Shown piece by piece: positions 1 through 62,637 of a stretch of DNA of 62,637 nt. Source of the stretch: Sulfurovum sp. (lineage in GTDB: Bacteria; Campylobacterota; Campylobacteria; Campylobacterales; Sulfurovaceae). The stretch spans positions 1 through 62,637 of the forward strand of contig DYMA01000001.1 in assembly GCA_020721815.1 (NCBI GenBank). Direction: 5' to 3'. Numbering within the stretch: the first letter of the stretch is position 1; each line of letters begins with the position of its first letter. The position numbers were made by a program, and so were the translations under genes. The notes under the pieces are model-generated. The model made no database searches. It was not told the DNA's origin and saw only the letters and a program-made list of their open reading frames with translations.

Positions 1-127
1 TGAAAATCTCAAAGCTTATGTGATAGTAAGCGATGGGTTTGAGGTGGAGGTGGTGAGGGTGGGGTAATTAATACTCCGTTTAACTTTTTGATGGATAATG
101 TCTCTATGAGTTCGAGAAGGAATCCCC

Positions 128-769
128 ATGATTAATATATTGATGATAGAAGACGATAGCGAATTTGCCGAGCTATTGGCGGAGTATTTGGAACGCTACG
201 ATATTAAAATTACCAACTACGAAGATGCCTATTTGGGACTTTCGGCGGGAGTAAAAAAGTTTGATTTGGTGATACTTGATCTCACACTACCAGGGATGGA
301 TGGATTGGAGGCGTGTGAAGAGATTGTCCGCAAATACGATATTCCTATCATCATCTCTTCGGCTCGTAGCGACATTGGGGACAAAATCACCGCTTTGGAA
401 CTAGGAGCTGATGACTACCTCCCCAAACCTTATGACCCCAAAGAGATGTATGCACGGATTCAATCGGTGCTTCGACGCTACAACAAAGTCGAAAACAAAA
501 ACGAGGTGAGTGATTTTGAAATCAAAGCCGATACTATCTATCATCAAGGCAATGCACTTGTTTTGACTCCCGCAGAGTTTGAGGTGCTTTATTTGCTTAT
601 CAAAAATCGGGGCATTGCTCAATCAAGAGAGCAAATCATCAACTCCTCTTCAACCATGAGCGACATCAAAGGCAAAAGCTTAGACGTTATTATTAGCAAA
701 ATTCGAGGCAAACTTAGCGATCCCTCCTTGATTCAAGCCGTGCGTGGAGTTGGGTACAAGCTCGTATGA
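128..769 (+). CDS. OmpR/PhoB-family response regulator
   Basis: REC domain (IEDD acidic pocket, DLVILDLTLPGMDG phospho-acceptor context, YLPKPY lysine) plus a C-terminal winged helix ending GVGYKLV. GAGAAGG RBS upstream of the ATG. The stop overlaps the next start (ATGA). Confidence 0.9.
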   Translation: MINILMIEDDSEFAELLAEYLERYDIKITNYEDAYLGLSAGVKKFDLVILDLTLPGMDGLEACEEIVRKYDIPIIISSARSDIGDKITALELGADDYLPKPYDPKEMYARIQSVLRRYNKVENKNEVSDFEIKADTIYHQGNALVLTPAEFEVLYLLIKNRGIAQSREQIINSSSTMSDIKGKSLDVIISKIRGKLSDPSLIQAVRGVGYKLV

Positions 770-1959
770 TAAGCTTTACAACCATTAGAGCAAAGATTAC
801 GATGATTTTTGCCGTCTCAATCGTTTTGCTAGGATTGCTCTCTTATGTTCTTTTTGATACGCATATTAAATTTGAACGCCACAGCATGATTGTGCAAGAA
901 ATGGCATCCATTCGTTTTGCTTTTGATTACTTTGTGCGTACCAATACGATTGATTTTGCTTTTTTGGAGTCGCAAAACTTTCGTCTAATAGACGACAAAG
1001 CCCAAAAACTTGAAATATTTAACACACTAAGCAAAAAAGAAAAAGACAAAAGCTTTAGTATCTTCAAACACCATGAACGCCGATTTCTCTTCATTAAAAG
1101 CTACCATACGATTTTTATCTTTGAGAGCATGAATCAACCCAAAGCCCCCAAAAATGTCATTATTATCTCCTTTTTCCTTCTCTTTTTTTTGTTGATTTTG
1201 TACATTATGATTATTCGTAGCCTTCGCCCCTTGCACAAACTCAAAAACGAGATTAAGACCTTTTCACAAGGCAATTTGGATATCGATTGCCGCAGCGACA
1301 AAAAAGATGAGATTGCCCAAGTCGCCAATGAGTTTGATAACGCTGTCAAAAAGATTAGAGAACTCAAACACTCTCGCCAACTCTTGCTTCGTGCTATCAT
1401 GCATGAGCTTAAAACCCCTATTGGCAAAGGGCGACTTGTGAGCGAAATGATCGATAACGACAAGCACAAACAGCGTCTTCACTCTATCTTTGAGCGGTTA
1501 AATTTGCTCATTGATGAGTTTGCCAAAATCGAAAAAATTGAATCCAAAAGCTTTGAACTTGTCTTTAAATCCTACAAAATGAGCGATATTCTTGATGCTA
1601 GTATCGATATGCTTATGATCGAAAATCCCGCCAAACATATTGAACTTGAACTTACAAACGACTATCTTATTGATTGCGATTTTGAACTCCTCTCATTGGC
1701 TATCAAAAACCTTATTGATAATGGAATAAAATACAGTCCCAATAAACAAGTGAGCGTTGTTGTCGATAATGCGCTTGCGGTAATCAATCAAGGCAAAGCA
1801 CTCGAAGAGAGTTTGGAACACTACTTTGTCCCCTTTCGTACCAAAAGCAACGGATTGGGGTTGGGGCTTTACATCGTCAAAAATATTGTGGATTTGCATC
1901 ACTTAAAACTCGAATACACTCATAGAGATGGACAAAACACAGTGAGTATCAAGCGATGA
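766..1959 (+). CDS. Sensor histidine kinase (two TM helices, HAMP, HisKA, HATPase)
   Basis: Two hydrophobic helices, H-box IMHELKTPI, N-box NLIDNGIKYS and G-box GLGLGLYIVKN. Translationally coupled to the regulator. Confidence 0.85.
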   Translation: MISFTTIRAKITMIFAVSIVLLGLLSYVLFDTHIKFERHSMIVQEMASIRFAFDYFVRTNTIDFAFLESQNFRLIDDKAQKLEIFNTLSKKEKDKSFSIFKHHERRFLFIKSYHTIFIFESMNQPKAPKNVIIISFFLLFFLLILYIMIIRSLRPLHKLKNEIKTFSQGNLDIDCRSDKKDEIAQVANEFDNAVKKIRELKHSRQLLLRAIMHELKTPIGKGRLVSEMIDNDKHKQRLHSIFERLNLLIDEFAKIEKIESKSFELVFKSYKMSDILDASIDMLMIENPAKHIELELTNDYLIDCDFELLSLAIKNLIDNGIKYSPNKQVSVVVDNALAVINQGKALEESLEHYFVPFRTKSNGLGLGLYIVKNIVDLHHLKLEYTHRDGQNTVSIKR

Positions 1960-1998
1960 TTGGGTAAAATCGTATTCAATTAATTTTAGGAGAATAGA

Positions 1999-2712
1999 AT
2001 GAAAAAACTTTTGAGTTTGATGATGACATTAACGGTTGCACTCTTTGCTATGGGAGATCCATCGGGTGAGAAGATGGAGACAAAAAAGGGAAATATGGAG
2101 ATGTTTCAAAGCGTCAATCCTGCCCAAGCAACCCTTTTGCAAGAGGGTGCAAACAAGCTCTATTGTCCCTTGTGCGGTATGACTTTGCCGATGTTTTACA
2201 AAACCAACCACGCCGCTACCCACAAAGGGCATACCAAACAATACTGCTCTATTCATTGTCTAGCCGACGATAATGCCAAACATCCCAATGAACTTACCAA
2301 CATGAAAGTCGTTGATGTCACAACGCTTCAATTTATCGATGCCGCTAAGGCTTTTTATGTCGTAGGTTCAAGCAAACAAGGGACAATGTCCATGGTAAGC
2401 AAATACGCTTTTGGTACCAAAGAGGCCGCAAGTGCCTTTGCTAAAGAGTTTGGCGGTGAGCTAAAAAGCTTTGAAGAGGCTTTGAAAATCGCAACTGATG
2501 GCGTAGCAAAAACCAATGCCATGATAGCAAAAAAACGCATCATGATGGCAAAGAAGGGCAAACAAGCCTATGAGAAGTTTTGTAAACCAACCACTCAAAC
2601 ATTTGCTTCCATCGCCGATGCCAAAGCCTATATCGAACAAAACAAACTCTGTGGAGAGTTGCAAGGTCCAATGCTTCAAGCCATTGCTCTCTATCTTGTC
2701 TCCCAAAAATAA
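1999..2712 (+). CDS. Secreted TRASH/NosL-like metal-binding protein
   Basis: N-terminal signal peptide without a lipobox Cys. C-x2-C-x23-C-x3-C motif (YCPLCGM...YCSIHC) followed by a NosL-like segment (FYVVGSSKQGTMSMVSKYAFGTKEAASAFAKEFGG). Confidence 0.5.
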   Translation: MKKLLSLMMTLTVALFAMGDPSGEKMETKKGNMEMFQSVNPAQATLLQEGANKLYCPLCGMTLPMFYKTNHAATHKGHTKQYCSIHCLADDNAKHPNELTNMKVVDVTTLQFIDAAKAFYVVGSSKQGTMSMVSKYAFGTKEAASAFAKEFGGELKSFEEALKIATDGVAKTNAMIAKKRIMMAKKGKQAYEKFCKPTTQTFASIADAKAYIEQNKLCGELQGPMLQAIALYLVSQK

Positions 2713-2717
2713 AAGAA

Positions 2718-2734
2718 GGTGGAGCATCTCCACC
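2718..2734. terminator. Short GC hairpin GGTGGAG-CAT-CTCCACC after the NosL-like gene
   Basis: 7-bp perfect stem directly after the stop at 2712. There is no clear U-run on the + strand, so terminator function is uncertain. Confidence 0.3.
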
Positions 2735-2838
2735 AAATTCCTCTGTCGGTTTCACCCCCATCTAAACACTTTTTAGGTATAATCTCTATAACTATGCACT
2801 CTACAAGTGTGTGCAATTTTATGCAAAAAGAGGATACT

Positions 2839-3947
2839 ATGCTACTTTTTACCCCAGGTCCTACACCTGTACTTGAGAGCGTTCGTCAAGCAATGGCTAC
2901 AGCTACACTGCACCATCGAACGCCTGAATTTGAAGCGATTTTTAAAGAGGCTAGAGAGAATTTAATCAAACTGTTCAATATGCCCGAAGCGATTATGTTG
3001 GCTAGTTCGGGTACGGGAGCGATGCAAAGTGCGATGTTGCACCTATGCAAAAGCAAGGCACTCACTATCAATTCAGGAAAGTTTGGTGAGCGTTTTTCTA
3101 AAATCGCCGATGCTCTTAATATCCCTAAAATTGAGCTTAAATACGAGTGGGATACACCTGTAAAGCTTGATGATGTCCAAGAGGCACTTCAAACGCATCC
3201 TGATATTGATGCGATTTTTGTGCAAGTCAGCGAAAGTGCGGGGGGCTTAAGACACCCTGTTGAAGCCTTAGCGGCTTTGGCAAAACAGATCAATCCCAAT
3301 ATTATGATAGTAGCCGATGGGATTACTGCTGTAGGGGTAGAGCCTATTGATACCACGCATATTGATGCCCTTATTACAGGTTCTCAAAAGGCTTTGATGC
3401 TTCCTCCTGGTCTAGCGATGATGGGACTAAGCCATGAAGCGATTGCCAAAATTGATAAAGGAGTTGATTACTACTTCAATCTTGCTTTGGAGCTTAAAAA
3501 CCAACGTCAAAATACTACGGCATTTACTCCAGCGACCACGTTGATTATGGGACTTAACGCAATGTTTGGAGAGATTGAAAAGGCAGGAGGATTGGATAAG
3601 TTTTATGCCGACAGTGCCAAACGTGCCAAAGCCACACAAGGTGCGCTTGAAGCTATCGGACTCACAATCTACCCAACCGCCCCTGCCCTCTCTATGAGTA
3701 CAGTGATTGATGAAAATGCTAATGAGATTCGCAAAATACTCAAAAACAAATACGGTGTCAATATGGCAGGAGGGCAAGATCATCTCAAAGAGAAGATATT
3801 TAGAATCAATCAAATGGGACTCATTCCCGCTTACGAGTCGGCATGGGTGGTCAATGCTGTTGAGTTGGCACTGAGCGATTTGGGAAGACGAGCCTATGAT
3901 GGTAGTGCCAATAGAGTCTTTAATGAAATCTATTACAAAGAGAATGA

Positions 3948-3951
<4 letters not shown>
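2839..3951 (+). CDS. Class V (PLP) aminotransferase, serine-glyoxylate/phosphoserine aminotransferase-like
   Basis: MLLFTPGPTPV N-terminus and PLP lysine context TGSQKALMLPPG. Start moved from 2719 to the ATG at 2839, which follows AAAGAGGA. The upstream 40 codons look non-coding and contain a TATAAT at 2778-2783. Confidence 0.8.
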
Positions 3952-6055
<2,104 letters not shown>

Positions 6056-6064
6056 GGAGTACCT

Positions 6065-6616
6065 ATGAGATTAAAAGAGAACCAGACACGATACGTCGCT
6101 ACAAAAATAGGTATAGATTTGGCAAATGCCCCATTTGTGCGTATGCCAAAGGGCAAAGAGGCGGTAGTGAGTGCCATTAAAGCCCTCATTGATGAGAACC
6201 TCAAAAGCGAAAGAGCCTTGGATGATAAAGTCAAAAAGATATTGGATGAAAACGATGATGAGATAGAGTTTCAACACGCCAACGAACGCCAACTCTTTTT
6301 TATGATCAAAAAGAAATTAGCACCCCAATACGGCGTGATTATGAATTATGACGATAGATACAACGACCTTTCGCACAAAATTTTGGATGAACTCTACGAA
6401 GAGTATCTCCTTGAGTACGATGTCAATGAAAATCAAGTCAAGAATGTCATTTTCAAAGGCTTTAAAGATTTTGCTAATGCCTTCGAGAAGATTGATGATA
6501 CCGTCTATAAGAAGATCAAAGCAATGAAAAGAGAGGTTATACCAGGTACGCAAGAGTATGAACTTATCTACGAGCGACTCTACGAAGAAGAGCTTAAAAA
6601 ACGAGGTATGTTGTAA
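6065..6616 (+). CDS. DUF507-family protein
   Basis: MRLKENQTRYVATKIGIDLANAPFV N-terminus and an acidic helical body typical of DUF507, recalled from memory. Confidence 0.5.
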   Translation: MRLKENQTRYVATKIGIDLANAPFVRMPKGKEAVVSAIKALIDENLKSERALDDKVKKILDENDDEIEFQHANERQLFFMIKKKLAPQYGVIMNYDDRYNDLSHKILDELYEEYLLEYDVNENQVKNVIFKGFKDFANAFEKIDDTVYKKIKAMKREVIPGTQEYELIYERLYEEELKKRGML

Positions 6617-6622
6617 AGAGTG

Positions 6623-6650
6623 TTAAGTGCTAAGCATTAAGTGCTAAGCA
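6623..6650 (+). repeat. Perfect 2 x 14-nt tandem repeat TTAAGTGCTAAGCA
   Basis: Read directly: ttaagtgctaagca ttaagtgctaagca, in the DUF507-carA intergenic region. Confidence 0.9.
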
Positions 6651-6656
6651 ATTTTG

Positions 6657-6680
6657 TAGGGTGCAATGCATTGTACCCTA
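6657..6680. promoter_or_regulatory. 24-bp near-perfect palindrome TAGGGTGCAATGCATTGTACCCTA upstream of carA
   Basis: Self-complementary except for one G/T position pair. It ends 17 nt before the carA ATG. It could be an operator or an RNA hairpin. Confidence 0.35.
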
Positions 6681-6697
6681 TATATGATGGAGAGAAG

Positions 6698-7816
6698 ATG
6701 CAAAAAATTTATATCTATTTAGAGAATGGAACATTTTTAGAAGCCAACAGTTTTGGAGCAACAGGTACAAGCGTGGGCGAGATTGTCTTTAATACCTCTT
6801 TGAGTGGTTATCAAGAGATTGTCACAGACCCTAGCTACGCAGGGCAGTTTGTCACCTTTACAATGCCCGAAATTGGCAATGTGGGGTGCAATGAGCAAGA
6901 TATGGAGAGCAAAGGTGCTTATTGCAAAGGCATTATTGTACGCTCTTATCAAGCTAGACCCTCCAATTTTCGCTCTCAAGAGAGTTTGGAAGCGTTGTTG
7001 GTTCGCTATGGCGTGATAGGTATTTGCGATATTGATACACGCTATCTTACCAAAATGATTCGTGATGAGGGAGCGATGATGATGGTAGCCTCTACGCACA
7101 TAAGCGACAAAGAGGAGCTTAAAAAAATCCTTGAGGCTTCACCACGCATTGAAGATATCAATTACATTGAGCAAGTTAGCACCAAAGAGAGCTATATTCA
7201 TCCCAATGCTACCTACGACACGGTTGCTTTTGAGTACAAAAAACCCCAAACTACTAAAAAGATTATCGCTCTTGACTTTGGTATCAAACGCAACATACTC
7301 AATGAACTTACCCATGCGGGTATGGAGGTGGAGGTTGTGCCTAATAGTATCGATGCAACCGATGTGATAGCCAAATACGAAGCAGGTGAAATTGGAGGCA
7401 TTTTTCTCTCCAATGGTCCAGGCGATCCGCTCATTTTAAAAGAGGAACAAGCCAAAATCAAACGTTTCATCGAAGCCAAAATACCTCTATTTGGTATCTG
7501 TTTGGGACATCAATTGCTCTCTATTGCACACGGTTACGATACCTATAAGCTCAAATTTGGACACCACGGGGGCAACCATCCTATCAAAAATGAGGAGGGC
7601 ATGGTAGAGATTACCGCTCAAAATCACAACTACAACGTACCCCAAACGATTACACAAGTCGCACGCGTGACGCATACCAATCTCTTTGATGGCACGATTG
7701 AAGGATTGGCGTACAACGATTCGCCTACTCTCTCGGTTCAACACCACCCCGAAGCCTCTCCAGGGCCTCATGAGAGTGCTTACATCTTTAAAAAATTCTT
7801 CGAGATGGTACGCTAA
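6698..7816 (+). CDS. carA: Carbamoyl-phosphate synthase small (glutaminase) subunit
   Basis: MQKIYIYLENGTF start after GGAGAG. Catalytic GICLGHQ and HHPEASPGPHE motifs. The ORF-track start at 6641 runs through the palindrome and is rejected. Confidence 0.93.
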   Translation: MQKIYIYLENGTFLEANSFGATGTSVGEIVFNTSLSGYQEIVTDPSYAGQFVTFTMPEIGNVGCNEQDMESKGAYCKGIIVRSYQARPSNFRSQESLEALLVRYGVIGICDIDTRYLTKMIRDEGAMMMVASTHISDKEELKKILEASPRIEDINYIEQVSTKESYIHPNATYDTVAFEYKKPQTTKKIIALDFGIKRNILNELTHAGMEVEVVPNSIDATDVIAKYEAGEIGGIFLSNGPGDPLILKEEQAKIKRFIEAKIPLFGICLGHQLLSIAHGYDTYKLKFGHHGGNHPIKNEEGMVEITAQNHNYNVPQTITQVARVTHTNLFDGTIEGLAYNDSPTLSVQHHPEASPGPHESAYIFKKFFEMVR

Positions 7817-8301
7817 TGCACATTATCGTTACGGGAGGGACGATTGACAAACGCTACAATCCTTTGAGCGGTCAAGTCGATTTTGCTTCCTTCACGCATA
7901 TTGAAGCGATGCTTCTTCAAGCACGTCTCGATACCCAAACCTACTCCATCACAACGCTTATGCTCAAAGATTCACTGGAACTTGACAATAGCGATAGAGA
8001 AGCGATATTAAAAGTCATTCAAACCTCACTCCACAACAAAATTTTAATCACCCACGGTACCGATACCATGGTTGAGAGTGCCTCATTTATCGCCAAAGGT
8101 ATCCAAAACAAAACGGTAGTATTGGTAGGGGCAATGGTTCCTTACCGTTTCAAAGACTCCGATGCTTTGTTTAATCTAGGCTTTGCGATGGGGGCATTGG
8201 AACATCTTGATAGCGGAGTCTATATCGCCATGAACGGCAAAGCTTTTGCTTACGATAGCGTCGTCAAAAATAAAACATTGGGAATTTTTGAGGCGAGGTA
8301 G
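7816..8301 (+). CDS. Asparaginase N-terminal-domain-only protein
   Basis: TGGTIDK and THGTDTM motifs of the asparaginase/glutaminase fold in only 161 aa. TAATG overlap with carA. Confidence 0.6.
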   Translation: MHIIVTGGTIDKRYNPLSGQVDFASFTHIEAMLLQARLDTQTYSITTLMLKDSLELDNSDREAILKVIQTSLHNKILITHGTDTMVESASFIAKGIQNKTVVLVGAMVPYRFKDSDALFNLGFAMGALEHLDSGVYIAMNGKAFAYDSVVKNKTLGIFEAR

Positions 8302-8329
8302 CAAGATGATGGAGATAAAAATCGAATTA

Positions 8330-9181
8330 TCACCCTATGTTCTCTTTTCTCAATCCTTCAATTATCTTTTCGCTCAATCCTATCTTAAGGGCGATGGTGG
8401 CGTTATCCAAAACATCTAGGAGCTTTTTGGCTATCTCTAGTTTTTCTTCTTCTCTCCCCCTCACTTCTCCTTTCCTCTCTGCCGTCATCAAGGCATTAAT
8501 ATCATCAAACTCTTTGAGGGCTATCATGTCGTAGAGTTCGAGTTCTTTAATATCCCATGTCGTTTGAGTCGCTATAGTGAATGCCTCTTTGAAATCTTCG
8601 AGGTTTTGGTATTGAGCAGGAATTACACTAAGGTCTGAAGCATTTTTGATGAAGTATATCCATTTATCGAGCATTGATTCGAGTTCTTCTAGTTCTTTTG
8701 TGAATTTGGGGAGTTCGATAAAGCTAAACTCAAAATCTTTCAAATCTTGTGTGTTGGTCTCTTGATTGATAATAAGGTGGCGTGAGATGTAGCTTTGGTT
8801 TTCAAAGATAGTGAAGTTGAGAATGCCTATAAAATAGACTTTTTTAAGTAGCGAGTAGTTTTTGCTTTTGGGGAGTTGTTCTACGTATGCTTTGGAGGTA
8901 TAATAGAGGCTTCTTTTGGCAAAGTTGCCCAAATCTTTTCTTTGCATCTCTACGATAAAGGTATCTTTGTTTTTATTGGTGGCTTTGATATCAAGGATAG
9001 TCTCTTTGAGTTCTGGTATCTTGGGTATTTGATAGGGATTGGCGAGAGTCACATCGACAATAGCAAATCCATCATGGAAATCAAGAACCGAGTTGAGAAA
9101 CGAGATGAGGATATTTTTGTGCTTTTCATCACCAAATATCTTCTTAAAAGCAAGGTCATTTTTGGGGTCAGCAAATTGCAT
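8330..9181 (-). CDS. Rpn-family / PD-(D/E)XK nuclease (transposase_31-like) protein
   Basis: FADPKNDLAFKKIFGDEKHKNILISFLNSVL N-terminus, then DIKATNKNKDTFIVEMQ (D...E-x-Q/K core). Start set at MQFADP (9181). Confidence 0.65.
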   Translation of the reverse strand: MQFADPKNDLAFKKIFGDEKHKNILISFLNSVLDFHDGFAIVDVTLANPYQIPKIPELKETILDIKATNKNKDTFIVEMQRKDLGNFAKRSLYYTSKAYVEQLPKSKNYSLLKKVYFIGILNFTIFENQSYISRHLIINQETNTQDLKDFEFSFIELPKFTKELEELESMLDKWIYFIKNASDLSVIPAQYQNLEDFKEAFTIATQTTWDIKELELYDMIALKEFDDINALMTAERKGEVRGREEEKLEIAKKLLDVLDNATIALKIGLSEKIIEGLRKENIG

Positions 9182-9304
9182 TTGTGGGTTGCCTTTTTGG
9201 GAGGTATTATAGCATATTGCCACTTCAATAGGATATTCAAATGGGCAAGATGGTGGGTTTTGCTCATTCTACACCTAGCATCAATACAATAAGCGTGTTG
9301 TCTA

Positions 9305-9313
9305 TGCTATAAT
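9305..9313 (+). promoter_or_regulatory. Extended -10 promoter element TGCTATAAT
   Basis: TGnTATAAT lies 29 nt upstream of the ATG at 9342, with AGGGAG between. The same TGCTATA core occurs at 11181 and 46978. Confidence 0.4.
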
Positions 9314-9341
9314 TTCCCAATAAGATAGGGAGATAGATTTT

Positions 9342-10121
9342 ATGAGAGTCGATTTGCACAACCATACTGCAAGGTGTAATCACGCCACGGGGAGGATTGA
9401 GGAGTATATTCAAAGAGCCATTGAGTTAGGAGTGGAGATATACGGCTTTAGCGAGCACGCTCCTTTGAAAATTGACCCGCATTATCGCCTAAGCTTTGAG
9501 CAGATGCGTGAGTATGAAACCGATATTTTAAATGCCAAAGCAAAGTATCAAGGCATAATAGATATACGTTTGGGTTATGAGGTTGATTATTTGCCCAACC
9601 ATTTAGATGAACGAATTTTAAATGCCAAAGTTGATTATCTCATTGGCTCGGTGCATTTTTTGGACAATTGGGGATTTGATAATCCTGAATTTATCAAAGA
9701 GTACCAAAACCGTGATATTGATGCGATATGGCAAGAGTATTTTGATGCGATTAAAAACATGGCACAAACGAAGCGTTTTGATATAGTAGGACATTTGGAT
9801 CTTATTAAGGTTTTTAAATATATGCCCTCATTGCCTATCGAAACGTTGGCACAACCCGCTCTTGAAGCGATAAAAGAGGCTCAAATGGTAGTCGAGATTA
9901 ATCCCGCAGGATTACGCAAACCCATAGGAGAGCAGTATCCCTCACGCCATTTATTAGAGAGAGTCTATGAGATGGGGATTAAAATCACCTGTGGGAGCGA
10001 TGCGCATAAGGTTGAAGATGTTGGATTTGGATACGACGAAGTTGCTACTCTCGCCAAAACCATAGGTTTCAAAGAGGTAGTAGCGTTTAAAGATAGGCAA
10101 AAAGAGTATTATCCTCTCTAA
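9342..10121 (+). CDS. PHP-family histidinol-phosphatase
   Basis: DLHNHTARCNHA metal-binding start, plus SEHAP, GSVHF, GHLD and GSDAH motifs of the HisJ/HisK PHP family. Confidence 0.75.
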   Translation: MRVDLHNHTARCNHATGRIEEYIQRAIELGVEIYGFSEHAPLKIDPHYRLSFEQMREYETDILNAKAKYQGIIDIRLGYEVDYLPNHLDERILNAKVDYLIGSVHFLDNWGFDNPEFIKEYQNRDIDAIWQEYFDAIKNMAQTKRFDIVGHLDLIKVFKYMPSLPIETLAQPALEAIKEAQMVVEINPAGLRKPIGEQYPSRHLLERVYEMGIKITCGSDAHKVEDVGFGYDEVATLAKTIGFKEVVAFKDRQKEYYPL

Positions 10122-10573
10122 TGCTCTTCGGGTTTGCTTGTCGAAGCGATGGTTTTGTAAAAATAGCCCAGCCCTATAAACATAAGCGTCGTACCAATGA
10201 GCAGATAAAACGCCGAAAGCATTTGGGTGTGGTCATTAAGTGCGATTTTAAAGACTACCATTAGGGTTTCAATCGCAAGGGCAATGACAATCGAGATGAG
10301 AAATTTGCCCAGTACTTTGTATTGTTGATCATCATCGTGATGAAAAGATTTGAAAATAACCTCATGTTCAAATATCTGTTTGGCAAGGTCATAAATAGCC
10401 AATCCCAAAGTAATAGCAATAATGGATTTAAAAACCCCGTGCAAAATATCTTGATTGGCATCGCCGACAATGAGCATGGTAAAGATGTATCCACCGTAAA
10501 CAATCAACATAATCGAAACCGCCGCCAAAAAAAAACGAACCCAGTGTATAGACCGCTTTTTTGAATTTATCAT
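10118..10573 (-). CDS. Small integral membrane protein (about 4 TM helices)
   Basis: MINSKKRSIHWVRFFLAAVSIMLIVYGG... with four hydrophobic stretches. Start chosen at the ATG at 10573. The reading frame overlaps the upstream ORF across a T9 tract. Confidence 0.5.
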   Translation of the reverse strand: MINSKKRSIHWVRFFLAAVSIMLIVYGGYIFTMLIVGDANQDILHGVFKSIIAITLGLAIYDLAKQIFEHEVIFKSFHHDDDQQYKVLGKFLISIVIALAIETLMVVFKIALNDHTQMLSAFYLLIGTTLMFIGLGYFYKTIASTSKPEEH

Positions 10574-10985
10574 GAAGCGAGTTGTATTCGATAAGTTTAA
10601 GCTCTTCGAGAATTTCGATGAGATTAACATCAAAAACATGATACTCCTCATCTTTAAAATAGACCAACGAAATACTTGCTCTTCCTGTACGGTAATGGAT
10701 ATAGGGATTGGAGATATAGATTCCTTTTTCATCAAGTTGCAGTTTGACAAAATAGTTGCTTTTGTCACTATTGAGATGGGTTGTATCGGCTCGTTTGCGG
10801 CATATTACGGGAGTAGATTGGTGAAAATTTTTATCTACAGTGTAGAGCAATTCGATGTAGTCGTGATTTTTGAGTATGGTTCGTGCATTGTCGGTAAATT
10901 TGCGCGGCAACGATGTGACGAGTGTTGAGATAAAATTATCAACCGTGTGGCGATGTTTTTTATAGATATTTATAACCTCTTTCAT
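10428..10985 (-). CDS. Hypothetical soluble domain protein, possibly the frameshifted N-terminal part of the downstream membrane protein
   Basis: Start at MKEVINIYKK after AGGAA. The body looks like real protein, but the last ~40 residues after the T9 tract (GGGFDYVDCLRWIHLYHAHCRRCQSRYFARGF) look like out-of-frame read-through. Confidence 0.4.
   Translation of the reverse strand: MKEVINIYKKHRHTVDNFISTLVTSLPRKFTDNARTILKNHDYIELLYTVDKNFHQSTPVICRKRADTTHLNSDKSNYFVKLQLDEKGIYISNPYIHYRTGRASISLVYFKDEEYHVFDVNLIEILEELKLIEYNSLHDKFKKAVYTLGSFFFGGGFDYVDCLRWIHLYHAHCRRCQSRYFARGF
10527..10535 (-). repeat. Homopolymeric T9 (A9 on + strand) at the junction of two overlapping reading frames
   Basis: gccgccaaaaaaaaacgaac read directly. 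Both ORFs traverse it. Confidence 0.95.
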
Positions 10986-11180
10986 GCTGTTCCTACAATA
11001 ATAATGTGCTGTATTTTCAAAAGTATTATAACCAAAATTTATCAAAAAAAGCTATTAAAGTTAATTGCCCTCCATAAATGGGGAAAAATGCAACACGATT
11101 GACTCTTTTTGAAGCAAAAAAGAGCATTATATTTTCTTTTGGGATGTTATAAGACAAATTTATAGGATTTTAATTAGAGT

Positions 11181-11189
11181 TGCTATATA
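11181..11189 (+). promoter_or_regulatory. Extended -10 promoter element TGCTATATA(AT) upstream of petA
   Basis: TGnTATATA lies 38 nt upstream of the petA ATG. AAAGGAAAGG RBS. Confidence 0.35.
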
Positions 11190-11226
11190 ATTGTAAATTG
11201 AAATTTTACTATTTAAAAGGAAAGGT

Positions 11227-11727
11227 ATGAGTAACAGAAGAGACTTTATGGGTATTGCTCTAGGTGGCTTTACGGCTCTAGCAGGTGGTATTCCTGCACT
11301 GTATGCGATGAAACGTTCATGGGATCCGCTTCCAAGCGTCAAAGCCGCTGGTTTTACAGAGGTGGATTTAACCACAATCCCCGAAAATGAGCTAATGACT
11401 GAAAAATGGCGAGGTAAGCCTATCTTCATTCTTAAAAAGAGTGCCGATATGCCCCAAGATCCTAGAGATGTCATTGCAGGAGGAGCAAGATACCATGTAT
11501 CTATTGGTTTGTGTACCCATTTGGGGTGTATTCCTGCCTATTTCCCTGGCGAAAAGAAATTTAAGTGTGCTTGTCACGGTGGTGAGTTTGATGCCAGTGG
11601 TAAAAATACCTTTGGTCCTCCCCCTAAACCTTTGGTAATTCCCCCATTTAAAGTAGATGGCAACAAGATTGTCTTAGGCGAAGCAGGACCAGAGTATCTG
11701 GAAATGCAAAAATCTGGTATAGCATAA
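11227..11727 (+). CDS. petA: Ubiquinol-cytochrome c reductase Rieske iron-sulfur subunit
   Basis: Tat-like signal SNRRDFMG. Rieske boxes CTHLGCIP and CACHGGEFD. Confidence 0.93.
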   Translation: MSNRRDFMGIALGGFTALAGGIPALYAMKRSWDPLPSVKAAGFTEVDLTTIPENELMTEKWRGKPIFILKKSADMPQDPRDVIAGGARYHVSIGLCTHLGCIPAYFPGEKKFKCACHGGEFDASGKNTFGPPPKPLVIPPFKVDGNKIVLGEAGPEYLEMQKSGIA

Positions 11728-11740
11728 GAGAGGAGTAAAA

Positions 11741-12976
11741 ATGGCACATTTTGAAAAAGCAAGTTCAATTACTGAGTGGTTGGATCAAAGACTCGCTATC
11801 ACTACCGTCAAAAAGGTAATGGCATTAGAGTATTGGATTCCCAAAAATATCAACTTCCTATGGGCAATGGGAATGGTATTGGCATTTACATTTGCCCTAT
11901 TGACTATCTCGGGAATTTTCCTATTGATGTACTATCAGCCCAACGTCGATACCGCCTTTGATAGCGTAAACTACACCATTATGAGCGAAGTTGGATTTGG
12001 TTGGCTTTGGAGACATATTCACGGAGTAGCTGCATCGGTGGTCTTTTTGGTAATCTATATTCACATGTTTACGGGTATCTATTATGGGTCATACAAAAAA
12101 GGTCGTGAGATGATTTGGCTAAGCGGTATGCTTTTGTTTGTCGTATTCTCCGCTGAAGCTTTCTCTGGATACATGCTTCCATGGGGACAAATGAGCTACT
12201 GGGCAGGGATGGTAATCACCAATCTTTTTGAAGGTTTCTCTCCTGATATTGCAGGTGGTATTATGAATGCACCTGGGCTTGTGGAGTGGATTCGAGGCGA
12301 TTATGTACCTGGTCAAGCTTTCTTGTCACGATTCTTTATGCTTCACGTGTTACTTTTGCCGCTTGTTATTATGGGTCTTATTGGGTTGCACTTTGCAGCG
12401 CTTAGAATACCTCACGTAAACAACCAAGACGGTGAAGAGTTTGATTATCAAGAAGCTGCCAAACTCTACAAAGAGGGCAAAACAAAAGAGTCAAAAGTTA
12501 TCCCTTTTCAGCCTGTATTTTTGAGTAAAGATGTCTTTGTATTGGGTGTCTATCTCATCTTCTTCTTCTATTTGGTATTCTATCACTTCAATTTTGCGAT
12601 GGATCCTGTAAACTTTGACCCTGCTGATGGACTCAAAACCCCTGCGCATATCTATCCTGAGTGGTACTTCTTGTGGTCGTATGAGATTTTACGTCCGTTT
12701 CCTAAAGATCCTGGTTTGATTGCCTTTGGATTTGCTCAAGTGGCTTTCTTCTTGTTGCCATTCCTTGATAAGAGCGACACGGTAGCACCTGCCAATCGAA
12801 GAGGTCTCTTTAAGTATTGGTTTTGGATTATGATTGTCGATATGATTGTGCTTACGGTAATGGGTAAACTCCCTCCAACAGGCATTTGGAATCATATTGG
12901 TTTGGTAGCTGCAGTAGTCTTTATTGCACTCTTTGTTGCCTTACCATGGGTTACAAAAAACGAAAATAGAGCATAA
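11741..12976 (+). CDS. petB: Cytochrome b
   Basis: RHIHGVAASVVFLVIYIHMF haem-ligand helix and PEWYFLWSYEILR motif. Multiple TM helices. Confidence 0.95.
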   Translation: MAHFEKASSITEWLDQRLAITTVKKVMALEYWIPKNINFLWAMGMVLAFTFALLTISGIFLLMYYQPNVDTAFDSVNYTIMSEVGFGWLWRHIHGVAASVVFLVIYIHMFTGIYYGSYKKGREMIWLSGMLLFVVFSAEAFSGYMLPWGQMSYWAGMVITNLFEGFSPDIAGGIMNAPGLVEWIRGDYVPGQAFLSRFFMLHVLLLPLVIMGLIGLHFAALRIPHVNNQDGEEFDYQEAAKLYKEGKTKESKVIPFQPVFLSKDVFVLGVYLIFFFYLVFYHFNFAMDPVNFDPADGLKTPAHIYPEWYFLWSYEILRPFPKDPGLIAFGFAQVAFFLLPFLDKSDTVAPANRRGLFKYWFWIMIVDMIVLTVMGKLPPTGIWNHIGLVAAVVFIALFVALPWVTKNENRA

Positions 12977-12984
12977 GGAGGGCG

Positions 12985-13923
12985 ATGATGAAAAACGAAT
13001 TAAAAATTTTAGGTGTTGTTGTTGTCTTTACGGCTATTCTCTATTGGGGTGTTGAGCCTTTTGCTCACACGCAAATGCACAAACATGTCGATGGAGAGCA
13101 TTTTGCCTATTCAGATTTAAAAGAAAACACCAAACAAGGCAACGTCGAAAACGGCAAAACGCTTGTTATGGGTGCGGGTGCTTGTACGGGTTGTCACGGC
13201 ATTGAAGCAGTGGCTCACAAGGCTCCAATGGACGCTGCAACTGCAGTAAGTGCTTACGGTGTTAATCCTCCTGATCTCTCCACTGCGGGTGGACTCTACA
13301 GCGAGAAGTTTTTAGCCAACCTTATCGAAAATCCTGCTCATGCCCTCAAAGTAGAGCATAAGTTTGATGCAGCAAAAGGCAAAATGCACCCTATGCCCGC
13401 ATTTTACGGTGCAGGTGGCGACAAAGCACAAGAGATTGCCGATATGGTAGCGTTCCTTAAATCCATCGCTCCCAAAGAGATTTCTCCCAAAGATGCCTAT
13501 ATGGATGCATGCGGACGATGTCACGCCAACCGATACGGTAAATTGGATCAATTGGGACAAACGCCAACTTTCAAAAGTGAAACGGATACTTTGAAACACA
13601 AAGTAGCGGTTTTGGAGTATCAAGATAAACTCAAAGCCTATATGGGCAAATTGCCTCCTGATCTCTCTATCATTATAAGAGCTAGAAGCGAACACTTCTT
13701 GGAGACATTTGTCGAGAATCCTCAGTCGCAACTTGAAGGTACTTCAATGCCTCGTGTAGGTCTTAGTGCCCAAGGATTTGAGAAAGTCAAAGCCTATCTT
13801 ACCCAAACAGGAGATCCTAGCAAACCCGCTCGTGAAGCGATTGGACCATGGGTACTACTCTTTACATTAGTATTTACTGTTCTTGCTTATCTGTGGAAAA
13901 AATCCATGTGGAAAGATCACTAA
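12985..13923 (+). CDS. petC: Dihaem cytochrome c1 subunit of the bc1 complex
   Basis: Two haem c motifs (CTGCHG, CGRCHA) and a C-terminal TM anchor. Third gene of the pet operon. Confidence 0.85.
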   Translation: MMKNELKILGVVVVFTAILYWGVEPFAHTQMHKHVDGEHFAYSDLKENTKQGNVENGKTLVMGAGACTGCHGIEAVAHKAPMDAATAVSAYGVNPPDLSTAGGLYSEKFLANLIENPAHALKVEHKFDAAKGKMHPMPAFYGAGGDKAQEIADMVAFLKSIAPKEISPKDAYMDACGRCHANRYGKLDQLGQTPTFKSETDTLKHKVAVLEYQDKLKAYMGKLPPDLSIIIRARSEHFLETFVENPQSQLEGTSMPRVGLSAQGFEKVKAYLTQTGDPSKPAREAIGPWVLLFTLVFTVLAYLWKKSMWKDH

Positions 13924-13944
13924 GATCTAACCACCCCCCCCTAC

Positions 13945-13968
13945 TCTCCCCTCCTCTTGATGGGGAGA
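13945..13968. terminator. Hairpin TCTCCCC-N10-GGGGAGA between convergent petC and nnr
   Basis: 7-bp GC-rich stem in the 51-bp convergent gap. T-rich on the + side (tacttcttatatcttc). Confidence 0.35.
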
Positions 13969-13974
13969 TACTTC

Positions 13975-15369
13975 TTATATCTTCAACTGCGTAATAGCCT
14001 CAATCAGCTCCAATGGAGTCATAGCGTAAGAGTTTTTGGTGTATTGTCTTGAAGCCATGGCGTGAGCCAAAGAGGCACTGATTGTAGCATCTAATGGAGA
14101 GTAGTTTTGAGCTAACAACGAAGCAATCAATCCTGCCAAGACATCTCCACTGCCTCCTTTTGCTAATGTAGCACTCCCTAGCGTATTGATGTAGATTGTG
14201 TTTTGATGGGCTATAAGTACATTCGCCCCTTTGAGCAAAAGCACGATATGGGGATAGTGTTGGCTAAAAAGTTCAACATAATAAAAGCGATTGTTTTGGA
14301 GTTGTTCGATTGAAATATCAACGATGGTACAAAGTTTGAGAAGCGAAACAAACTCTTTGGGGTGGGGAGTCACTACAATTTGCTCTTTTTTGAGCAGTTG
14401 CGTTATTTCATCTTTGTAAAACATATCCGCATCCACAACCATGGGAACATCAAGCTCTAAAATCTTGCTTAGATCAAAATCACCCATTCCCATTCCCAAC
14501 GCCAACGCACCGCAACGAGAGCCAATAGAGCGTGAGTGCATCAGATAGAGAGGAAGATTGGCAGGTTTGTTGGGACTTATGACACTAACCAATCCGCTAC
14601 CAAAGGCAAAAGCACTCATAGCCGCCATTATTCCCGCCCCCTCTTGCTCCCCTACTATCACACAAACGTGACCGTAGCTACCTTTGTGTCTATTGGCTTT
14701 TTGGCGATGGGGCAAACGCATATCGCTTTTTTCAAGCAAAAAAATAGAGGTATCATAGGCTTCATAGAGCCTTCGAGTGACTCCCAAATGGGCTACTTCA
14801 ATCTCCCCCACATACTCTTTGGCTTTGTCGCTAAATAGAGATTTTTTCAACGCCCCCATAGTAATGGTTGTGTGAGCCTCAAAGGCTACTTGTTCGATAT
14901 TCCCCACACTATCAATCCCTGAAGCTATATCACACGCTATCTTGAAGCCGCTTAGTGCGTTCATTTGCTTTAGCGCTTCTACGGCACGGCTATTGAGAGG
15001 TTTATTGAGTCCCGTACCAAAGAATGCATCAATGATAATATCGTAGCTATCTTCTATCCTCTCCACGATTGAGACTCCCAATTGTTTAGCGCGTTGAAGT
15101 TGCAAGATACACATAGGAGATTTCGCCCCAAAAGGCAGATAGAGCGAAACCTTATACTCACCGTGTAGATGTCTGGCTACTACTATCCCATCAGCCCCAT
15201 TATTGCCTACACCGCTCACAATTAAAATAGATTTATCTTTATCAAAGTTAGCAAGAATAAACTCACTAATCCCCCTTGCCGCATTCTCCATCAAAATATC
15301 TTCGCTTAGACCAAAAGCCTCATAGCAGTGTCTATCGAGTTGGTTTACTTCATGATATACTTTTTGCAT
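13975..15369 (-). CDS. nnr: Bifunctional NAD(P)H-hydrate repair enzyme (epimerase + ADP-dependent dehydratase)
   Basis: YjeF-N (GVGNNGADG) and YjeF-C/carbohydrate-kinase (GGSGDVLAG) domains. Start set at MQKVYHE (15369), which avoids overlap with vapC. Confidence 0.85.
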   Translation of the reverse strand: MQKVYHEVNQLDRHCYEAFGLSEDILMENAARGISEFILANFDKDKSILIVSGVGNNGADGIVVARHLHGEYKVSLYLPFGAKSPMCILQLQRAKQLGVSIVERIEDSYDIIIDAFFGTGLNKPLNSRAVEALKQMNALSGFKIACDIASGIDSVGNIEQVAFEAHTTITMGALKKSLFSDKAKEYVGEIEVAHLGVTRRLYEAYDTSIFLLEKSDMRLPHRQKANRHKGSYGHVCVIVGEQEGAGIMAAMSAFAFGSGLVSVISPNKPANLPLYLMHSRSIGSRCGALALGMGMGDFDLSKILELDVPMVVDADMFYKDEITQLLKKEQIVVTPHPKEFVSLLKLCTIVDISIEQLQNNRFYYVELFSQHYPHIVLLLKGANVLIAHQNTIYINTLGSATLAKGGSGDVLAGLIASLLAQNYSPLDATISASLAHAMASRQYTKNSYAMTPLELIEAITQLKI

Positions 15370-15379
15370 TGACACACCT

Positions 15380-15802
15380 CTAAAGCAACTTAATGTTGTC
15401 AATTCGTTCAAAATGGTCTCTATTGAGCGTCGCTAAGGGAATATTTTGCGAAATTGCACAAGAAGCAATAAAAATATCTCGAAACTCAATGAGTTTATTG
15501 CTTTTTTTGAGAGTTTGAAATATTATAGAGGCTTGTTTGGCTTGTAGGATATCAAAAGGAACTATCTCTAAATATGCTTTTAGAGTCTCAACATCTTCTC
15601 TTTGATGAGTGTTTTTAGCACCACTGTGGAGTTCAAAAAGTGTAATGGTAGATATTGCACACTCATATTTTTGTATAAGACTCCAAAACTCACTTTTTTC
15701 CTTCTTTTGTTTTCGTAAGTAAGCGATAATGACAGAGGTATCTATCAAAACTCTTGAATGTTCCAATTTTGCACCTTTATATCCTCTTCTTTTGTATCCC
15801 AA
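15380..15802 (-). CDS. vapC: PIN-domain toxin VapC
   Basis: VLIDTSVIIAYL (first acidic residue), TLFELHSG, and C-terminal DIFIASCA / TLNRDHF motifs. The true start is probably internal (an in-frame TTG at 15766), because the ATG at 15802 overlaps the antitoxin by 58 nt. Confidence 0.75.
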   Translation of the reverse strand: MGYKRRGYKGAKLEHSRVLIDTSVIIAYLRKQKKEKSEFWSLIQKYECAISTITLFELHSGAKNTHQREDVETLKAYLEIVPFDILQAKQASIIFQTLKKSNKLIEFRDIFIASCAISQNIPLATLNRDHFERIDNIKLL

Positions 15803-15957
15803 ACACTTACATCAAGAAGTTTACTTAAATCCTTTTTGGGTTTAGTTTTATTGTAAGAAAAAGGTAAAACCAATATCTCTATCTCTTGATTGAGATACTC
15901 TTTGGGGATACGGAGTATATACTCCTCGCTTTTGGGTTTGATAATTTCCCTTACCAT
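15745..15957 (-). CDS. Putative VapB-type antitoxin
   Basis: 70-aa ORF immediately upstream of, and overlapping, the PIN gene. ILRIPKEYLNQEIEILVLP resembles swapped-hairpin antitoxins. Confidence 0.55.
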   Translation of the reverse strand: MVREIIKPKSEEYILRIPKEYLNQEIEILVLPFSYNKTKPKKDLSKLLDVSVWDTKEEDIKVQNWNIQEF

Positions 15958-16019
15958 TTTTGCCTCCTTTTGGTTTATTGTAACATATTTTAAAGCTAAA
16001 TTGCTCTATTTATTTTTGA

Positions 16020-16122
16020 TTTTACTCGCATCACAACCCTAGCTGTGATATCCCCTATTGGAGTTCAAAACTTCAAAATATCAATACAGCATTACGAAGC
16101 TGAAGTTTCGTAACGAGTAAAA
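16020..16122. repeat. About 100-bp element bounded by perfect 9-bp inverted repeats TTTTACTCG / CGAGTAAAA, with inner hairpins
   Basis: Read directly. Inner stems are TCACA/TGTGA and TTACGAA/TTCGTAA (16092-16113). The latter lies 17 nt past the cytochrome c stop and may act as its terminator. Confidence 0.4.
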
Positions 16123-16129
16123 ACTTCTT

Positions 16130-16450
16130 CTATTTCTCCATCTTGGAAATATACTCTGCCAACGCCTCTAGTTCATTGGGACTTAATTTCTCGACTTGTG
16201 TACTCATAAGCCGCCCCAAACCAACGCTATCGAGTCTGCCTTGTTGGTAGCTTTGGAGTTTGGTAAGCGTAGTGTTTTTGTCGTTTCCTGCAATCATGGG
16301 GCTAACATTGAGTGCTATCGTTTTGCCATCGCTTCCGTGGCATCCAGCACACTTTTGGTAGAGTTTTTGGGCATCAACGGTGCTGTTGTCCTCATTGCCT
16401 CCATAGAGGAGTGAAAAAAAGATAACGGTTGCCAATCTGCTTTGTCTCAT
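16130..16450 (-). CDS. Periplasmic monohaem cytochrome c (c553-like)
   Basis: Signal peptide, a single CAGCHG motif and a distal Met in GRLMSTQ. 106 aa. Confidence 0.8.
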   Translation of the reverse strand: MRQSRLATVIFFSLLYGGNEDNSTVDAQKLYQKCAGCHGSDGKTIALNVSPMIAGNDKNTTLTKLQSYQQGRLDSVGLGRLMSTQVEKLSPNELEALAEYISKMEK

Positions 16451-16480
16451 TTTGACTCCTTTTTGCGTTGCACTATTATA

Positions 16481-17062
16481 CTAAATTTCTTTTGGGTTTT
16501 GGATGGGTTTGCCCTCTAGTATATCGTGCCATAGGGTGGGAGTGCTCCACTCGCTTTGGATTTGCGCTGAAAATTCAATTTGGGTCACATCAACAGTACC
16601 CATACGCTCACTGTGGGCATCTTGGGCAAAGCTTTGGGCATAACCCGTATCGGTTTCGTGGACAATGATGCTATGAACCTCCACGCCTCTTTCGCCATTG
16701 ACCATCAGTGTCGTATCAATGATTTTCTCTACCATCAAAAATATCACCCGTGAAAACTGCTCTGCTGATGGGCTTACGGGCAACACGACCCAGCGTTTGG
16801 AGTGCTTTTGCATCGCTTCAAGATAGGCTTTGTCGTCTTTGTTCCAAAGCGTAATGGAGTGATCAAAAGCATCTATTAGCTCTTTGATACGAAGTTTCAT
16901 CAATCCAAAATCATAGACCATTTGGGCTTCATCAAGGTAGCTAGACTCCAACAAAACCTCTACCTTATAAGAGTGTCCGTGGAGATTTTGAGAACATCGT
17001 TGCGTCGTACAATGGCGAACGATATGAGCATTTTCAAATTTAAAAAGTTTGCGTATTATCAT
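16481..17062 (-). CDS. queD: 6-carboxytetrahydropterin synthase (long form)
   Basis: FKFENAHIVRHC...NLHGHSYKVEV: Zn/His and Cys motifs of the PTPS/QueD family. Confidence 0.8.
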   Translation of the reverse strand: MIIRKLFKFENAHIVRHCTTQRCSQNLHGHSYKVEVLLESSYLDEAQMVYDFGLMKLRIKELIDAFDHSITLWNKDDKAYLEAMQKHSKRWVVLPVSPSAEQFSRVIFLMVEKIIDTTLMVNGERGVEVHSIIVHETDTGYAQSFAQDAHSERMGTVDVTQIEFSAQIQSEWSTPTLWHDILEGKPIQNPKEI

Positions 17063-17127
17063 GGGTTAATCTTTCATCTTTATTTATGTGATAAAATAGC
17101 TAACTTAGGTTTTAAAAAAGGTTAAAA

Positions 17128-17760
17128 ATGCTACTAGCCGACATTGGTAATACCCATTTTCACATTTATGATGGTCACACTATCAACCATCTCCCTCACG
17201 ATGAGGCGATTCAACGCTACAAAGATAAAAAACTGCTCTACATTTGTGTCCATCACGACACGGCTCAAAAGATTGCAAAAAATAAAAAATGGAGCAATAT
17301 TGGGCAGAGGTTGAGGATTCAAGGGGAGTACTCTACGATGGGCATTGATCGCAAAGCGTTGTGTTTGTCCAAAAAAAATGGTGTTTTTGTGGATGCGGGA
17401 AGTGCTATTACAATCGATGTGGTACGCCATAGCATCTATCAAGGAGGATGTATATTGCCTGGACTTCAAGCCTACTTGCAAAGCTTTGAACGCATCTCTC
17501 CCGCCCTCAAAACCCAGCTCAACCCCAACGTAACGCTTAAGCGATTGCCCACCACAACCAAAGATGCGATTAGCTATGGTATAATTGCATCCATAAAAGC
17601 ACTCATATCCAATCTTAAGTATCATGAGCCACTCTATTTCACGGGGGGAGACGGTGCGTTTTTGGCATCGTTTTTTAAAGACTCCCTTTACGATGAAACG
17701 CTGATTTTCAAAGGGATACTCAAAGGGCTTAAGCAACACAAAAAAGGAAAAACCAGATGA
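17128..17760 (+). CDS. coaX: Type III pantothenate kinase
   Basis: LLADIGNTHFH N-terminal ASKHA phosphate-1 motif and VDAGSAITID. Overlaps hisG (ATGA). Confidence 0.8.
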   Translation: MLLADIGNTHFHIYDGHTINHLPHDEAIQRYKDKKLLYICVHHDTAQKIAKNKKWSNIGQRLRIQGEYSTMGIDRKALCLSKKNGVFVDAGSAITIDVVRHSIYQGGCILPGLQAYLQSFERISPALKTQLNPNVTLKRLPTTTKDAISYGIIASIKALISNLKYHEPLYFTGGDGAFLASFFKDSLYDETLIFKGILKGLKQHKKGKTR

Positions 17761-18383
17761 TAACCGTAGCACTGCCCAAGGGCAGAATTGCCGATGAGAC
17801 ACTCGACATCTTTTCAGAAATTTTTAACAAAAAGTTTGAATTTGAAAATCGAAAATTGATTTTGGAAGTGGGAGGATTTAAGTTTCTCAATGTCCGCAAC
17901 CAAGACGTGCCTACCTATGTAGAGTACGGAGCGGCGGATATTGGAGTAGTGGGACTTGATGTAATTATCGAAAAAGAGTTGGATATTATCCAGTTGCTTG
18001 ATATGCAGTTGGGGCTTTGCAAAGTCTGTATCGGCATCAAAAACGAAGATGAGCTTGATTGGAGCAAACCCAATATCAAAGTCGCTACCAAAATGGAAAA
18101 TATCGCCAAAAACTACTTCGCCTCCAAAGCGGTGGGAGTTGAAGTGATTAAGCTCTACGGCTCTATCGAATTAGCCCCACTTATCGGAATGTGCGATGCC
18201 ATTGTCGATATTGTCGAAACGGGCAATACGATGCGAGAAAACGGACTCAAAGTAGCGCAAGAGATTATGGACTCCTCAGCTCACCTAATCGCCAACAAAA
18301 ACAGCTATTACAGCAAAAAAGATGAGATTTTATCCATCTATGAGCAAATCAAAAAGGTAGTCCAACGACGTGCAAACTCTTAA
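17757..18383 (+). CDS. hisG: ATP phosphoribosyltransferase, short form
   Basis: ITVALPKGR, DVPTYVEYGAADIGVVG and DIVETGNTMRENGL motifs. At 208 aa it has no C-terminal regulatory domain, consistent with hisZ at 3948. Confidence 0.9.
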   Translation: MITVALPKGRIADETLDIFSEIFNKKFEFENRKLILEVGGFKFLNVRNQDVPTYVEYGAADIGVVGLDVIIEKELDIIQLLDMQLGLCKVCIGIKNEDELDWSKPNIKVATKMENIAKNYFASKAVGVEVIKLYGSIELAPLIGMCDAIVDIVETGNTMRENGLKVAQEIMDSSAHLIANKNSYYSKKDEILSIYEQIKKVVQRRANS

Positions 18384-18409
18384 ATCCTCACCCCATAAAG
18401 GGAAAGGGT

Positions 18410-19996
18410 TTAATCTAAAAATATTTTGAAATCAATAAAACCAAAAATAGAGTTTTTCTCCTCTAGGTATGCCAATCGTCCAAAATCTATCGTGTTGGTG
18501 TTGAGCATATCTACGAGTTGATTGAAATTAAAAATATGCTCTTTGGTACGGTTGATGCTGTACTCAGATGCCGTTGCAGTAGTGACCAAAAAGGCCCAGT
18601 CGCTGCTTTGAGCCAACAGTAGCTCCCGAAGCATTTGATTGAGCAGACGCACATGGTTGCTCTCATGGGTATCACGGTAGTTGTAGGCGTATTGACTCAT
18701 CTTGTCCGCCATCTCATGAAGGTGGCGATAGATCCATGAATTGCCCTCATTGAGCCATACATCGTAGTATCCCTGATCGCCCCACGAGGAGGGATTGGGG
18801 CTTACGACTTGATTGGTAGGGTATCGGTTGAGGTAATCAAGGGGCGTAATGGCTTTAATGACCTTGTGTTTGTCTATCTCTTTGAAAAGATTGTAGAGAA
18901 ATTCGGGGCCTTCAAACCACCAATGCCCAAAGAGTTCCGCATCGTAGGGCGAAACCACCATAGGGGTTCTATCCATGTAGTGCGAGAGGTGTTCGATTTG
19001 TTTTTCTCTATTGAAGTGAAAATCACGGGCATGGTCTTGGGTACGACACGATGCAATGAAGGGATCGTACGCCTCTTTGTAGTCGCTATTGCCTGTAATT
19101 CTATGGTATTTGTAGCCCGTAAAGACTCGTGGACCATCGGGATTGATGTAATCTTTGATGTAATCATAATCAAGGTCGTATCCAATATCACGGTAGAAAT
19201 CACGGTAATCAACATCCCCAGGATAGCCCTCTTTGGAACTCCATACTTGTTTTGAGGACTCTCCATCACGTCCAAAGGCAGCTACGCCGTGTGGGGTATA
19301 GACAGGCGTATAGACACCGTTCAGTGCTGTTGGAGTGGCATAGACAAGTGCGTGAGAATCGACGATGAAAAACTCCAAACCGTTGTTTTTTAAGATTCTA
19401 TCCAATCCATCGTAGTAGGCACATTCAGGTAGCCAAATCCCTTTGGGGTTTCGATGAAAGTGTTTTTGATGTGCTTTGATAGCTACTTCGATTTGCACCT
19501 CTACGGCTTTTTCATTGACGCACAAGAGGGGCAAAAATCCATGCGTTGCACCGCAGGTAATCACCTCCAATGAGCCTTTGTTGTAAAAATAGCGATAGCC
19601 GTTGAGGACATTTCCATGCAAAACGGTATCAAAAAAGGCTTTGGTCTCTTTGAAAAAGTGGTAGTAAAAGAGCGCATTGTTGTGAAAATGAGGATCCTCT
19701 TGGGCGGTACGGGCAATCTCTTTTTCTCCTAGTTCGATTTGTCGCTCCAAAAATTTTGTGTATTTCCCCATCAAATGCGCATCATCAAGCATCTCAGCAA
19801 GAGGCGGTGTAATGGAGGTGGTCAATCTAAACTCAACGCCCTCATTTTCGAGCTTTTTGAGGCGACTTAGCAGGGGGATATAGCACTCTGTAATTGCCTC
19901 AAAGAGCCAATGCTCTTCTAAGAAGTTGTCATACTCGGGGTGTTTAACAAACGGAAGATGTGAGTGTAAAATGGGAATCCAATAACCTTTAATCAT
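18410..19996 (-). CDS. GH57-family 1,4-alpha-glucan branching enzyme
   Basis: GH57 conserved regions in the branching-enzyme flavour: ILHSHLPFV, WLPECAY and YDAELFGHWWFEGP. Confidence 0.8.
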   Translation of the reverse strand: MIKGYWIPILHSHLPFVKHPEYDNFLEEHWLFEAITECYIPLLSRLKKLENEGVEFRLTTSITPPLAEMLDDAHLMGKYTKFLERQIELGEKEIARTAQEDPHFHNNALFYYHFFKETKAFFDTVLHGNVLNGYRYFYNKGSLEVITCGATHGFLPLLCVNEKAVEVQIEVAIKAHQKHFHRNPKGIWLPECAYYDGLDRILKNNGLEFFIVDSHALVYATPTALNGVYTPVYTPHGVAAFGRDGESSKQVWSSKEGYPGDVDYRDFYRDIGYDLDYDYIKDYINPDGPRVFTGYKYHRITGNSDYKEAYDPFIASCRTQDHARDFHFNREKQIEHLSHYMDRTPMVVSPYDAELFGHWWFEGPEFLYNLFKEIDKHKVIKAITPLDYLNRYPTNQVVSPNPSSWGDQGYYDVWLNEGNSWIYRHLHEMADKMSQYAYNYRDTHESNHVRLLNQMLRELLLAQSSDWAFLVTTATASEYSINRTKEHIFNFNQLVDMLNTNTIDFGRLAYLEEKNSIFGFIDFKIFLD

Positions 19997-20645
19997 TGCT
20001 GTCTCCTTTTTGCGACAAGCTCATAGTACTTGAACCTACGCCAAAGGTACTTTGAGTCATTTGGGTTAAAAAGCGTAAACGCTCCAACTCTTTGATATAT
20101 TTTGCCGATGATCCGCTAAATTCAAGATGCGTCGTAGAGGCGTGCAACAACTCGCTCCACAAGAGACCTCTACGCATCCATATCTCATCCTTATCGGAGG
20201 GTAGATTAATCTGCGAAGAGAAGGTGTGAATGGGTTGCGAAACAAAAAGCTCTTGAAACACTCCCTTTTCCATAAATCCTGCTTTGGCGTAAATTTTGCG
20301 GTTTTCAAAGACTCCTTTGACAAAGTATTCGCTCACCGAAAAAGAGGAACTAACGCTAAAAAGCATACCGTTGGCATCGTAGATTTGAAAATGGAGCTGT
20401 TGGGAGTTTAAATCGATACCGTGTTTTTGAAGTGTCTCATCGGTAATCTCCCAATAGAGGTAGTATTTGGATTGATTGACGGGCAACAACGTCACTCTAT
20501 CTTTGTAGTAGCGACTGGGAATAGGATACTCTCTAATGCCCTCTTGGTGGGCTTCTTGTGCCATAGTATCAATAGCATGGGTGGTACTGGAAAAACTATC
20601 TTTTGGAATACTCTCTTTGATTAAATATCTATTATTTTCATTCAT
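19989..20645 (-). CDS. DUF4912-domain protein (usual partner of the GH57 branching enzyme)
   Basis: DRVTLLPVNQSKYYLYWEIT motif. 8-nt overlap with the branching enzyme gene. Confidence 0.55.
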   Translation of the reverse strand: MNENNRYLIKESIPKDSFSSTTHAIDTMAQEAHQEGIREYPIPSRYYKDRVTLLPVNQSKYYLYWEITDETLQKHGIDLNSQQLHFQIYDANGMLFSVSSSFSVSEYFVKGVFENRKIYAKAGFMEKGVFQELFVSQPIHTFSSQINLPSDKDEIWMRRGLLWSELLHASTTHLEFSGSSAKYIKELERLRFLTQMTQSTFGVGSSTMSLSQKGDSND

Positions 20646-20653
20646 ACTCTCTC

Positions 20654-22267
20654 CTATCTTTCAAAAATTTTTGTGGCTATCGTTTGAGCATCGGCTTGGA
20701 TTGCAGCTAGATGCTCTGGGGAGATAAAACTCTCAGCATAAATTTTATAAACATCTTCTGTTCCCGAGGGGCGAATGGCAAACCAACCGTTAGCACTATT
20801 GACCTTTAAACCTCCAATGGCGTAACCGTTATCGGCTTTGGTAAGGATAGAGGTGATAGGCTCTCCTGCTAGAGTGGTTTGGGTTATATCACTGGCTTGA
20901 AGGTTTTTGAGCAGCTTTTTTTGTTGGCTATTGGCGGTGGCATCCATTCGAGCGTAGAGCGGTGTGCCAAATTTTTGCGTTAATTCTTGATAGTGAAGCG
21001 CAGGGTCTTTGCCTGTGGTGGCTAAAATTTCTGCTGCTAAAAGATTGAGAATGATACCATCTTTGTCGGTACTCCACACTTGAGCGTTTTTACGCAAGAA
21101 ACTCGCACCCGCACTCTCTTCACCTCCAAAGAATATCTCACCCTCCATTAGGGGCTTGACAAACCATTTGAATCCTACAGGGGTTTCAAAGAGTTTAGCT
21201 CCATGACTAGCAACAACCCTATCAATCATAGAACTGCTTACGAGCGTCTTGCCTACGCCCATGCTTTTAAAATCCCTTGTTTTGAGGAGATAATCAATGG
21301 CTACAGCAAGATAGTGATTGGGATTCATAAGCCCATGACTAGGCGTTACAATCCCGTGTCTATCGAAATCGGTATCGTTACCAAAAGCAATATCGTAGTG
21401 GTTTTTCATCTCAATGAGTCCCGCCATAGCGTAGGGACTAGAGCAATCCATTCGGATTTTGCCATCTTTGTCGCAGTGCATAAAAGAGAAGGTAAAATCG
21501 ACACTGTCGTGAAAAATCTCCATATTAAGACCGTAACGCTCTTTGATGGCACGGTAGTAGTTGAGTCCCGAACCTCCCATGGCATCGGCACCGATTTTGA
21601 TACCAGATTGTGCAATAGCCTCCATATCAATGATGTGTTGCAAATCCTCTACATAGGGAGTAATAAAATCGTAAGCTACCAAATATTCACTACGCAAAGC
21701 CTCTTCGTAAGCGATACGTTTCACCTCTGTAAGGTCATTTTCCAAAATAGCATTGGCTCTAGCTTGAATAAGGTCGGTAATGGCTACATCCGCAGGACCC
21801 CCGTCGGTGGCGTTGTATTTAAAGCCTCCATCGCTTGGAGGGTTGTGAGAAGGGGTAATGACAATCCCGTCGCTATTGGGATGTGTCAAGATAGCATGGG
21901 AGATAACGGGCGTGGGAGTATAGTCAAAATCTGTGGCGTAATAGGTAGTAATACCATTGGCAACGAGTACCTCTATCGCACTCCTATGGGCGGGTGTGGA
22001 GAGTGCGTGGGTATCCATCCCAATGAAGAGTTTGTCGTGTCCTTGGGCTTTGTGGTACTCTGCTACGGCTTGTGTCATGGCCAAAATATGGGCTTCGTTA
22101 AAGCTTTTTTGAGTTGAACTGCCTCGATGTCCCGATGTACCAAAGGCAACTGCGTGGGCTTGATTGTACCTATCGGGCGTTTGGATATAGTAATCGCTAA
22201 CGAGATTGGCAATATTTTCCAATATCTCCTTGGGGGCTATTTTTCCTGCGTTGGCGTGATGTGACAT
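20654..22267 (-). CDS. pgm: Phosphoglucomutase (alpha-D-glucose phosphate-specific)
   Basis: FGTSGHRG, phosphoserine loop ITPSHNPPSDGG, metal loop GNDTDFDRHG and GGEESAG. Start set at MSHHANAGK (22267) after AAAGGAGGAAAAA. Confidence 0.9.
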   Translation of the reverse strand: MSHHANAGKIAPKEILENIANLVSDYYIQTPDRYNQAHAVAFGTSGHRGSSTQKSFNEAHILAMTQAVAEYHKAQGHDKLFIGMDTHALSTPAHRSAIEVLVANGITTYYATDFDYTPTPVISHAILTHPNSDGIVITPSHNPPSDGGFKYNATDGGPADVAITDLIQARANAILENDLTEVKRIAYEEALRSEYLVAYDFITPYVEDLQHIIDMEAIAQSGIKIGADAMGGSGLNYYRAIKERYGLNMEIFHDSVDFTFSFMHCDKDGKIRMDCSSPYAMAGLIEMKNHYDIAFGNDTDFDRHGIVTPSHGLMNPNHYLAVAIDYLLKTRDFKSMGVGKTLVSSSMIDRVVASHGAKLFETPVGFKWFVKPLMEGEIFFGGEESAGASFLRKNAQVWSTDKDGIILNLLAAEILATTGKDPALHYQELTQKFGTPLYARMDATANSQQKKLLKNLQASDITQTTLAGEPITSILTKADNGYAIGGLKVNSANGWFAIRPSGTEDVYKIYAESFISPEHLAAIQADAQTIATKIFER

Positions 22268-22287
22268 TTTTTCCTCCTTTTTTACTA

Positions 22288-23634
22288 TTATAATACAATT
22301 ATGGTTGCAAACCAAAGAAAACTAAAAAAACCTATGATATCTATAAGCGTTAAAACAATAACTGAACTGGCAATAGCGGGGTCGTAATTGGCTTTTTTGA
22401 TTAAAACAGGAGTCAAAGTTCCCAACATACCCGCCATTGTAATGCTCAATAACATCGCCAATCCCATTGAAATGGAAATAAAAATATCATCAAAGCGTAT
22501 CTGTGTAACCATCGAAGCGATAGAACCAAAAATCAATCCATTACCTAAAGCCACTTTCATCTCTTTAATGAAGACAGGTTTGAGATTATTGAGATCAAGT
22601 TTACCTATTGCCATTTGACGAACCGTAACCGTCATGGTTTGTACCGACGCACTTCCTGCCATATTGGCAACGATTGGCATGAGTATCGCCAACGCAACAA
22701 TTTGATGAATGCTCTCTTCAAACATACCAATGACTATGGAGGCGATAGTGACATTGATGAGATTTATAAACAGCCATATTGCACGGCTCTTGGTGACATT
22801 TACATAGGTATCCTCTAGCTCTTCATTTTGATGGATTTTGCTTAAAGCATAGATTTGTCTCGTAGCACTCTCTTGCATGGTATCGACAATATCATCGTGG
22901 GTAATACGTCCAATAAGATGCCCCATTCTATCGACTACAGGCAAAGAGGATATATCGTATTTTTCGATTTTGCTTAAGACACTATCGATGCTATCGTGCG
23001 ATGTGATGGTGTGAGGGGTAGGGTATTTGTCGATAATTGCTTCAAATGTAGCGTCTCTTTTTTCCAAAATCAAATCATCCATGCCAATCGTTGTGAGCAA
23101 TTTATTGTGGCTATCGACGACAAAGAGATAGTAGATGTGACTTACACCTCGCTCTTTCAAGGCTCTTAGTTGTTCCAAACAACTCTCAATGGTTTGGCTC
23201 ACCTCTACCTTCAAAAGCTCCGTTTGCATAAGCGATCCCGCTTGATTTTCGGGATAGTGAATGAGCTGTTCAATGCTTTGTTGTTTTTTGTCGCTTAGGA
23301 GTCCAAAGACCTCTTCCTCTTTGGTTTTACTAACCGTTGCGATAGCTTGGATAAGGTCGGTAGCATCATCGCTCTCCAAAACCTCAATGAGTTTAGCAAG
23401 TTCCTCGGGGGAGTCTTGCTCGATAATCTCGACTTGATAGACATAGGGTAGCTCCAAAAAAGTTTTGGCTTTGAGTTGAGTGGGCAAAGAGTTGAGATAC
23501 TCCACAAAGCGTTTCTCATCCTCTCGTTTGACACTTTCAAGATAATCGGCTACATCGGCATCCTCAACTTTCACAGAGGGAGTATGCCCGTTGTTGATTT
23601 TTTTGATGTAGAGATCGACGGCTTTGAGATTCAT
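22288..23634 (-). CDS. mgtE: Magnesium transporter MgtE
   Basis: N-domain, tandem CBS domains and a C-terminal 5-TM MgtE domain (GNGLIFG..., PAIASSVIVLTLIDIIGF). Confidence 0.9.
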   Translation of the reverse strand: MNLKAVDLYIKKINNGHTPSVKVEDADVADYLESVKREDEKRFVEYLNSLPTQLKAKTFLELPYVYQVEIIEQDSPEELAKLIEVLESDDATDLIQAIATVSKTKEEEVFGLLSDKKQQSIEQLIHYPENQAGSLMQTELLKVEVSQTIESCLEQLRALKERGVSHIYYLFVVDSHNKLLTTIGMDDLILEKRDATFEAIIDKYPTPHTITSHDSIDSVLSKIEKYDISSLPVVDRMGHLIGRITHDDIVDTMQESATRQIYALSKIHQNEELEDTYVNVTKSRAIWLFINLINVTIASIVIGMFEESIHQIVALAILMPIVANMAGSASVQTMTVTVRQMAIGKLDLNNLKPVFIKEMKVALGNGLIFGSIASMVTQIRFDDIFISISMGLAMLLSITMAGMLGTLTPVLIKKANYDPAIASSVIVLTLIDIIGFFSFLWFATIIVL

Positions 23635-23656
23635 GCGTTGCTATACCTTTAGGTTT

Positions 23657-25336
23657 TTATAAAACACGAGGCGCTTCCCCAATATCTCGCTCAATAATGT
23701 ACATTTTGTTGTAGTATTGGTGTGCCATACGTCCCGAATCAAAAGCGGGTATTACATCGGTCAAAGAGCGTTTCATCATCTCTATCCAACGCTCTTGATT
23801 GTCGTAGTAGATAGGAGCGACTTGATTTTCCAAAATATTCATCAAGTTTTCGTTGTCCATACGATCTTGTTCATCGATAGAGAGTTCGCTTGAAACGGGT
23901 GCAATGGTGAAAGAGTTTACCTCTTCGATGCTGTATTCAGGATGCCACCCATCGGCAACGGAGAGATTGATAGCACCATTCATTGCTGCACTCATACCGC
24001 TTGTCCCACTCGCTTCCCTTGTAATTCTAGGGGTATTGAGCCACACATCAGCCCCTTTTTTGAGCAGCATCGAAAGTCCCAACTCATACCCTACCAATAC
24101 CGCTACATTTTTGTAGCTTCGAGAGATGTAGTTGAGTTCATTGAAGAGATTAATCGCTTGGGTATCAAAAGGATAGGGCTTACCTGCCCAAATAAGCTGT
24201 ACGGGATACTTAGCATTGTTTACAAAACGCTCAAAACGCTCTAAGTCGTATTTGAGCAATCCTGGACGCTTATACTCCGCAAAACGTCTTGCCCATACGA
24301 TAGTAAGAACATTGGGATCAAACATCTTGCCCGTTTGGTTGGCTACTTCAACAAAGAGCATACGTTTAAGGTGCTTTTTGCGAGCCTCTAGTTCATAATC
24401 CTCATGCTCATCAAGTGCTTTAAGAAGTCCTTTATCCGCCCAATAGCGTCGATTTTGTGCGTTGGTAATGTAGGTGATAGGACAACGCCCCTCAATGTGT
24501 GACCACATTTTGTTGGAGACATCGCAATGGATTTTGGATACTGCATTGGCAATTTTGGCTAGTTTCAAAGCCCCTACCGTCAAGCTAAACATATCTCCAT
24601 AAATCCCCGTAATCTCTCGTACGGTTTCGAGTGGGAGTGAATTAAAAAAGCCCATTTTGCACAACAAATGAATATCGTGTTCTTCGTTTCCTGCTTTTTC
24701 GGGTGTATGGGTGGTGAAGACTACTTTTTGACGAACTTGCTCAATATCTTTGTATTTGTGCATAAGTTCAAAAACCATAGGCAAGGAGTGTCCCTCATTC
24801 ATGTGATAGATTTCGATAGTTTGTTCGAGTGCTTCAAGGACTTTGACACCGCCAATACCCAAAACAATCTCTTGAGCGATACGGGTTTCGGTATTGTGGT
24901 CGTAGAGCTTGTGGGTAATGGTACGAGAGAGATAATCATTCTCCTCCACATCGGTTGTAAGAAGCAACATAGGAGCGGTACTAAAGGTCTCACTGGGCAA
25001 CAACAAAGCCTTAACCACTACATTTTTGCCGTTGATATTGACCGTGACGCTAATGCCTGTATCTTCTAAAAAATAGTAGCGTTTACGTCGAAATTTAGCT
25101 ACCAAATTGCGGTCTTCGTCTCGCTCTTGGTCGTAATAGCCGTAGCTCCATAAAATTCCAACACCCAAAATATTTTGTTGCAAATCGTAAGCACTGTGCA
25201 TATGCGAACCTGCCAAAAATCCTAATCCGCCTGAGTAAATCTTAAGTGCTTGATGGATAGCAAACTCCATCGAAAAGTAGGCAACGCTTTTGGAATATTT
25301 TTTATCTATCGTGTAACTGTGTAGATGTTTTTTCAT
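23657..25336 (-). CDS. glgP: Alpha-glucan (glycogen/maltodextrin) phosphorylase, short GT35 family
   Basis: YFSMEFA..GGLGFLAGSH N-terminus and EASGTSGMSAAMNG in place of the PLP-Lys loop E-A-S-G-T-S-x-M-K. 559 aa. Confidence 0.85.
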   Translation of the reverse strand: MKKHLHSYTIDKKYSKSVAYFSMEFAIHQALKIYSGGLGFLAGSHMHSAYDLQQNILGVGILWSYGYYDQERDEDRNLVAKFRRKRYYFLEDTGISVTVNINGKNVVVKALLLPSETFSTAPMLLLTTDVEENDYLSRTITHKLYDHNTETRIAQEIVLGIGGVKVLEALEQTIEIYHMNEGHSLPMVFELMHKYKDIEQVRQKVVFTTHTPEKAGNEEHDIHLLCKMGFFNSLPLETVREITGIYGDMFSLTVGALKLAKIANAVSKIHCDVSNKMWSHIEGRCPITYITNAQNRRYWADKGLLKALDEHEDYELEARKKHLKRMLFVEVANQTGKMFDPNVLTIVWARRFAEYKRPGLLKYDLERFERFVNNAKYPVQLIWAGKPYPFDTQAINLFNELNYISRSYKNVAVLVGYELGLSMLLKKGADVWLNTPRITREASGTSGMSAAMNGAINLSVADGWHPEYSIEEVNSFTIAPVSSELSIDEQDRMDNENLMNILENQVAPIYYDNQERWIEMMKRSLTDVIPAFDSGRMAHQYYNKMYIIERDIGEAPRVL

Positions 25337-26163
25337 TTTTTCTCCTGTTTTAGTAATAATTTAGCGCCCTCAAGGCAACCCTCTTTGGAGATACTTAGCT
25401 CAATCTTTGGAGCTTTTCGCACTCTCCTAAAAGGACTTTGTTCATAGCACTCTTTTAAAAAGCCTATCAAATGTGGATTGTTTTGCATCACGCTCCCCCC
25501 ATAGATAAATCTATCGGGATCAAAGAGACTCAATAGTGTCAAAAACGAATGCTCTAAAGCATCCAAAAAGTTTCGGTGTATTGTATCACCTTTTGGTTTC
25601 GATTTAATATCCTCTAGCCTAAATTCCTCCAATTCCAATCCGTAATGCTCCGACCATAGCTCCAACGCTTTGCCGCTTAAACTAAGCTCCAAACAGTCGT
25701 TTCGACCGCATCCGCACACAAAAGGAGTCGCACGAAAAGGCGTATGACCAATCTCCCCCGCAAAGTTGTTGGCTCCTCCAATAATCTTGCCTTGATGCAC
25801 CAAAGCCCCTCCAAAACCTGTCCCGACATAGAGTACAGCTAGTGTATTGGCATGAGGATTGAGAGAGGCTTCGTAGAGGGCGGCACACTTTAGATCGTTG
25901 TCAATAACCAAAGGAGTAGCGTAACGCTCCTCGATAATTTTTTGAATGGGAAGATTGCACAAAGCGATATTGGGAGCTGATAGAATCACCCCATTGCGTA
26001 CCTGTCCTGCAAAGGAGATGGCGATACTCTCAATAGGGTATTGCGCTATCGTCTCTTCCAAAAAGAGCATCAAATCGACACTTTGCGTCTCAAGAGCTAC
26101 AATGGGATGGGTATCAAGCTGATAGCGAAAGTTGCTCCCACCGTAGTCAATGGTCAAAATCAC
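25333..26163 (-). CDS. ROK-family glucokinase
   Basis: IDYGGSNFR ATP motif, GTGFGGAL and the ROK zinc motif CGCGRNDCLE. Confidence 0.75.
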   Translation of the reverse strand: MILTIDYGGSNFRYQLDTHPIVALETQSVDLMLFLEETIAQYPIESIAISFAGQVRNGVILSAPNIALCNLPIQKIIEERYATPLVIDNDLKCAALYEASLNPHANTLAVLYVGTGFGGALVHQGKIIGGANNFAGEIGHTPFRATPFVCGCGRNDCLELSLSGKALELWSEHYGLELEEFRLEDIKSKPKGDTIHRNFLDALEHSFLTLLSLFDPDRFIYGGSVMQNNPHLIGFLKECYEQSPFRRVRKAPKIELSISKEGCLEGAKLLLKQEKK

Positions 26164-27591
26164 CTACGCTCCTTGATAGAGTTTGACATACTCAAGAGCC
26201 GAGAGTTTCCATGAGTTATCAACTTCCATATTGTGTTTGGAGAGGGCTTTAAACTTCTCACTGTTGGCATAGAGCGAAAGTGCCTTGGCTATAGCATGAA
26301 GCAACCAATAGAGGTTGTGTTCACCAAAGGTAATGCCAATGCCTTGGATGTTTTGCCTATCAAAGGCATCGGTAAAATCGGTGACGGTATCGTGCAACCC
26401 GCCTGTTTTGGAGACAATGGGCAAAGTGCCATAACGCATAGCTATCATTTGATTGAGACCGCAAGGCTCAAAGGTGGAGGGCATCAACAAAAAATCGGCA
26501 CTGGCATAGAGTCTATGGCTCAACGCCTCATCGTAGCGTACTTCAATGTGAATATTGCTAAAGTTGTGCGCCAAAACAGCAAAACGGTGATTGTAGTACT
26601 CCTCGCCGCTTCCCAAAATAACAAAATTGGCTTCAAAATCTTTGAAGAGATTGAGACCATCAAGGAGCAAATCAACCCCCTTTTGTGAGGTAAAACGTCC
26701 AATAAAAACAAAAAGCGGACGCTGAGGTTCAGGCAATCCCAACGCCTCACAAAGTGCTATTTTGTTGTCGCTTTTGCCTTTGTAGCGTTTGGTTGAGAAG
26801 GTTTTGTAGAGATCTTTGTCTTTTTTGGGGTCATAAATTTCGGTGCTTATGCCGTTTACGATACCTACCAATTTATAGGTATTGAGCCGCAAGACATGAT
26901 CCAAACCGTAACCAAAAAGCGGGGTTTGTATCTCGTGGGCGTAAGTTTTACTTACCGTTGTGACGACATCACTGTAAAAAATCCCTGCTTTTAGGAAATT
27001 GACACTATCAAAATACTCCAACCCCTCAGGCTTAAAACACTTCTCCCAATCAATCTCCAAATCGTACATGAGTTCTTTGGAAAATATCCCTTGGTAGGCG
27101 AGATTGTGAATGGTAAGAATGGTTCGAGTATCAAGCTTGTAGCGTGTCTTAATAAGCAACGCCACCAAAGCACTTTGCCAATCGTTGATGTGCAAAACCT
27201 CAACTTTGAGTTTTTGGCGAATCATCACCTCAAGCACGGCGTAGCTAAAGAGTCCAAAACGCAAACCATTATCGCCAAACTCTCCGTTGGCATCGTGATA
27301 AAGCCCCATTCTATCGCAAATGATAGGATTGTAAACAAACAAATCATGGGGAGCATCTTCACTGTAAAACACGTCAAATTGGTGACGAACCCCCCTAAGC
27401 CAATAATCAAAACTAAGGCCGCTAAAAACAATCTTGTATTTGGCTCTATCGACGATATGGTAGAGTGGCATAATCGTATAGACGGTGTGTTTTTCTTTGC
27501 GTAAAGCATCGGGCAGGGCGTGTGCCACATCGGCTAAGCCACCACTTTTGGCGTAAGGAAATATCTCACTTGCTGCAAATAGTATGTTCAT
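26164..27591 (-). CDS. glgA: Glycogen synthase (GT5, ADP-glucose type)
   Basis: FAASEIFPYAKSGGLADV signature and C-terminal PSTFEPCGLNQM. Confidence 0.92.
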   Translation of the reverse strand: MNILFAASEIFPYAKSGGLADVAHALPDALRKEKHTVYTIMPLYHIVDRAKYKIVFSGLSFDYWLRGVRHQFDVFYSEDAPHDLFVYNPIICDRMGLYHDANGEFGDNGLRFGLFSYAVLEVMIRQKLKVEVLHINDWQSALVALLIKTRYKLDTRTILTIHNLAYQGIFSKELMYDLEIDWEKCFKPEGLEYFDSVNFLKAGIFYSDVVTTVSKTYAHEIQTPLFGYGLDHVLRLNTYKLVGIVNGISTEIYDPKKDKDLYKTFSTKRYKGKSDNKIALCEALGLPEPQRPLFVFIGRFTSQKGVDLLLDGLNLFKDFEANFVILGSGEEYYNHRFAVLAHNFSNIHIEVRYDEALSHRLYASADFLLMPSTFEPCGLNQMIAMRYGTLPIVSKTGGLHDTVTDFTDAFDRQNIQGIGITFGEHNLYWLLHAIAKALSLYANSEKFKALSKHNMEVDNSWKLSALEYVKLYQGA

Positions 27592-28580
27592 TCGTAACCC
27601 TCCTTGTAGGTTTTTGCTGCCTTATCGGGCATAACGACGTTGATATGGATATTGCTATCGAGTTCAAATCCTGCTATCTTGTAAATCCTAGGAATTATAT
27701 CAATATAAAAGCGATAGTACTCTTTTGTGGTGGATGAGTAGTCACGGTAGGGGGCGTTTTTGATAATCATATTAAATGAAACCTCGCCTAATGCTTTGTG
27801 AAATTTTTTAAAAAACTCATGGAGTATATCACTGAGCGACGCAATATGATTGGGCTCAAATTCAATAAGCGACGAGAGCCTCTTTTTGGCTACAATTTTC
27901 ACTTGAAAAGCGTGTTGCGAAGCGTAGGGACAAAAGACCAAAAAATCGCTGTTTTCGATAATAATATTTTTGTCGTATTGCTGCTCTTCGTAGAGCAAAT
28001 CATCCAAAAAGGCTCTTTTGTGTCTTTGATAGTAGGCTTTTTTGTACTCAATCAAATGAGCCAGTTGCGACGAAATGTAAGGCAACGCCATAATTTGCGT
28101 ATGGGAGTGATAGAGTGAAGCCCCTGCGTTTTCGCCTTGGTTTTTGAAGATGCTCAAATGGGCAAGGCGTTTATCGTTTTTGAGACTTGTGAGGCGTTTT
28201 TGGATCATAGTAAGGTAATTGACAAACTCATTGTAGTCATAATCCCATATCTGCTTATGATGGTGAGGCGTTTCGACGATAACCTCATGCGCCCCAAACC
28301 CGCTCATTTTTTCAAAGTAGTAATCTTTGCTTGAAGAGGGGGCATGGTCAATAGAGAGGGCGTTGTAGAGATTGGGGACAACTCGGCATTGCCACTCGCC
28401 TTTTTGATCGATTCGGTCAATCTCATGGGGGGTATATTCCTCTTTGCCTCTATCAAAAGGGCACTCCTCTTCCTCTTTTCGCAAAGTGTGTTGCGAAGTA
28501 AAATAGATAGGACGCTTAAGCCGTTCGGGGGCAAACAGTGTCCACTCTTGTGTAAATTTGCAATATCTAAATTCTGACAC
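27588..28580 (-). CDS. galT: GalT-family HIT nucleotidyltransferase (galactose-1-P uridylyltransferase / ADP-glucose phosphorylase-like)
   Basis: CPFDRGKE zinc-knuckle remnant and the H-x-H-x-Q active site in SLYHSHTQIMALP. Confidence 0.75.
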   Translation of the reverse strand: MSEFRYCKFTQEWTLFAPERLKRPIYFTSQHTLRKEEEECPFDRGKEEYTPHEIDRIDQKGEWQCRVVPNLYNALSIDHAPSSSKDYYFEKMSGFGAHEVIVETPHHHKQIWDYDYNEFVNYLTMIQKRLTSLKNDKRLAHLSIFKNQGENAGASLYHSHTQIMALPYISSQLAHLIEYKKAYYQRHKRAFLDDLLYEEQQYDKNIIIENSDFLVFCPYASQHAFQVKIVAKKRLSSLIEFEPNHIASLSDILHEFFKKFHKALGEVSFNMIIKNAPYRDYSSTTKEYYRFYIDIIPRIYKIAGFELDSNIHINVVMPDKAAKTYKEGYE

Positions 28581-28593
28581 GCTCTCTCCTGCC

Positions 28594-30684
28594 TTATATA
28601 TACCATTTTTTCAAATTAAAATTCTCAAAACCCAGCACAACATCCTCATAGAGTGGGGACTTTTGCTCAACCTTTCCATTTACAATCAATTTGCATGAAA
28701 ATTTCGCTTGGTTTGCCATACACGCATAGATTTTGATCTCTATAGTCTCTCCATAACCACTCACAATCTGTTTGGCATTGATACTCATCTCATGAATGCC
28801 TTGATAAATGGGTATCTCAAATGCCTTATCGTCGCAATAGAGCATCAAAAGTATATCTTCACTAAGATTTTTTAGCTTTTTGCCTCTAAAGGCAAAGTAG
28901 AGCGATTGGTCTCTATCTTTGCCGTAAAAAATCTCCTCAACAAAAAGCGTCGTACTCATCGTACTAAGTTCTCGCCTCAAATCAATATAACCGCTGTTGA
29001 GCCACTCATAAAAGTTGTTGGTATTTCCATTGATTTGGGGCGAGATGTAGTCTTGGGGTGCGATATGAAAACATTGCGTTTTCTTTTGCGTTACAATAGG
29101 GGCAAAGATTTGCGAGGGGACGCTTTCATTCATCAAGAGATAGATGTTTTTAAGATGCCCTCGAAACTGCTCATCAAACTGCGAAGCGTAAGCGGTGAAG
29201 TGATCATCACCATACCACCAAAACCAATCGCTCCCCAAAGCAATCATAAACTCCTCATCTATCGCAGCTTGTGTGGTCGCATCAAAGTTGTTTTTGAGCC
29301 TATCGTAGAGATTTTTGGTACCATCAAGCAGCTCCCACGCCAAATTTTTGTCACGGCTACCTATCCATATATCAAAATTACCGTTGATCCAACTCCCACT
29401 TGCAATGGTATCAAGAGAGCCAACGGCAAGTTGAGGATACTCTTCAATCTCATCGTACAAGAGCGTTTGACACCACTCCTCTTGTGCTAACATCGTATAT
29501 AAAGCATCAAAAAAGTCCATGGCGTTGTTGGGATAAAACTCCCATGCGTTTTCGCCGTCTAAGATAATCGAAACCACCATCGAATCGTGTCCGCTAAGAT
29601 AGATGTTGCGTAGATGCTCGACAAAGTGCCGTGCTGCCTCTTTGGGGTCTTTGCGTGAGTACTCAAAGCCTATCAAATCGCTTAGATAGTGGTCTCTAAA
29701 GAAGAGATGGATGCTTTTACCCTCCTTGGAGGTGTAGGCATAGGGCTTGAAGAGTTCGTTTCGATGAATGCTTTTGAGACTTTTAAACAAAATCGCCTCA
29801 TCGCTGCACGCCCACTTGATACCCTTGTCAATCAAAAGTTCAAGAGTGGCTTGACTCACACTCCCCTCAGATGGCCAAATGCCTTTGGGTTTGTGACCAA
29901 ACAGCTCCTCATAGAGCTTGATAGCACGGCTCATATTGAGAGCGGCGTACTCTTGATAGGAGGCTTCGCTTCGGGGCAATACAACACTCGCTTTTGCCTC
30001 TTTGGCACTCTTGCGATCCATCAAAAGTGGCAAAATAGGGTGGTAATAGGGGGTGGTTGAGATGGCGATTTGTTTTTTGGTGCTTAGATTTTTGTAGTAG
30101 GGGATTACTTTTTCCATAAAGTTCAAAAGTGCATCAATCAATGCGATTTTTTGAGCATGTTTAAATCCTCTCTCTTGGGTCAAAAACTCTTGAACAATGC
30201 GAGAATTTTGACGCAGATAGTTGCCGCACCAACTGAGCAAAAAAAGCACTTGTGCATCGAGTATCTCGGCGTGTGAAAAGTTTTTGAGAGTCCGTTCGTT
30301 GCCAACGTATTTAAGATAGAGTTCATAATAGCGACCCAAAGGTTTAATCATCTGATCAACATTGGCAGCAAAAATATAGCTCCCCAAAAGAGCCAAATCG
30401 TTTTGGTTGAGCGACATAATATCGTATTTGAGTGTGGTAATAAGCTTATCTTTGGATTTATCTTGGCAATAGCTCTCAATTTGTTCAAGCAAAGAGGGAA
30501 CAAGATTAAAAGTAGCCTTAATGGTAGGGTGTTTGCTAAGATACCACGGCATATCGTAGTAGTCTTTGATAGTGTGCAAAAATACCCACGGCATAAGCGT
30601 AGCATTGGCTTGTGAATCCTTATAATAAGGCTGGTGCATATGCCACAAAAAGGCAAGATAGAGTTTTTTCATCTGTATATCCAT
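28594..30684 (-). CDS. GH57-family glycoside hydrolase (alpha-amylase/amylopullulanase-like)
   Basis: GH57 regions WHMHQPYY, IWPSEGSV and ILDGENAWEF. The start is either 30684 or 30672 (MKKLYLAF...). Confidence 0.75.
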   Translation of the reverse strand: MDIQMKKLYLAFLWHMHQPYYKDSQANATLMPWVFLHTIKDYYDMPWYLSKHPTIKATFNLVPSLLEQIESYCQDKSKDKLITTLKYDIMSLNQNDLALLGSYIFAANVDQMIKPLGRYYELYLKYVGNERTLKNFSHAEILDAQVLFLLSWCGNYLRQNSRIVQEFLTQERGFKHAQKIALIDALLNFMEKVIPYYKNLSTKKQIAISTTPYYHPILPLLMDRKSAKEAKASVVLPRSEASYQEYAALNMSRAIKLYEELFGHKPKGIWPSEGSVSQATLELLIDKGIKWACSDEAILFKSLKSIHRNELFKPYAYTSKEGKSIHLFFRDHYLSDLIGFEYSRKDPKEAARHFVEHLRNIYLSGHDSMVVSIILDGENAWEFYPNNAMDFFDALYTMLAQEEWCQTLLYDEIEEYPQLAVGSLDTIASGSWINGNFDIWIGSRDKNLAWELLDGTKNLYDRLKNNFDATTQAAIDEEFMIALGSDWFWWYGDDHFTAYASQFDEQFRGHLKNIYLLMNESVPSQIFAPIVTQKKTQCFHIAPQDYISPQINGNTNNFYEWLNSGYIDLRRELSTMSTTLFVEEIFYGKDRDQSLYFAFRGKKLKNLSEDILLMLYCDDKAFEIPIYQGIHEMSINAKQIVSGYGETIEIKIYACMANQAKFSCKLIVNGKVEQKSPLYEDVVLGFENFNLKKWYI

Positions 30685-30693
30685 TTTTTACTA

Positions 30694-30838
30694 CTCGCTC
30701 CACCTCTTCCTAAGAGTGTGAAATAACTGCTAAAAAAGTGCTTCGACAAGCTCAGCACGAACGGTTTTACGCTATCCGTTCACCCTGAGCCTAGTCGAAG
30801 GGTTTATTTTTTCGCACTCTCTTCTGAGGCGGAGCGAG
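30694..30838 (+). repeat. Nested palindromic repeat, subfamily 1, copy A (REP/MITE-like)
   Basis: ctcgctccacctc...cttcgacaagctcagcacgaacgg-N11-ccgttcaccctgagcctagtcgaagg...gaggcggagcgag. Near-identical to 49090-49234 in the same orientation. Confidence 0.9.
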
Positions 30839-30866
30839 AAAGCTTTGCCTTTTGTGATAAAAGGTT

Positions 30867-33350
30867 TCATTCACTAATCCACTGCTCAATTTTGTCTTGG
30901 TATTGATAGAAGATTTTACCCGCATTTTTAGCATCTTCGGCTTGGACGTAGAGATTGAGATACTCTTGGTGTTGGTCGGGTACCATCAATATCCACTCCT
31001 CATCGCTCACCCAAATTTTGACTCCATCGACGGAAGAGGTGCGTTTATCTTTGCCATCTTCAAGGAATTTACGCATGATTTTGCCCTTTTTGGTGCTAGG
31101 ACAAGGAATATTACCCCCTTGGAAGATAAACTCAGGCAAACCTTTAATTACTTTGGAGATTTTTTGTTGCGATTTTTGAATCAGTTCAAGGACTTTGATA
31201 CTCGCATAGACGGCATCTTTGTTGAGTCCAAATTCACTAAAGGCAAAATGCCCATCGGTATCGGCAATAAGGTCATACTCTTGAAGATTATCGGCTTTGA
31301 AGTTGCCAAACTTTTCTCGCACCACTTCGATGTTGGGATATTTGATAAAATCAGGCGCCCATGCAGGGAGTAAGGCTCTAAGAGGCTTATCGGTTGTGAT
31401 ATTGAGCAGTTCAAGGATTGTCAAAAGCAAGATATAGTCATAGACCAAATTGCCTTTGTCATCGACGAGTTGGAGTTTTTGACCGTTGGGATAGATAATA
31501 ATCCCGCAATCCAAATTGAGCGATTGGACGATTTTTTGGAGATTCTCTTGCGATTGTACCAAATTGTTCGCACCGCCCTTTTCGTTTTTGTAGGCGTTTA
31601 GCGTAATATTATCAATGCCCAGTTCATGCAAAATTTGCGGATAGGTATCAGCGGTAGAACCGTGCATAATATCAACGGCAATTCTAAGTTCACTGGAGGC
31701 AAATTGATTTTTTTGAAAATTGCTTTGGAGGCGTTGAATGTAGCGTTCTTTGACAAACATATCTTCATAAACCTCTCCAATATCTTGATAGTTTACCCGT
31801 CTAAAGTTCTCTCTAAAGAAGATACGCTCAATCGATTGAGCCAATTTGGTATCGATACTAAGCCCCTCATGCGTTGAAAAAACAATTTCAGTTATTTCAG
31901 GTTCATAGACCGATTGCCGAAAGTGAATACCCGCAGCAATATTCTCGTTTTGGTACAAGGCGTGACGCATAACGTTGGAGGGGATATTGAAGAGATTGAT
32001 GACATTGATACCCGTTGAGAGCATACCGCTTACAAAGGCACGTTTGAGCATTCGTGAGCTGTTGTGATAATCTCGTGAGATATAGACCGATGAGCCTACA
32101 GGCAAGATAGAACCAAAGGATTCGGCAAGTTTGGTGGACATTTGAGCCGAAAGTTCGATATTGGTTCTACCCATTACCACGCCGTTTTCAAAGATAGAGG
32201 ATTTGTATTTGTTACCCCAAATCACATTGGTACTTACGACGGCTGAGGGTTCAATGACCTTATCGGGCCACATGATAACATCTCGCTCAAAGGTGACTTT
32301 TTTGTTGATTTCACAATTTTCCGCTACAATCACCCCAAAAGCGACTTTGACCTCATCTTTGACGATGTTGTCGTTGCACAATACGGCGTTGTGAAGTTTG
32401 ACTTTGGAGCCTATTTGCACATCGTGCCACAAAACGCTATCGAGAATTTCGGAGTGTTTTTTGACGACTGTGTTATCACCAATAGAGCAGTTTTCAAGCG
32501 TTACACCCTCACCAATCTCTACATTTTTGCCCAATATTACCGTGCCTTTGATACGGATTTTTTCATGGAGGATTACCCCCTCTTCCATATAGACCACTCC
32601 TTTATCAAACACCTTCATCTCGCCTTTGATAGGAAGCTCTATTGCTTTGGCAAAAATATCTTTATAGACATCTCGGTAGCTTTCGGGATTGCCTACGTCT
32701 CTCCAGTAGCCTTGGAGTGAGAATCCCCACAAGGGTATATCTTCACGCATCAATTTAGGAAAGAGGTCTTTGGCAAAGTCGAAATTTTCACGGTAAGGAA
32801 TATAGTTTAAAATTTCAGGTTCAATCATGTAGATACCTGTATTAATCGTATCACTAAAGACCTCGCCCCAGCTTGGCTTTTCTAAGAATTTTTCGATTCT
32901 ATCCTCTTCATTGGCAATCACCACACCAAATTGAAGCGGGTCTTCTACCGATGTGAGTGTGATAGTAAGTTGTGAGTTTTTTTGTTGGTGAAAATCGGCT
33001 ATCTTTTTAAAATCAAAATTGGTCACCAAATCGCCGCTTACAATAATAAACGTCTCATTCAAAAACTCTCGTGCAAAAGCCACCGCCCCTGCTGTACCGT
33101 AATCATCATCGGGCAGATAGTAGGTAATATCTACTCCCAAATCTTTGCCATCACCAAAGTGATTTTTGATAATATCGGGCTTAAAGTAGAGTAAAACCGC
33201 TATTTGGGTAATGCCCAACTCATCTCGGAGCTTAATAATAGTATGCTCCATCATGGGTCTATTTAAAATCGGTAACATCGGTTTGGGTATCGAGTTGGTA
33301 AGGGGTTGGATACGTGTTCCAAAACCACCAGCTAAAACAATTGCTTTCAT
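30867..33350 (-). CDS. Sugar-1-phosphate nucleotidyltransferase fused to a left-handed beta-helix and a degenerate PGM/PMM-like domain
   Basis: MKAIVLAGGFGTRIQPLT...PKPMLPI NTP-transferase start, hexapeptide-repeat middle and a four-domain mutase-like C-half that lacks the TASHNP and DGDGDR signatures. Confidence 0.8.
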   Translation of the reverse strand: MKAIVLAGGFGTRIQPLTNSIPKPMLPILNRPMMEHTIIKLRDELGITQIAVLLYFKPDIIKNHFGDGKDLGVDITYYLPDDDYGTAGAVAFAREFLNETFIIVSGDLVTNFDFKKIADFHQQKNSQLTITLTSVEDPLQFGVVIANEEDRIEKFLEKPSWGEVFSDTINTGIYMIEPEILNYIPYRENFDFAKDLFPKLMREDIPLWGFSLQGYWRDVGNPESYRDVYKDIFAKAIELPIKGEMKVFDKGVVYMEEGVILHEKIRIKGTVILGKNVEIGEGVTLENCSIGDNTVVKKHSEILDSVLWHDVQIGSKVKLHNAVLCNDNIVKDEVKVAFGVIVAENCEINKKVTFERDVIMWPDKVIEPSAVVSTNVIWGNKYKSSIFENGVVMGRTNIELSAQMSTKLAESFGSILPVGSSVYISRDYHNSSRMLKRAFVSGMLSTGINVINLFNIPSNVMRHALYQNENIAAGIHFRQSVYEPEITEIVFSTHEGLSIDTKLAQSIERIFFRENFRRVNYQDIGEVYEDMFVKERYIQRLQSNFQKNQFASSELRIAVDIMHGSTADTYPQILHELGIDNITLNAYKNEKGGANNLVQSQENLQKIVQSLNLDCGIIIYPNGQKLQLVDDKGNLVYDYILLLTILELLNITTDKPLRALLPAWAPDFIKYPNIEVVREKFGNFKADNLQEYDLIADTDGHFAFSEFGLNKDAVYASIKVLELIQKSQQKISKVIKGLPEFIFQGGNIPCPSTKKGKIMRKFLEDGKDKRTSSVDGVKIWVSDEEWILMVPDQHQEYLNLYVQAEDAKNAGKIFYQYQDKIEQWISE

Positions 33351-35164
33351 ATTTCTATCCTTTCATTTTGATTATCACTACTCCATGTGGTAGAGATGTT
33401 TAAGAGTTGTCGATTCTTCTCATAGATGAGATGCATAGAGTGAAGAATCTTTTTGAGTATTATGACGGTATCGACCACAAAAGGGCCTTTGTTGAGCATA
33501 ATACAATCGGCCCTTTGGGCAAAAGCAGCGTCAATAACCTCCGCTCGTGTGGGGAGATTGTTTTTCATTTTGCCTTCGAGTATTTGCGTAGCGTAAATCA
33601 CAGGCACCAAAGCCGATTCGCAAATATCAAAAATCTCCTCTTGGATATAGGGCAGATTATCAAATCCTACCTCAATCGCCAAATCTCCCCGTGCTATCAT
33701 CACGCCGTAATTGGGACGTTTGAGGAGTTGCGCCAAAAGAGAGGGGAGGTTTTTTACGCCTCTTTTGGTCTCAATCTTGGGGACTATGGCGATGTGCTCT
33801 TTGCCTTTGTGATCGAGTATCTCTTGTACTATCTCTATATCTTTGGCGTTTTGGGCAAAAGAGATACCAATCAAATCGGCAAAATCAATCACGCCAAAGA
33901 GATTTTTTTTATCTTCATGGGTAATAGCGCAAATATCCAGATGGGTATTGGGGAAATTAATCCCTTTTTGGGCTTTGAGCAAAGTACCCGTAGCTTTTGC
34001 CAACGTAATCTTAAGCACGACTCCAATAGGAAGTTTTTGGGTTACAATAGCCCCAATTTTGCCATCATCAATAAAAATGCTATCTTCAAGCTTGATGTAC
34101 TCAAATATCTCTTTGTTGGAACACTCCACAATGGCTGCATAGGTTTTGTTTTCATAGACAAAATCTTTTTGAGCTACTTGCTTGTGAGGGGTCAAAATAA
34201 TCTCATCGTTTTGAAAAAGACGCACCGCATCCTCTTCGTAGCGTAAATTGTGAAGTTGGCTCAAACGTTTCTCTTTGGGGGAATAGAGCAGGGTTTGGCT
34301 ATCAATCAAAACCTTTTTGTGGGGGCGAATGGTGATACGTTTTTTATCTTTGTGAAGCCTAAAGGTGTGAAGTATCTGCTTTTCATTATCCATCATCTTA
34401 ATGGTGTGCCACTTGTCACGACACCGTGCATAAAAATCATCTTCTACTACAAGAGTGGCACTTGTATCGCTCGTGGGATTGGCTTGGGTTAGGGCTGCTT
34501 GATGGCTTTGGGGTAGAATTTCAACTTCAACTTCAACTTTTTTTGAACCTATTTTAAAAGGGCTAAAGTGTTTTTCAAATGCACCTGTTCGGTTTTTGGG
34601 ACCTGCTAAATCGACATAGATTTTGGTATCTTTGTTTTGTTTTTGGTTTTGTTCTTTGATAAAAAGTGCCATTTTTATCCACGCACCCAAATCATCGTGA
34701 GCGGTATTGATACGCAAAACCGAGACATCTTGGGCAATGAAATCTTTGATAAGCTCATCGGATTGAGCAGCCTCTGAGGGCAAGGTGACCATTACTTTGG
34801 TTTTGTAGTGTTCATCATCGCTCGTGCCAAAAATTTTGGCGTTGTGTTTGAGTATCTTTTTGGCACTTTTGAAATCCAAATAATCATGCTCATCGGGGGT
34901 TTGCGGTTTGCCTAAAAGCTGTTCGAGAATTTTGATATTTTGATGAATCGAACTCATCACACACGTTTGCGAACGCCCCAATGAAGAGAGACCTATGGAG
35001 GTAAGCTCTTCTTGAATAGCCGTTAGATTAAAGTTACGCAAACTCACATAATCGCTAAGATTGTTTTGCCAAAGGTGCGTTTGTTCTTGGTCTCTTTGTG
35101 CGAGTATCTCTCTTTTTAGCTCCAAAAGCTCTTCGAGGAGTCTCTCTAACTTGCTTAGATTCAT
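33347..35164 (-). CDS. pyk: Divergent pyruvate kinase with an N-terminal extension
   Basis: TKVMVTLP...RINTAHD...DLAGPKNRTG...MIARGDLAIEVG...ATQILESM-type blocks (ATQILEGKMKN). About 130-aa helical N-extension. No C-terminal allosteric domain. Confidence 0.7.
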   Translation of the reverse strand: MNLSKLERLLEELLELKREILAQRDQEQTHLWQNNLSDYVSLRNFNLTAIQEELTSIGLSSLGRSQTCVMSSIHQNIKILEQLLGKPQTPDEHDYLDFKSAKKILKHNAKIFGTSDDEHYKTKVMVTLPSEAAQSDELIKDFIAQDVSVLRINTAHDDLGAWIKMALFIKEQNQKQNKDTKIYVDLAGPKNRTGAFEKHFSPFKIGSKKVEVEVEILPQSHQAALTQANPTSDTSATLVVEDDFYARCRDKWHTIKMMDNEKQILHTFRLHKDKKRITIRPHKKVLIDSQTLLYSPKEKRLSQLHNLRYEEDAVRLFQNDEIILTPHKQVAQKDFVYENKTYAAIVECSNKEIFEYIKLEDSIFIDDGKIGAIVTQKLPIGVVLKITLAKATGTLLKAQKGINFPNTHLDICAITHEDKKNLFGVIDFADLIGISFAQNAKDIEIVQEILDHKGKEHIAIVPKIETKRGVKNLPSLLAQLLKRPNYGVMIARGDLAIEVGFDNLPYIQEEIFDICESALVPVIYATQILEGKMKNNLPTRAEVIDAAFAQRADCIMLNKGPFVVDTVIILKKILHSMHLIYEKNRQLLNISTTWSSDNQNERIEI

Positions 35165-36126
35165 GCGTGCACAAGCCTTTTGACCAAATCAATCAAATTG
35201 GGATCAATGGCATATTTTTGGGAATTGACGTGTTCAATCGTAACAAACTCAAATCGAGCGTTTTTATAGACGATTACGTTGGCACATTGATCGTTTGCAA
35301 GGAGATAATCAATAGCATAAGTGACAAATTGAGAAGCCATTAAGCGGTCATGGACGGTTGGATTGCCACCCCTTTGGACATGCCCCAAAATAGTAGCGCG
35401 TGTCTCAATGCCTACCTCATGGGAGAGCCAATCGACTATCTTTTGGGTTTGACCCGTACCCTCGGCTACAATGGCTACGATATAGATTCTTCCATTGGCA
35501 ATCTCGGCTTTGAGCTGTTTGCCAATCTTATCCAAATCGTAGGCAAGTTCTGGGACGATACACACCTCTGCCCCACTGGTAATAGCCGAAACTACCGCCA
35601 AATAACCGCAATCTCGCCCCATCGTCTCGACCACACACGCTCTTCTAAAAGAGGCGGAGGTATCTCGTATCGCATCAATGGCTTCACGAATGATATTGAG
35701 TGAGGTATCAACCCCCAAACAGTAATCCGTACCAAAAATATCGTTATCAATCGTAGCGGGAATACCCACGAAACTAATCCCAAAATCGTGATGAAATTGA
35801 TTGAGCGCCCTAAATGAGCCATCTCCTCCCAAAATAACAATACGGGTAATGCCGTGCTTTTGGAGGTTCTCGTAGGCTTGTTTGCGGTATGCGTACTCAA
35901 AAAAGCGTTTGGAGCGAGAGGAGCGTATCATTGTCCCTCCCTCGTGCATCATGCCTGCTACATCTCGATAGGTTGCCGCTTGAATCTTTCCATCAATAAG
36001 CCCCTCCAATCCATCATAGATAAAATAGGGTTTTAAATTATGGTGCAAAGCATAATCAACAAATTGTTTGATAGCAGGGTTCATCCCAGCACAATCTCCG
36101 CCTGAAGTCATAATTGCTATTGCCAT
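35161..36126 (-). CDS. pfkA: ATP-dependent 6-phosphofructokinase
   Basis: TSGGDCAGMNPAI, ILGGDGSFRA (Gly, not Asp, at the ATP/PPi discriminator), PATIDNDI and MGRDCGYLA. Confidence 0.9.
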   Translation of the reverse strand: MAIAIMTSGGDCAGMNPAIKQFVDYALHHNLKPYFIYDGLEGLIDGKIQAATYRDVAGMMHEGGTMIRSSRSKRFFEYAYRKQAYENLQKHGITRIVILGGDGSFRALNQFHHDFGISFVGIPATIDNDIFGTDYCLGVDTSLNIIREAIDAIRDTSASFRRACVVETMGRDCGYLAVVSAITSGAEVCIVPELAYDLDKIGKQLKAEIANGRIYIVAIVAEGTGQTQKIVDWLSHEVGIETRATILGHVQRGGNPTVHDRLMASQFVTYAIDYLLANDQCANVIVYKNARFEFVTIEHVNSQKYAIDPNLIDLVKRLVHA

Positions 36127-36138
36127 GGTTGCTCTCTT

Positions 36139-37395
36139 TTAGGCTTGAAATTTTTTAACTAAAATATCTTTGCCCAGTTCAACACCGGGTTGATTGTAGG
36201 TATTGACCCCCATCATCGCTCCCGTAATGGATGTTAAAAGCTCAAAATAGGCAATTAAAGCACCGATATTCTCTTCATTGGCTCTACTAAGTGAGATTTT
36301 ATCGGCAACCACACCGCTATCCATGACGCTTTGCATTGTAGCGTCGCATTGGGCATTGATAAGCTTCCCAAAGCTGTTGCCGTTGATGTAGTCTGCTTTT
36401 TCGATGCGTTTGAGTGAAATATTGGGGATGGTAATATCCTCCTCGAAATCATCAATATTCATAAATGTCACACTCTTATTGCGAGGTCCTTCGATGATGA
36501 GTTGCAAAAAGGAGTGCTGATCTACCGAACCCGTAAGCCCAATAGGCGTAAGTCCCACACGGTTGCCTTGGGTATCGATTTTGCCCAATGATTCGCCCCA
36601 AAGCTGTACATACCATTTGGAAAAATCTTCAAGCAAGTTGGAGTAAGCAAAAAGGACATTGATAGAGAGTGTTTGGTTGTTGGTATAGAGATAATAAGCT
36701 TTTTGAAGCAGATGCTCCTCTTGACGCTCAAAAAATCTATCAATTAAATCACCTGCACCCTTAAGCAACGCCTCCACATCGTATCCCATAAGAAAAAGCG
36801 GCACGATGCCAACGGCACTCAAAACCGAAAAGCGTCCCCCTACGTTGCTGGGCATATTAAACTCTTTGATACCGTACTCTAGGGCAAATTGAGACAAAAT
36901 TGAACCAGGATCGGTAATAACAATGAGTCGTTTGGCATCGTCTGAAGCAAAATCAAAATCCAAATACGCCACAATAGCCTTGAAAGTAGAGATAGTCTCA
37001 ATCGTCCCACCCGATTTGGAGATGAGGATAATAGCCAAAGACTCTTTTTGAAGCTTTTTGAGTTTGGATGCGATATCAACGGGGTCGGAGTTTTCAAAAA
37101 ATATTAGCTCTTTGGCGTTGGTACGTTTGTGACAAAGCAACGAATCAATCGCTTTAGCCCCCAACGAAGAGCCACCAATGCCCACAACCACCACCGTTTG
37201 AGCTTCCATTAGCACACTGTTATCTTGCGTATAAGCCTTAAGCTCATGAATCACCTCTTGTGAAGTAACGGGAAGTTTGTAGTAGCCAATCTCACCGCTT
37301 TGGCACTCGTGTTGCACCTTTGTAAAAGCATCCTCAATCACGTGATTGGTATCTGTTGTTTCATAAAAATTTGTTGGTCTGTGAAAGGTTATCAT
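36139..37395 (-). CDS. pgi: Glucose-6-phosphate isomerase (short bacterial type)
   Basis: VVVGIGGSSLG, SKSGGTIET, GGRFSVLSAVG and QHSFLQLIIEG motifs. Confidence 0.88.
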   Translation of the reverse strand: MITFHRPTNFYETTDTNHVIEDAFTKVQHECQSGEIGYYKLPVTSQEVIHELKAYTQDNSVLMEAQTVVVVGIGGSSLGAKAIDSLLCHKRTNAKELIFFENSDPVDIASKLKKLQKESLAIILISKSGGTIETISTFKAIVAYLDFDFASDDAKRLIVITDPGSILSQFALEYGIKEFNMPSNVGGRFSVLSAVGIVPLFLMGYDVEALLKGAGDLIDRFFERQEEHLLQKAYYLYTNNQTLSINVLFAYSNLLEDFSKWYVQLWGESLGKIDTQGNRVGLTPIGLTGSVDQHSFLQLIIEGPRNKSVTFMNIDDFEEDITIPNISLKRIEKADYINGNSFGKLINAQCDATMQSVMDSGVVADKISLSRANEENIGALIAYFELLTSITGAMMGVNTYNQPGVELGKDILVKKFQA

Positions 37396-37419
37396 AACTC
37401 ATCTCCTGCTCTTTTTTTT

Positions 37420-37428
37420 ATCTTAACA
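37420..37428 (-). promoter_or_regulatory. Candidate extended -10 TGTTAAGAT upstream of pgi
   Basis: Reverse complement of atcttaaca. Lies 24 nt upstream of the pgi ATG, with GCAGGAG as RBS. Weak hexamer. Confidence 0.25.
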
Positions 37429-37470
37429 TTTTTTGATTACATAATAGTCTCAAACGAAACCTATTTTATC

Positions 37471-37592
37471 TCACTCCACGACATATTCAATTTATCGTTC
37501 GTACTGAGCTTGTCGAAGTACATCAAACTCAAGACCCTTCGACAAGCTCAGGGTGAACGGATACGATATTTTTTACTCTGTCGTGGAGTAAG
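37471..37592 (-). repeat. Nested palindromic repeat, subfamily 2, copy B (reverse complement of copy C)
   Basis: tcactccacgac...gttcgtactgagcttgtcgaag-N-cttcgacaagctcagggtgaacgg...gtcgtggagtaag. The reverse complement aligns with 46802-46924, with about 5 substitutions and 1 indel by hand alignment. Confidence 0.9.
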
Positions 37593-37760
37593 CTATTTTA
37601 TAATCAACTTGTCTGAGTCTTTACAGTAATATTACTATAAATTTCTTTATTTTCTCATAAAATAAGCAAAACTTAGCATAATAATTGATGGAAGTTATGC
37701 TCTAAAGTTTGAAAGTTAAATATAAATTAGAAATCTACAGCACAATTACCACAAGTCAAA

Positions 37761-38216
37761 TCACCGCAACCCTTGTTCTAGTGCATCTACTATCTCCCTT
37801 TGCAAAACCTCTCTATCGACACTTTGTATATCTAAAACATGGACATAGAGAGAGTCACCATCGAGTTCTAGGGTGATAGTGCCAGGGGTTAGAGTGATGG
37901 CATTGGCTAAGAGGAGCTTGTCGTGATTGGTTTTTAGGGTGGTTTTGAGCTTGACTATGCCCGTATTAATAGGGAGTTTGGGGTTGAGGACTATTTTGGC
38001 TACTTCTATGTTTGAGGCTATGAGGCTTTTGAAAAAGAGCGGTGCAAAGTGTAAGTATTGACGGATGATACTTGCTAATTCAAAGCTTCCACTAGGAGTA
38101 AAGTAACGAGCCACCACAAAGGCAACGACTGCCCCTACTGCCAACTCTTGGATATCGAGTGAGTTGGTAAGTCCCATCCAAACCAACAACAAAAGTATAA
38201 ATTTTCCTATCATCAC
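37761..38216 (-). CDS. MrpE/MnhE-like subunit
   Basis: SNIEVAKIVLNP...LLLANAITLTPGTITLELD...LYVHVLD is the MnhE signature. Last gene of the cluster. Confidence 0.7.
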   Translation of the reverse strand: MMIGKFILLLLVWMGLTNSLDIQELAVGAVVAFVVARYFTPSGSFELASIIRQYLHFAPLFFKSLIASNIEVAKIVLNPKLPINTGIVKLKTTLKTNHDKLLLANAITLTPGTITLELDGDSLYVHVLDIQSVDREVLQREIVDALEQGLR

Positions 38217-38605
38217 TTATCCTTTGGGAAATACAAAAAGTTATCGGCTTTATCGTCCGCCCAGATACACTCATTTTCCAGTTTGAGCGAATTGGGTGGG
38301 CAAACATCGGTACAGAGACTGCACCAGCAGCAACGACCGTAATCTATACGAGGGATACACCCACTGGCATTTTTTGGATTGACATCTTTGGCTATCGTTA
38401 CCATGTCAATTGCCTCATTCATACAAACATCTTGGCAGTTGGCACACCCTATGCAGTCGGCTAGTAGGTTGGTATGAAAACCTCTGTAGCCATCTATCTG
38501 CTCTTTTTTTACTTCAGGATAACAGATGGTTTTGGGGTGTTCAAAGAGCTTTTTGACGGCCAAAAACGGGCTGAGAGTCCCTTTTATATCAGGTGAAAAT
38601 TGCAT
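38213..38605 (-). CDS. NuoI/MbxN-like 2x[4Fe-4S] ferredoxin subunit
   Basis: CIGCANCQDVC and CCWCSLCTDVCP cluster motifs. Start set at MQFSPD (38605), 2 nt after the upstream stop. Confidence 0.85.
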   Translation of the reverse strand: MQFSPDIKGTLSPFLAVKKLFEHPKTICYPEVKKEQIDGYRGFHTNLLADCIGCANCQDVCMNEAIDMVTIAKDVNPKNASGCIPRIDYGRCCWCSLCTDVCPPNSLKLENECIWADDKADNFLYFPKDK

Positions 38606-38607
38606 CT

Positions 38608-39723
38608 TTATCGCTCCATTTCGGGTGGGCAAATACCCAGTGAGTTCATAATGAGAGCCACATTGGATAGCTCTTCATCTACCAATAGATTTTCGAGTAG
38701 CGTAAAGCCATGAATGAGTGAGGGACCTTTGACTTGCATTCGTCTAATAAACTCTGAGCCATCCCCTGCCATATAGTAGCCAAACTCTCCACGAGCCGAT
38801 TCAGTAGCTACATAAATATCCTCTTTTGGGAGTTTAAACTTGCGATGTTTTGGGAGCTTTTGCATGATAGCTCCCTCGCTGGGCATCTGAGCTATTACTT
38901 GTCTAAGTATCTTGATAGACTCTACCATCTCACCTCTTCGTACCAACGCACGGCTATAGACATCGCAACCCTCATACGTAGGTATCTCAAAATCAAGCTT
39001 ATCATAAACAAGATAGGGGTTATCTCGCCGCACATCTCGCTCTATTCCGCAACCTCGAAGGACTTGCCCAACATAGCCATTTTTGAGGGCTTCATCTCTA
39101 TTGACCACGCCCACGCCTATTGCTCTCTTTTTGAAGGTACTGTTTTCAAAAAAGATACTATCATAAGCAAGAAGTCTCCCCTCTAGGTAGTCCAAAAGCT
39201 GCGCTAACTTCTCCAAAAATCCATTAGGCAACTCTCGCCTAACGCCACCTGGGTAGATATACATATGATAGACTCGCCCACCTGTTAGCTCCTCAAAGAG
39301 ATCAAGTATCAAGTCTCTATCGTAAACACTCCATTGACCCACGACTCCTAGTCCAATAGAGCCACTTTGTCCACCCATCCATAGCATTTGGGCGGCTAGT
39401 CTCGCCATCTCTAGCACCATGACACGGATATATTTTGCTCTTTGGCTTATCTCTATACCTGCCAAACCCTCGACGGCTCTAGCGAAATTTTCCTCATTTG
39501 GGTCTGGTTCGGGGACGCAGATGCGACACACTATCGTAAAGGCTTGAATGATGGTTCGTCGTTCGATAAGTTTTTCAAAGCCTCGGTGGAGGTAGCCCAC
39601 ATGCGTCCTGGCCCCTTTGATGGTCTCGCCTAGAAGGTCTAGCTCCATGCTCATGTTGCCTGTGATACCTGGGTGTTGCGGGCCATGGTATATTTTGATG
39701 AGTCTATTGTCGTTATTTTCCAT
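38608..39723 (-). CDS. NuoD / group-4 [NiFe]-hydrogenase large-subunit-like catalytic subunit with an incomplete Cys set
   Basis: GPQHPG..., HVGYLHRGFEKL, then IVCRICVPEPD (CxxC). The C-terminus reads SLGICPPEMER: one Cys, with Glu at the second Cys position. Confidence 0.85.
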   Translation of the reverse strand: MENNDNRLIKIYHGPQHPGITGNMSMELDLLGETIKGARTHVGYLHRGFEKLIERRTIIQAFTIVCRICVPEPDPNEENFARAVEGLAGIEISQRAKYIRVMVLEMARLAAQMLWMGGQSGSIGLGVVGQWSVYDRDLILDLFEELTGGRVYHMYIYPGGVRRELPNGFLEKLAQLLDYLEGRLLAYDSIFFENSTFKKRAIGVGVVNRDEALKNGYVGQVLRGCGIERDVRRDNPYLVYDKLDFEIPTYEGCDVYSRALVRRGEMVESIKILRQVIAQMPSEGAIMQKLPKHRKFKLPKEDIYVATESARGEFGYYMAGDGSEFIRRMQVKGPSLIHGFTLLENLLVDEELSNVALIMNSLGICPPEMER

Positions 39724-40240
39724 CTTTTGACTCCTTCGCCTGGGCTTTTCTTCGTTTTACCTCTGCTTTGACATCTTTGTTGTCTTCTCTTCCTATCCTA
39801 AAGTCAAAATGCTCATTGACATAGGCTAATGTATCAAACTCCCTGCGAAGTGGCGGTATCTCATTCCAGTTTTCCAAAGCAAAATCATAGAGTGTGTCGT
39901 TGCCTCTAAAGTTGATACCGTACATCTCGTGAAGGTCACGCTCCATCACCTGAGCTTGTGGATAGAGGTTGAGGAGTGTGGGCAAAGAGCAATGCACTCT
40001 ACTGATGCGTACCTCTACCATAAGGTTTTTATCCCTCTCCTTGGTGGTAAGGATATAGTTGAGAGCAAACACCTCATCCTCTATCCAATCGGTACAGGCT
40101 ATTTGCGAGAGGGTGATAAAGTTGCTGTTGATGGAAACAGAGGAGAGTATCTCTACAAGCTTATCGGACTCTATCTGGAGCTTGTAGAGTCTCGGAGCTT
40201 TCTCTACTATCTCGTAATGTTTTTTCAAAAATTCTATCAT
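39713..40240 (-). CDS. NuoC/MbxK-like subunit
   Basis: 30-kDa subunit fold signature (VMERDLHEMYGINF...). Overlaps both neighbours. Confidence 0.8.
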   Translation of the reverse strand: MIEFLKKHYEIVEKAPRLYKLQIESDKLVEILSSVSINSNFITLSQIACTDWIEDEVFALNYILTTKERDKNLMVEVRISRVHCSLPTLLNLYPQAQVMERDLHEMYGINFRGNDTLYDFALENWNEIPPLRREFDTLAYVNEHFDFRIGREDNKDVKAEVKRRKAQAKESKDGK

Positions 40241-40863
40241 TGGTTCATCCCTGCAAAGTTCTCTTCAAAGGTTGGAGTAGTGTTTTTGCCAAATATCTTC
40301 TCTTGGTTGGCTCTATAGAAAGCATTGTTTTCTCTGTATTGGATATAGCCTGCCTCGCTTTTGGCGTTTCTGATATTGTCTTGGAGTTTGACAAAGCCCT
40401 CGATAAGTGCTTCGGGTCTGGGCATACAGCCGTTGATGTACATATCTACAGGAAGATACTCATCGAGCTTTTTGATGGTGTTGTAGCTATCCCAATACAT
40501 ACCGCCGTTGATGGTACAACTCCCTAATCCTATGACATACTTTGGTTCATTCATCTGTTCATAGCTTCGTATTACTCGTTTGAGTGTTTTGTAGGAGCAG
40601 TAGCCTGAGACGATGAGAATATCGGCTTGTCTAGGAGTCGCTACGCCTACGACACCGAGTCGCTCTATATCGTAACGACTCGTAAAGATAGGAGGCATCT
40701 CTATCGCCCCACAACCTGTACCATAAGCTAGGACAAACATACTCCTTGCACGAAACCAATCGACGGCTTTTTGAATGATGCTTTGTGTATTTTTGATGGA
40801 GTACTCTTCATTGTCCAAAACTTTTTGTTGGTCTATAAATCCCTCTTGGGTATTTTCTGGCAT
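40237..40863 (-). CDS. NuoB/MbxJ-like small subunit ([4Fe-4S] carrier)
   Basis: GTGCGAIEM, GLGSCTINGG and NGCMPRPE motifs. Start set at MPENTQ (40863) to avoid overlap with the NuoH-like gene. Confidence 0.85.
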   Translation of the reverse strand: MPENTQEGFIDQQKVLDNEEYSIKNTQSIIQKAVDWFRARSMFVLAYGTGCGAIEMPPIFTSRYDIERLGVVGVATPRQADILIVSGYCSYKTLKRVIRSYEQMNEPKYVIGLGSCTINGGMYWDSYNTIKKLDEYLPVDMYINGCMPRPEALIEGFVKLQDNIRNAKSEAGYIQYRENNAFYRANQEKIFGKNTTPTFEENFAGMNQ

Positions 40864-40873
40864 ACTTTTTCCT

Positions 40874-41752
40874 TTATACAAACAGAAGTCCAACTAGGGC
40901 AATACCTGTCGGAACTCTTACTAAAAACTCAACACTCTGTGCGGTAGTAAATCTCGCATAGACATTACCTACCAACACTGCCACCAAAAAGAGTACAAAA
41001 GTTTTGGCGACTAGCTCCACAAGACTCTGCGCCCCTCCCAAAAAGAGATTCACCATCAAAAGAAGCTTTGCAAATGAAAAGATAGCACTTTGCGAGAGAG
41101 CAATAGCAAAAAACTTTCCACTAAACTCTGTAGCAGGTCCACTGTAAACCTCTTGGGGTGCGCCGACGACATCAAAGGGAGATTTGCCCATAAATCCCAA
41201 AAATGAGATAAATGCCCCAATAAAGAGCAGCGGATGGGTAAATGCGTTGTAGCCCTCACTTTGGTTGGTCATAATGACACCAATATCCGCACTATGGTTG
41301 GCTATCATAAGCCCGATAGCAGCGATATAAAAGGGTAACTCCAGCCCGATAAGGCGTGTCAAACCTCGTGTGATACCCATGACTCCAAAAGGATTGCCGT
41401 TGCTCCCTATACCCATAGCATTGCCCAAAGGTTCCAAAACCATGAGGTAAAGCACGAGGATAAGATTGCCGTATTGGCTCAAACCCACTAGATGCTCACT
41501 CCCATTGAGATAGGGAATAAAGAGGAGAGTTGTAATAGCCCCTATCATCATGATGATAGGTCCTGCATAAAACATCCAACCAAAGTTGGTCGAGTTCTCT
41601 TTGAGAAAGAGTTTGATACTATCAAAAAAGGATTGTGCCAGTGAGGGACCAAATCTACCGTGAACTCTTGCAGAGATATTTCTGTAGAGTCCATAGTATA
41701 AAAATCCAAAAATATACGCCAATGCTATCATAGCAAGCGAATCCAAAAACAT
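40874..41752 (-). CDS. NuoH/MbxM-like membrane subunit
   Basis: 292 aa, about 8 TM helices. N-terminal RFGPS (...HGRFGPSLAQSFFDSIKL) matches the NuoH-type R-x-GP-x-G-x-LQ-x-x-D region. Confidence 0.8.
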   Translation of the reverse strand: MFLDSLAMIALAYIFGFLYYGLYRNISARVHGRFGPSLAQSFFDSIKLFLKENSTNFGWMFYAGPIIMMIGAITTLLFIPYLNGSEHLVGLSQYGNLILVLYLMVLEPLGNAMGIGSNGNPFGVMGITRGLTRLIGLELPFYIAAIGLMIANHSADIGVIMTNQSEGYNAFTHPLLFIGAFISFLGFMGKSPFDVVGAPQEVYSGPATEFSGKFFAIALSQSAIFSFAKLLLMVNLFLGGAQSLVELVAKTFVLFLVAVLVGNVYARFTTAQSVEFLVRVPTGIALVGLLFV

Positions 41753-43371
41753 TATCTCACCCCCAAAAAAAGTAAAATGGTAAAAAAGAGCAAGATAAAG
41801 AGTCCAATATATTGCGTGCCTAGGCTGTAGAGTTTTTTGACCATGACTGAACTATCACCACTGAGTTTGGAGATATGCTCCCAGTATGTGGCAGTGCTAT
41901 TTTCTAAAATCACTCTGATAAAGCTGATGCGTCGTAGCTCCTGTCCCATGCCGTAGCCATAGTGGAGATTGTTTTGTGGGTCGGGAGTTTCGCCACAGTA
42001 GCTGATGTCGTATCTATCTCTCACTTTGACCGCTTTGCTCCTCATGGATGTCACTAGTAGCAAAATGAGTGCAAAAACAAGCCCAAAGAGTCCCATGAGA
42101 ACTCCACCGTTGAATGATGCAAAGGCTGTGTGGAGTTCAAAGAGGCTACTGTAGCTACTCACCTCAAAGCCAAGAGAGCCTAGGATAGGGTTGAACAGTG
42201 CGATACCAAGTGATGGCAAGATACCCAAAAGTACCAAGATGATAGCTGCTATAAACTGAGGAATATAAAAACTCATAGGAAGCTCTCTGTATCCCTCTTT
42301 GTCGCCACTTGCTTGTCCTAGGTAAATACCATAGATGAGCTTGTAGCAGTAGAGAAAGGCGGAGGCAGAGCTAAACATCACAGCTACGAGTAGGAGTGCT
42401 TTTTTCTTCTCTAGTAGTGTTGTATAGATGAGAAACTTGCTGTTGAATCCCCCGAGTGGAGGCATGCCTGCGAGGGCTATGATACCGATGAGCAGGAGGA
42501 TAAAGAGGGCAGGGTAGTCATAGAGGAGATTGCCTAGTTGGCTAAACTTTGTCTTGCCTGTGATATAGATGATAGAGGCGATATTGACAAAGAGCAGGAG
42601 CTTGACTAGCGTGTGAATGATGGTGTGATAGAGTCCAGCCTCGATACCACTCCCCTCCAAGAGAGCTAAAACAGTGACGATATAGCCTATCTGAGCGATA
42701 GAGGAGTAGGCTAAGAGTCTTTTGAGTTCCTCTTGTGAGATGGCTTTGAAAGTGGCTACAATGGAGGTAATGACACCCAACCACGCAAGTATATCAAAAA
42801 GTGAACCGTGAAGGTATCTATAGCCTATAATTTGCGAAAAGATGACAATAAAGAGAAATATCCCAGCTTTTGAGATGATGGCACTTAGTATCGCTGAGAA
42901 GATATGGTCAGACTCCTCGTAGGTATCAACCACCCAGTAGTGAAAGGGCATAATACCTGATTTGATAGCGATGGTGACAAAAAGCAAAAGCGTTATCGGC
43001 ACACGCAACGCCTCTGGTACTTTGCCAAAATCAATCTCGCCGTAGAGTGTCGTACCTGCAAAAGCAACGATAAGGACGATAGCCCCAAGGAGTGCAAAAC
43101 CTGCTGCGAGGTTAAAGATAATATATTTTTGCAGCGTCTCTATCCTAGCACTTTTGGCGATGATAAAGTAGCTACTCCAGCTCATAATCTCCCACCCTAC
43201 AAAGAGTGTAATAAGGTCACTGGCATAAAATATAACTCCTAATGATGCAAAGAGGAGTATATGCAACGGCAAATCCCTCCTCTCGTTTTTAATCAAAAGC
43301 AAAGAGGCAAAGACGATGAGTGTCAAGCCAAAAAAGAGATTGCCCAGTGGGGTCATGGCAAAGTTAAACAT
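41752..43371 (-). CDS. MrpD/NuoL/M-like antiporter subunit (second copy, H'-like)
   Basis: 539 aa, polytopic. Conserved proton-pump-family blocks (WEIMSWSSY, PFHYWV, AYSSIAQIGY). Confidence 0.8.
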   Translation of the reverse strand: MFNFAMTPLGNLFFGLTLIVFASLLLIKNERRDLPLHILLFASLGVIFYASDLITLFVGWEIMSWSSYFIIAKSARIETLQKYIIFNLAAGFALLGAIVLIVAFAGTTLYGEIDFGKVPEALRVPITLLLFVTIAIKSGIMPFHYWVVDTYEESDHIFSAILSAIISKAGIFLFIVIFSQIIGYRYLHGSLFDILAWLGVITSIVATFKAISQEELKRLLAYSSIAQIGYIVTVLALLEGSGIEAGLYHTIIHTLVKLLLFVNIASIIYITGKTKFSQLGNLLYDYPALFILLLIGIIALAGMPPLGGFNSKFLIYTTLLEKKKALLLVAVMFSSASAFLYCYKLIYGIYLGQASGDKEGYRELPMSFYIPQFIAAIILVLLGILPSLGIALFNPILGSLGFEVSSYSSLFELHTAFASFNGGVLMGLFGLVFALILLLVTSMRSKAVKVRDRYDISYCGETPDPQNNLHYGYGMGQELRRISFIRVILENSTATYWEHISKLSGDSSVMVKKLYSLGTQYIGLFILLFFTILLFLGVR

Positions 43372-44758
43372 GGCTACCTCCTATAAGTGTTGTTGCGACG
43401 ACCTTGCAAACCGCAAGAAGAGTATCGGGGAAAATACCAAAATAGACGATAGCAGTCGCCATAAGCGATAGCAGTGCTTTGTGCAAGAGAGGTATTGATA
43501 GGCTCTCTTTTGTTTCATCTCCACCTCTGGCGTATCCCAAAAGTCTAAAGAGGTAAGCAGCCTCCACGAGAGAGACTAGCAAAATCACCCCTATCAGGAG
43601 ATACCCACCACTTAGAGCCAAGCCCTTGAGTATGGTAAGTTTGGCAATAAATCCACCAAATGGAGGCAATCCCAAAAGCGAGAGAAATCCAATGGCAAAG
43701 ATACTCATCAAAAAGAGTGAGCCAAATCGCCCAAAAATCTCTACCTTTGTGCTATGAAACTGCTGCTTTAAGATATCAAGAGACAAAAAGAGCATGAGTT
43801 TGGTGATAGAGTGAAGAGCTATCAAAAATATCGCTCCACTCACGGCTGTAACATTACCCGATGAGAGTGCTATAAAGAGTATCCCTATTTGACCGAGTGT
43901 GGAGTAGGCAAATATCCTCTTTAAATCCTTGCTTCCCAATGCGGAGAGTTCGGCAACAGCAAAAGAGATAGCACCAATAACCGCCAAAAAGGTTAGCTTT
44001 TGACTCTCCACGCCAAGCATATAGGCGATATGAAAAAAGAGAAAGATGTAGGCTTTGGAGAGTGTGGCACTAAAGAGTGCGTTGATTTGGTTGCCGCTGG
44101 CTTGATAGATATGAGCAACCCAAAAGTTGAGAGGAAAAATCTCCGCCTTGACACCAAACCCAATAAAGAGTGAGAGCAAAATCAAAAACTGCGTATGCGT
44201 CTCAATCGTAGCAAATCTCTGACCGATAGTCACCAAATCGAGCGAACCGATGCTAAGGTAGATACTTATAATAGCAATAAGGAGAAAGATAGAAGCTGCA
44301 AATCCGATAATCATATAACGAATCGCCCCACTGTAGGCTTGTTTGTCTCGTCCCAAAGAGGTGAGAATATAAGCCGTGACACTTGCCATCTCGAAAAATA
44401 TATAAATATTGAATATATCCCCACTCAAAACAAGCCCCATGAGACTTGCTAGAAGTATATTATTGAGAATAAATCTCTCTTTGCTGTTCTCGCCGCCCAG
44501 ATTGTAGAGCGAGAGGAGTGTCATGATAGTGATAAAAAGTATCACAAAAAAGAGCGATGCACTATCAAGCACAAAGGAGATACTCAGAGCCGAATCAAAG
44601 GAGATATTCTCACGCATTGGCAAAGCAGAGATGAAACCAATAGCAAGTCCAAGGAGTGCAAGGTTGAGAGCTACGGAGAGATATTTGAGATACTCTCTAA
44701 AAAAGGGTGCCAAAAATGAGGCAAGGAGCGGCAAAGCCACGAAATAGACCAAACTCAT
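43364..44758 (-). CDS. MrpD/NuoM/N-like antiporter subunit (first copy)
   Basis: 464 aa, polytopic. FFEMASVTAY, PLNFWV and AYSTLGQIG blocks. Confidence 0.8.
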   Translation of the reverse strand: MSLVYFVALPLLASFLAPFFREYLKYLSVALNLALLGLAIGFISALPMRENISFDSALSISFVLDSASLFFVILFITIMTLLSLYNLGGENSKERFILNNILLASLMGLVLSGDIFNIYIFFEMASVTAYILTSLGRDKQAYSGAIRYMIIGFAASIFLLIAIISIYLSIGSLDLVTIGQRFATIETHTQFLILLSLFIGFGVKAEIFPLNFWVAHIYQASGNQINALFSATLSKAYIFLFFHIAYMLGVESQKLTFLAVIGAISFAVAELSALGSKDLKRIFAYSTLGQIGILFIALSSGNVTAVSGAIFLIALHSITKLMLFLSLDILKQQFHSTKVEIFGRFGSLFLMSIFAIGFLSLLGLPPFGGFIAKLTILKGLALSGGYLLIGVILLVSLVEAAYLFRLLGYARGGDETKESLSIPLLHKALLSLMATAIVYFGIFPDTLLAVCKVVATTLIGGSHV

Positions 44759-45141
44759 GACTCTTCTCCCAATTCATTCATCTTGTCTATATCCAAATTG
44801 CCCGTGAGTTTGAAGTAATTGACAACAAAAGAGAGCGAGAGTGCCAAGACCGCAATGGCGATAACGATGGTTGTAAGTATCATCGCTTGCGGTACGGGAT
44901 CGACCATATTTACGCCAAACTCTGTCACCTTTTGCGTGACAATGGGGGCATCTTTGCCAACTTCAAAGTGCATGCCTATGAAGTACAAAAAGAGACTTGC
45001 CTCAGCGATAGATAGAGAGAGAAATATTTTGAAGAGATTTTTTTTGCTCATTGCACCAATCAAACCAATAGCCAAAAGCAAAAATGCACCGATGGTAATA
45101 ACTCCATGCAAAAAAGGTGTTTGGTTGAAACTATCTAACAT
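44755..45141 (-). CDS. MrpC/NuoK-like subunit
   Basis: 128 aa with three TM helices. Position and size match MnhC/MbxG. Confidence 0.65.
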   Translation of the reverse strand: MLDSFNQTPFLHGVITIGAFLLLAIGLIGAMSKKNLFKIFLSLSIAEASLFLYFIGMHFEVGKDAPIVTQKVTEFGVNMVDPVPQAMILTTIVIAIAVLALSLSFVVNYFKLTGNLDIDKMNELGEES

Positions 45142-45838
45142 CTTTTATCCTTATGAAATACTCAACAAGAGTACTAATCTCAGCAGAGACTTTGAGTCCT
45201 ACAAATATATAGATGAGCGGTATCACGCCCCCACTCCACAGTTTGCCCAACGTGCCTAGCGGCAAGAAATTACCAAAGAATCTATCGACAAGCAAAAGAC
45301 CCAAAATACCAACGAGGACAAATCCAGCACCACTGAGTGCCTCTACGAGAGTAGTCATTTTGTGATTTAGCTTAAACTCATTGTTTTTGGCCAAAAACAT
45401 CAGCAAAAAACCACTTGCAATGACCACGCCACCTTGAAATCCACCCCCAGGCGAGAGGTGACCATGAATGATAATATAGAGTCCAAAGAGGATGATGAGA
45501 GGAAAAAGCATATCGGCTCCTATTTTAAGGAGGGCATTGTCGTAGCTAAAGATATTCTCTTTCTCTTGCAGTCTCTCTATCCCCAAACCAATCCCAAAAA
45601 TAGACAAAAAGAGTATCGTAACCTCCCCTAGTGTATCAAGCCCCCTAAAGTAGGTGACTACCGAAGTGACGGCATTGGCGCTTTGTGTGGTGGTTTGGTT
45701 GATAGCCAAAAGCTCACTGCCCAGTGAACCAGAGAGGGGTTGAAAGCTCAGCAATATGCCCAAGAGCAAAATAGTCATGATGGATACGAGCAGTGAAACC
45801 ACGATGGTTTGTACTCTAATTTCTCTTTTTGGATTCAT
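45131..45838 (-). CDS. MrpB/MnhB-like subunit
   Basis: NAVTSVVTYFRGLDTLGE and HLSPGGGFQGGVV motifs of the MnhB domain. Confidence 0.75.
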   Translation of the reverse strand: MNPKREIRVQTIVVSLLVSIMTILLLGILLSFQPLSGSLGSELLAINQTTTQSANAVTSVVTYFRGLDTLGEVTILFLSIFGIGLGIERLQEKENIFSYDNALLKIGADMLFPLIILFGLYIIIHGHLSPGGGFQGGVVIASGFLLMFLAKNNEFKLNHKMTTLVEALSGAGFVLVGILGLLLVDRFFGNFLPLGTLGKLWSGGVIPLIYIFVGLKVSAEISTLVEYFIRIKDVR

Positions 45839-46083
45839 ACGTTGCGCCCCTTTTTACTAATCTGTAGGAGTGTTACCAACAAGACAACACCACTCGTCCC
45901 CACACCTATCACCGCTTCCGTTAGAGCTACATCGGGTGCGCTAAAGAGGACAAATAAGACAGCACTGCCCAAACCAAACCCCATAAATAAAATCACACTA
46001 TGAGCCAAATCGTTGTTGGATACAATAAAAATAGCCAAGAGAATAAGCATTGCAAAAATGCAAAGTACAATAAGCCCTATCAT
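45835..46083 (-). CDS. DUF4040 / MrpB N-terminal-like (MbhD-like) subunit
   Basis: 82 aa with the SAPDVALTEAVIGVG motif. Confidence 0.65.
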   Translation of the reverse strand: MIGLIVLCIFAMLILLAIFIVSNNDLAHSVILFMGFGLGSAVLFVLFSAPDVALTEAVIGVGTSGVVLLVTLLQISKKGRNV

Positions 46084-46397
46084 TTTTGCTCTCCCAAATC
46101 ATCTATGCCGCTCTTGTTTAAAAAGCCATTTTTGAGATAGCTACTACGAGCCAAGATAGACGATGAGAGCGGGTTGGTGAGGAGTATAAAAAGCCCCAAG
46201 AGCGAGAGCTTGAACCCAAGCGATGGGTCTAAAAATATCGCTCCTAGTATCACGAGCAGACTGCCCAAGGTAGAGGCTTTTGTGCCTGCGTGCATACGGG
46301 TGATAGTATCGGGCATACGCAACAGCCCAATCGCACTGATTATCAAGAGCAGTGTACCCAAAAACATAATAAAAAATCCAATACCATCAAGCATCAT
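46080..46397 (-). CDS. MrpG/MnhG-like subunit
   Basis: GLLRMPDTITRMHAGTKASTLG signature. Confidence 0.8.
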   Translation of the reverse strand: MMLDGIGFFIMFLGTLLLIISAIGLLRMPDTITRMHAGTKASTLGSLLVILGAIFLDPSLGFKLSLLGLFILLTNPLSSSILARSSYLKNGFLNKSGIDDLGEQK

Positions 46398-46644
46398 CGC
46401 TCCTTATCACATTGAATCGTGCAAAAACAATCGTACCCACGAAGCCTATGAGAGCAAAAACAAAAGCTATATCCAAATAGATGCTATCTTTGATGGTCAC
46501 AGACATAACCACCAAGAGTGATACTGCGATAATCCCCATCGTATCAAACGCCACAACTCTATCGGTGAGATGGGGTCCTATAAGAAAGCGAATAAACGAG
46601 AGGAGTATTGCAAAAAGAGTCATAATAATGAGAAATAGAGCCAT
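46387..46644 (-). CDS. MrpF/MnhF-like subunit (first gene of the cluster)
   Basis: LIGPHLTDRVVAFDTMG signature. 85 aa, three TM helices. Confidence 0.8.
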   Translation of the reverse strand: MALFLIIMTLFAILLSFIRFLIGPHLTDRVVAFDTMGIIAVSLLVVMSVTIKDSIYLDIAFVFALIGFVGTIVFARFNVIRSDDA

Positions 46645-46801
46645 ATAAGTAACCTTGCTTTAGTATTGTATATTTTGACTTTAGATTATAGTAGAAATAT
46701 ATATCATTATAATAACAGATATTAGACAAGATTTGGCTTTAAATGCAAAAGAAAATTACAATGAAGCGGGATAGTTATTCGTTACGAAACAAGAAATATA
46801 T

Positions 46802-46924
46802 CTTACTCCACGACAAAGCAAAAAAATATCGTATCCGTTCACCCTGAGCTTGTCGAAAGGTCTTGAGTTTGATGTACTTCGACAAGCTCAGCACGAACGA
46901 TAAATTGAATATGTCGTGAAGTGA
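46802..46924 (+). repeat. Nested palindromic repeat, subfamily 2, copy C
   Basis: cttactccacgac...ccgttcaccctgagcttgtcgaaagg-N-cttcgacaagctcagcacgaacg...gtcgtgaagtga. Inverted counterpart of 37471-37592. Confidence 0.9.
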
Positions 46925-46977
46925 GGAAATATATTTTAAAAATAGAAATAATTGTCATAATAAATAGGATAGAGTTA

Positions 46978-46986
46978 TGCTATACT
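46978..46986 (+). promoter_or_regulatory. Extended -10 promoter element TGCTATACT upstream of the GH57 glucanotransferase
   Basis: TGnTATACT lies 34 nt upstream of the ATG at 47020. GGAG RBS at 47009-47012. Confidence 0.4.
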
Positions 46987-47019
46987 CTTTGGAGAAGATT
47001 TATATTTTGGAGCTATTAG

Positions 47020-49029
47020 ATGAAAACATCCCTACTTTTTGGTATCCACTGCCATCAGCCTATTGATAATTTTGACCATGTTGTTTATGAGATCATCGAA
47101 AAATCCTATAAGCCCTTTTTTCAGGTTTTGGAGGGATTTCCCGAGTTTAAATGCTCGATACATTTTAGCGGTTGGATATTGGAGTTTGTTTACAAAAATG
47201 ACCCTGAACTGTTTGCTTTGATGCAACGACTCTCTCCTCAATTGGAGTTTTTTACAGGCGGTTACTACGAACCCATTTTGGCATCGATTTCAAGCAAAGA
47301 TAGAGTAGCTCAAATCGATAAACTCTCACGTTTTATCATCAAGCACTTCAACCAAACACCCAAAGGGCTTTGGCTTACCGAACGTATTTGGGATGACTCT
47401 ATTATCGATGATTTGGCAAAATGCAACATTGAATACGTCATTGTTGATGATTACCACTTGATAGCCTCAGGACACAATCCCAAAGATTTGCAAGGCTACT
47501 TTATGACCGAAAACAGCAACAACTCTATCGCACTTTTTCCCATTAGCAAAGAGCTACGTTACGCTATTCCTTTTACATCCATTGAGAAAACGATGCAAAA
47601 ACTTCACGACTTTAGAGAGTTTGAGGGCAAAAATGCCGCTATTATCTTTGATGATGGAGAGAAGTTTGGTATTTGGCCTAGAACCTACAAAAGAGTCTAT
47701 GAGGAGGGTTGGTTGGAGCAGTTTTTTACCCAAACCCTTAACGATGAATCGATTGAGGTGATGACCTATCAAGAGTACTACACCCAAAATCACGCTTTGA
47801 GATTGGTCTATTTGCCTACAGTCTCCTATCATGAGATGGGAGAGTGGTCGGTGTTGCGAAATATTAGCAACAATTACCACAAATTGCTTGAACAAGTCGG
47901 CGAGGATGAGTATCTCGTGCGTGGAGGCATTTGGAAGAACTTCTTTTTGAAATACAGCGAAAGCAACTGGATACACAAACGCTCCCTAGAACTCTCCAAA
48001 GAACGCATCAAAGGCAAAAAATACAAAAAGGCTCTCTTTAAAACCCAATGCAACGATGTATTGTGGCACGGAGTCTTTGGGGGCATCTATCTGCCCAATC
48101 TACGAGACAATGCCTATCGTTACATTATCGAGTGCGAAAACCTCAAAGAGATTAAAAACGAGTGCGTTGTCTATGATATTGATATGGATTCCTATTTGGA
48201 GTACAAGTTTTATACTCCCAAGCTCCTCACCATCATTAAGCCCAGCCACGGGGGACAAATCGTCGAGCTTGATATACGCAAAGAGTGCTTTAACCTCCAA
48301 AATACCCTCACACGCTACCATGAAGCCTATCACGACAAAATCCAAAAAACCGATGAAGCAGAGCTTGAAGCAATGGAAGAACCAGAAGATGAGAGTGCTA
48401 CTATCCACCACAATCTCCTCACTACGACAGAGGATATTGAACACATCGAGGATTGGTATCTCAAAAAATCCTCCATTGACCATATTGTCGCCGATACGTT
48501 GAGCCTTGAAACCTTTAGGACGTGCAGCTTCAAAGAGTACGGCGATTTTGCCAATCAGGCCTATTGCGTGACCGACTCAACCCAAGAGAGTCTATCACTT
48601 CAACGCAAAGGCGGCATCTATGCAACGCAAAAATACGATACCACACTTACCAAACATTTTGAGTTTAAAAACGGCAAAATTGCAACTCAAATCACGCTCG
48701 ATAGCACTTTTGAAACGCCTTGTTATTATGTAAGCGAGTGGAATATACATTTTGCCGATTATGAACGTGTCACGTTTAACGGTGAGCATTTAGGAGAGTC
48801 GATGGAGTTGCAAGACTCTGCGCTCATTATCAAAGACCAACATTTAAATAAAACCTTTATTTTTAAATTGGATGAAGTAGGCACGATTTACCTCTATCCC
48901 ACCAAAAGCATTAGCCAAAGCGAATCGGGGATAGACTACACCATCCAAGGCGTTACGATTGGTTTTGTCAAGCCTTTTGCAAAAACGCTCACCATGACAT
49001 ACAGCTTTGAGGCGGTTGGGTTGGGGTAA
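47020..49029 (+). CDS. GH57-family 4-alpha-glucanotransferase / alpha-amylase (Thermococcales type)
   Basis: All five GH57 regions are present: GIHCHQP, QLEFFTGGYYEP, WLTERIWD (nucleophile Glu), FDDGEKFG (acid/base Asp) and QCNDVLWHGVFGGIYLP. The length (669 aa) matches archaeal 4-alpha-glucanotransferases. Confidence 0.85.
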   Translation: MKTSLLFGIHCHQPIDNFDHVVYEIIEKSYKPFFQVLEGFPEFKCSIHFSGWILEFVYKNDPELFALMQRLSPQLEFFTGGYYEPILASISSKDRVAQIDKLSRFIIKHFNQTPKGLWLTERIWDDSIIDDLAKCNIEYVIVDDYHLIASGHNPKDLQGYFMTENSNNSIALFPISKELRYAIPFTSIEKTMQKLHDFREFEGKNAAIIFDDGEKFGIWPRTYKRVYEEGWLEQFFTQTLNDESIEVMTYQEYYTQNHALRLVYLPTVSYHEMGEWSVLRNISNNYHKLLEQVGEDEYLVRGGIWKNFFLKYSESNWIHKRSLELSKERIKGKKYKKALFKTQCNDVLWHGVFGGIYLPNLRDNAYRYIIECENLKEIKNECVVYDIDMDSYLEYKFYTPKLLTIIKPSHGGQIVELDIRKECFNLQNTLTRYHEAYHDKIQKTDEAELEAMEEPEDESATIHHNLLTTTEDIEHIEDWYLKKSSIDHIVADTLSLETFRTCSFKEYGDFANQAYCVTDSTQESLSLQRKGGIYATQKYDTTLTKHFEFKNGKIATQITLDSTFETPCYYVSEWNIHFADYERVTFNGEHLGESMELQDSALIIKDQHLNKTFIFKLDEVGTIYLYPTKSISQSESGIDYTIQGVTIGFVKPFAKTLTMTYSFEAVGLG

Positions 49030-49089
49030 AAACCCTAACTAGCGTCGAAATTTTTTGAACACTTGAGCAAAATCAAGCGATAGTTTTTT

Positions 49090-49234
49090 CTCGTTCCGCC
49101 TCTCCTAAGAGTGTGAAATAACTGCCAAAAAAAGTGCTTCGACAAGCTCAGCACGAACGGTTTTACACTATCCGTTCACCCTGAGTCCAGTCGAAGGGTT
49201 TATTATTTCACACTCTGTCCCGAGATGGAACGAG
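49090..49234 (+). repeat. Nested palindromic repeat, subfamily 1, copy D
   Basis: ctcgttccgcctc...cttcgacaagctcagcacgaacgg-N11-ccgttcaccctgagtccagtcgaagg...gagatggaacgag. Same orientation as copy A. Confidence 0.9.
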
Positions 49235-49258
49235 AAGGGTATTGATTGCTTTGATTTG

Positions 49259-49540
49259 CTAGATATAGCCCCACTCATGAAACTTTGGCTTCAAAGAGTT
49301 CTCTTTTTCAAAAGCTTTGAAATAGAGATACTCGGGTGCTAAATCCAACTCATCATTCCATTTCAAAGTATAATCAACTCTAAAAGTTTTAAATTTCTCC
49401 ATATCTTGTAGTTGTTTAAATGGTTTTAGTTTCCCATCAAAAATAAACTCTTTCAAATCAACTACTCCCTCTTTGTCATCATTAAATAGAAGCAGTATTT
49501 TATAGTCATCTTGATAATTTGCTTCCACAACACTTAACAT
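49259..49540 (-). CDS. DUF2442-domain protein
   Basis: DDYKILLLFNDDKEGVVDLKEF...FKTFRVDYTLKWNDELDLAPEYLY matches the DUF2442 pattern recalled from memory. Confidence 0.6.
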   Translation of the reverse strand: MLSVVEANYQDDYKILLLFNDDKEGVVDLKEFIFDGKLKPFKQLQDMEKFKTFRVDYTLKWNDELDLAPEYLYFKAFEKENSLKPKFHEWGYI

Positions 49541-49558
49541 AACTTTACTCCTTTTGCT

Positions 49559-49687
49559 TTAAACCAATGGCTCAATTTTATGCCACTCTCCAGTTTGCTT
49601 TAAATCATTCCAATTTTGCATCAATTCACCTTGATGGACTTGTGCCCACTCTACAACAAGACCTAAAACTTTTGATGGAAGTTTACC
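49559..49687 (-). pseudogene. C-terminal remnant of a DUF4160-family gene (usual upstream partner of DUF2442)
   Basis: Hand translation gives GKLPSKVLGLVVEWAQVHQGELMQNWNDLKQTGEWHKIEPLV-stop. It is preceded in frame by two TAG stops, and the HPPH-containing N-half is absent. Confidence 0.5.
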
Positions 49688-49789
49688 CTATAGCTACAGC
49701 GTAAAAGTTCAAGATTAGACACGACAATCTCCTTTTTTGTCTATTATAGCATAAATCATTTTTTAATTTCGAGAAGCTATAATGGCATC

Positions 49790-50578
49790 ATGAAAAAGAG
49801 TAACAACCAGCCTTACAATCCAACCCTACGTTCACACAAAGAGTCTGTAGTAACTCACGATGGAAGCCCTACACTCTATTCGCATGAGTTTAGAGAGCAT
49901 TATCACTCTACCCACGATGGGGCATTGAGCGAGTCGCTTCACAAACATATTATCCCCGCTTTTGCGTTGAATGCTCACAAAAAACATCTGCGTATTTTGG
50001 ATGTCTGCTTTGGGTTGGGGTACAATACATTGGCGACGCTTTACTATATCCAAAAGCATCAATTGGATCTTAGCGTTGAGATTGTTTCGCCCGAATTTGA
50101 CCTAGAACTCATCGGCTCACTCAAAGATTTTCACTATCCCAAAGAGTTTGAAAACCTCAAAGAGATTATTATCACCCTCTCCAAAGAACTAACCTACCAT
50201 AATCCAAGAGTAGATATTAACATTCTACTAGGTGATGCGCGTGAGAGCATTCCCAAACTTACGCAAAAATTTGACATTGTCTATCAAGATGCTTTCTCTC
50301 CCAAAACCAACCCTTTGTTGTGGACGCGTGAGTATTTTGCCGATATTGCTAGGCTTTTGACCAATGATGGTATCCTTACGACCTATTCGACGGCGATTGC
50401 AACCCGTTTGGCACTCTTTGAAAACGGTTTTAACATCTATTTACTTCAAAACGATGCCATTCGCAACGCCACTATCGCCTCACTCAATCGACTACACAAC
50501 ATCAAAAAAATTGATATGAGACACAAAATCGCCACCAACCCAAACGCAAAGCCCCTAAGCGACAAAGATTACCTATAA
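49790..50578 (+). CDS. MnmD/MnmC-type tRNA (mnm5s2U34) SAM-dependent methyltransferase domain protein
   Basis: HDGSPTLYSHEFREHYHSTHDGALSES, ILDVCFGLGYN (SAM motif I) and YQDAFSPKTNPLLWT. Confidence 0.75.
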   Translation: MKKSNNQPYNPTLRSHKESVVTHDGSPTLYSHEFREHYHSTHDGALSESLHKHIIPAFALNAHKKHLRILDVCFGLGYNTLATLYYIQKHQLDLSVEIVSPEFDLELIGSLKDFHYPKEFENLKEIIITLSKELTYHNPRVDINILLGDARESIPKLTQKFDIVYQDAFSPKTNPLLWTREYFADIARLLTNDGILTTYSTAIATRLALFENGFNIYLLQNDAIRNATIASLNRLHNIKKIDMRHKIATNPNAKPLSDKDYL

Positions 50579-50582
50579 TCAA

Positions 50583-50603
50583 TTTTGTTACCATTTTGTT
50601 TCC
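50583..50603 (+). promoter_or_regulatory. Two direct repeats TTTTGTTACC / TTTTGTTTCC, 11 bp apart, upstream of the lipoprotein gene
   Basis: Read directly. The same motif forms a 5-copy array at 52980-53031. Confidence 0.4.
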
Positions 50604-50698
50604 AAAAAGCAATAGAACTGTAACTTTTTACTGCTAATCTTGCGGTGTAAAAATCTATGATTGTAGATTTAAAATTTTTTAATTAAGGAATTGACACA

Positions 50699-52900
50699 AT
50701 GAAATACTCAGTAGCATTACTTTCGGCTTTAGCGGCTCTTGCAATCACATCATGCGGAGGCGGAGGCGGTTCAACTACACCAACACCAACTCCAGACACA
50801 AACAACACAACTCCAACACCAACTCCAGACACAAACAACACAACTCCAACACCAACTCCAGACACAAACAACACAACTCCAACACCAACTGTTTTGGAAA
50901 AATCTACAATTGCAGGTGACATTACTTCTGATACAAAACTTTCAAAAGACAAAATTTGGGTTATTGATGGTTTAGTAGCGGTTAAAAATGGTGCTACACT
51001 TACAATTGAAGCAGGTACAATTGTAGCAGGTAAAGATGGTACAGGTGATGCTACATCCTATTTGGTAGTCGATAAAGGTGCTAAAATTATGGCTGAAGGT
51101 ACTGCTTCAGAGCCTATTATTTTCACATCAGAGTTGGCAGTTAATGCGGAATTGAGTGTTTCTAAGAGCAGAGGACTTACAAAAGTATCGGATTTCAAAA
51201 ACACAGCAGGTGCTGTAGGTCAGTGGGGTGGACTCACTATCATCGGTAATGCAGGTAATGCACAAGTTAATCCTTATGAAGTAAATTCAGAGTTTGTACC
51301 AGGCACAGACAATATGGCGGATAATTCAGGTGTTTTGAAACACATCAAAATCCTTAACTCTGGTATTACTATGGCACAAGATAAAGAGATTAACGGTCTT
51401 TCACTTGTAGGTGTAGGTTCAGGTACAACCATTGAAGATATTACCGTAGATCTCTCCGATGATGATGGTATTGAGTTGTGGGGTGGTACTGTAAATCTTA
51501 CAAATATTACAATCACAAGATGTACAGATGACCACTTCGATATCGACGATGGCTTTAGCGGTGTTGTCAAAAATCTTAACATTACACAAAGCTCAGGTAA
51601 TGCAGCCATTGAGATGTCTGGTGATACAGTAGCTACTTTTGATGGTGTAAGCATTGTTCAAAATGCTTCAGCAAAAGAGGGTGGTTTATTCTTCAAAAAA
51701 GATGGTATCGGTGGTACATTCAAAAATGTTGTTATTATTGATAACGTAGATGATGCTTACGGTGCTATCTATTCTGAAGGTACAGCTGATAGTGCAAATA
51801 TCTCTTTTGAAAACGTCAAAATTGGTGGTACTGCAAAAACCAAATTTAATGGAGACTCTGCGGCAACATTGGAAGCACTTTTTGATGCAGGAACTGGCAA
51901 TGACAAAAACTATGTAGCCAATCAAATTCCTGAAAAACAAGAGACTTTAGCAGGTGATATTACGACTGATATGACACTTACAAAAGATACTTTGTGGATT
52001 CTTGATGGTTTGGTAGCGGTTAAAAACGGTGCTACACTTACAATCGAAGCGGGTACATTTATCGCTGGTAAAGATGGTACAGGCGATGCTACATCTTATT
52101 TAGTAGTTGATAAAGGTGCTAAGATTATGGCAGAAGGTAGCGCGACTGAGCCTATCGTATTTACATCAACTTTGGTAGCTATTGACGGTGCTGCACCTGC
52201 TGTAGGTCAATGGGGTGGACTTACTATTATCGGTAATGCAGGTAATGCACAAGTAAAACCTTATGAGGTAAATTCTGTATTTGTTCCAGGTATGGATAAC
52301 TTGGCTGATAATTCAGGTGTTTTAAAACACGTTAAAATTTTACACTCTGGTATCACTATGGCACAAGACAAAGAGATTAACGGTCTTTCACTTGTAGGTG
52401 TAGGTTCAGGTACAACCATTGAAGATATTACCGTTGATCTCTCCGATGATGATGGTGTTGAATTATGGGGTGGAACAGTAAACCTTACAAATGTAACAAT
52501 CACAAGATGTACAGATGACCACTTCGATATCGACGATGGCTTTAGCGGTACAGTCAAAAATCTTAATATTGTTCAAACTACAGGTAATGCAGCTGTTGAG
52601 ATGTCAGGCGATACCTATGCAACATTTGATGGATTTACAATTATGCAAAACAACTCTGCCAAAGAGGGAACTTTGTTCTTCAAAGGCGATGGAATCGGTG
52701 GAACATTTAAAAACGGTATTGTAACAGATAACGTAAGTGATGCTTACGGTGCTATCAACTCCGATAAAGTTGTTGTAGCAGACAAAATTATGTTTGAACA
52801 AATTACACTTAATGGAACATCTACAGAAGCAAAATTCACAGGTGCTTCAGCCGCTACACTTGAGAGCCTATTTACATCAGGCACAGGCAACACAAAATAG
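50699..52900 (+). CDS. Surface lipoprotein with a Pro/Thr-rich linker and two tandem ~330-aa beta-helix-like modules (function unknown)
   Basis: Lipobox LAITSCGGGGG, 3 x TPTPTPDTNNT, then two homologous modules. Each module carries GDIT.DT.L.KD..W..DGLVAVKNGATLTIEAGT and LSDDDG.ELWGGTVNLTN.TITRCTDDHFDIDDGFSG. Confidence 0.8.
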   Translation: MKYSVALLSALAALAITSCGGGGGSTTPTPTPDTNNTTPTPTPDTNNTTPTPTPDTNNTTPTPTVLEKSTIAGDITSDTKLSKDKIWVIDGLVAVKNGATLTIEAGTIVAGKDGTGDATSYLVVDKGAKIMAEGTASEPIIFTSELAVNAELSVSKSRGLTKVSDFKNTAGAVGQWGGLTIIGNAGNAQVNPYEVNSEFVPGTDNMADNSGVLKHIKILNSGITMAQDKEINGLSLVGVGSGTTIEDITVDLSDDDGIELWGGTVNLTNITITRCTDDHFDIDDGFSGVVKNLNITQSSGNAAIEMSGDTVATFDGVSIVQNASAKEGGLFFKKDGIGGTFKNVVIIDNVDDAYGAIYSEGTADSANISFENVKIGGTAKTKFNGDSAATLEALFDAGTGNDKNYVANQIPEKQETLAGDITTDMTLTKDTLWILDGLVAVKNGATLTIEAGTFIAGKDGTGDATSYLVVDKGAKIMAEGSATEPIVFTSTLVAIDGAAPAVGQWGGLTIIGNAGNAQVKPYEVNSVFVPGMDNLADNSGVLKHVKILHSGITMAQDKEINGLSLVGVGSGTTIEDITVDLSDDDGVELWGGTVNLTNVTITRCTDDHFDIDDGFSGTVKNLNIVQTTGNAAVEMSGDTYATFDGFTIMQNNSAKEGTLFFKGDGIGGTFKNGIVTDNVSDAYGAINSDKVVVADKIMFEQITLNGTSTEAKFTGASAATLESLFTSGTGNTK
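50783..50890 (+). repeat. Perfect 33-bp tandem repeat, 3 full copies plus a 9-nt partial
   Basis: Unit acaccaactccagacacaaacaacacaactcca at 50783, 50816 and 50849. It is in frame and encodes TPTPDTNNTTP-type units. Confidence 0.95.
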
Positions 52901-52914
52901 TTTACTAACTCTTT

Positions 52915-52954
52915 AACAAGATAGGAAATCCCCTATCTTGTTGCCTCTTTTTTT
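52915..52954 (+). terminator. Rho-independent terminator after the lipoprotein gene
   Basis: Stem AACAAGATAGG / CCTATCTTGTT (11 bp), 6-nt loop, then GCCTCTTTTTTT. Confidence 0.8.
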
Positions 52955-52979
52955 ATTTCGCTCCTCCCTTTCTCCATTA

Positions 52980-53031
52980 TTTTGTTATCGATTTGTTACC
53001 TTTTGTTATCAAACTGTTATTTTTTGTCACT
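52980..53031 (+). promoter_or_regulatory. Array of five helically phased direct repeats (TTTGTTAYC consensus) upstream of the TonB2-type operon
   Basis: Repeat starts at 52981, 52992, 53002, 53013 and 53023 (spacing 11,10,11,10). The array abuts a TATGAT -10 candidate at 53031-53036. Confidence 0.5.
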
Positions 53032-53064
53032 ATGATTAGCAAAATTTTTTTATGGGAGCCTATA

Positions 53065-53823
53065 GTGATTAAACTATACAATAAAAGTATCTTAGCCGCT
53101 CTTGCTTTGCTATCTTCTAGTAGCCTTTACGGTGAAAATATCGTTGATTCTATTATGAAGTTGCGAACGGATGTCGAGGGGCTTTACACCAAGATAGACG
53201 AAAACAAAGAGAGCTACAAGTCGCAAATGAAATCGATTGCAATGCAAGTAGCCGACACTGAGGCACAAATTGGTAGAAAAGAGACTACATTAAAATTAAC
53301 CAATCTTGAATTGGAAAAAACCAATACTCAACTTGCCAAATTGGGTAGCTCTACGCAAGATTTTCAACCTGTTTTAACGGATGCTATCACCAAACTCGAA
53401 GCACTGATTAAAGCAGGTATTCCTTTCAAGGTTCAAGAGCGACTCGCTTCACTTGCCAAAATCAAAACCGACCTCAAAGAGGGAACGATTACGCAAGAAA
53501 AAGCTCTATCGTTGGTATGGGCAAGTTACGATGATGCGCTTCGTATCACCAAAGAGATTGGTCTATTTAAGCAAAACATAGAGCTTAACGGTGAACCCAA
53601 AATGGCTCAAGTCGCCAAATTAGGCTCCATTGCACTCTACTTTGCAACACCCGATGAGAAAGTAGGTTATGTCGTCAAAGAGGGTAACGGTTATGCTTAC
53701 AAACTGGAAGAAGATGGCGACAAAGTGCAAAAGATTGTAGCGCTCTTTGATGCCTTGCAAAAACAAATTCGCACAGGTTACTTCTCAATTCCCAACGCAC
53801 TTGTTCTCTCGGAGGTCAAATAA
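53065..53823 (+). CDS. DUF3450 / TtpB-like periplasmic coiled-coil protein
   Basis: GTG start at 53065, 7 nt after GGGAG. Signal peptide ILAALALLSSSSLYG, a coiled-coil body and the LVWASYDDALRITKEIG...AQVAKLGSIALYF motif. Confidence 0.6.
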   Translation: MIKLYNKSILAALALLSSSSLYGENIVDSIMKLRTDVEGLYTKIDENKESYKSQMKSIAMQVADTEAQIGRKETTLKLTNLELEKTNTQLAKLGSSTQDFQPVLTDAITKLEALIKAGIPFKVQERLASLAKIKTDLKEGTITQEKALSLVWASYDDALRITKEIGLFKQNIELNGEPKMAQVAKLGSIALYFATPDEKVGYVVKEGNGYAYKLEEDGDKVQKIVALFDALQKQIRTGYFSIPNALVLSEVK

Positions 53824-55142
53824 TGAAAAAAATTACTACTATTGCACTGATTTTACTCAGTACGGTTCTCTACAGTAGCCAACTAAGCGACGCTTACCAA
53901 AAAGAATACACCTTTTTAAAAGCCCAAAAGCTCGAACTTGAAACACGACTCGTAAGCGAAAAGCTTCAGCAAGATACCGATGTGAATGCCTCAAAGCTCA
54001 AAATGGAGGCTTTTAGAGAAAATCTCATTGCCATTACCAATGAACTTCAACTCAAACAAGATGAACTCGAAAAAGCGACCAAAAAATTGGGCGACAAACA
54101 AGGCAATACGGATCTAACCTCCAATGTCATTATGCAAATGACAACCACACTAGAGCCTTACGAGATTAAATTGAGCGAAAACAATCAAACCACAAGCATA
54201 GAAAAAGTGACCAAAGCTTTTGACTCTGCCATTGGACTCTACTCAAAACTCTCTTCTATTGAGACTACCAAAGGAAAATTCTATCTACCCAACGGTTCTG
54301 TAGTAGAGGGCGATATTGTCAAAGTCGGTAACATCGCCGCTTACGGTATCTCCACTACGGCTACAGGAGCATTAGCACCTGCGGGTGAAGGGAACTATAA
54401 GCTTTGGAACGCTGCTGATAGTTCGGATGATGCCAAAGCCCTTTTTGCCAAAGAGATGCTTCCCGATTTGGATATTTTTGTCTATGAAAACCTTGACAAA
54501 GAGGTGGAATACCAAAAAGAGAAAACCTTTAATGATACCCTAGAAGCGGGTGGTAGCATTGGATACATCATCCTTGTATTGGGACTTTTTGGACTCTTGC
54601 TACTCGCCTATAGAGTTGTATTGCTCTCTCGTTCGGGAAGCAATGTCGATGAGATTACCAATATTGTCGTTGAAAAAGTAAACAATCGAGAGGGTTCGGG
54701 CGTAGCGCTTGAGGCTATCAAAGGACATGAGGGTTCAACGGCAAGAGTTATCAAAGCAACGCTTAGAAATATTGGCAAAAACAGAGAACACGTAGAGGAT
54801 ATTATTATGGAAAATATTCTCAATGAGAGTTCACGTATCGATAAATTTGGTAACTTTGTCCTCGTTATTGCTGCTGTTGCTCCACTGCTTGGACTTTTGG
54901 GTACGGTTACGGGTATGATTGCTACCTTTGATATTATCACCGAACACGGTACGGGTGATCCCAAATTGCTTTCAGGCGGTATTTCGGAAGCGTTGGTTAC
55001 AACCATGTTTGGTCTTATCGTAGCCATTCCGTTGTTGCTACTGGGCAACTTGCTTTCAGGATGGGCTCAAAATATCAAGGATTCTATGGAGCATAGTGCT
55101 TTACATATCGTAAACCTATTTGAAAAAAATAATTTAAGATAA
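53823..55142 (+). CDS. TtpC-like large MotA/TolQ/ExbB-family protein
   Basis: Signal peptide, a ~240-aa periplasmic coiled-coil and a C-terminal 3-TM ExbB domain (APLLGLLGTVTGMIATF...ALVTTMFGLIVAIP). Confidence 0.75.
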   Translation: MKKITTIALILLSTVLYSSQLSDAYQKEYTFLKAQKLELETRLVSEKLQQDTDVNASKLKMEAFRENLIAITNELQLKQDELEKATKKLGDKQGNTDLTSNVIMQMTTTLEPYEIKLSENNQTTSIEKVTKAFDSAIGLYSKLSSIETTKGKFYLPNGSVVEGDIVKVGNIAAYGISTTATGALAPAGEGNYKLWNAADSSDDAKALFAKEMLPDLDIFVYENLDKEVEYQKEKTFNDTLEAGGSIGYIILVLGLFGLLLLAYRVVLLSRSGSNVDEITNIVVEKVNNREGSGVALEAIKGHEGSTARVIKATLRNIGKNREHVEDIIMENILNESSRIDKFGNFVLVIAAVAPLLGLLGTVTGMIATFDIITEHGTGDPKLLSGGISEALVTTMFGLIVAIPLLLLGNLLSGWAQNIKDSMEHSALHIVNLFEKNNLR

Positions 55143-55146
55143 CATT

Positions 55147-55749
55147 ATGGGCTTTTTAGAACAATTTGTTACATTTATGAATGCGGGCGGAGTCGTTATG
55201 TGGGTACTTTTTTTGCTCAACTTAATGCTCTGGTACGGATTGGGATATCGCTACTTGATTTTGCAACGAGGCATGAAAGGCTCTGTAAGAAGAGTCATTG
55301 ATAAGCATTACGAAAAGGGTGCTACCAAAAAGATGAAAGGTCTCATCGACTACGCTACCGTTGATGCGATTACTGCTTACAACGAAGCCAAAGCCAAAGG
55401 ATTGAAATATCGCAACCATATCGAAGATGCTCTCTTTCCTTATCGTGTTGCCATTAGCCAATACAGCGTTATGGTCAAAACCATTGTGGTATTGGCACCA
55501 CTAGTAGGGCTTCTTGGTACTGTTATGGGGATGATTGAGACCTTTGATGCTTTGCAAAACAGTGCAATGTTTGGACAAGGTGCCAGTATATCAGGCGGTA
55601 TCTCCAAAGCTCTCTTTACAACCGAACTAGGACTCGTAGTAGCCGTACCAGGATTGATCTTGGGGAGAGTTCTGGATAAAAAAGAGGATAAGGTTGAATT
55701 GGAGTTTGAACAAATTACGGATGTTTTGTGTACAAAGGATGAATTATGA
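55147..55749 (+). CDS. exbB: ExbB/TolQ-family proton channel
   Basis: APLVGLLGTVMGMIETF and ALFTTELGLVVAVP motifs. Confidence 0.85.
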   Translation: MGFLEQFVTFMNAGGVVMWVLFLLNLMLWYGLGYRYLILQRGMKGSVRRVIDKHYEKGATKKMKGLIDYATVDAITAYNEAKAKGLKYRNHIEDALFPYRVAISQYSVMVKTIVVLAPLVGLLGTVMGMIETFDALQNSAMFGQGASISGGISKALFTTELGLVVAVPGLILGRVLDKKEDKVELEFEQITDVLCTKDEL

Positions 55750-56150
55750 GACTACGAAGCAAAAAAGATAGCGTGGACAATATTGATGTATCGCCATTGA
55801 TTGATATGGTTTTTATTCTATTGATATTTTTTATGGTAACAACAACATTTGTCAAAGATATGAAGCTTGACATCAATCGCCCCGCAGCATCGAGTGCATC
55901 ACGCTCAGATACCAAAGTCGTACGGGTCTATATCGACAGCTCATCGGAGATTTACATTGATAACCAACCCGTCAAATTGTGGGCTATCCAAAGCAAAGTG
56001 AGAGACTTGTTGCGAACAACTACCGACAAATCGGTTTTGGTGGTTACCGATACCAATATTCCTGTGGATGTATTGATTAACGTTGTCGATGAGTGCCGTA
56101 TGAGCGGTGCTAAAGATGTAGCCGTATCGACTACCAAAGAGATGGGATAA
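55746..56150 (+). CDS. exbD: ExbD/TolR
   Basis: IDVSPLIDMVFILLIFFMVTT, a TM helix with the conserved Asp. 134 aa. Confidence 0.88.
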   Translation: MRLRSKKDSVDNIDVSPLIDMVFILLIFFMVTTTFVKDMKLDINRPAASSASRSDTKVVRVYIDSSSEIYIDNQPVKLWAIQSKVRDLLRTTTDKSVLVVTDTNIPVDVLINVVDECRMSGAKDVAVSTTKEMG

Positions 56151-56156
56151 GAGCCG

Positions 56157-56795
56157 ATGTCAGCCACAATGTACAATAGCAATAAAGCAAAACTCTTTTC
56201 GCTTGTCTCTATGGGATTGGGGGCATTGTTGATGATGGTTTTGGTCGTGGCGTTTAATAAACCCGTTAAACAAAAAGAGGAAAAAGTCAAAAAAGAGATG
56301 CGTTATGTCAAAATGAACAAAACAACGCCTCCACCTAAGCCCAAACCTAAGCCCAAACCCAAACCCAAAACAGCTCCGCCTAAAGCCCCACTGCCCAATC
56401 TTGATTCGATTTTGGGTGGTATTGAGATGAATATCCCAGAGTTTGCTACCGATAATATTACGGGTGATGGAAGCGACGTATTGGGCGATATGGCTAGAGA
56501 TGCCGCTATGAATGAGGGAAGCGTTGATAGCAAACCCCGTGTAGCCTCACGAAGCCCCATGGAGTATCCTGATGATGCCATGAAAAAACGTATCAAAGGG
56601 TATGTCGTTGTAAACTTGCTCATTGCCATAGACGGAAGCGTCGAAGCTGCTCAGGTATTGGAGTCTAGCCCTGCGGGTGTTTTTGATGCGGTTGCGGTCA
56701 ATGGAGTGCGTAATTGGCGATTTATTCCCGCCAAATACAAAGGCAACCCCGTCAAAGTATGGGCAAAACAAAAAATTCGATTTGATTTTAACTAA
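56157..56795 (+). CDS. tonB: TonB energy transducer
   Basis: N-terminal TM helix, (KP)n rigid spacer PPPKPKPKPKPKPK and a C-terminal TonB domain (YPDDAMKKRIKGYVVV...KVWAKQKIRFDF). Confidence 0.85.
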   Translation: MSATMYNSNKAKLFSLVSMGLGALLMMVLVVAFNKPVKQKEEKVKKEMRYVKMNKTTPPPKPKPKPKPKPKTAPPKAPLPNLDSILGGIEMNIPEFATDNITGDGSDVLGDMARDAAMNEGSVDSKPRVASRSPMEYPDDAMKKRIKGYVVVNLLIAIDGSVEAAQVLESSPAGVFDAVAVNGVRNWRFIPAKYKGNPVKVWAKQKIRFDFN

Positions 56796-56806
56796 GGGAG
56801 TGTGAA

Positions 56807-58081
56807 ATGTTAAAAAAATATATACTATTGTCTCTCTTGGTTGGTTTGGCTTTCGGGGCCAATGAAGAAGAAGCCCCCAAAGAGGATCACTTAGCCATTG
56901 CAACGATGATGTTTTACGATGGCAAGTACGAAAAAGCACGAGGCGAACTCAAACTTGTAGCCAAAAGCCAACCCGACTTTGACAAAGAGAAGTACTACAC
57001 TACTGCCGCAATGATAGAACTGCGAAGTTCAAATTACGCACAAGCTGTTGGTCTCTTGCAAAAAGCCATAGAAGTTACCAAAAACAAAACCTTTTTGCCA
57101 CCGCCAGAAGTTGAAGAAAAACCCAAATATCTCTTTAAGGTATTTACCAAAGAAGAACCCAAAAAGGTAGAAAAAAAGACTCCTTTTGATGCCAAAAAGG
57201 TCAAACAAGATAAGCTAGATTCGCTCTATATCTACCTTTCACAAGCCTACTACCAAAATAAAAACTATTTAGGTACGATTGGTGCTTTGGACAATGCGGG
57301 GAAAAAGGGAGTAGAGAGCACTTCACTTTTTACGCTTAGAGCAGAGTGCTATTGGAAGCTTGAAAATCACGATGGTGCTTTTAATGCTCTAAGTAGAGGA
57401 CTCAATCACTTTCCAAATGATGAGACGCTTCTAAAGCAACGCTTCTACTACTTTGCCGAACTCAAACTCTATCAAGCGGCTATTGATGCTGCCAAACGTT
57501 ACATTGATGTAGCCAAGGGTTCAAAAGCCAATGAGTATATCACGTTGGCTCAAATGCTTTTGGGTGCTAATCAAAAAGAACAAGCCCTTACCATTTTGGA
57601 AGAGGCGAAGTCAAAATACCCCAGCGAGGCCAAAATCAGTATGCTTTTGGGACATCTCTATCTCAAACAAGGCATGCCACATACAACAGCCCATCTCTTT
57701 GAGGAGGCATCGCACTACGATAGCAAATACAAAAAAGAGGCCTCCGAGATGTATCGACGAGCCAACGATTTGCCCCATGCGCTCTATCTCAATTCTCAAA
57801 TCGGGGATGAAGTAGAGAAACTCAAACAAAAAGTGGCTATTTACATTGCACGGGGCGAGTTTGAATTTATCATTGGATTAAGAGATGCATTGGAGCGTTA
57901 CGCTATGTTGGATGATGATAATATTGCGTACGCTTTAGCATACTCCTATTATATGATCAAAGATTACGACGCAGCGGAGGAGTTGTTTAAGCAAATCAAT
58001 GACAGCGAACTCTTCTCAAAAGCCACCTTGATTCGTAAAAATATTGAAAAGTGCAAAGATAGCAGTTTGGAGTGTATATAG
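56807..58081 (+). CDS. TPR-repeat periplasmic protein (TtpD-like)
   Basis: Signal peptide plus multiple TPR-like helical repeats. Occupies the position after tonB seen in TonB2-type clusters. Confidence 0.65.
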   Translation: MLKKYILLSLLVGLAFGANEEEAPKEDHLAIATMMFYDGKYEKARGELKLVAKSQPDFDKEKYYTTAAMIELRSSNYAQAVGLLQKAIEVTKNKTFLPPPEVEEKPKYLFKVFTKEEPKKVEKKTPFDAKKVKQDKLDSLYIYLSQAYYQNKNYLGTIGALDNAGKKGVESTSLFTLRAECYWKLENHDGAFNALSRGLNHFPNDETLLKQRFYYFAELKLYQAAIDAAKRYIDVAKGSKANEYITLAQMLLGANQKEQALTILEEAKSKYPSEAKISMLLGHLYLKQGMPHTTAHLFEEASHYDSKYKKEASEMYRRANDLPHALYLNSQIGDEVEKLKQKVAIYIARGEFEFIIGLRDALERYAMLDDDNIAYALAYSYYMIKDYDAAEELFKQINDSELFSKATLIRKNIEKCKDSSLECI

Positions 58082-61000
58082 ATGAAAATATTTAAGATTT
58101 TTACCACCGTGGTGCTTTTGAGCCTATCGTTATTTGGTGCGGGTAGTGTTTCGGTTTTTGTCTTCAAAGATGGAAAGCCACTAGCCAACAACGAAGTTCG
58201 ACTTGATGGCAAAACAATACTCGCAACCGATAGCGATGGGGGCATAAAGGTAGAGGTTGCTACAGGAAACCATCAAATTGAGATATTTGGAAAAGATACT
58301 ATCAATTTGGGCTACTTTAAAAAAGCAGTAACCATCAAAGAGGGAAGAGATACGCAAGTCATTGCTTCCTTTACCTCAAGTGGTGGCAAAGAGATAGCCG
58401 TCGATACCCCACGAAAAGAGATGAAAAAAGAGAACAACGAAGCACAAGCCAAAGGCAAAGGGCGACTATCGGGTCGTGTCATTACCACCAACGACAAAAA
58501 ACCCATCGAAGGGGCTAGAGTATTTGTCAAAGGAACAGCGGTAGATGCACGAACCGATGCCAATGGAAATTTCAACGTTGAAGTACCTGCGGGCGTGGCT
58601 TTGAGTCTCTCGGTGGTTCACTCTGCTTATAGCTCACAAACCAAAGGGGGCATTACAGTACCCGTAAACGGCACAGGTTCTGTCACTATTGGACTCACTC
58701 CTGCAAGTATGGAACTTGAAGAGTTTGTCGTTTTGGCTCCCAAAGTAGAGGGAAGCATTGCCGATATGATGCTAGAAGAGAAAAAATCAAACGCTATTGC
58801 CAATATCTTAGGCTCTGAAGAGTTTTCTAAAAAGGGTGATAGTTCGGCCGCAGGTGCATTAAAGAGGGTTACGGGTATTACACTCGTGGGTGGAAAAAAT
58901 ATCTATATTCGTGGATTGGGTGAGCGATACTCCAATATCGAGCTAAACTCTATGCCTGTCCCTTCGCCAGACCCTACCAAACGGGTTGTGCCTCTTGATA
59001 TTTTCCCATCAAGCGTCATTGGCTCACTCAAAGTTCAAAAAAGTGCATCGGCTGATGTTCCCAGTAGCTTTGGGGGTGGATACATCGATATCCGAACCAA
59101 AGATAAATCAAAAGATAAATACATCTCTATCTCATTGGGTGCAAAAGGCAACAGTGATTTGGGTTCAACAGTCAATGACTATCAAGGCGGTGGTAGCGAT
59201 TGGAGTGGATACGACGATGGGTACAGAGATATTCCACAAGCCATTCTTGATGCAATGAAAATCGAAGTAGGCAAGAGAGTTCCTGCTTTTACAACCGATT
59301 ACTTTACCAAAGAGGAGTTGTCACAATTTACACGAGACTATTTGAGTAGAAATTACAATATTACCCAAAAAAATCTCCCCATGGGGTACAGTGTCGCCGT
59401 TGAGGCTGCCACCAACTACACCATCAAAGAGGATCATAAAATCGATATTTTTGCCAACTATCGATACTCCCAAGAACATGATTATGTCGAGGAGAAGTAT
59501 TTTGGGTACGATATGACCATGGAAGGCGTTCTCAATACTACGCCCGATAAAAACGGTACAAACTCAAAAAGCAACTCAAAATATTCTCATGGGGGTATTT
59601 TGAATATCGGTTACAACTATTTGGATATACTCAAACTTAAATATACCAAACTCTATACACTCAACGCACTCAAATCGACACGGATTGTTGATGGTATTAT
59701 GGGTTCAAACTACGACCATCTTACAAAGTACTATTTGGATTGGGAAGAGAGAGAACTCAATGTTGATCAAATCAACGGTGAATTTAACTACAAAATCTTC
59801 AATATGGGTTCAGCCTTTGAGTTTGGTTTGGAGCGTGCAAAAGCCAATCTCAATCAACCCAACAACTTCCATTATGCCTACATCAATCTCAACGATACGA
59901 CCATTTTGGATAACTACATCTCAAACCATATCGCCAACCAACTTAGCTCTACCGATGATTTGGACGCTATGTATCTTAAAAATAAACACTTTATTGATTG
60001 GTACTCCAAAGAGGATTATGTTGAGTACGGCTTTTCCTACTCATCCAAAGAGCGTATCTCAAGACAAAACAAGTTCTTCTTACGAAAATTGGGGGGAAGA
60101 GATGTGGAAGATAGCGATTTTGATGGTGATATCGAATCGATTTACGATGCCTATGTGCGTGGCGAGATTGACTACGACGAGAGACCCTTTATCGTAAGCC
60201 CTCTCTTCAAGGCAGCCGATTATTTTGATGCACAAGTTGATGATAAGAGCTACTTTTTAAATACCCTCATCAAACCCAATGATAAATTGGAGATTTTGGC
60301 TGGTGTTCGCTATGTTGATTTCAAACAAACCATCTATCAATACAAAGAAGATCGTGAAAATGAGGATATGACAAAAAGAAAACTCATTGAGCGTATCCCC
60401 GAAGATTTGGCGATTGAAGATTGGTATCCTAGCTTAAGTGTGAAGTACAAGCTTAACGAAAAGCACCACTTTGACGTTGCATTTTCAAAAACTTATATTG
60501 TACCTGACTTAAGAGAGTTTACCGATGGAGAGTATTTTCACCCCTATGATGTTGCTACAGTACTAGGAAATCCAGAACTTGAAAATACAGATATATACAG
60601 CATAGACCTTAAATACAGCTACTTTATATCCGATAAAGAAGCGGTAAAATTTGGACTATTTTACAAATACCTCGAAAAACCTATTGAGGATGTTATGATA
60701 CCATCTAGCTCTTTGCCTATTTATGGCTTTGATAATGCCCAAAGTGCGACACTTTATGGTGTAGAAGTTGATGGAAGAAAAGATTTGGATTTTATCTCCA
60801 AATCACTTAAAAACTATTATATATCGGGCAACTTCTCTTATACCGATTCAGACGTAACGCTAAGAGAAGAGCAATTAGAAACCTATACGACCAATCATAG
60901 ACAACTTCAAGGGCTTTCACAAACCGTATTTAACCTTACGTTGGGATACGAAAACGACAATCGCTCCATAGCGTTGTCTTACAATAAAATGGGTGAACGT

Positions 61001-61231
61001 ATCCGAAAAGTCGGTATGATTGATGGGAACTACAAATATCCTGATTATTTCGAGATACCGCCTCATCTTCTTGATTTTGTATGGATTGAGAAGTTCAATA
61101 GTGGCTTAACACTTAAGTTGAAGCTGGGCAATATCATAGACGACGAGACCGTTTGGAAGCAAGGGGATAATGTAATACAGCAGTTTAAGAGCGGAAGGGA
61201 TTACAGTTTCGATATCTCCTACAAATTTTAG
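58082..61231 (+). CDS. TonB-dependent outer-membrane receptor with two N-terminal carboxypeptidase-regulatory-like domains
   Basis: Signal peptide and two Ig-like CarbopepD_reg repeats. Plug domain (LEEFVVLAP TonB box, IYIRGLGERYSNIELNSMPVPSP) and a long beta-barrel ending in the aromatic ...ISYKF. Confidence 0.85.
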   Translation: MKIFKIFTTVVLLSLSLFGAGSVSVFVFKDGKPLANNEVRLDGKTILATDSDGGIKVEVATGNHQIEIFGKDTINLGYFKKAVTIKEGRDTQVIASFTSSGGKEIAVDTPRKEMKKENNEAQAKGKGRLSGRVITTNDKKPIEGARVFVKGTAVDARTDANGNFNVEVPAGVALSLSVVHSAYSSQTKGGITVPVNGTGSVTIGLTPASMELEEFVVLAPKVEGSIADMMLEEKKSNAIANILGSEEFSKKGDSSAAGALKRVTGITLVGGKNIYIRGLGERYSNIELNSMPVPSPDPTKRVVPLDIFPSSVIGSLKVQKSASADVPSSFGGGYIDIRTKDKSKDKYISISLGAKGNSDLGSTVNDYQGGGSDWSGYDDGYRDIPQAILDAMKIEVGKRVPAFTTDYFTKEELSQFTRDYLSRNYNITQKNLPMGYSVAVEAATNYTIKEDHKIDIFANYRYSQEHDYVEEKYFGYDMTMEGVLNTTPDKNGTNSKSNSKYSHGGILNIGYNYLDILKLKYTKLYTLNALKSTRIVDGIMGSNYDHLTKYYLDWEERELNVDQINGEFNYKIFNMGSAFEFGLERAKANLNQPNNFHYAYINLNDTTILDNYISNHIANQLSSTDDLDAMYLKNKHFIDWYSKEDYVEYGFSYSSKERISRQNKFFLRKLGGRDVEDSDFDGDIESIYDAYVRGEIDYDERPFIVSPLFKAADYFDAQVDDKSYFLNTLIKPNDKLEILAGVRYVDFKQTIYQYKEDRENEDMTKRKLIERIPEDLAIEDWYPSLSVKYKLNEKHHFDVAFSKTYIVPDLREFTDGEYFHPYDVATVLGNPELENTDIYSIDLKYSYFISDKEAVKFGLFYKYLEKPIEDVMIPSSSLPIYGFDNAQSATLYGVEVDGRKDLDFISKSLKNYYISGNFSYTDSDVTLREEQLETYTTNHRQLQGLSQTVFNLTLGYENDNRSIALSYNKMGERIRKVGMIDGNYKYPDYFEIPPHLLDFVWIEKFNSGLTLKLKLGNIIDDETVWKQGDNVIQQFKSGRDYSFDISYKF

Positions 61232-61233
61232 GG

Positions 61234-61929
61234 ATGACAATGCAAAATGTCATCACTCCCTCAATCACGATTTTGGTGGTAGAGGATGATGAGGAGATGC
61301 TTGAATTTGAGCGTACCCTCCTTGAAAAAGAAGGCTTTAGTGTTGTTGAATGCGTTTCGACAAAGGGAGTCTATGCCCAAATTCAGCAACAAACGATAGA
61401 CCTTATTGTGATAGATAGAACCTTGCCCAATCTTGATGGTGTCAATTTTGTACGCTTTTTGAGAGACAATGGTGTTCAAATACCAATTATCTTTGTCACC
61501 GACAAAAGCACAGATAGCGAAGTCGAAGAGGGCTTTGAATCGGGTTGCGATGATTACCTCAAAAAACCTTTCAATCCCAAAGAGTTTATCTATCGTATCA
61601 AATCTCTGCTCAAACGCAACCATTTTCGTGAGCAAAAGAGAGTGAGTTACCGTGATATTACGCTTGATCTTAACAATCGAAAAGTCTATGTAGCCGCCCA
61701 AGAGGTAAGCCTTACAAAATTGGAATTTAATCTGCTTAGCTTTTTTATTCAAAATAAAAACTCCATTTTGGAGCGTGATTATCTGCTTCATCATGTATGG
61801 AGAGACAAAAGCGATGCACAAAAACGCAAAGTCAATGTCACCATCAACCGCCTTCGTAACAAAATCGACCCCGATAACACCAAACACTACATCGAACCCA
61901 TTTGGGGTATCGGGTATAAATTTATTTAA
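61234..61929 (+). CDS. OmpR/PhoB-family response regulator with no adjacent kinase
   Basis: REC (VVEDDEE, DLIVIDRTLPNLDG, YLKKPF) plus a winged helix (TKLEFNLLSFF...IWGIGYKF). Starts 3 nt after the receptor gene. Confidence 0.88.
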   Translation: MTMQNVITPSITILVVEDDEEMLEFERTLLEKEGFSVVECVSTKGVYAQIQQQTIDLIVIDRTLPNLDGVNFVRFLRDNGVQIPIIFVTDKSTDSEVEEGFESGCDDYLKKPFNPKEFIYRIKSLLKRNHFREQKRVSYRDITLDLNNRKVYVAAQEVSLTKLEFNLLSFFIQNKNSILERDYLLHHVWRDKSDAQKRKVNVTINRLRNKIDPDNTKHYIEPIWGIGYKFI

Positions 61930-61937
61930 AAGATAGC

Positions 61938-62432
61938 TCAATAGCCTCGCTTGATGTTGTAAACATGACTTAGCGTATAGACTTGATAACGTGCAGGTTC
62001 ACCAGAGCCCATACCACGATAGCTAAGCATCAAGGCTTTACGACGCTCCAAATCAATCCAACCTATAAAGATACCACTATGCTCAACCCCCCTGTACTCA
62101 TGGTTGATATGATAAAGCCAATCGCCCGATTCAATGCTATAGATAGGGGCATAAGGACCACTTTTGCCCCCCTTGAAGATGGTTTGTTTTTTGTATCCAT
62201 AGCCTGACCGAATATAGATAGCATTAATATAATCCCAACATGAACCACGAACCACTTTAGGGTTTGCGTAGGACATGGAGTGAGCGGTACTCAAAACCCT
62301 TTTGCCTACGGGCGTGGCGTGTTTCATTGCTTTATTAATGGTAGGCAGATACTCTTTTGGTACACTTCTAGGCCTTGAGGAGCAAGACAACAGCAAAATA
62401 AGACTTAAACCAATCAATCCATAACGCATCAT
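61938..62432 (-). CDS. Lipoprotein with a NlpC/P60-like Cys/His signature
   Basis: Lipobox LLLSCSS. GSCWDYINAIY (Cys) and SGDWLYHINHEYRGVEHSGIFIGW (His) resemble NlpC/P60. Start set at the MMRYGLIG methionines. Confidence 0.45.
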   Translation of the reverse strand: MMRYGLIGLSLILLLSCSSRPRSVPKEYLPTINKAMKHATPVGKRVLSTAHSMSYANPKVVRGSCWDYINAIYIRSGYGYKKQTIFKGGKSGPYAPIYSIESGDWLYHINHEYRGVEHSGIFIGWIDLERRKALMLSYRGMGSGEPARYQVYTLSHVYNIKRGY

Positions 62433-62637
62433 AACAACACCCCTTTGTTTCGCAATCAAAAAAAATATTATACACTATTTCAATTACACTGCAAGATAAT
62501 ATCTATTTATAACTATTTTTTATTTATTTATATTAATAACACTTATTTTAAAATATAAATATGTTAAAATTTCACTATTCATTAGTAACCACTCACCCCA
62601 TCACCTAAGCCAAAATTAAAGTAAAAAACCTCTAAAA

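Follow-up and report, generated by a model that had tools for sequence, protein, structure and literature searches.

A thirteen-gene operon of a cave Sulfurovum predicted to encode a bacterial equivalent of MBS/Mbx, a complex of archaea

Results

The window, i.e. the whole stretch of 62,637 nucleotides that was analysed, belongs to a Sulfurovum from the Frasassi cave; the Campylobacterota chromosome suspected in the initial annotation is thus confirmed and narrowed to a genus. Exactly 13 ORFs, all on the minus strand, span positions 37761-46644. They are listed below in gene order, together with the neighbouring features. Nine of the 13 subunits were compared with solved structures (PDB); for these, the top match, always a chain of the P. 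furiosus MBS (6U8Y), is followed by its bit score and by the scores of other chains.

46387..46644, minus strand: mbsB-like (MrpF), operon gene 1; Pfam MrpF_PhaF, 1.7e-17
46080..46397, minus strand: mbsC-like (MrpG); Pfam PhaG_MnhG_YufB, 1.7e-22
45835..46083, minus strand: mbsD-like (DUF4040/MbhD; MrpA C-terminal homologue), 82 aa; Pfam MbhD, 8e-18
45131..45838, minus strand: mbsE-like (MbhE and MnhB/MrpB domains), 235 aa; Pfam MnhB, MbhE; 6u8y_E 144 bits, MbhF 59
44755..45141, minus strand: mbsG-like (MrpC/NuoK-like); Pfam Oxidored_q2, 7.6e-19
43364..44758, minus strand: mbsH-like, antiporter-type (MrpD-like), 464 aa; Pfam Proton_antipo_M; 6u8y_H 163 bits, MrpD 111, MbhH 98
41752..43371, minus strand: mbsH'-like, second antiporter-type gene (MrpA-N-like), 539 aa; Pfam Proton_antipo_M; 6u8y_X 188 bits, MbhH 114
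40874..41752, minus strand: mbsM-like (NuoH-like; membrane anchor of the peripheral arm); Pfam NADHdh, 9e-50; 6u8y_M 132 bits, MbhM 64
40237..40893, minus strand: mbsJ-like (NuoB-like); Pfam Oxidored_q6; 6u8y_J 204 bits, MbhJ 96
39713..40240, minus strand: mbsK-like (NuoC-like); Pfam Complex1_30kDa; 6u8y_K 64 bits, NuoC 30
38608..39723, minus strand: mbsL-like (NuoD/[NiFe]-large-subunit-like), 371 aa; Pfam Complex1_49kDa; 6u8y_L 298 bits, Nqo4 220, MbhL 132, HycE 96
38213..38632, minus strand: mbsN-like (NuoI-like, 2x[4Fe-4S]), 139 aa; Pfam Fer4_9/Fer4_7; 6u8y_N 68 bits, Nqo9 40, MbhN 34
37761..38216, minus strand: mbsA-like (MrpE), moved to the operon 3' end; Pfam MNHE, 6.5e-38; 6u8y_A 111 bits, MrpE 79, MbhA 44
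18410..37395, minus strand: co-directional glycogen/glycolysis run (Pfam), context only
47020..49029, plus strand: GH57 4-alpha-glucanotransferase/amylase, divergent, context only; Pfam Glyco_hydro_57, AmyA-A_glucT_m, AmyA-gluTrfs_C
37462..37599, no strand assigned: palindromic MITE/REP-like element, copy 1, in the mrpE-pgi gap
46795..46933, no strand assigned: the same element, copy 2, inverted, in the mrpF-GH57 gap

According to the ORF coordinates, adjacent genes overlap by 1-25 nt at all 12 junctions, and the 13 genes therefore form a single translationally coupled operon. Their number, strand and tight packing are as initially described, and each gene family named at that stage, from MrpF to MrpE, was found again by Pfam, with E-values across the operon genes (1e-17 to 1e-65) far past chance. 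The reported lack of NuoA/J/E/F/G, hyp, endopeptidase, FDH and CODH genes in the window also holds in a Pfam search of essentially all its ORFs of at least 110 aa, which revealed no ferredoxin or POR gene either.

The operon heads a co-directional stretch of about 28 kb with glycogen and glycolysis genes. The run contains pgi (36139-37395, minus strand, adjoining the mrpE end of the operon), pfk, a pyk-like gene, a glgC-like/PGM fusion, GH57, a GalT-like gene, glgA and a ROK glucokinase, as well as a phosphorylase-like gene, mgtE, PGM, DUF4912 and a GH57 branching enzyme. No terminator-like site was found between mrpE and pgi. The cluster lies between pgi and the divergent GH57 gene, as the initial annotation had it, within a glycogen context larger than the one it described.

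For all nine subunits compared, the top solved relative is the corresponding chain of 6U8Y, by wide margins. L is 40% identical to the archaeal MbsL and 37% to Nqo4. The N-terminus of H' is about 65 aa shorter than that of P. furiosus MbsH' (residues 3-536 align to 65-611 of NCBIfam NF006419), while the C-terminal lateral-helix region is present, and E128, K217, K248, H336 and K399 of MbsH' are all kept in the alignment with 6u8y_X. In M, three of five acidic residues, the equivalents of D196, E203 and E211, are kept. N is short, without a fused flavoprotein, and the alignment shows both of its CxxCxxC...CP motifs.

The L and J subunits were inspected for the signature residues of MBS, as defined in PMC7684303. 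In L, the NiFe site is vestigial, with only two of the four cysteines left (RICVPE...CPPE, equivalent to C85 and C385), the other two positions being occupied by Glu; the intact four-Cys hydrogenase site, named by the initial annotation as evidence against its reading, is accordingly not present. The motif IVCRICVPEPDP is kept in 76 of 78 related loci, and CPPE[IM]ER in 75 of 75. At the positions of the Nqo4 quinone ligands His38 and Tyr87, L has Thr and Val. The proximal [4Fe-4S] cluster of J has three Cys ligands only (C28, C93, C123), the non-ligating C25 being changed to Gly; the corresponding motif, YGTGCGAIEMPP as compared with FCTGCGGIEMPP in MbsJ, is invariant in 80 loci. An extra Cys66 (C-R-I-C), absent from MbsL, is conserved in the L subunits of the clade and may point to a substrate different from that of MbsL. 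In the tree of L subunits, the split from all four-Cys hydrogenases was recovered in 200/200 bootstraps, and the grouping with P. furiosus MbsL, at 111/200, with moderate support only.

Across Sulfurovum, Sulfurimonas, Sulfuricurvum and Arcobacteraceae, about 80 species-level genomes contain the cluster, which also occurs in purple sulfur bacteria, where L identity is 65-75%; the relatives are almost only bacteria that oxidise sulfur or live in sulfidic habitats. Several Chromatiaceae carry a truncated or frameshifted cluster, which is therefore dispensable there. The only recurrent neighbour in the relatives' loci is a CoA-disulfide/persulfide reductase of the CoADR/NSR type (the Pyrococcus NSR type), which lies beside it in 6 loci (four different orientations); the others are unrelated housekeeping genes. 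Among 80 loci, glycogen genes are nearby only in L001, from the same species, and, as glgP alone, in L013 and L014. Elsewhere the relatives carry the cluster at unrelated positions, an arrangement that the initial annotation had listed among the findings speaking against its reading.

Discussion

Judged by its sequence, the 13-gene cluster is the complete bacterial equivalent of MBS/Mbx, the archaeal complex that reduces sulfane sulfur at the expense of ferredoxin and pumps ions. The Mbx/MBS rather than Mbh type, favoured from the start, is borne out by the two antiporter-like subunits, the 13 genes, the position of M ahead of J and the best matches to 6U8Y chains. The two cysteines of L, the three-Cys cluster of J and the missing quinone-binding Tyr and His argue that the product is neither an H2-evolving Mbh nor a complex I. 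A group 4 [NiFe] hydrogenase of the Mbh type, evolving H2, would share the layout of Mrp plus NuoBCDHI modules, but is extremely improbable: Glu stands at two of the four NiFe-ligating positions across the 75-78 loci scored, L is set apart from every four-Cys sequence in all bootstraps and matches MbhL with less than half the score of MbsL (132 vs 298 bits), MBH has 14 subunits and MBS 13, and hyp and endopeptidase genes are missing from the window. Slightly less remote, yet still very unlikely, is a complex-I-like enzyme passing electrons from ferredoxin (or NADH) to quinone, in line with the database name 'NADH-quinone oxidoreductase subunit D'. All close homologues are called NuoD by NCBI and JGI, L passes NCBIfam NF004739 (NuoD; score 382.5, cut-off 360), its identity to Nqo4 reaches 37%, and a bc1 complex encoded in the window implies that the organism uses quinones. 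Against this stand the replacement of Tyr87 and His38, the single Cys of J where NuoB has a tandem CC, the lack of NuoA, J, E, F and G, a full MrpE/F/G distal module that is foreign to complex I, and the closer match of all compared subunits to MBS than to any complex I/NDH-1 chain.

The complex is probably a ferredoxin:sulfane-sulfur oxidoreductase that pumps ions and plausibly serves anoxic glycogen fermentation in the cave Sulfurovum lineage. Going beyond the initial annotation, sulfane sulfur is predicted as acceptor purely by homology to one archaeal enzyme, 40% identical in L, because the site residues of J and L match those defining sulfane-sulfur reduction in MBS. The first two steps of the proposed mechanism are supported by homology: ferredoxin or flavodoxin, as low-potential carrier, would dock on the short NuoI-like N, the electron-entry subunit, and electrons would pass through its two [4Fe-4S] clusters to the proximal cluster of J, the proposed catalytic cluster, whose three Cys ligands would leave one Fe open. 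For the later steps, we infer that J, L, M and a loop of H' enclose a chamber in which this cluster reductively splits S-S bonds, the substrate being polysulfide or a different carrier of sulfane sulfur, and that sulfide is released downstream. The energy set free would drive both H+ pumping, in H and H', and Na+/H+ exchange, in the distal module derived from Mrp; the resulting ion gradient would serve ATP synthesis.

Two other readings keep the MBS-like complex. Its acceptor might not be inorganic polysulfide but a persulfide or disulfide, either organic or bound to protein (CoA persulfide/disulfide, glutathione(amide) persulfide, or sulfane sulfur bound to TusA, DsrE or rhodanese), handled by a clade-specific Cys cluster of L (C66-x-x-C69 plus C365) beside the proximal cluster. 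Cytoplasmic sulfur of sulfur oxidisers does move as persulfides (the Rhd-TusA-DsrE relay), Cys66 yields an invariant CxxC confined to the clade, and the CoADR-type enzyme adjoining the cluster in 6 loci implies that chemistry of CoA persulfide or CoA disulfide takes place nearby. We regard this as unlikely, since the whole argument hangs on one residue, no sulfur-relay genes lie beside the cluster in the window or the sampled loci, and catalysis in P. furiosus does not require the equivalent cysteines of L (PMC7684303). About equally doubtful is a complex working in reverse, in which the ion-motive force would lift electrons from sulfide/polysulfide (about -260 to -270 mV) to ferredoxin/flavodoxin (about -420 mV or lower), feeding the 2-oxoglutarate and pyruvate synthases of the rTCA cycle in Campylobacterota or nitrogenase in purple sulfur bacteria. 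Complex-I-type machines are reversible in principle; MBS itself is not known to run in this direction. The carriers are almost entirely sulfide/sulfur oxidisers, chemotrophic and phototrophic, not classical sulfur-reducing fermenters, and the Frasassi Sulfurovum bins rely on the rTCA cycle, require 2-oxoglutarate:ferredoxin oxidoreductase and carry nitrogenase genes. In the forward direction, about 42 kJ is conserved per 2 e- (PMC8165549), so that reversal by a few ions seems thermodynamically plausible. The operon is, however, linked here to the catabolic, direction-specific pfk and pyk and to glycogen-degrading enzymes; its recurrent neighbour is of the NSR type, which is part of the S(0)-reducing response of Pyrococcus; and its patchy occurrence in the group, with truncation in some Chromatiaceae, would be unexpected for an essential ferredoxin-reducing step.

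Under forward reduction of sulfane sulfur, local linkage suggests that, without O2 and with plentiful S(0), the cell would ferment its stored glycogen; ferredoxin would be reduced by pyruvate:ferredoxin oxidoreductase and re-oxidised with sulfane sulfur by the complex, which would conserve energy. Pyrococcus, when it ferments sugar with S(0), and Chromatium, when it reduces S(0) in the dark at the expense of glycogen, follow the same logic. For the host biofilms, S(0) contents of up to 50% are reported (PMC4288042). The role in disposing of glycogen-derived reductant is plausible from this linkage, but weakened, because the linkage is not conserved in relatives. The hosts are known as sulfur oxidisers and also carry a molybdopterin Psr, so that the need for a second sulfur reductase is not obvious.

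Across the relatives, which include many mesophilic sulfur-oxidising bacteria, the module is annotated in databases as NuoD or "NADH dehydrogenase". The 3' placement of mrpE, already noticed as a departure from the mbx/mbh order, is by comparison of loci a clade-wide derived trait: mrpE is last in all of the about 80 related loci, and first in the nearest outgroup, L081.

Organization of the mbs-like cluster

The 13 minus-strand ORFs of the cluster, running from 46644 down to 37761, were found as the initial annotation had them (ORF list, 35-50 kb). At each of the 12 junctions neighbouring genes share 1-25 nt, as is characteristic of one operon with translational coupling. The family assignments were borne out by Pfam: MrpF, MrpG, MbhD/DUF4040, MbhE+MnhB, an MrpC/NuoK-like protein, two Proton_antipo_M proteins (464 and 539 aa), NuoH-, NuoB-, NuoC- and NuoD-like proteins, a 2x[4Fe-4S] NuoI-like protein and MrpE. 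The flanking genes are also those named before, pgi (36139-37395) and a gene for a GH57 enzyme (47020-49029). Subunits are named below after the chains of Pyrococcus furiosus MBS (PDB 6U8Y): A (MrpE), B (MrpF), C (MrpG), D (MbhD/DUF4040), E (MbhE+MnhB), G (MrpC/NuoK-like), H and H' (antiporter-like), M, J, K, L and N (NuoH-, NuoB-, NuoC-, NuoD- and NuoI-like); L is encoded at 38608-39723.

Pfam annotation covered nearly all window ORFs of at least 110 aa. None of them was assigned to NuoA/J/E/F/G, hyp, endopeptidase, FDH or CODH families, and the absences claimed from the sequence thus hold across the window; no ferredoxin or POR gene was found among these ORFs either. The remaining window is composed of chromosomal housekeeping genes (two-component systems, purA, carA, petABC, hisG, coaX, TonB/ExbBD). 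Other hydrogenases of the organism are encoded elsewhere, so that hyp and endopeptidase genes in the genome would be uninformative for a group 4 [NiFe] reading of the cluster.

Among the housekeeping genes lies a PDDEXK_2 transposase gene (PD-(D/E)XK nuclease family, 1.7e-54) at 8330-9223 on the minus strand; a related PDDEXK_9 gene adjoins the cluster in another genome (locus L012).

Comparison with solved structures

Nine of the 13 cluster proteins were compared against all PDB chains. For each of them the best match was the corresponding chain of 6U8Y, as reported in the table.

Bit scores of window subunits against the corresponding MBS chain (6U8Y) and against other solved chains.
L: MBS 298; Nqo4 220, MbhL 132, HycE 96
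J: MBS 204; NDH-1 135, MbhJ 96
H': MBS 188; MbhH 114
H: MBS 163; MrpD 111, MbhH 98
E: MBS 144; MbhF 59
M: MBS 132; MbhM 64
A (MrpE): MBS 111; MrpE 79, MbhA 44
N: MBS 68; others 43 and 34
K: MBS 64; NuoC 30

The subunit count is 13 in the window and in MBS, and 14 in MBH; the full Mrp-derived set (A, B, C, D, E, G, H, H') is present together with M, J, K, L and N. PDB matches pair the 464-aa protein with MbsH and the 539-aa protein with MbsH', and the presence of two pump subunits, H and H', is what sets MBS apart from MBH (PMC7684303). The L subunit is 40% identical to P. furiosus MbsL, 37% to Nqo4 and 48% to P0121, a homologue encoded by the outgroup cluster at 1564-14054 of the metagenomic contig L081.

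Site residues and phylogeny of the L subunit

In MbsL, only C85 and C385 remain of the four NiFe cysteines (PMC7684303). The aligned segments of window L read C66-R-I-C69-V-P-E72 and C365-P-P-E368-M-E-R, versus L-R-I-C-V-P-E and C-P-P-D-I-D-R in MbsL; the second Cys of each NiFe pair is replaced by Glu, and the four-Cys set of motifs L1 (RxCGxC) and L2 (DPCxxC) is absent. The two-Cys motifs are kept in 76 of 78 (RICVPE) and in 75 of 75 (CPPE) loci. In MbsJ, the proximal [4Fe-4S] cluster is held by C28, C93 and C123 only, C25 being too far away; S-S cleavage is proposed to take place at the Fe that thereby stays open (PMC7684303). A gapless alignment sets Y-G-T-G-C-G-A-I-E-M-P-P of window J against F-C25-T-G-C28-G-G-I-E-M-P-P of MbsJ. 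The equivalents of C28, C93 and C123 are present (the cysteines of GSC and GCMPRPE are kept) and the position of C25 is occupied by Gly. Since it is the non-ligating Cys that is absent, the proximal cluster of window J is predicted to have three Cys ligands, as in MBS. The J signature motif is essentially invariant across loci.

The ligands of quinone in Nqo4, His38 and Tyr87, correspond to Thr21 and Val70 in window L, while NuoD-class representatives carry DRxDY and THG at these positions. The window J motif, GCGAIE, has a single Cys, and the tandem Cys-Cys of NuoB is missing. The pump residues of MbsH', E128, K217, K248, H336 and K399, are conserved in window H' (alignment inspected by hand). 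Residues D196, E203 and E211 of MbsM are conserved in window M.

In order to classify L-type proteins by their site positions, 135 sequences were used: window L, four clade members, P. furiosus MbsL, Nqo4 and others, the remaining ones being full-length representatives among the best 150 matches of an exhaustive search. Three classes were obtained, namely hydrogenases (RxCGxC...CxxC), NuoD proteins (DRxDY...) and a 2-Cys class, to which the window clade, P. furiosus MbsL, P0121 and two further homologues (P0122 and P0123) belong. A neighbour-joining distance tree of 58 taxa grouped the window clade with P0121 in 200 of 200 bootstraps, and separated both from all four-Cys hydrogenases with the same support; grouping with P. 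furiosus MbsL, P0122 and P0123 received moderate support (111/200). Taken together, composition, gene order, per-subunit similarity and site residues identify the cluster, with high confidence, as encoding an MBS-type machine, neither a hydrogenase nor complex I.

Distribution and gene order

The window shows about 98% protein-level identity to a Sulfurovum MAG (L001) from Pozzo dei Cristalli, in the Frasassi caves; a Frasassi L homologue (P0002) is named 'Sulfurovum sp. PC08-66'. The Frasassi bin study (PMC4288042) describes sulfidic water at 13 °C and biofilms with up to 50% S(0), and lists Nuo, Psr and hydrogenases, with no Mbx/MBS-type complex. A pattern-based, non-exhaustive scan, in which each species was represented by one genome, yielded 80 loci. 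Carriers within Campylobacterota belong to Sulfurovum, Sulfurimonas, Sulfuricurvum, Nitratifractor and Arcobacteraceae. Many Chromatiaceae carry the cluster at 65-75% L identity, including Allochromatium warmingii, A. palmeri, Thiocystis, Chromatium okenii, C. weissei, Thiococcus, Thiorhodococcus, Imhoffiella and Thiocapsa imhoffii; Allochromatium vinosum DSM 180 is not among the loci of this non-exhaustive scan. Other carriers are Ectothiorhodospiraceae MAGs and, from sulfidic sites, a small number of MAGs of Spirochaetales and 'Fibrobacter'. From the 65-75% L identity between Campylobacterota and Gammaproteobacteria, we infer that the whole 13-gene module may have spread laterally among sulfur-cycling bacteria. 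Some of the purple sulfur bacteria seem to be losing the module.

The archaeal MBS operon has the order A-B-C-D-E-G-H-H'-M-J-K-L-N, with A (MrpE) first. The order from B through N is the same in the window and in the related loci, but A is the last gene. This arrangement, mrpE last included, recurs in every related locus long enough to show it. As the nearest outgroup, L081, has mrpE first, the terminal position of mrpE is, by sequence comparison, a derived trait of the window clade.

Some loci are shorter. In Chromatium weissei, C. okenii, Allochromatium warmingii and a Thiocystis violascens MAG (L050, L055, L056 and L072) the cluster ends at L (about 11098), and searches for N and mrpE gave no match even with the cut-off at E=10. 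Two of these loci, L056 and L072, carry a large RM/methylase-like ORF (about 1000 aa) directly next to L. A frameshift splits the L gene of C. okenii LaCa in two contigs (L074, 2438-3534; L079, 10001-11090).

Comparison with known systems

The similarity to P. furiosus MBS extends from the 13 subunit types and the B-C-D-E-G-H-H'-M-J-K-L-N order to the L subunit with only C85/C385 equivalents, the three-Cys J cluster, the H' pump residues and the closest chain for every compared subunit. The hosts differ, MBS being found in a hyperthermophilic fermentative archaeon and the window complex in a mesophilic sulfur-oxidising bacterium (cave water of about 13 °C). Besides the 40% identity of L and the position of mrpE, the window departs from MBS by the Gly in place of MbsJ C25, an extra conserved Cys66 in L, making a CxxC, an H' about 65 aa shorter at its N-terminus, an N of 139 aa versus 208 aa, and a D of 82 aa, which leaves no room for the Trp-rich dimerisation tail. 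Its genomic context is made of glycogen genes, with a CoADR gene beside clade loci elsewhere, and we know of no SurR-type regulation of the window cluster. These departures are variations on the same design.

MBH (P. furiosus, 6CFW) shares the Mrp-derived membrane arm, the NuoB/C/D/H/I-like peripheral module and the ferredoxin donor, but has four NiFe cysteines, one antiporter-like subunit, 14 subunits, MbhI, and M after L; scores of window subunits against MBH chains are about two- to three-fold lower. Complex I/NDH-1 (Thermus thermophilus Nqo, 4HEA) shares a homologous Q-module, antiporter-like subunits and the name given by automated annotation, whereas the window lacks the N-module, NuoA, NuoJ, the quinone ligands and the tandem-Cys NuoB motif, and has the MrpE/F/G Na+-module.

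Ehr (energy-converting hydrogenase-related) is an umbrella term for group-4-hydrogenase-like complexes lacking NiFe ligands (discussed in PMC6349859 and, reportedly, by Marreiros et al. 2013). The window complex falls under the definition of PMC6349859, a group-4-hydrogenase-like large subunit without a full NiFe site plus Mrp-like subunits, and resembles Ehr complexes in being hydrogenase-related, with an incomplete NiFe site and Mrp-like subunits, in diverse bacteria. Ehr complexes are, however, heterogeneous, and their partners are matters of proposal (FDH-Ehr, for example), whereas the window clade is specifically of the MBS type: it has two pumps and a full Mrp set, and no dehydrogenase is fused to it or lies beside it. 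The kind is thus already known: MBS/Mbx within the broader Ehr class.

The nearest bacterial outgroup found is P0121/L081, with the Mrp + M-J-K-L architecture, 48% L identity, a 2-Cys L (VRMCVPE...CPPEIER) and a single-Cys J motif (GFGTGCGSIE). Since the latter is shared with L081, the single-Cys J motif predates the window clade. In L081 mrpE is first, H and H' are fused (1046 aa), and N is fused to a GltD/SudA-like NAD(P)H flavoprotein (593 aa; NCBIfam PRK13984 type); a DHO-dehydrogenase-like gene follows N, and a Crp-family regulator lies upstream of the cluster. L081 thus probably encodes a variant MBS-like machine that is linked to NAD(P)H. The contrast between this flavoprotein-fused N and the bare 139-aa N of the window argues for free ferredoxin or flavodoxin as the partner of the latter.

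Genomic neighbourhood

The glycogen context reported in the initial annotation is real, and wider than described, since Pfam extends it on the same strand down to 18410. It includes, on the minus strand from pgi downwards:

pgi
pfk
pyk-like gene
glgC-like/PGM fusion
GH57 enzyme
GalT-like gene
glgA
ROK glucokinase
phosphorylase-like gene
mgtE
PGM
DUF4912 gene
GH57 branching enzyme

No terminator-like site was found between mrpE and pgi. Conserved glycogen synteny was tried as an explanation and rejected. When 17 flanking window proteins were searched by tblastn against the 80 loci, they were present only in L001, which belongs to the same species; glgP alone was also found in L013 and L014, where it sits directly after mrpE. 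All-against-all clustering of flank ORFs, and Pfam on 20 immediate neighbours from 12 other genomes, revealed no carbohydrate theme among neighbours. The genes found in these 12 genomes are unrelated housekeeping ones (YidC, UDG, ABC transporter, acyl-CoA synthetase, trigger factor, Mfd, alanine racemase, FabH). The role in disposing of glycogen-derived reductant, which had been proposed from the neighbourhood, has lost this ground, as the linkage is not kept in relatives. The 13 genes are a self-contained module inserted at varied places, and their linkage to glycogen genes is lineage-specific.

The sole recurrent neighbour is a 450-aa single-Cys pyridine-nucleotide disulfide oxidoreductase, found in six Campylobacterota loci in four orientations:

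L009, 537-1895: CoADR/NSR-type gene
L022, 1585-2937: CoADR/NSR-type gene
L025, 1619-2971: CoADR/NSR-type gene
L027, 12018-13364: CoADR/NSR-type gene
L033, 12147-13514: CoADR/NSR-type gene
L036, 2678-4051: CoADR/NSR-type gene

The gene is separated from the cluster by 26-210 bp and occurs on both sides of it and on both strands; its product has a single Cys in 'VPCAIPY', and its best solved relatives are Pyrococcus CoA-disulfide/persulfide reductases (CoADR/NSR type). No copy was found in the window. S(0) induces two enzymes in Pyrococcus, NSR and Mbx. By analogy with this pairing, the CoADR neighbourhood lends independent, modest support to a sulfane-sulfur function of the cluster.

Proposed function and alternatives

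By homology, electrons would enter at N, cross its two clusters and reach the three-Cys proximal cluster of J. Turnover at this cluster would be coupled to the pump subunits H and H', and to the Mrp-type Na+/H+ module, by way of the M/H'-loop region. The donor would be ferredoxin or flavodoxin, and the substrate polysulfide or another sulfane-sulfur species, as in MBS; on this analogy, sulfane sulfur has a little better than an even chance of being the redox partner. Under anoxia, in an S(0)-rich biofilm, stored glycogen could be fermented and the complex could re-oxidise ferredoxin from pyruvate oxidation. This last step is drawn from gene linkage only, and glycogen catabolism is a possible, though somewhat doubtful, physiological partner of the complex in the window Sulfurovum. 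Such a role would parallel the sugar fermentation of Pyrococcus with S(0), and also the glycogen-driven dark S(0) reduction of Chromatium, in which stored S(0) is reduced in the dark with glycogen, as cited in 10.1101/487272 (van Gemerden 1968).

The complex I reading is that of the databases: in both NCBI and JGI the close L homologues (P0002-P0120) all bear the name 'NADH-quinone oxidoreductase subunit D', because the NCBIfam NuoD equivalog model NF004739 scores above its cut-off (382 vs 360 on window L), though the quinone-binding Tyr/His are absent. This reading was rejected for three reasons, the lack of quinone ligands, the NuoB motif and the set of subunits, and a quinone-reducing complex-I-like enzyme is, given the site residues, very unlikely. 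A hydrogenase was likewise rejected on site residues, bit scores and the L tree; contradicted by the residues at its active site, it is scarcely credible. An MBS-type complex acting on some other sulfur substrate, an organic or protein persulfide or disulfide, is unlikely: the clade-specific extra Cys66, which creates an invariant CxxC near C365, and the CoADR neighbour speak for it, but the equivalent L cysteines of Pyrococcus are dispensable (PMC7684303).

Operation of the MBS-type complex in reverse, or in both directions, is also given a low probability. The hosts are sulfide oxidisers whose rTCA cycle or nitrogenase requires ferredoxin of low potential, and the forward reaction conserves about 42 kJ per 2 e- (PMC8165549), which makes an ion-driven reversal plausible; against this stand the NSR-type neighbour, a distribution that is patchy or shows decay, and the fact that the operon is linked to catabolic genes (pfk, pyk and those for glycogen degradation). 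There is a small chance that the complex is a sulfide/polysulfide:ferredoxin oxidoreductase of mesophilic sulfur oxidisers, running in reverse or bidirectionally and switching to S(0) reduction on glycogen. Were it so, ion-motive force would be spent on low-potential ferredoxin or flavodoxin for the rTCA cycle in Campylobacterota and for nitrogenase in purple sulfur bacteria, cells kept anoxic or dark on stored glycogen would turn to forward, energy-conserving S(0) reduction, and the complex would be the long-unidentified enzyme of the S(0) reduction described in Chromatium by van Gemerden in 1968.

Relation to published work

MBS has so far been treated as an archaeal, hyperthermophilic relic, and reviews credit the sulfur reduction 'of mesophilic bacteria' to molybdopterin polysulfide reductase, contrasted with MBS (PMC8165549). 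A tightly conserved clade of the MBS type, shared by purple sulfur bacteria and by mesophilic Campylobacterota that oxidise sulfur, appears to be undescribed in the literature searched. Nothing relevant was found on MBS/Mbx in Sulfurovum, Sulfurimonas, Chromatiaceae or Campylobacterota; the works of Schut et al. and Marreiros et al. (both 2013), reportedly surveys of Mbx/Ehr distribution, lay outside that search, whose outcome is therefore no proof that the clade is undescribed.

Metagenomic homologues number in the thousands and are all labelled NuoD. This is a systematic annotation blind spot, which would inflate complex I counts in genomes of sulfur oxidisers, and metabolic reconstructions of sulfidic ecosystems miss an energy-conserving, ferredoxin-linked sulfur reaction. 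Some carriers are in culture, among them Sulfurovum sp. CS9, Sulfurospirillum sp. 1612, Thiocystis violacea DSM 207/208 and Allochromatium palmeri DSM 15591, and part of the cultured carriers are genetically tractable, so that the mechanism of MBS could be studied at moderate temperature. Two questions also become testable: what enzyme links the fermentation of storage glycogen to the reduction of S(0) in sulfur bacteria, and by what means rTCA autotrophs that oxidise sulfur generate reduced ferredoxin or keep it in balance. The interest would be greater if the complex did run in reverse or in both directions, or if its link to sulfur respiration driven by storage glycogen held true.

A palindromic repeat and unusual proteins of the glycogen locus

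A palindromic MITE/REP-like element of about 140 nt fills four intergenic gaps of the glycogen locus. Its two full copies, inverted and 95% identical, bracket the mbs-like operon:

30738-30803: partial copy
37462-37599: full copy
46795-46933: full copy, inverted relative to the preceding one
49134-49199: partial copy

The element has a terminal inverted repeat (ACTCCACGACA/TGTCGTGGAGT) and an inner stem (GAGCTTGTCGAAG/CTTCGACAAGCTC), with an MFE of -51 kcal/mol (151 nt). It corresponds to no Rfam family, and is absent in the 98%-identical L001 and in all other loci. The bracketing repeats were considered as boundaries of a mobile cassette, and this was rejected: the partial copies within the glycogen locus and the absence from other loci indicate a dispersed, strain-specific repeat. 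Sigma70-like hexamers face both ways within the element, which could thus supply or link promoters for pgi, the GH57 gene and the operon.

Several proteins of the locus are unusual in their domain composition:

23657-25336, minus strand: 559-aa short phosphorylase-like protein, matching only the central part of Pfam Phosphorylase
30867-33350, minus strand: 827-aa fusion of a GlgC-like nucleotidyl-transferase/LbH and a PGM/PMM domain
33347-35164, minus strand: 605-aa pyruvate-kinase-like protein, with the PK barrel only at about 328-558

The N-terminal 320 aa or so of the pyruvate-kinase-like protein gave no confident Pfam family, and no tblastn match covering at least half of the protein was found in the otherwise syntenic L001, where the order is pgi, pfk, then the glgC-PGM fusion. 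Three separate GH57 enzymes are encoded at the locus, a branching enzyme, a 4-alpha-glucanotransferase and one other, which by analogy suggests a GH57-based glycogen system of archaeal or Thermotoga style.

What the first reader, a model, noticed from the sequence alone, without database searches (positions are those of the whole stretch)
38608..39723. Catalytic-subunit homologue with a hybrid hydrogenase/NuoD active-site signature (CxxC ... C-P-P-E-M-E-R)
Seen in the 371-aa translation:
- The N-terminal L1-type position reads AFTIVCRICVPEPD. C-x-x-C is retained, but the His of R-x-C-G-x-C-x-x-x-H is absent.
- The protein terminates ...NSLGICPPEMER.

Aligned by eye to the hydrogenase C-terminal D-P-C-x-x-C-x-x-R/H motif, the first Cys is kept and the second position is Glu. 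That Glu and the terminal E-R also line up with the G-E-V-D-R end of NuoD.

So three of the four canonical [NiFe] cysteine positions are present and one is NuoD-like. There is no C-terminal extension for protease processing.

Established: a full four-Cys set is required for a [NiFe] centre, and Mbx/MBS-type subunits lack part of it. I cannot recall which positions.

Inference: this is either a non-hydrogenase (sulfur- or quinone-reducing?) site or an evolutionary intermediate between group-4 hydrogenases and complex I.
Basis: partly seen in the sequence, partly recalled or inferred. Interest (0 to 1): 0.75.

Follow-up and report, generated by a model that had tools for sequence, protein, structure and literature searches.

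The report
Bacterial MBS-type sulfur reductase subunit
The gene encodes the large "catalytic-position" subunit of a 13-subunit membrane complex of the known MBS/Mbx type (a nickel-free relative of hydrogenases and complex I), here in a cave sulfur-oxidising Sulfurovum. It keeps two, not three, of the four old nickel-binding cysteines, so it is an ordinary member of a known family.

Summary
The 371-aa ORF is real and lies on the minus strand. Both quoted strings are present.

The by-eye alignment of the first motif is off by three residues. In a MAFFT alignment with genuine group-4 hydrogenases (ER-VCGICSHxH), the four Ni-ligand positions fall on C69, E72, C365 and E368. Only the first and third cysteines survive. 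These are exactly C85 and C385 of Pyrococcus furiosus MbsL, the best solved-structure match (6U8Y_L, E 7e-88).

This two-cysteine vestige is already published for Mbx/MBS and Mbx-like complexes (PMC7684303, PMC4758237). C66 is not a ligand position.

All 13 genes at 37761-46644 match the 13 MBS chains one to one. The NuoB-like subunit has only three cluster cysteines. The quinone-binding His and Tyr are absent.

The same operon occurs in Campylobacterota and purple sulfur bacteria, where the L subunit is named "NuoD".

The most likely function is ferredoxin-driven sulfane-sulfur reduction coupled to ion pumping. This is inferred, not shown.

Two mild twists remain. C66 is invariant, and it is also kept in a huge bacterial sister family that lost both vestigial cysteines. 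The operon sits inside a glycogen/glycolysis cluster.

Verdict: new member of a known kind, with modest interest.

The parts
38608..39723 (-). MbsL/MbxL-type large subunit (371 aa), the finding itself
   Evidence: Best PDB hit is 6U8Y_L at E 7e-88, against Nqo4 5e-64 and MbhL 3e-37. It is 40% identical to Pf MbsL, with C69=C85 and C365=C385. Pfam PF00346.
39496..39540 (-). L1-equivalent motif FTIVCRICVPEPDPN (residues 62-76). C66 is extra, C69 is the first Ni-ligand position, E72 is the second, and N76 replaces the motif His.
   Evidence: C66, C69 and E72 are invariant in 120/120 close homologues and in essentially all 80 genome loci.
38611..38646 (-). L2-equivalent C-terminus NSLGICPPEMER (residues 360-371). 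C365 is the third ligand position and E368 the fourth. The protein ends at the Arg with no extension.
40237..40893 (-). MbsJ-type (NuoB-like) subunit carrying the proximal [4Fe-4S]. The likely true start is the ATG at 40863.
   Evidence: Best PDB hit is 6U8Y_J at 2.9e-59, aligned without gaps through the cluster loop. C61, C126 and C156 are invariant, Gly58 sits at the MbsJ C25 position, and C99 is variable.
40696..40731 (-). J-subunit motif LAYGTGCGAIEM. It has a single Cys where complex I has Cys-Cys and MbsJ has CxxC.
38213..38632 (-). MbsN-type (NuoI-like) 2x[4Fe-4S] subunit. The likely start is the ATG at 38605.
   Evidence: 6U8Y_N at 7.9e-18, with both CxxCxxCxxxC motifs aligned. The best NCBIfam hit is the N-terminal part of NF010590, the NuoI+GltD fusion family.
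39713..40240 (-). MbsK-type (NuoC-like) subunit
   Evidence: 6U8Y_K at 6e-17. Pfam PF00329.
40874..41752 (-). MbsM-type (NuoH-like) membrane anchor
   Evidence: 6U8Y_M at 3.8e-37, the only hit below 1e-25.
41752..43371 (-). MbsH'-type antiporter-like subunit (539 aa)
   Evidence: 6U8Y_X at 4.3e-54, against MbhH at 1e-31.
43364..44758 (-). MbsH-type antiporter-like subunit (464 aa)
   Evidence: 6U8Y_H at 1.3e-46.
44755..45141 (-). MbsG-type (MnhC/NuoK-like) subunit
   Evidence: 6U8Y_G at 8e-19.
45131..45838 (-). MbsE-type (MnhB-like) subunit
   Evidence: 6U8Y_E at 4.6e-40.
45835..46083 (-). MbsD-type small membrane subunit (82 aa)
   Evidence: 6U8Y_D at 4.4e-6.
46080..46397 (-). MbsC-type (MnhG) subunit
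   Evidence: 6U8Y_C at 7e-13.
46387..46644 (-). MbsB-type (MnhF) subunit, first gene of the operon
   Evidence: 6CFW_B at 1.6e-11 and 6U8Y_B at 7.8e-9.
37761..38216 (-). MbsA-type (MnhE) subunit, last gene of the operon
   Evidence: 6U8Y_A at 8.4e-30. Pfam PF01899.

Best explanation
**What it is.** The ORF encodes the L (NuoD-like) subunit of a 13-subunit, Mrp-antiporter-based respiratory complex of the MBS/Mbx type, in a Sulfurovum related to strain PC08-66. It is a nickel-free descendant of group-4 [NiFe] hydrogenases. Of the four Ni-ligand positions, only the first (C69) and third (C365) are still Cys. The second and fourth are Glu.

**How it most likely works, by analogy with the P. furiosus MBS structure.**
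- Reduced ferredoxin donates electrons to the two [4Fe-4S] clusters of the N subunit.
- The electrons pass to the proximal [4Fe-4S] on the J subunit. Here that cluster can have only three cysteinyl ligands (C61, C126, C156).
- The free iron of that cluster, at the top of a hydrophobic chamber formed by L, J and M, reduces sulfane sulfur (polysulfide) rather than protons or quinone.
- The energy is passed through the M/H'/H/Mrp membrane arm to move H+/Na+.

**Shown here:** family membership, subunit inventory, residue patterns, their conservation and taxonomic spread.

**Inferred:** the substrate, the electron donor, the direction of operation and ion coupling.

**Physiological role (inferred).** The complex would dispose of ferredoxin electrons from glycogen/glucose breakdown onto the elemental sulfur these sulfur oxidisers make, during anoxic periods.
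For: - Every one of the 13 gene products has the matching 6U8Y (MBS) chain as its best solved-structure hit, except the MnhF-like subunit, which matches 6CFW_B slightly better than 6U8Y_B. The calls are L, J, E/A/C/B/D, H', N, G/K, M and H.
- L scores 298 bits to MbsL, 220 to Nqo4 and 132 to MbhL.
- C69 and C365 coincide residue for residue with MbsL C85 and C385. These are the two vestigial cysteines described in PMC7684303.
- Thr21 and Val70 replace the quinone-binding His38 and Tyr87 of Nqo4. Gly22 replaces the Glu of the hydrogenase HPxxxEP motif.
- The J subunit aligns gaplessly with MbsJ. Its invariant Cys are C61, C126 and C156, with Gly at the MbsJ C25 position in all loci. This fits the three-Cys proximal cluster that MBS uses as catalyst.
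- The operon is syntenic in about 45 long loci from Sulfurovum, Sulfurimonas, Sulfuricurvum, Nitratifractor, Arcobacteraceae, Chromatiaceae and Ectothiorhodospiraceae.
- A CoADR/NSR-family flavoprotein lies next to the operon in six Campylobacterota loci. Its best PDB hits are entries 5L1N, 4FX9 and 3KD9, named coenzyme A disulfide reductase.
- In T. maritima, nsr and the 13-subunit mbx operon are both induced by S0.
- In the window, the operon is embedded in a glycogen and upper-glycolysis cluster: pgi, pfkA, pyk, glgA, glgP, PGM and three GH57 genes.
- Frasassi Sulfurovum also carries a normal Nuo complex, so this is an additional enzyme.
Against: - No biochemical, expression or metal data exist for this clade.
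- The glycolysis adjacency is seen only in the window and its closest relative L001. The NSR-like neighbour is absent from the window.
- The hosts are sulfur oxidisers, not classical sulfur-reducing fermenters.
- In Endoriftia, a putative Mrp-Mbx is co-expressed with the rTCA cycle, and its direction is called unknown. Reverse operation is therefore possible.
- Sequence identity to the characterised enzyme is only 40%.
- C66, invariant here, has no counterpart in Pf MbsL. The chemistry at the site could differ.
- The AlphaFold model is unreliable exactly at the site loops: pLDDT is below 50 at residues 17-22, 44-51, 66-70 and 367-371.
Confidence: 0.6

Rival explanations
1. The same MBS-type complex runs in reverse in these autotrophs. 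The H+/Na+ gradient drives electrons uphill from sulfide or polysulfide (or another low-potential sulfur donor) to ferredoxin. That ferredoxin supplies the reductive TCA cycle in Campylobacterota or nitrogenase in Chromatiaceae.
For: - The clade is restricted to sulfur-oxidising autotrophs.
- In Endoriftia, the putative Mrp-Mbx shares co-expression neighbours with the rTCA cycle and sulfur-globule proteins, not with the CBB cycle. The authors list its in vivo direction as unknown.
- That complexes of this superfamily are in general reversible is established background knowledge, not tested here.
Against: - The glycogen/glycolysis context in the window and the NSR-like neighbours point to disposal of reductant, not its production.
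- Chromatiaceae use the CBB cycle.
- There is no direct evidence for MBS reversibility.
Confidence: 0.2
2. It is a ferredoxin:quinone (menaquinone) oxidoreductase, a simplified complex I or NDH-1-like enzyme, as its public name 'NADH-quinone oxidoreductase subunit D' implies.
For: - NCBIfam NF004739 'NuoD' is passed at 382 bits against a cutoff of 360.
- The fold is indistinguishable from the 49-kDa/NuoD subunits (TM 0.85-0.89).
- The M, J, K, L and N subunits are homologous to NuoH, B, C, D and I.
Against: - The Nqo4 His38 and Tyr87 equivalents are Thr21 and Val70, invariant across the clade.
- The J subunit lacks the tandem Cys-Cys of cluster N2.
- TIGR01962 NuoD scores 305, below its cutoff of 459.
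- The membrane arm is Mrp-type, with MnhB, E, F and G subunits that complex I lacks.
- The organism group has a separate Nuo.
Confidence: 0.08
3. One reading: a hybrid metal site in which three cysteines (C66, C69, C365) plus Glu bind Ni, Fe or another metal. That would make it a degenerate or novel hydrogenase-like centre.
For: - Three cysteines are invariant in the clade.
- C66 and C69 form a CxxC spacing.
Against: - C66 is not at a ligand position.
- The two bridging-ligand positions are Glu. The catalytic Glu and the motif His are missing.
- In a sister family, C66 persists while C69 becomes Asn and C365 becomes Val. C66 therefore does not depend on the other two.
- The equivalent C85A/C385A double mutant of Pf MBS remains active and that site holds no metal.
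- No hyp maturation genes are in the operon.
Confidence: 0.03
4. It is a ferredoxin:NAD(P)+ oxidoreductase, the older model for Mbx and the likely role of the GltD-fused 'Mbx-like' complexes.
For: - Related bacterial operons (L081, L083) carry an N subunit fused to a GltD-like NAD(P)H-binding flavoprotein. This arrangement is described in PMC4758237.
- The window's N subunit is most similar to the N-terminal part of that fusion family.
Against: - The window's N subunit is only 139 aa and has no flavin or NAD(P) domain.
- No such gene lies in or next to the operon.
Confidence: 0.05

Closest known systems
Pyrococcus furiosus membrane-bound sulfane reductase MBS (formerly Mbx), PDB 6U8Y; subunit MbsL
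   Same: - The 13-subunit inventory matches, and nearly every subunit has its MBS counterpart as best solved-structure hit.
- L keeps exactly the C85 and C385 equivalents, with acidic residues at the other two ligand positions.
- There is no quinone-binding His/Tyr and no C-terminal extension.
- J has three usable cluster cysteines and the same loop length.
   Different: - The host is a mesophilic bacterium and L is only 40% identical to MbsL.
- L has an extra invariant Cys66 where MbsL has Leu82.
- The non-ligating MbsJ Cys25 is Gly here.
- MnhE is the last gene rather than the first.
- H' aligns from about residue 38 to MbsH' residue 106, so it is N-terminally shorter.
- N is 139 aa against 208 aa.
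- Function is untested.
Bacterial 'Mbx-like' complexes with a GltD-fused N subunit (Thermotoga, Planctomycetes, WOR-3 and others; Degli Esposti 2015)
   Same: - The Mrp-type operon layout is the same.
- The Cys66 equivalent is conserved ('VCR' motif, 115 of 117 sequences).
- The window's N subunit resembles the N-terminus of their fused N subunit.
   Different: - Most have lost both vestigial Cys (Asn69, Val365).
- They carry a ~600-aa NuoI+GltD fusion that implies NAD(P)(H) coupling. The window clade has neither feature.
Group 4 membrane-bound [NiFe] hydrogenase large subunits (MbhL 6CFW_L, HycE 7Z0S_E)
   Same: The fold and ancestry are shared, and the complex architecture around L, J, K, M and N is the same.
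   Different: - Only two of the four Ni-ligand Cys remain.
- Gly sits at the catalytic Glu position and Asn at the motif His.
- Similarity is much weaker (E 3e-37 and 2e-26).
Complex I NuoD/Nqo4/49-kDa subunit
   Same: - The fold matches (TM ~0.88).
- The C-terminal ...E-x-[DE]-R ending is shared.
- The conserved Arg67 corresponds to Y. lipolytica R141 in the second sphere of cluster N2.
   Different: - There is no His38 or Tyr87.
- The vestigial Cys are retained.
- The partner J subunit lacks the Cys-Cys pair.
- The membrane arm is Mrp-type and there is no NuoEFG module.

Membership tests
MBS/Mbx (membrane-bound sulfane reductase) complex | 13-gene set combining a full Mrp antiporter module (A-G, H, H') with M, J, K, L and N | tested here: met
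   One-to-one matches to 6U8Y chains A, B, C, D, E, G, H, X (H'), M, J, K, L and N. The genes are contiguous and co-oriented at 37761-46644.
MBS/Mbx (membrane-bound sulfane reductase) complex | The L subunit retains only the first and third [NiFe] cysteine ligands (MbsL C85, C385) | tested here: met
   C69=C85 and C365=C385, with E72 and E368 at the other two positions. These residues are invariant across the 80 loci.
MBS/Mbx (membrane-bound sulfane reductase) complex | Proximal [4Fe-4S] on J with three cysteinyl ligands, and a cluster loop shorter than in MBH | tested here: met
   The alignment with MbsJ through the loop is gapless. C61, C126 and C156 are invariant. The MbsJ C25 position is Gly in all loci, so no fourth Cys is available from J. 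This is based on sequence only; the actual coordination has not been observed.
MBS/Mbx (membrane-bound sulfane reductase) complex | Absence of the quinone-binding His38/Tyr87 (Nqo4 numbering) and of the hydrogenase catalytic Glu | tested here: met
   The equivalent residues are Thr21, Val70 and Gly22, invariant in alignment A1 and in the loci.
MBS/Mbx (membrane-bound sulfane reductase) complex | Ferredoxin-dependent polysulfide/sulfane reduction coupled to Na+/H+ translocation | not testable with these tools
   This needs purified enzyme or vesicles.
MBS/Mbx (membrane-bound sulfane reductase) complex | Induction by elemental sulfur | not testable with these tools
   No expression data exist for this clade. 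S0 induction is shown for the T. maritima mbx operon.
Group 4 [NiFe] hydrogenase large subunit | Four Cys in R-x-C-G-x-C-x-x-x-H and D-P-C-x-x-C-x-x-[HR] | tested here: not met
   The pattern is C-E-C-E, with N76 in place of the His.
Group 4 [NiFe] hydrogenase large subunit | Conserved Glu of the N-terminal HPxxxEP motif (proton transfer; MbhL E21) | tested here: not met
   Gly22 aligns with that Glu in the hydrogenase P0156.
Group 4 [NiFe] hydrogenase large subunit | Ni content and H2 activity | not testable with these tools
   Metal analysis and an activity assay are required.
Complex I NuoD | Quinone head-group ligands His38 and Tyr87 | tested here: not met
   The equivalents are Thr21 and Val70.
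Complex I NuoD | Partner NuoB with a tandem Cys-Cys ligating N2; Nuo-type membrane arm (NuoA, J, K, L, M, N) | tested here: not met
   The J motif is GTGCG, with a single Cys. The arm contains MnhB, E, F and G homologues.
Complex I NuoD | Curated family models | tested here: inconclusive
   NF004739 passes (382 against a cutoff of 360), but TIGR01962 NuoD fails (305 against 459). The passing model evidently also covers MbxL-type proteins.

The most novel reading that the evidence does not exclude
There are two linked ideas.

**An active role for Cys66.** In this bacterial clade, the invariant extra Cys66 sits next to Arg67. [quoted passage not shown] Cys66 is conserved even in a huge sister family that lost both vestigial Ni cysteines. 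It could have an active role that P. furiosus MBS lacks. One option is an inter-subunit fourth ligand or gate for the three-Cys proximal cluster. Another is a persulfide-carrying thiol.

**A candidate for an unassigned enzyme.** The complex could be the enzyme that lets S0-depositing sulfur oxidisers (Chromatium, Sulfurovum) reduce their own sulfur with stored glycogen in the dark or without oxygen.
Probability: 0.12. Interest if true: 0.65.

Novelty: new member of a known kind. Interest (0 to 1): 0.3.

Why it matters
- **Annotation.** These genes are named 'NADH-quinone oxidoreductase subunit D' throughout public databases. In fact they belong to an MBS/Mbx-type, nickel-free and quinone-independent complex. 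Metabolic reconstructions of Sulfurovum, Sulfurimonas and purple sulfur bacteria may therefore miss a ferredoxin-linked, ion-pumping sulfur reductase.
[quoted passage not shown] No enzyme is assigned to this in the genome papers read here. The complex is a concrete candidate. It is present in cultured Chromatium, Thiocystis and Allochromatium strains and in an isolate, Sulfurovum sp. CS9, so it can be tested.
- **Evolution.** The clade adds a state carrying the first and third Ni cysteines plus Cys66. It sits between the archaeal two-Cys MbsL and bacterial Mbx-like proteins that keep only Cys66.

Tried and rejected
- **Structure route.** An AlphaFold2 model from a 48-sequence alignment gave pTM 0.86. 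Its pLDDT is below 50 exactly at residues 17-22, 44-51, 66-70 and 367-371, and no coordinates are returned. The 'do the Cys converge' test could not be done. Foldseek against the PDB gives TM 0.85-0.89 to both complex I 49-kDa subunits and 6U8Y_L, so fold does not discriminate.
- **Covariation idea.** I tested whether gain of L-Cys66 compensates for loss of J-Cys25. It is rejected. The Planctomycetes-type locus L081 has both Cys. The P0121-type locus L083 has neither at those exact positions.
- **Conserved link to glycolysis genes.** This holds only in the window and its nearest relative L001. The clustering of flanking ORFs found one recurring neighbour, a CoADR/NSR-like flavoprotein, in 6 loci.
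- **The 113-nt inverted repeat flanking the operon.** It looked like a cassette boundary or a shared promoter. It is a dispersed palindromic MITE/REP-like element absent from L001, so it is incidental.
- **MgtE link.** The extra ORF inside the Chromatium weissei operon is not similar to the window's MgtE.
- **My recollection about bovine Arg-85.** I recalled that the dimethyl-Arg of the 49-kDa subunit corresponds to Arg67. This was wrong. It corresponds to Arg47 (GLLHRG). The correct counterpart of Arg67 is Y. lipolytica R141.
- **Literature searches.** Searches for Mbx/MBS together with Sulfurovum or Chromatiaceae found no description of this clade. They found only the Endoriftia 'putative Mrp-Mbx' note.
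Full report
**1. Observation**

Window 38608-39723 is an ATG-started ORF of 371 codons plus stop, on the minus strand. The plus strand is full of stops. The translation contains AFTIVCRICVPEPDPN (residues 61-76) and ends NSLGICPPEMER.

The gene is real.
- Pfam Complex1_49kDa scores 1e-65.
- There are 3139 database homologues at E<=1e-10.
- The nearest non-self homologue, at 98% identity, is from Sulfurovum sp. PC08-66, a Frasassi cave biofilm organism.

**2. Where the cysteines really align**

I aligned the protein with 150 representatives of 50%-identity clusters. Twenty of these are bona fide four-Cys group-4 hydrogenases with ER-[VI]CGICSxxH ... DPC[FIL]xCxxR.
- The hydrogenase R-x-C-G-x-C lines up with R67-I-C69-V-P-E72.
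- D-P-C-x-x-C-x-x-R lines up with (G-I)-C365-P-P-E368-M-E-R371.
- A pairwise BLASTP with one such hydrogenase gives the same register at the N-terminal motif.

The four canonical positions therefore read C-E-C-E. The first and third ligands are kept. The second and fourth, the two that bridge Ni and Fe in standard hydrogenases (my own knowledge), are Glu.

It aligns with the Glu of 'ER' in hydrogenases, the Asp of 'TDR' in NuoD and Leu82 in MbsL.

The N-terminal alignment is not. The count is two of four, not three.

**3. What the protein is**

Against all PDB sequences, the best match by far is chain L of 6U8Y, the P. furiosus membrane-bound sulfane reductase MBS.

| PDB match | E-value | Score (bits) |
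|---|---|---|
| 6U8Y_L (MbsL) | 7e-88 | 298 |
| Nqo4 | 5e-64 | 220 |
| MbhL | 3e-37 | 132 |
| HycE | 2e-26 | 96 |

The alignment to MbsL is end to end and 40% identical. It puts C69 on MbsL C85 and C365 on C385.

The MBS structure paper names exactly these residues (PMC7684303; see also PMC8165549). [quoted passage not shown] The C85A/C385A enzyme remains active.

[quoted passage not shown] The signature is therefore known.

**4. The whole complex**

The ORF is the eleventh of thirteen co-oriented, mostly overlapping genes at 37761-46644 on the minus strand. Nearly every product has the corresponding 6U8Y chain as its best solved-structure hit.

| Window product | Best 6U8Y chain | E-value |
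|---|---|---|
| MnhF-like | B | 7.8e-9 (6CFW_B is slightly better, 1.6e-11) |
| MnhG-like | C | 7e-13 |
| 82-aa protein | D | 4.4e-6 |
| MnhB-like | E | 4.6e-40 |
| MnhC-like | G | 8e-19 |
| Antiporter-like (464 aa) | H | 1.3e-46 |
| Antiporter-like (539 aa) | H' (chain X) | 4.3e-54 |
| NuoH-like | M | 3.8e-37 |
| NuoB-like | J | 2.9e-59 |
| NuoC-like | K | 6e-17 |
| NuoI-like | N | 7.9e-18 |
| MnhE-like | A | 8.4e-30 |

There is no NuoEFG module and there are no hyp genes in the operon. The Frasassi Sulfurovum genomes also encode a regular Nuo complex (PMC4288042), so this is an additional enzyme.

**5. Tests of the active-site neighbourhood**

- Quinone site. Nqo4 His38 and Tyr87 correspond to Thr21 and Val70.
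- Proton-reduction Glu. The Glu of the hydrogenase HPxxxEP motif corresponds to Gly22.
- Proximal cluster. MBS is distinguished by a proximal [4Fe-4S] held by three cysteines, because MbsJ C25 sits too far away on a shortened loop. The window's J subunit aligns with MbsJ without gaps through this loop and reads GTGCG where MbsJ reads FCTGCG. The C25 position is Gly58, and C61 corresponds to the ligating C28.
- Conservation. Across the 80 genome loci, J has invariant Gly58, C61, C126 and C156. The only other Cys, C99, varies between Cys, Leu and Ala. L has invariant T21, C66, C69, V70, C365 and E368, and E72 in all but one locus.

On sequence grounds, J can offer only three cysteinyl ligands. 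This is the MBS situation in a cleaner form.

**6. Distribution and context**

The 13-gene operon is syntenic in about 45 long loci.
- Campylobacterota: Sulfurovum (including the isolate CS9), Sulfurimonas, Sulfuricurvum, Nitratifractor and Arcobacteraceae.
- Chromatiaceae: Chromatium okenii and C. weissei, Thiocystis, Allochromatium warmingii and A. palmeri, Thiococcus, Thiorhodococcus, Imhoffiella and Thiocapsa imhoffii.
- Ectothiorhodospiraceae MAGs.
- Shorter loci from Spirochaetales MAGs and one Fibrobacter-labelled MAG also encode the L subunit.

Every homologue of the L subunit that carries a source name in the protein search is called 'NADH-quinone oxidoreductase subunit D' or NADH dehydrogenase subunit D. 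One NCBIfam model (NF004739) is just passed, although TIGR01962 NuoD is not.

In the window, the operon lies inside a ~29-kb glycogen and upper-glycolysis cluster.
- Downstream are pgi, pfkA, pyk, an NDP-sugar pyrophosphorylase/mutase fusion, GH57, a GalT-like gene, glgA, a ROK kinase, glgP, MgtE, PGM, DUF4912 and a GH57 branching enzyme.
- Upstream, divergently transcribed, is a GH57 4-alpha-glucanotransferase.

This adjacency is shared only with the closest relative L001. The only neighbour that recurs in more distant loci is a CoA-disulfide-reductase/NSR-family flavoprotein, in six Campylobacterota loci. Its best PDB hits are 5L1N, 4FX9 and 3KD9, all named coenzyme A disulfide reductase. 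In T. maritima, nsr and the 13-subunit mbx operon are both induced by S0 (PMC9431562).

**7. Mechanism and role**

The best-supported reading is by homology with MBS.
- Reduced ferredoxin donates to the N subunit.
- Electrons pass to the three-Cys proximal cluster on J.
- The open iron reduces sulfane sulfur in the hydrophobic L/J/M chamber.
- The Mrp-type arm moves H+/Na+.

Family membership and residue patterns are shown. Substrate, donor, direction and ion coupling are inferred.

Physiologically, the hosts deposit S0 and store glycogen. [quoted passage not shown] Neither genome paper assigns an enzyme to this. The window's gene neighbourhood fits disposal of fermentative reductant onto S0.

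The main rival is reverse operation, with the ion gradient driving ferredoxin reduction for the rTCA cycle. In Endoriftia, a 'putative Mrp-Mbx complex' is co-expressed with the rTCA cycle and its in vivo direction is listed as unknown (PMC11636981).

Quinone-reductase, hydrogenase and Fd:NAD(P)+ readings are each contradicted by tested features. These are, respectively, T21/V70 and the single-Cys J motif, the C-E-C-E pattern with Gly22, and the short N subunit without a GltD domain.

**8. What is mildly new**

Cys66 is invariant in the clade: 120 of 120 close proteins, and every genome locus whose alignment covers the position.

A profile search seeded with more distant relatives found a very large bacterial family, whose named members come from Planctomycetes, WOR-3 and Coatesbacteria. 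Its L subunits read FP[LM]VCRINVVEPD ... ISLYVVAPEIDR.
- The Cys66 equivalent is present in 115 of 117 sequences.
- In 113 of those, both vestigial ligands are gone (Asn69 in nearly all; Val, Thr, Ile, Ser or Ala at 365).

Their operons have the same Mrp/MBS layout, but the N subunit is a ~600-aa NuoI+GltD-like fusion. This is the 'mbx-like' type of PMC4758237. The window's short N is most similar to the N-terminus of that fusion family (NF010590).

The window clade thus combines the archaeal two-Cys vestige with the bacterial 'VCR' cysteine.

Arg67, next to Cys66, is the counterpart of Y. lipolytica NUCM R141, described as part of the second coordination sphere of cluster N2 (PMC8042128). The mapping uses Val70 = Tyr144 = Nqo4 Tyr87 and rests on my own numbering knowledge. 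Cys66 is therefore probably close to the proximal cluster.

Whether it ligates or gates that cluster, or carries persulfide, cannot be decided here. The AlphaFold model is unreliable exactly there, and a simple covariation with J-Cys25 does not hold.

**9. Verdict**

The sequence strings are real. The 'three of four cysteines / hybrid site' interpretation is a register error. The protein is a bacterial orthologue of MbsL/MbxL inside a complete MBS-type operon. That family's two-cysteine vestige and its 'missing-link' status are already published.

It is a new member of a known kind and of modest interest. Two leads are worth recording: the invariant Cys66, and the candidate role in dark or anoxic S0 reduction by sulfur-storing sulfur oxidisers.

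Noticed in passing
window 37462-37599 and 46795-46933; partial copies at 30738-30803 and 49134-49199: A ~120-138-nt palindromic MITE/REP-like element occurs as an inverted pair (92-95% identical) flanking the whole 13-gene operon, with partial copies in two other intergenic regions. Its terminal repeats are CTCACTCCACGACA...TGTCGTGGAGTAAG and its inner hairpin is CTGAGCTTGTCGAAG...CTTCGACAAGCTCAG. The three insertions (30707-30825, 37470-37592, 46806-46925) are absent from the closest relative L001 (~94% nt identity). The junctions show 6-12-bp overlaps, so the insertions are recent.
   Followed up: partly
window 33813-34328, inside pyk at 33347-35164 (-): A 516-nt in-frame segment of the long-form pyruvate kinase (605 aa) has no counterpart in the closest relative L001. 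This could be an indel or an assembly difference.
   Followed up: no
L009, L022, L025, L027, L033, L036 (e.g. L036:2678-4051): A 457-aa CoA-disulfide-reductase/NSR-family flavoprotein lies next to the MBS-like operon in six Campylobacterota loci. Its best PDB hits are 5L1N, 4FX9 and 3KD9, all named coenzyme A disulfide reductase. It is not present in the window.
   Followed up: partly
L081:1946-13003 and L083:1564-13071; proteins P0271-P0387: A very large bacterial Mbx-like family has L subunits that keep only the Cys66 equivalent (VCRINVVEPD ... YVVAPEIDR). Its N subunit is a ~600-aa NuoI+GltD-like fusion. In L083 the H and H' subunits are fused (1046 aa). In L081 an FeS_assembly_P gene sits between K and L and a thioredoxin gene follows N.
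   Followed up: partly
L050, L055, L056, L072 (Chromatium weissei and C. okenii, A. warmingii, Thiocystis violascens MAG); L074 and L079: In these Chromatiaceae loci the operon ends with L. No N (2x[4Fe-4S]) or MnhE gene was found in the stretch held for each locus, which reaches from about 5 kb (L055) to 10 kb (L050, L056, L072) past L. L050 also has an extra 444-aa ORF between H and H'. C. okenii LaCa carries two copies of the L gene, at 70% and 61% identity to the query.
   Followed up: partly
window 18410-37395 and 47020-49029: A large glycogen/alpha-glucan and upper-glycolysis gene cluster surrounds the operon. It includes three GH57 enzymes, glgA, glgP, PGM, a ROK kinase, a GalT-like gene, an NDP-sugar pyrophosphorylase-mutase fusion, pyk, an ATP-dependent pfkA and pgi.
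   Followed up: partly
window 38608-39723 and public homologues P0002-P0120: Every homologue that carries a source name is called 'NADH-quinone oxidoreductase subunit D' or NADH dehydrogenase subunit D. NCBIfam NF004739 is passed (382 against a cutoff of 360) although TIGR01962 NuoD is failed. The name is misleading for this clade.
   Followed up: yes
window 40863 and 38605: The mechanical ORF starts of J (TTG at 40893) and N (TTG at 38632) are probably too far upstream. In-frame ATGs at 40863 (MPENTQ...) and 38605 (MQFSPD..., directly after the L stop codon) fit the neighbouring gene ends better.
   Followed up: partly
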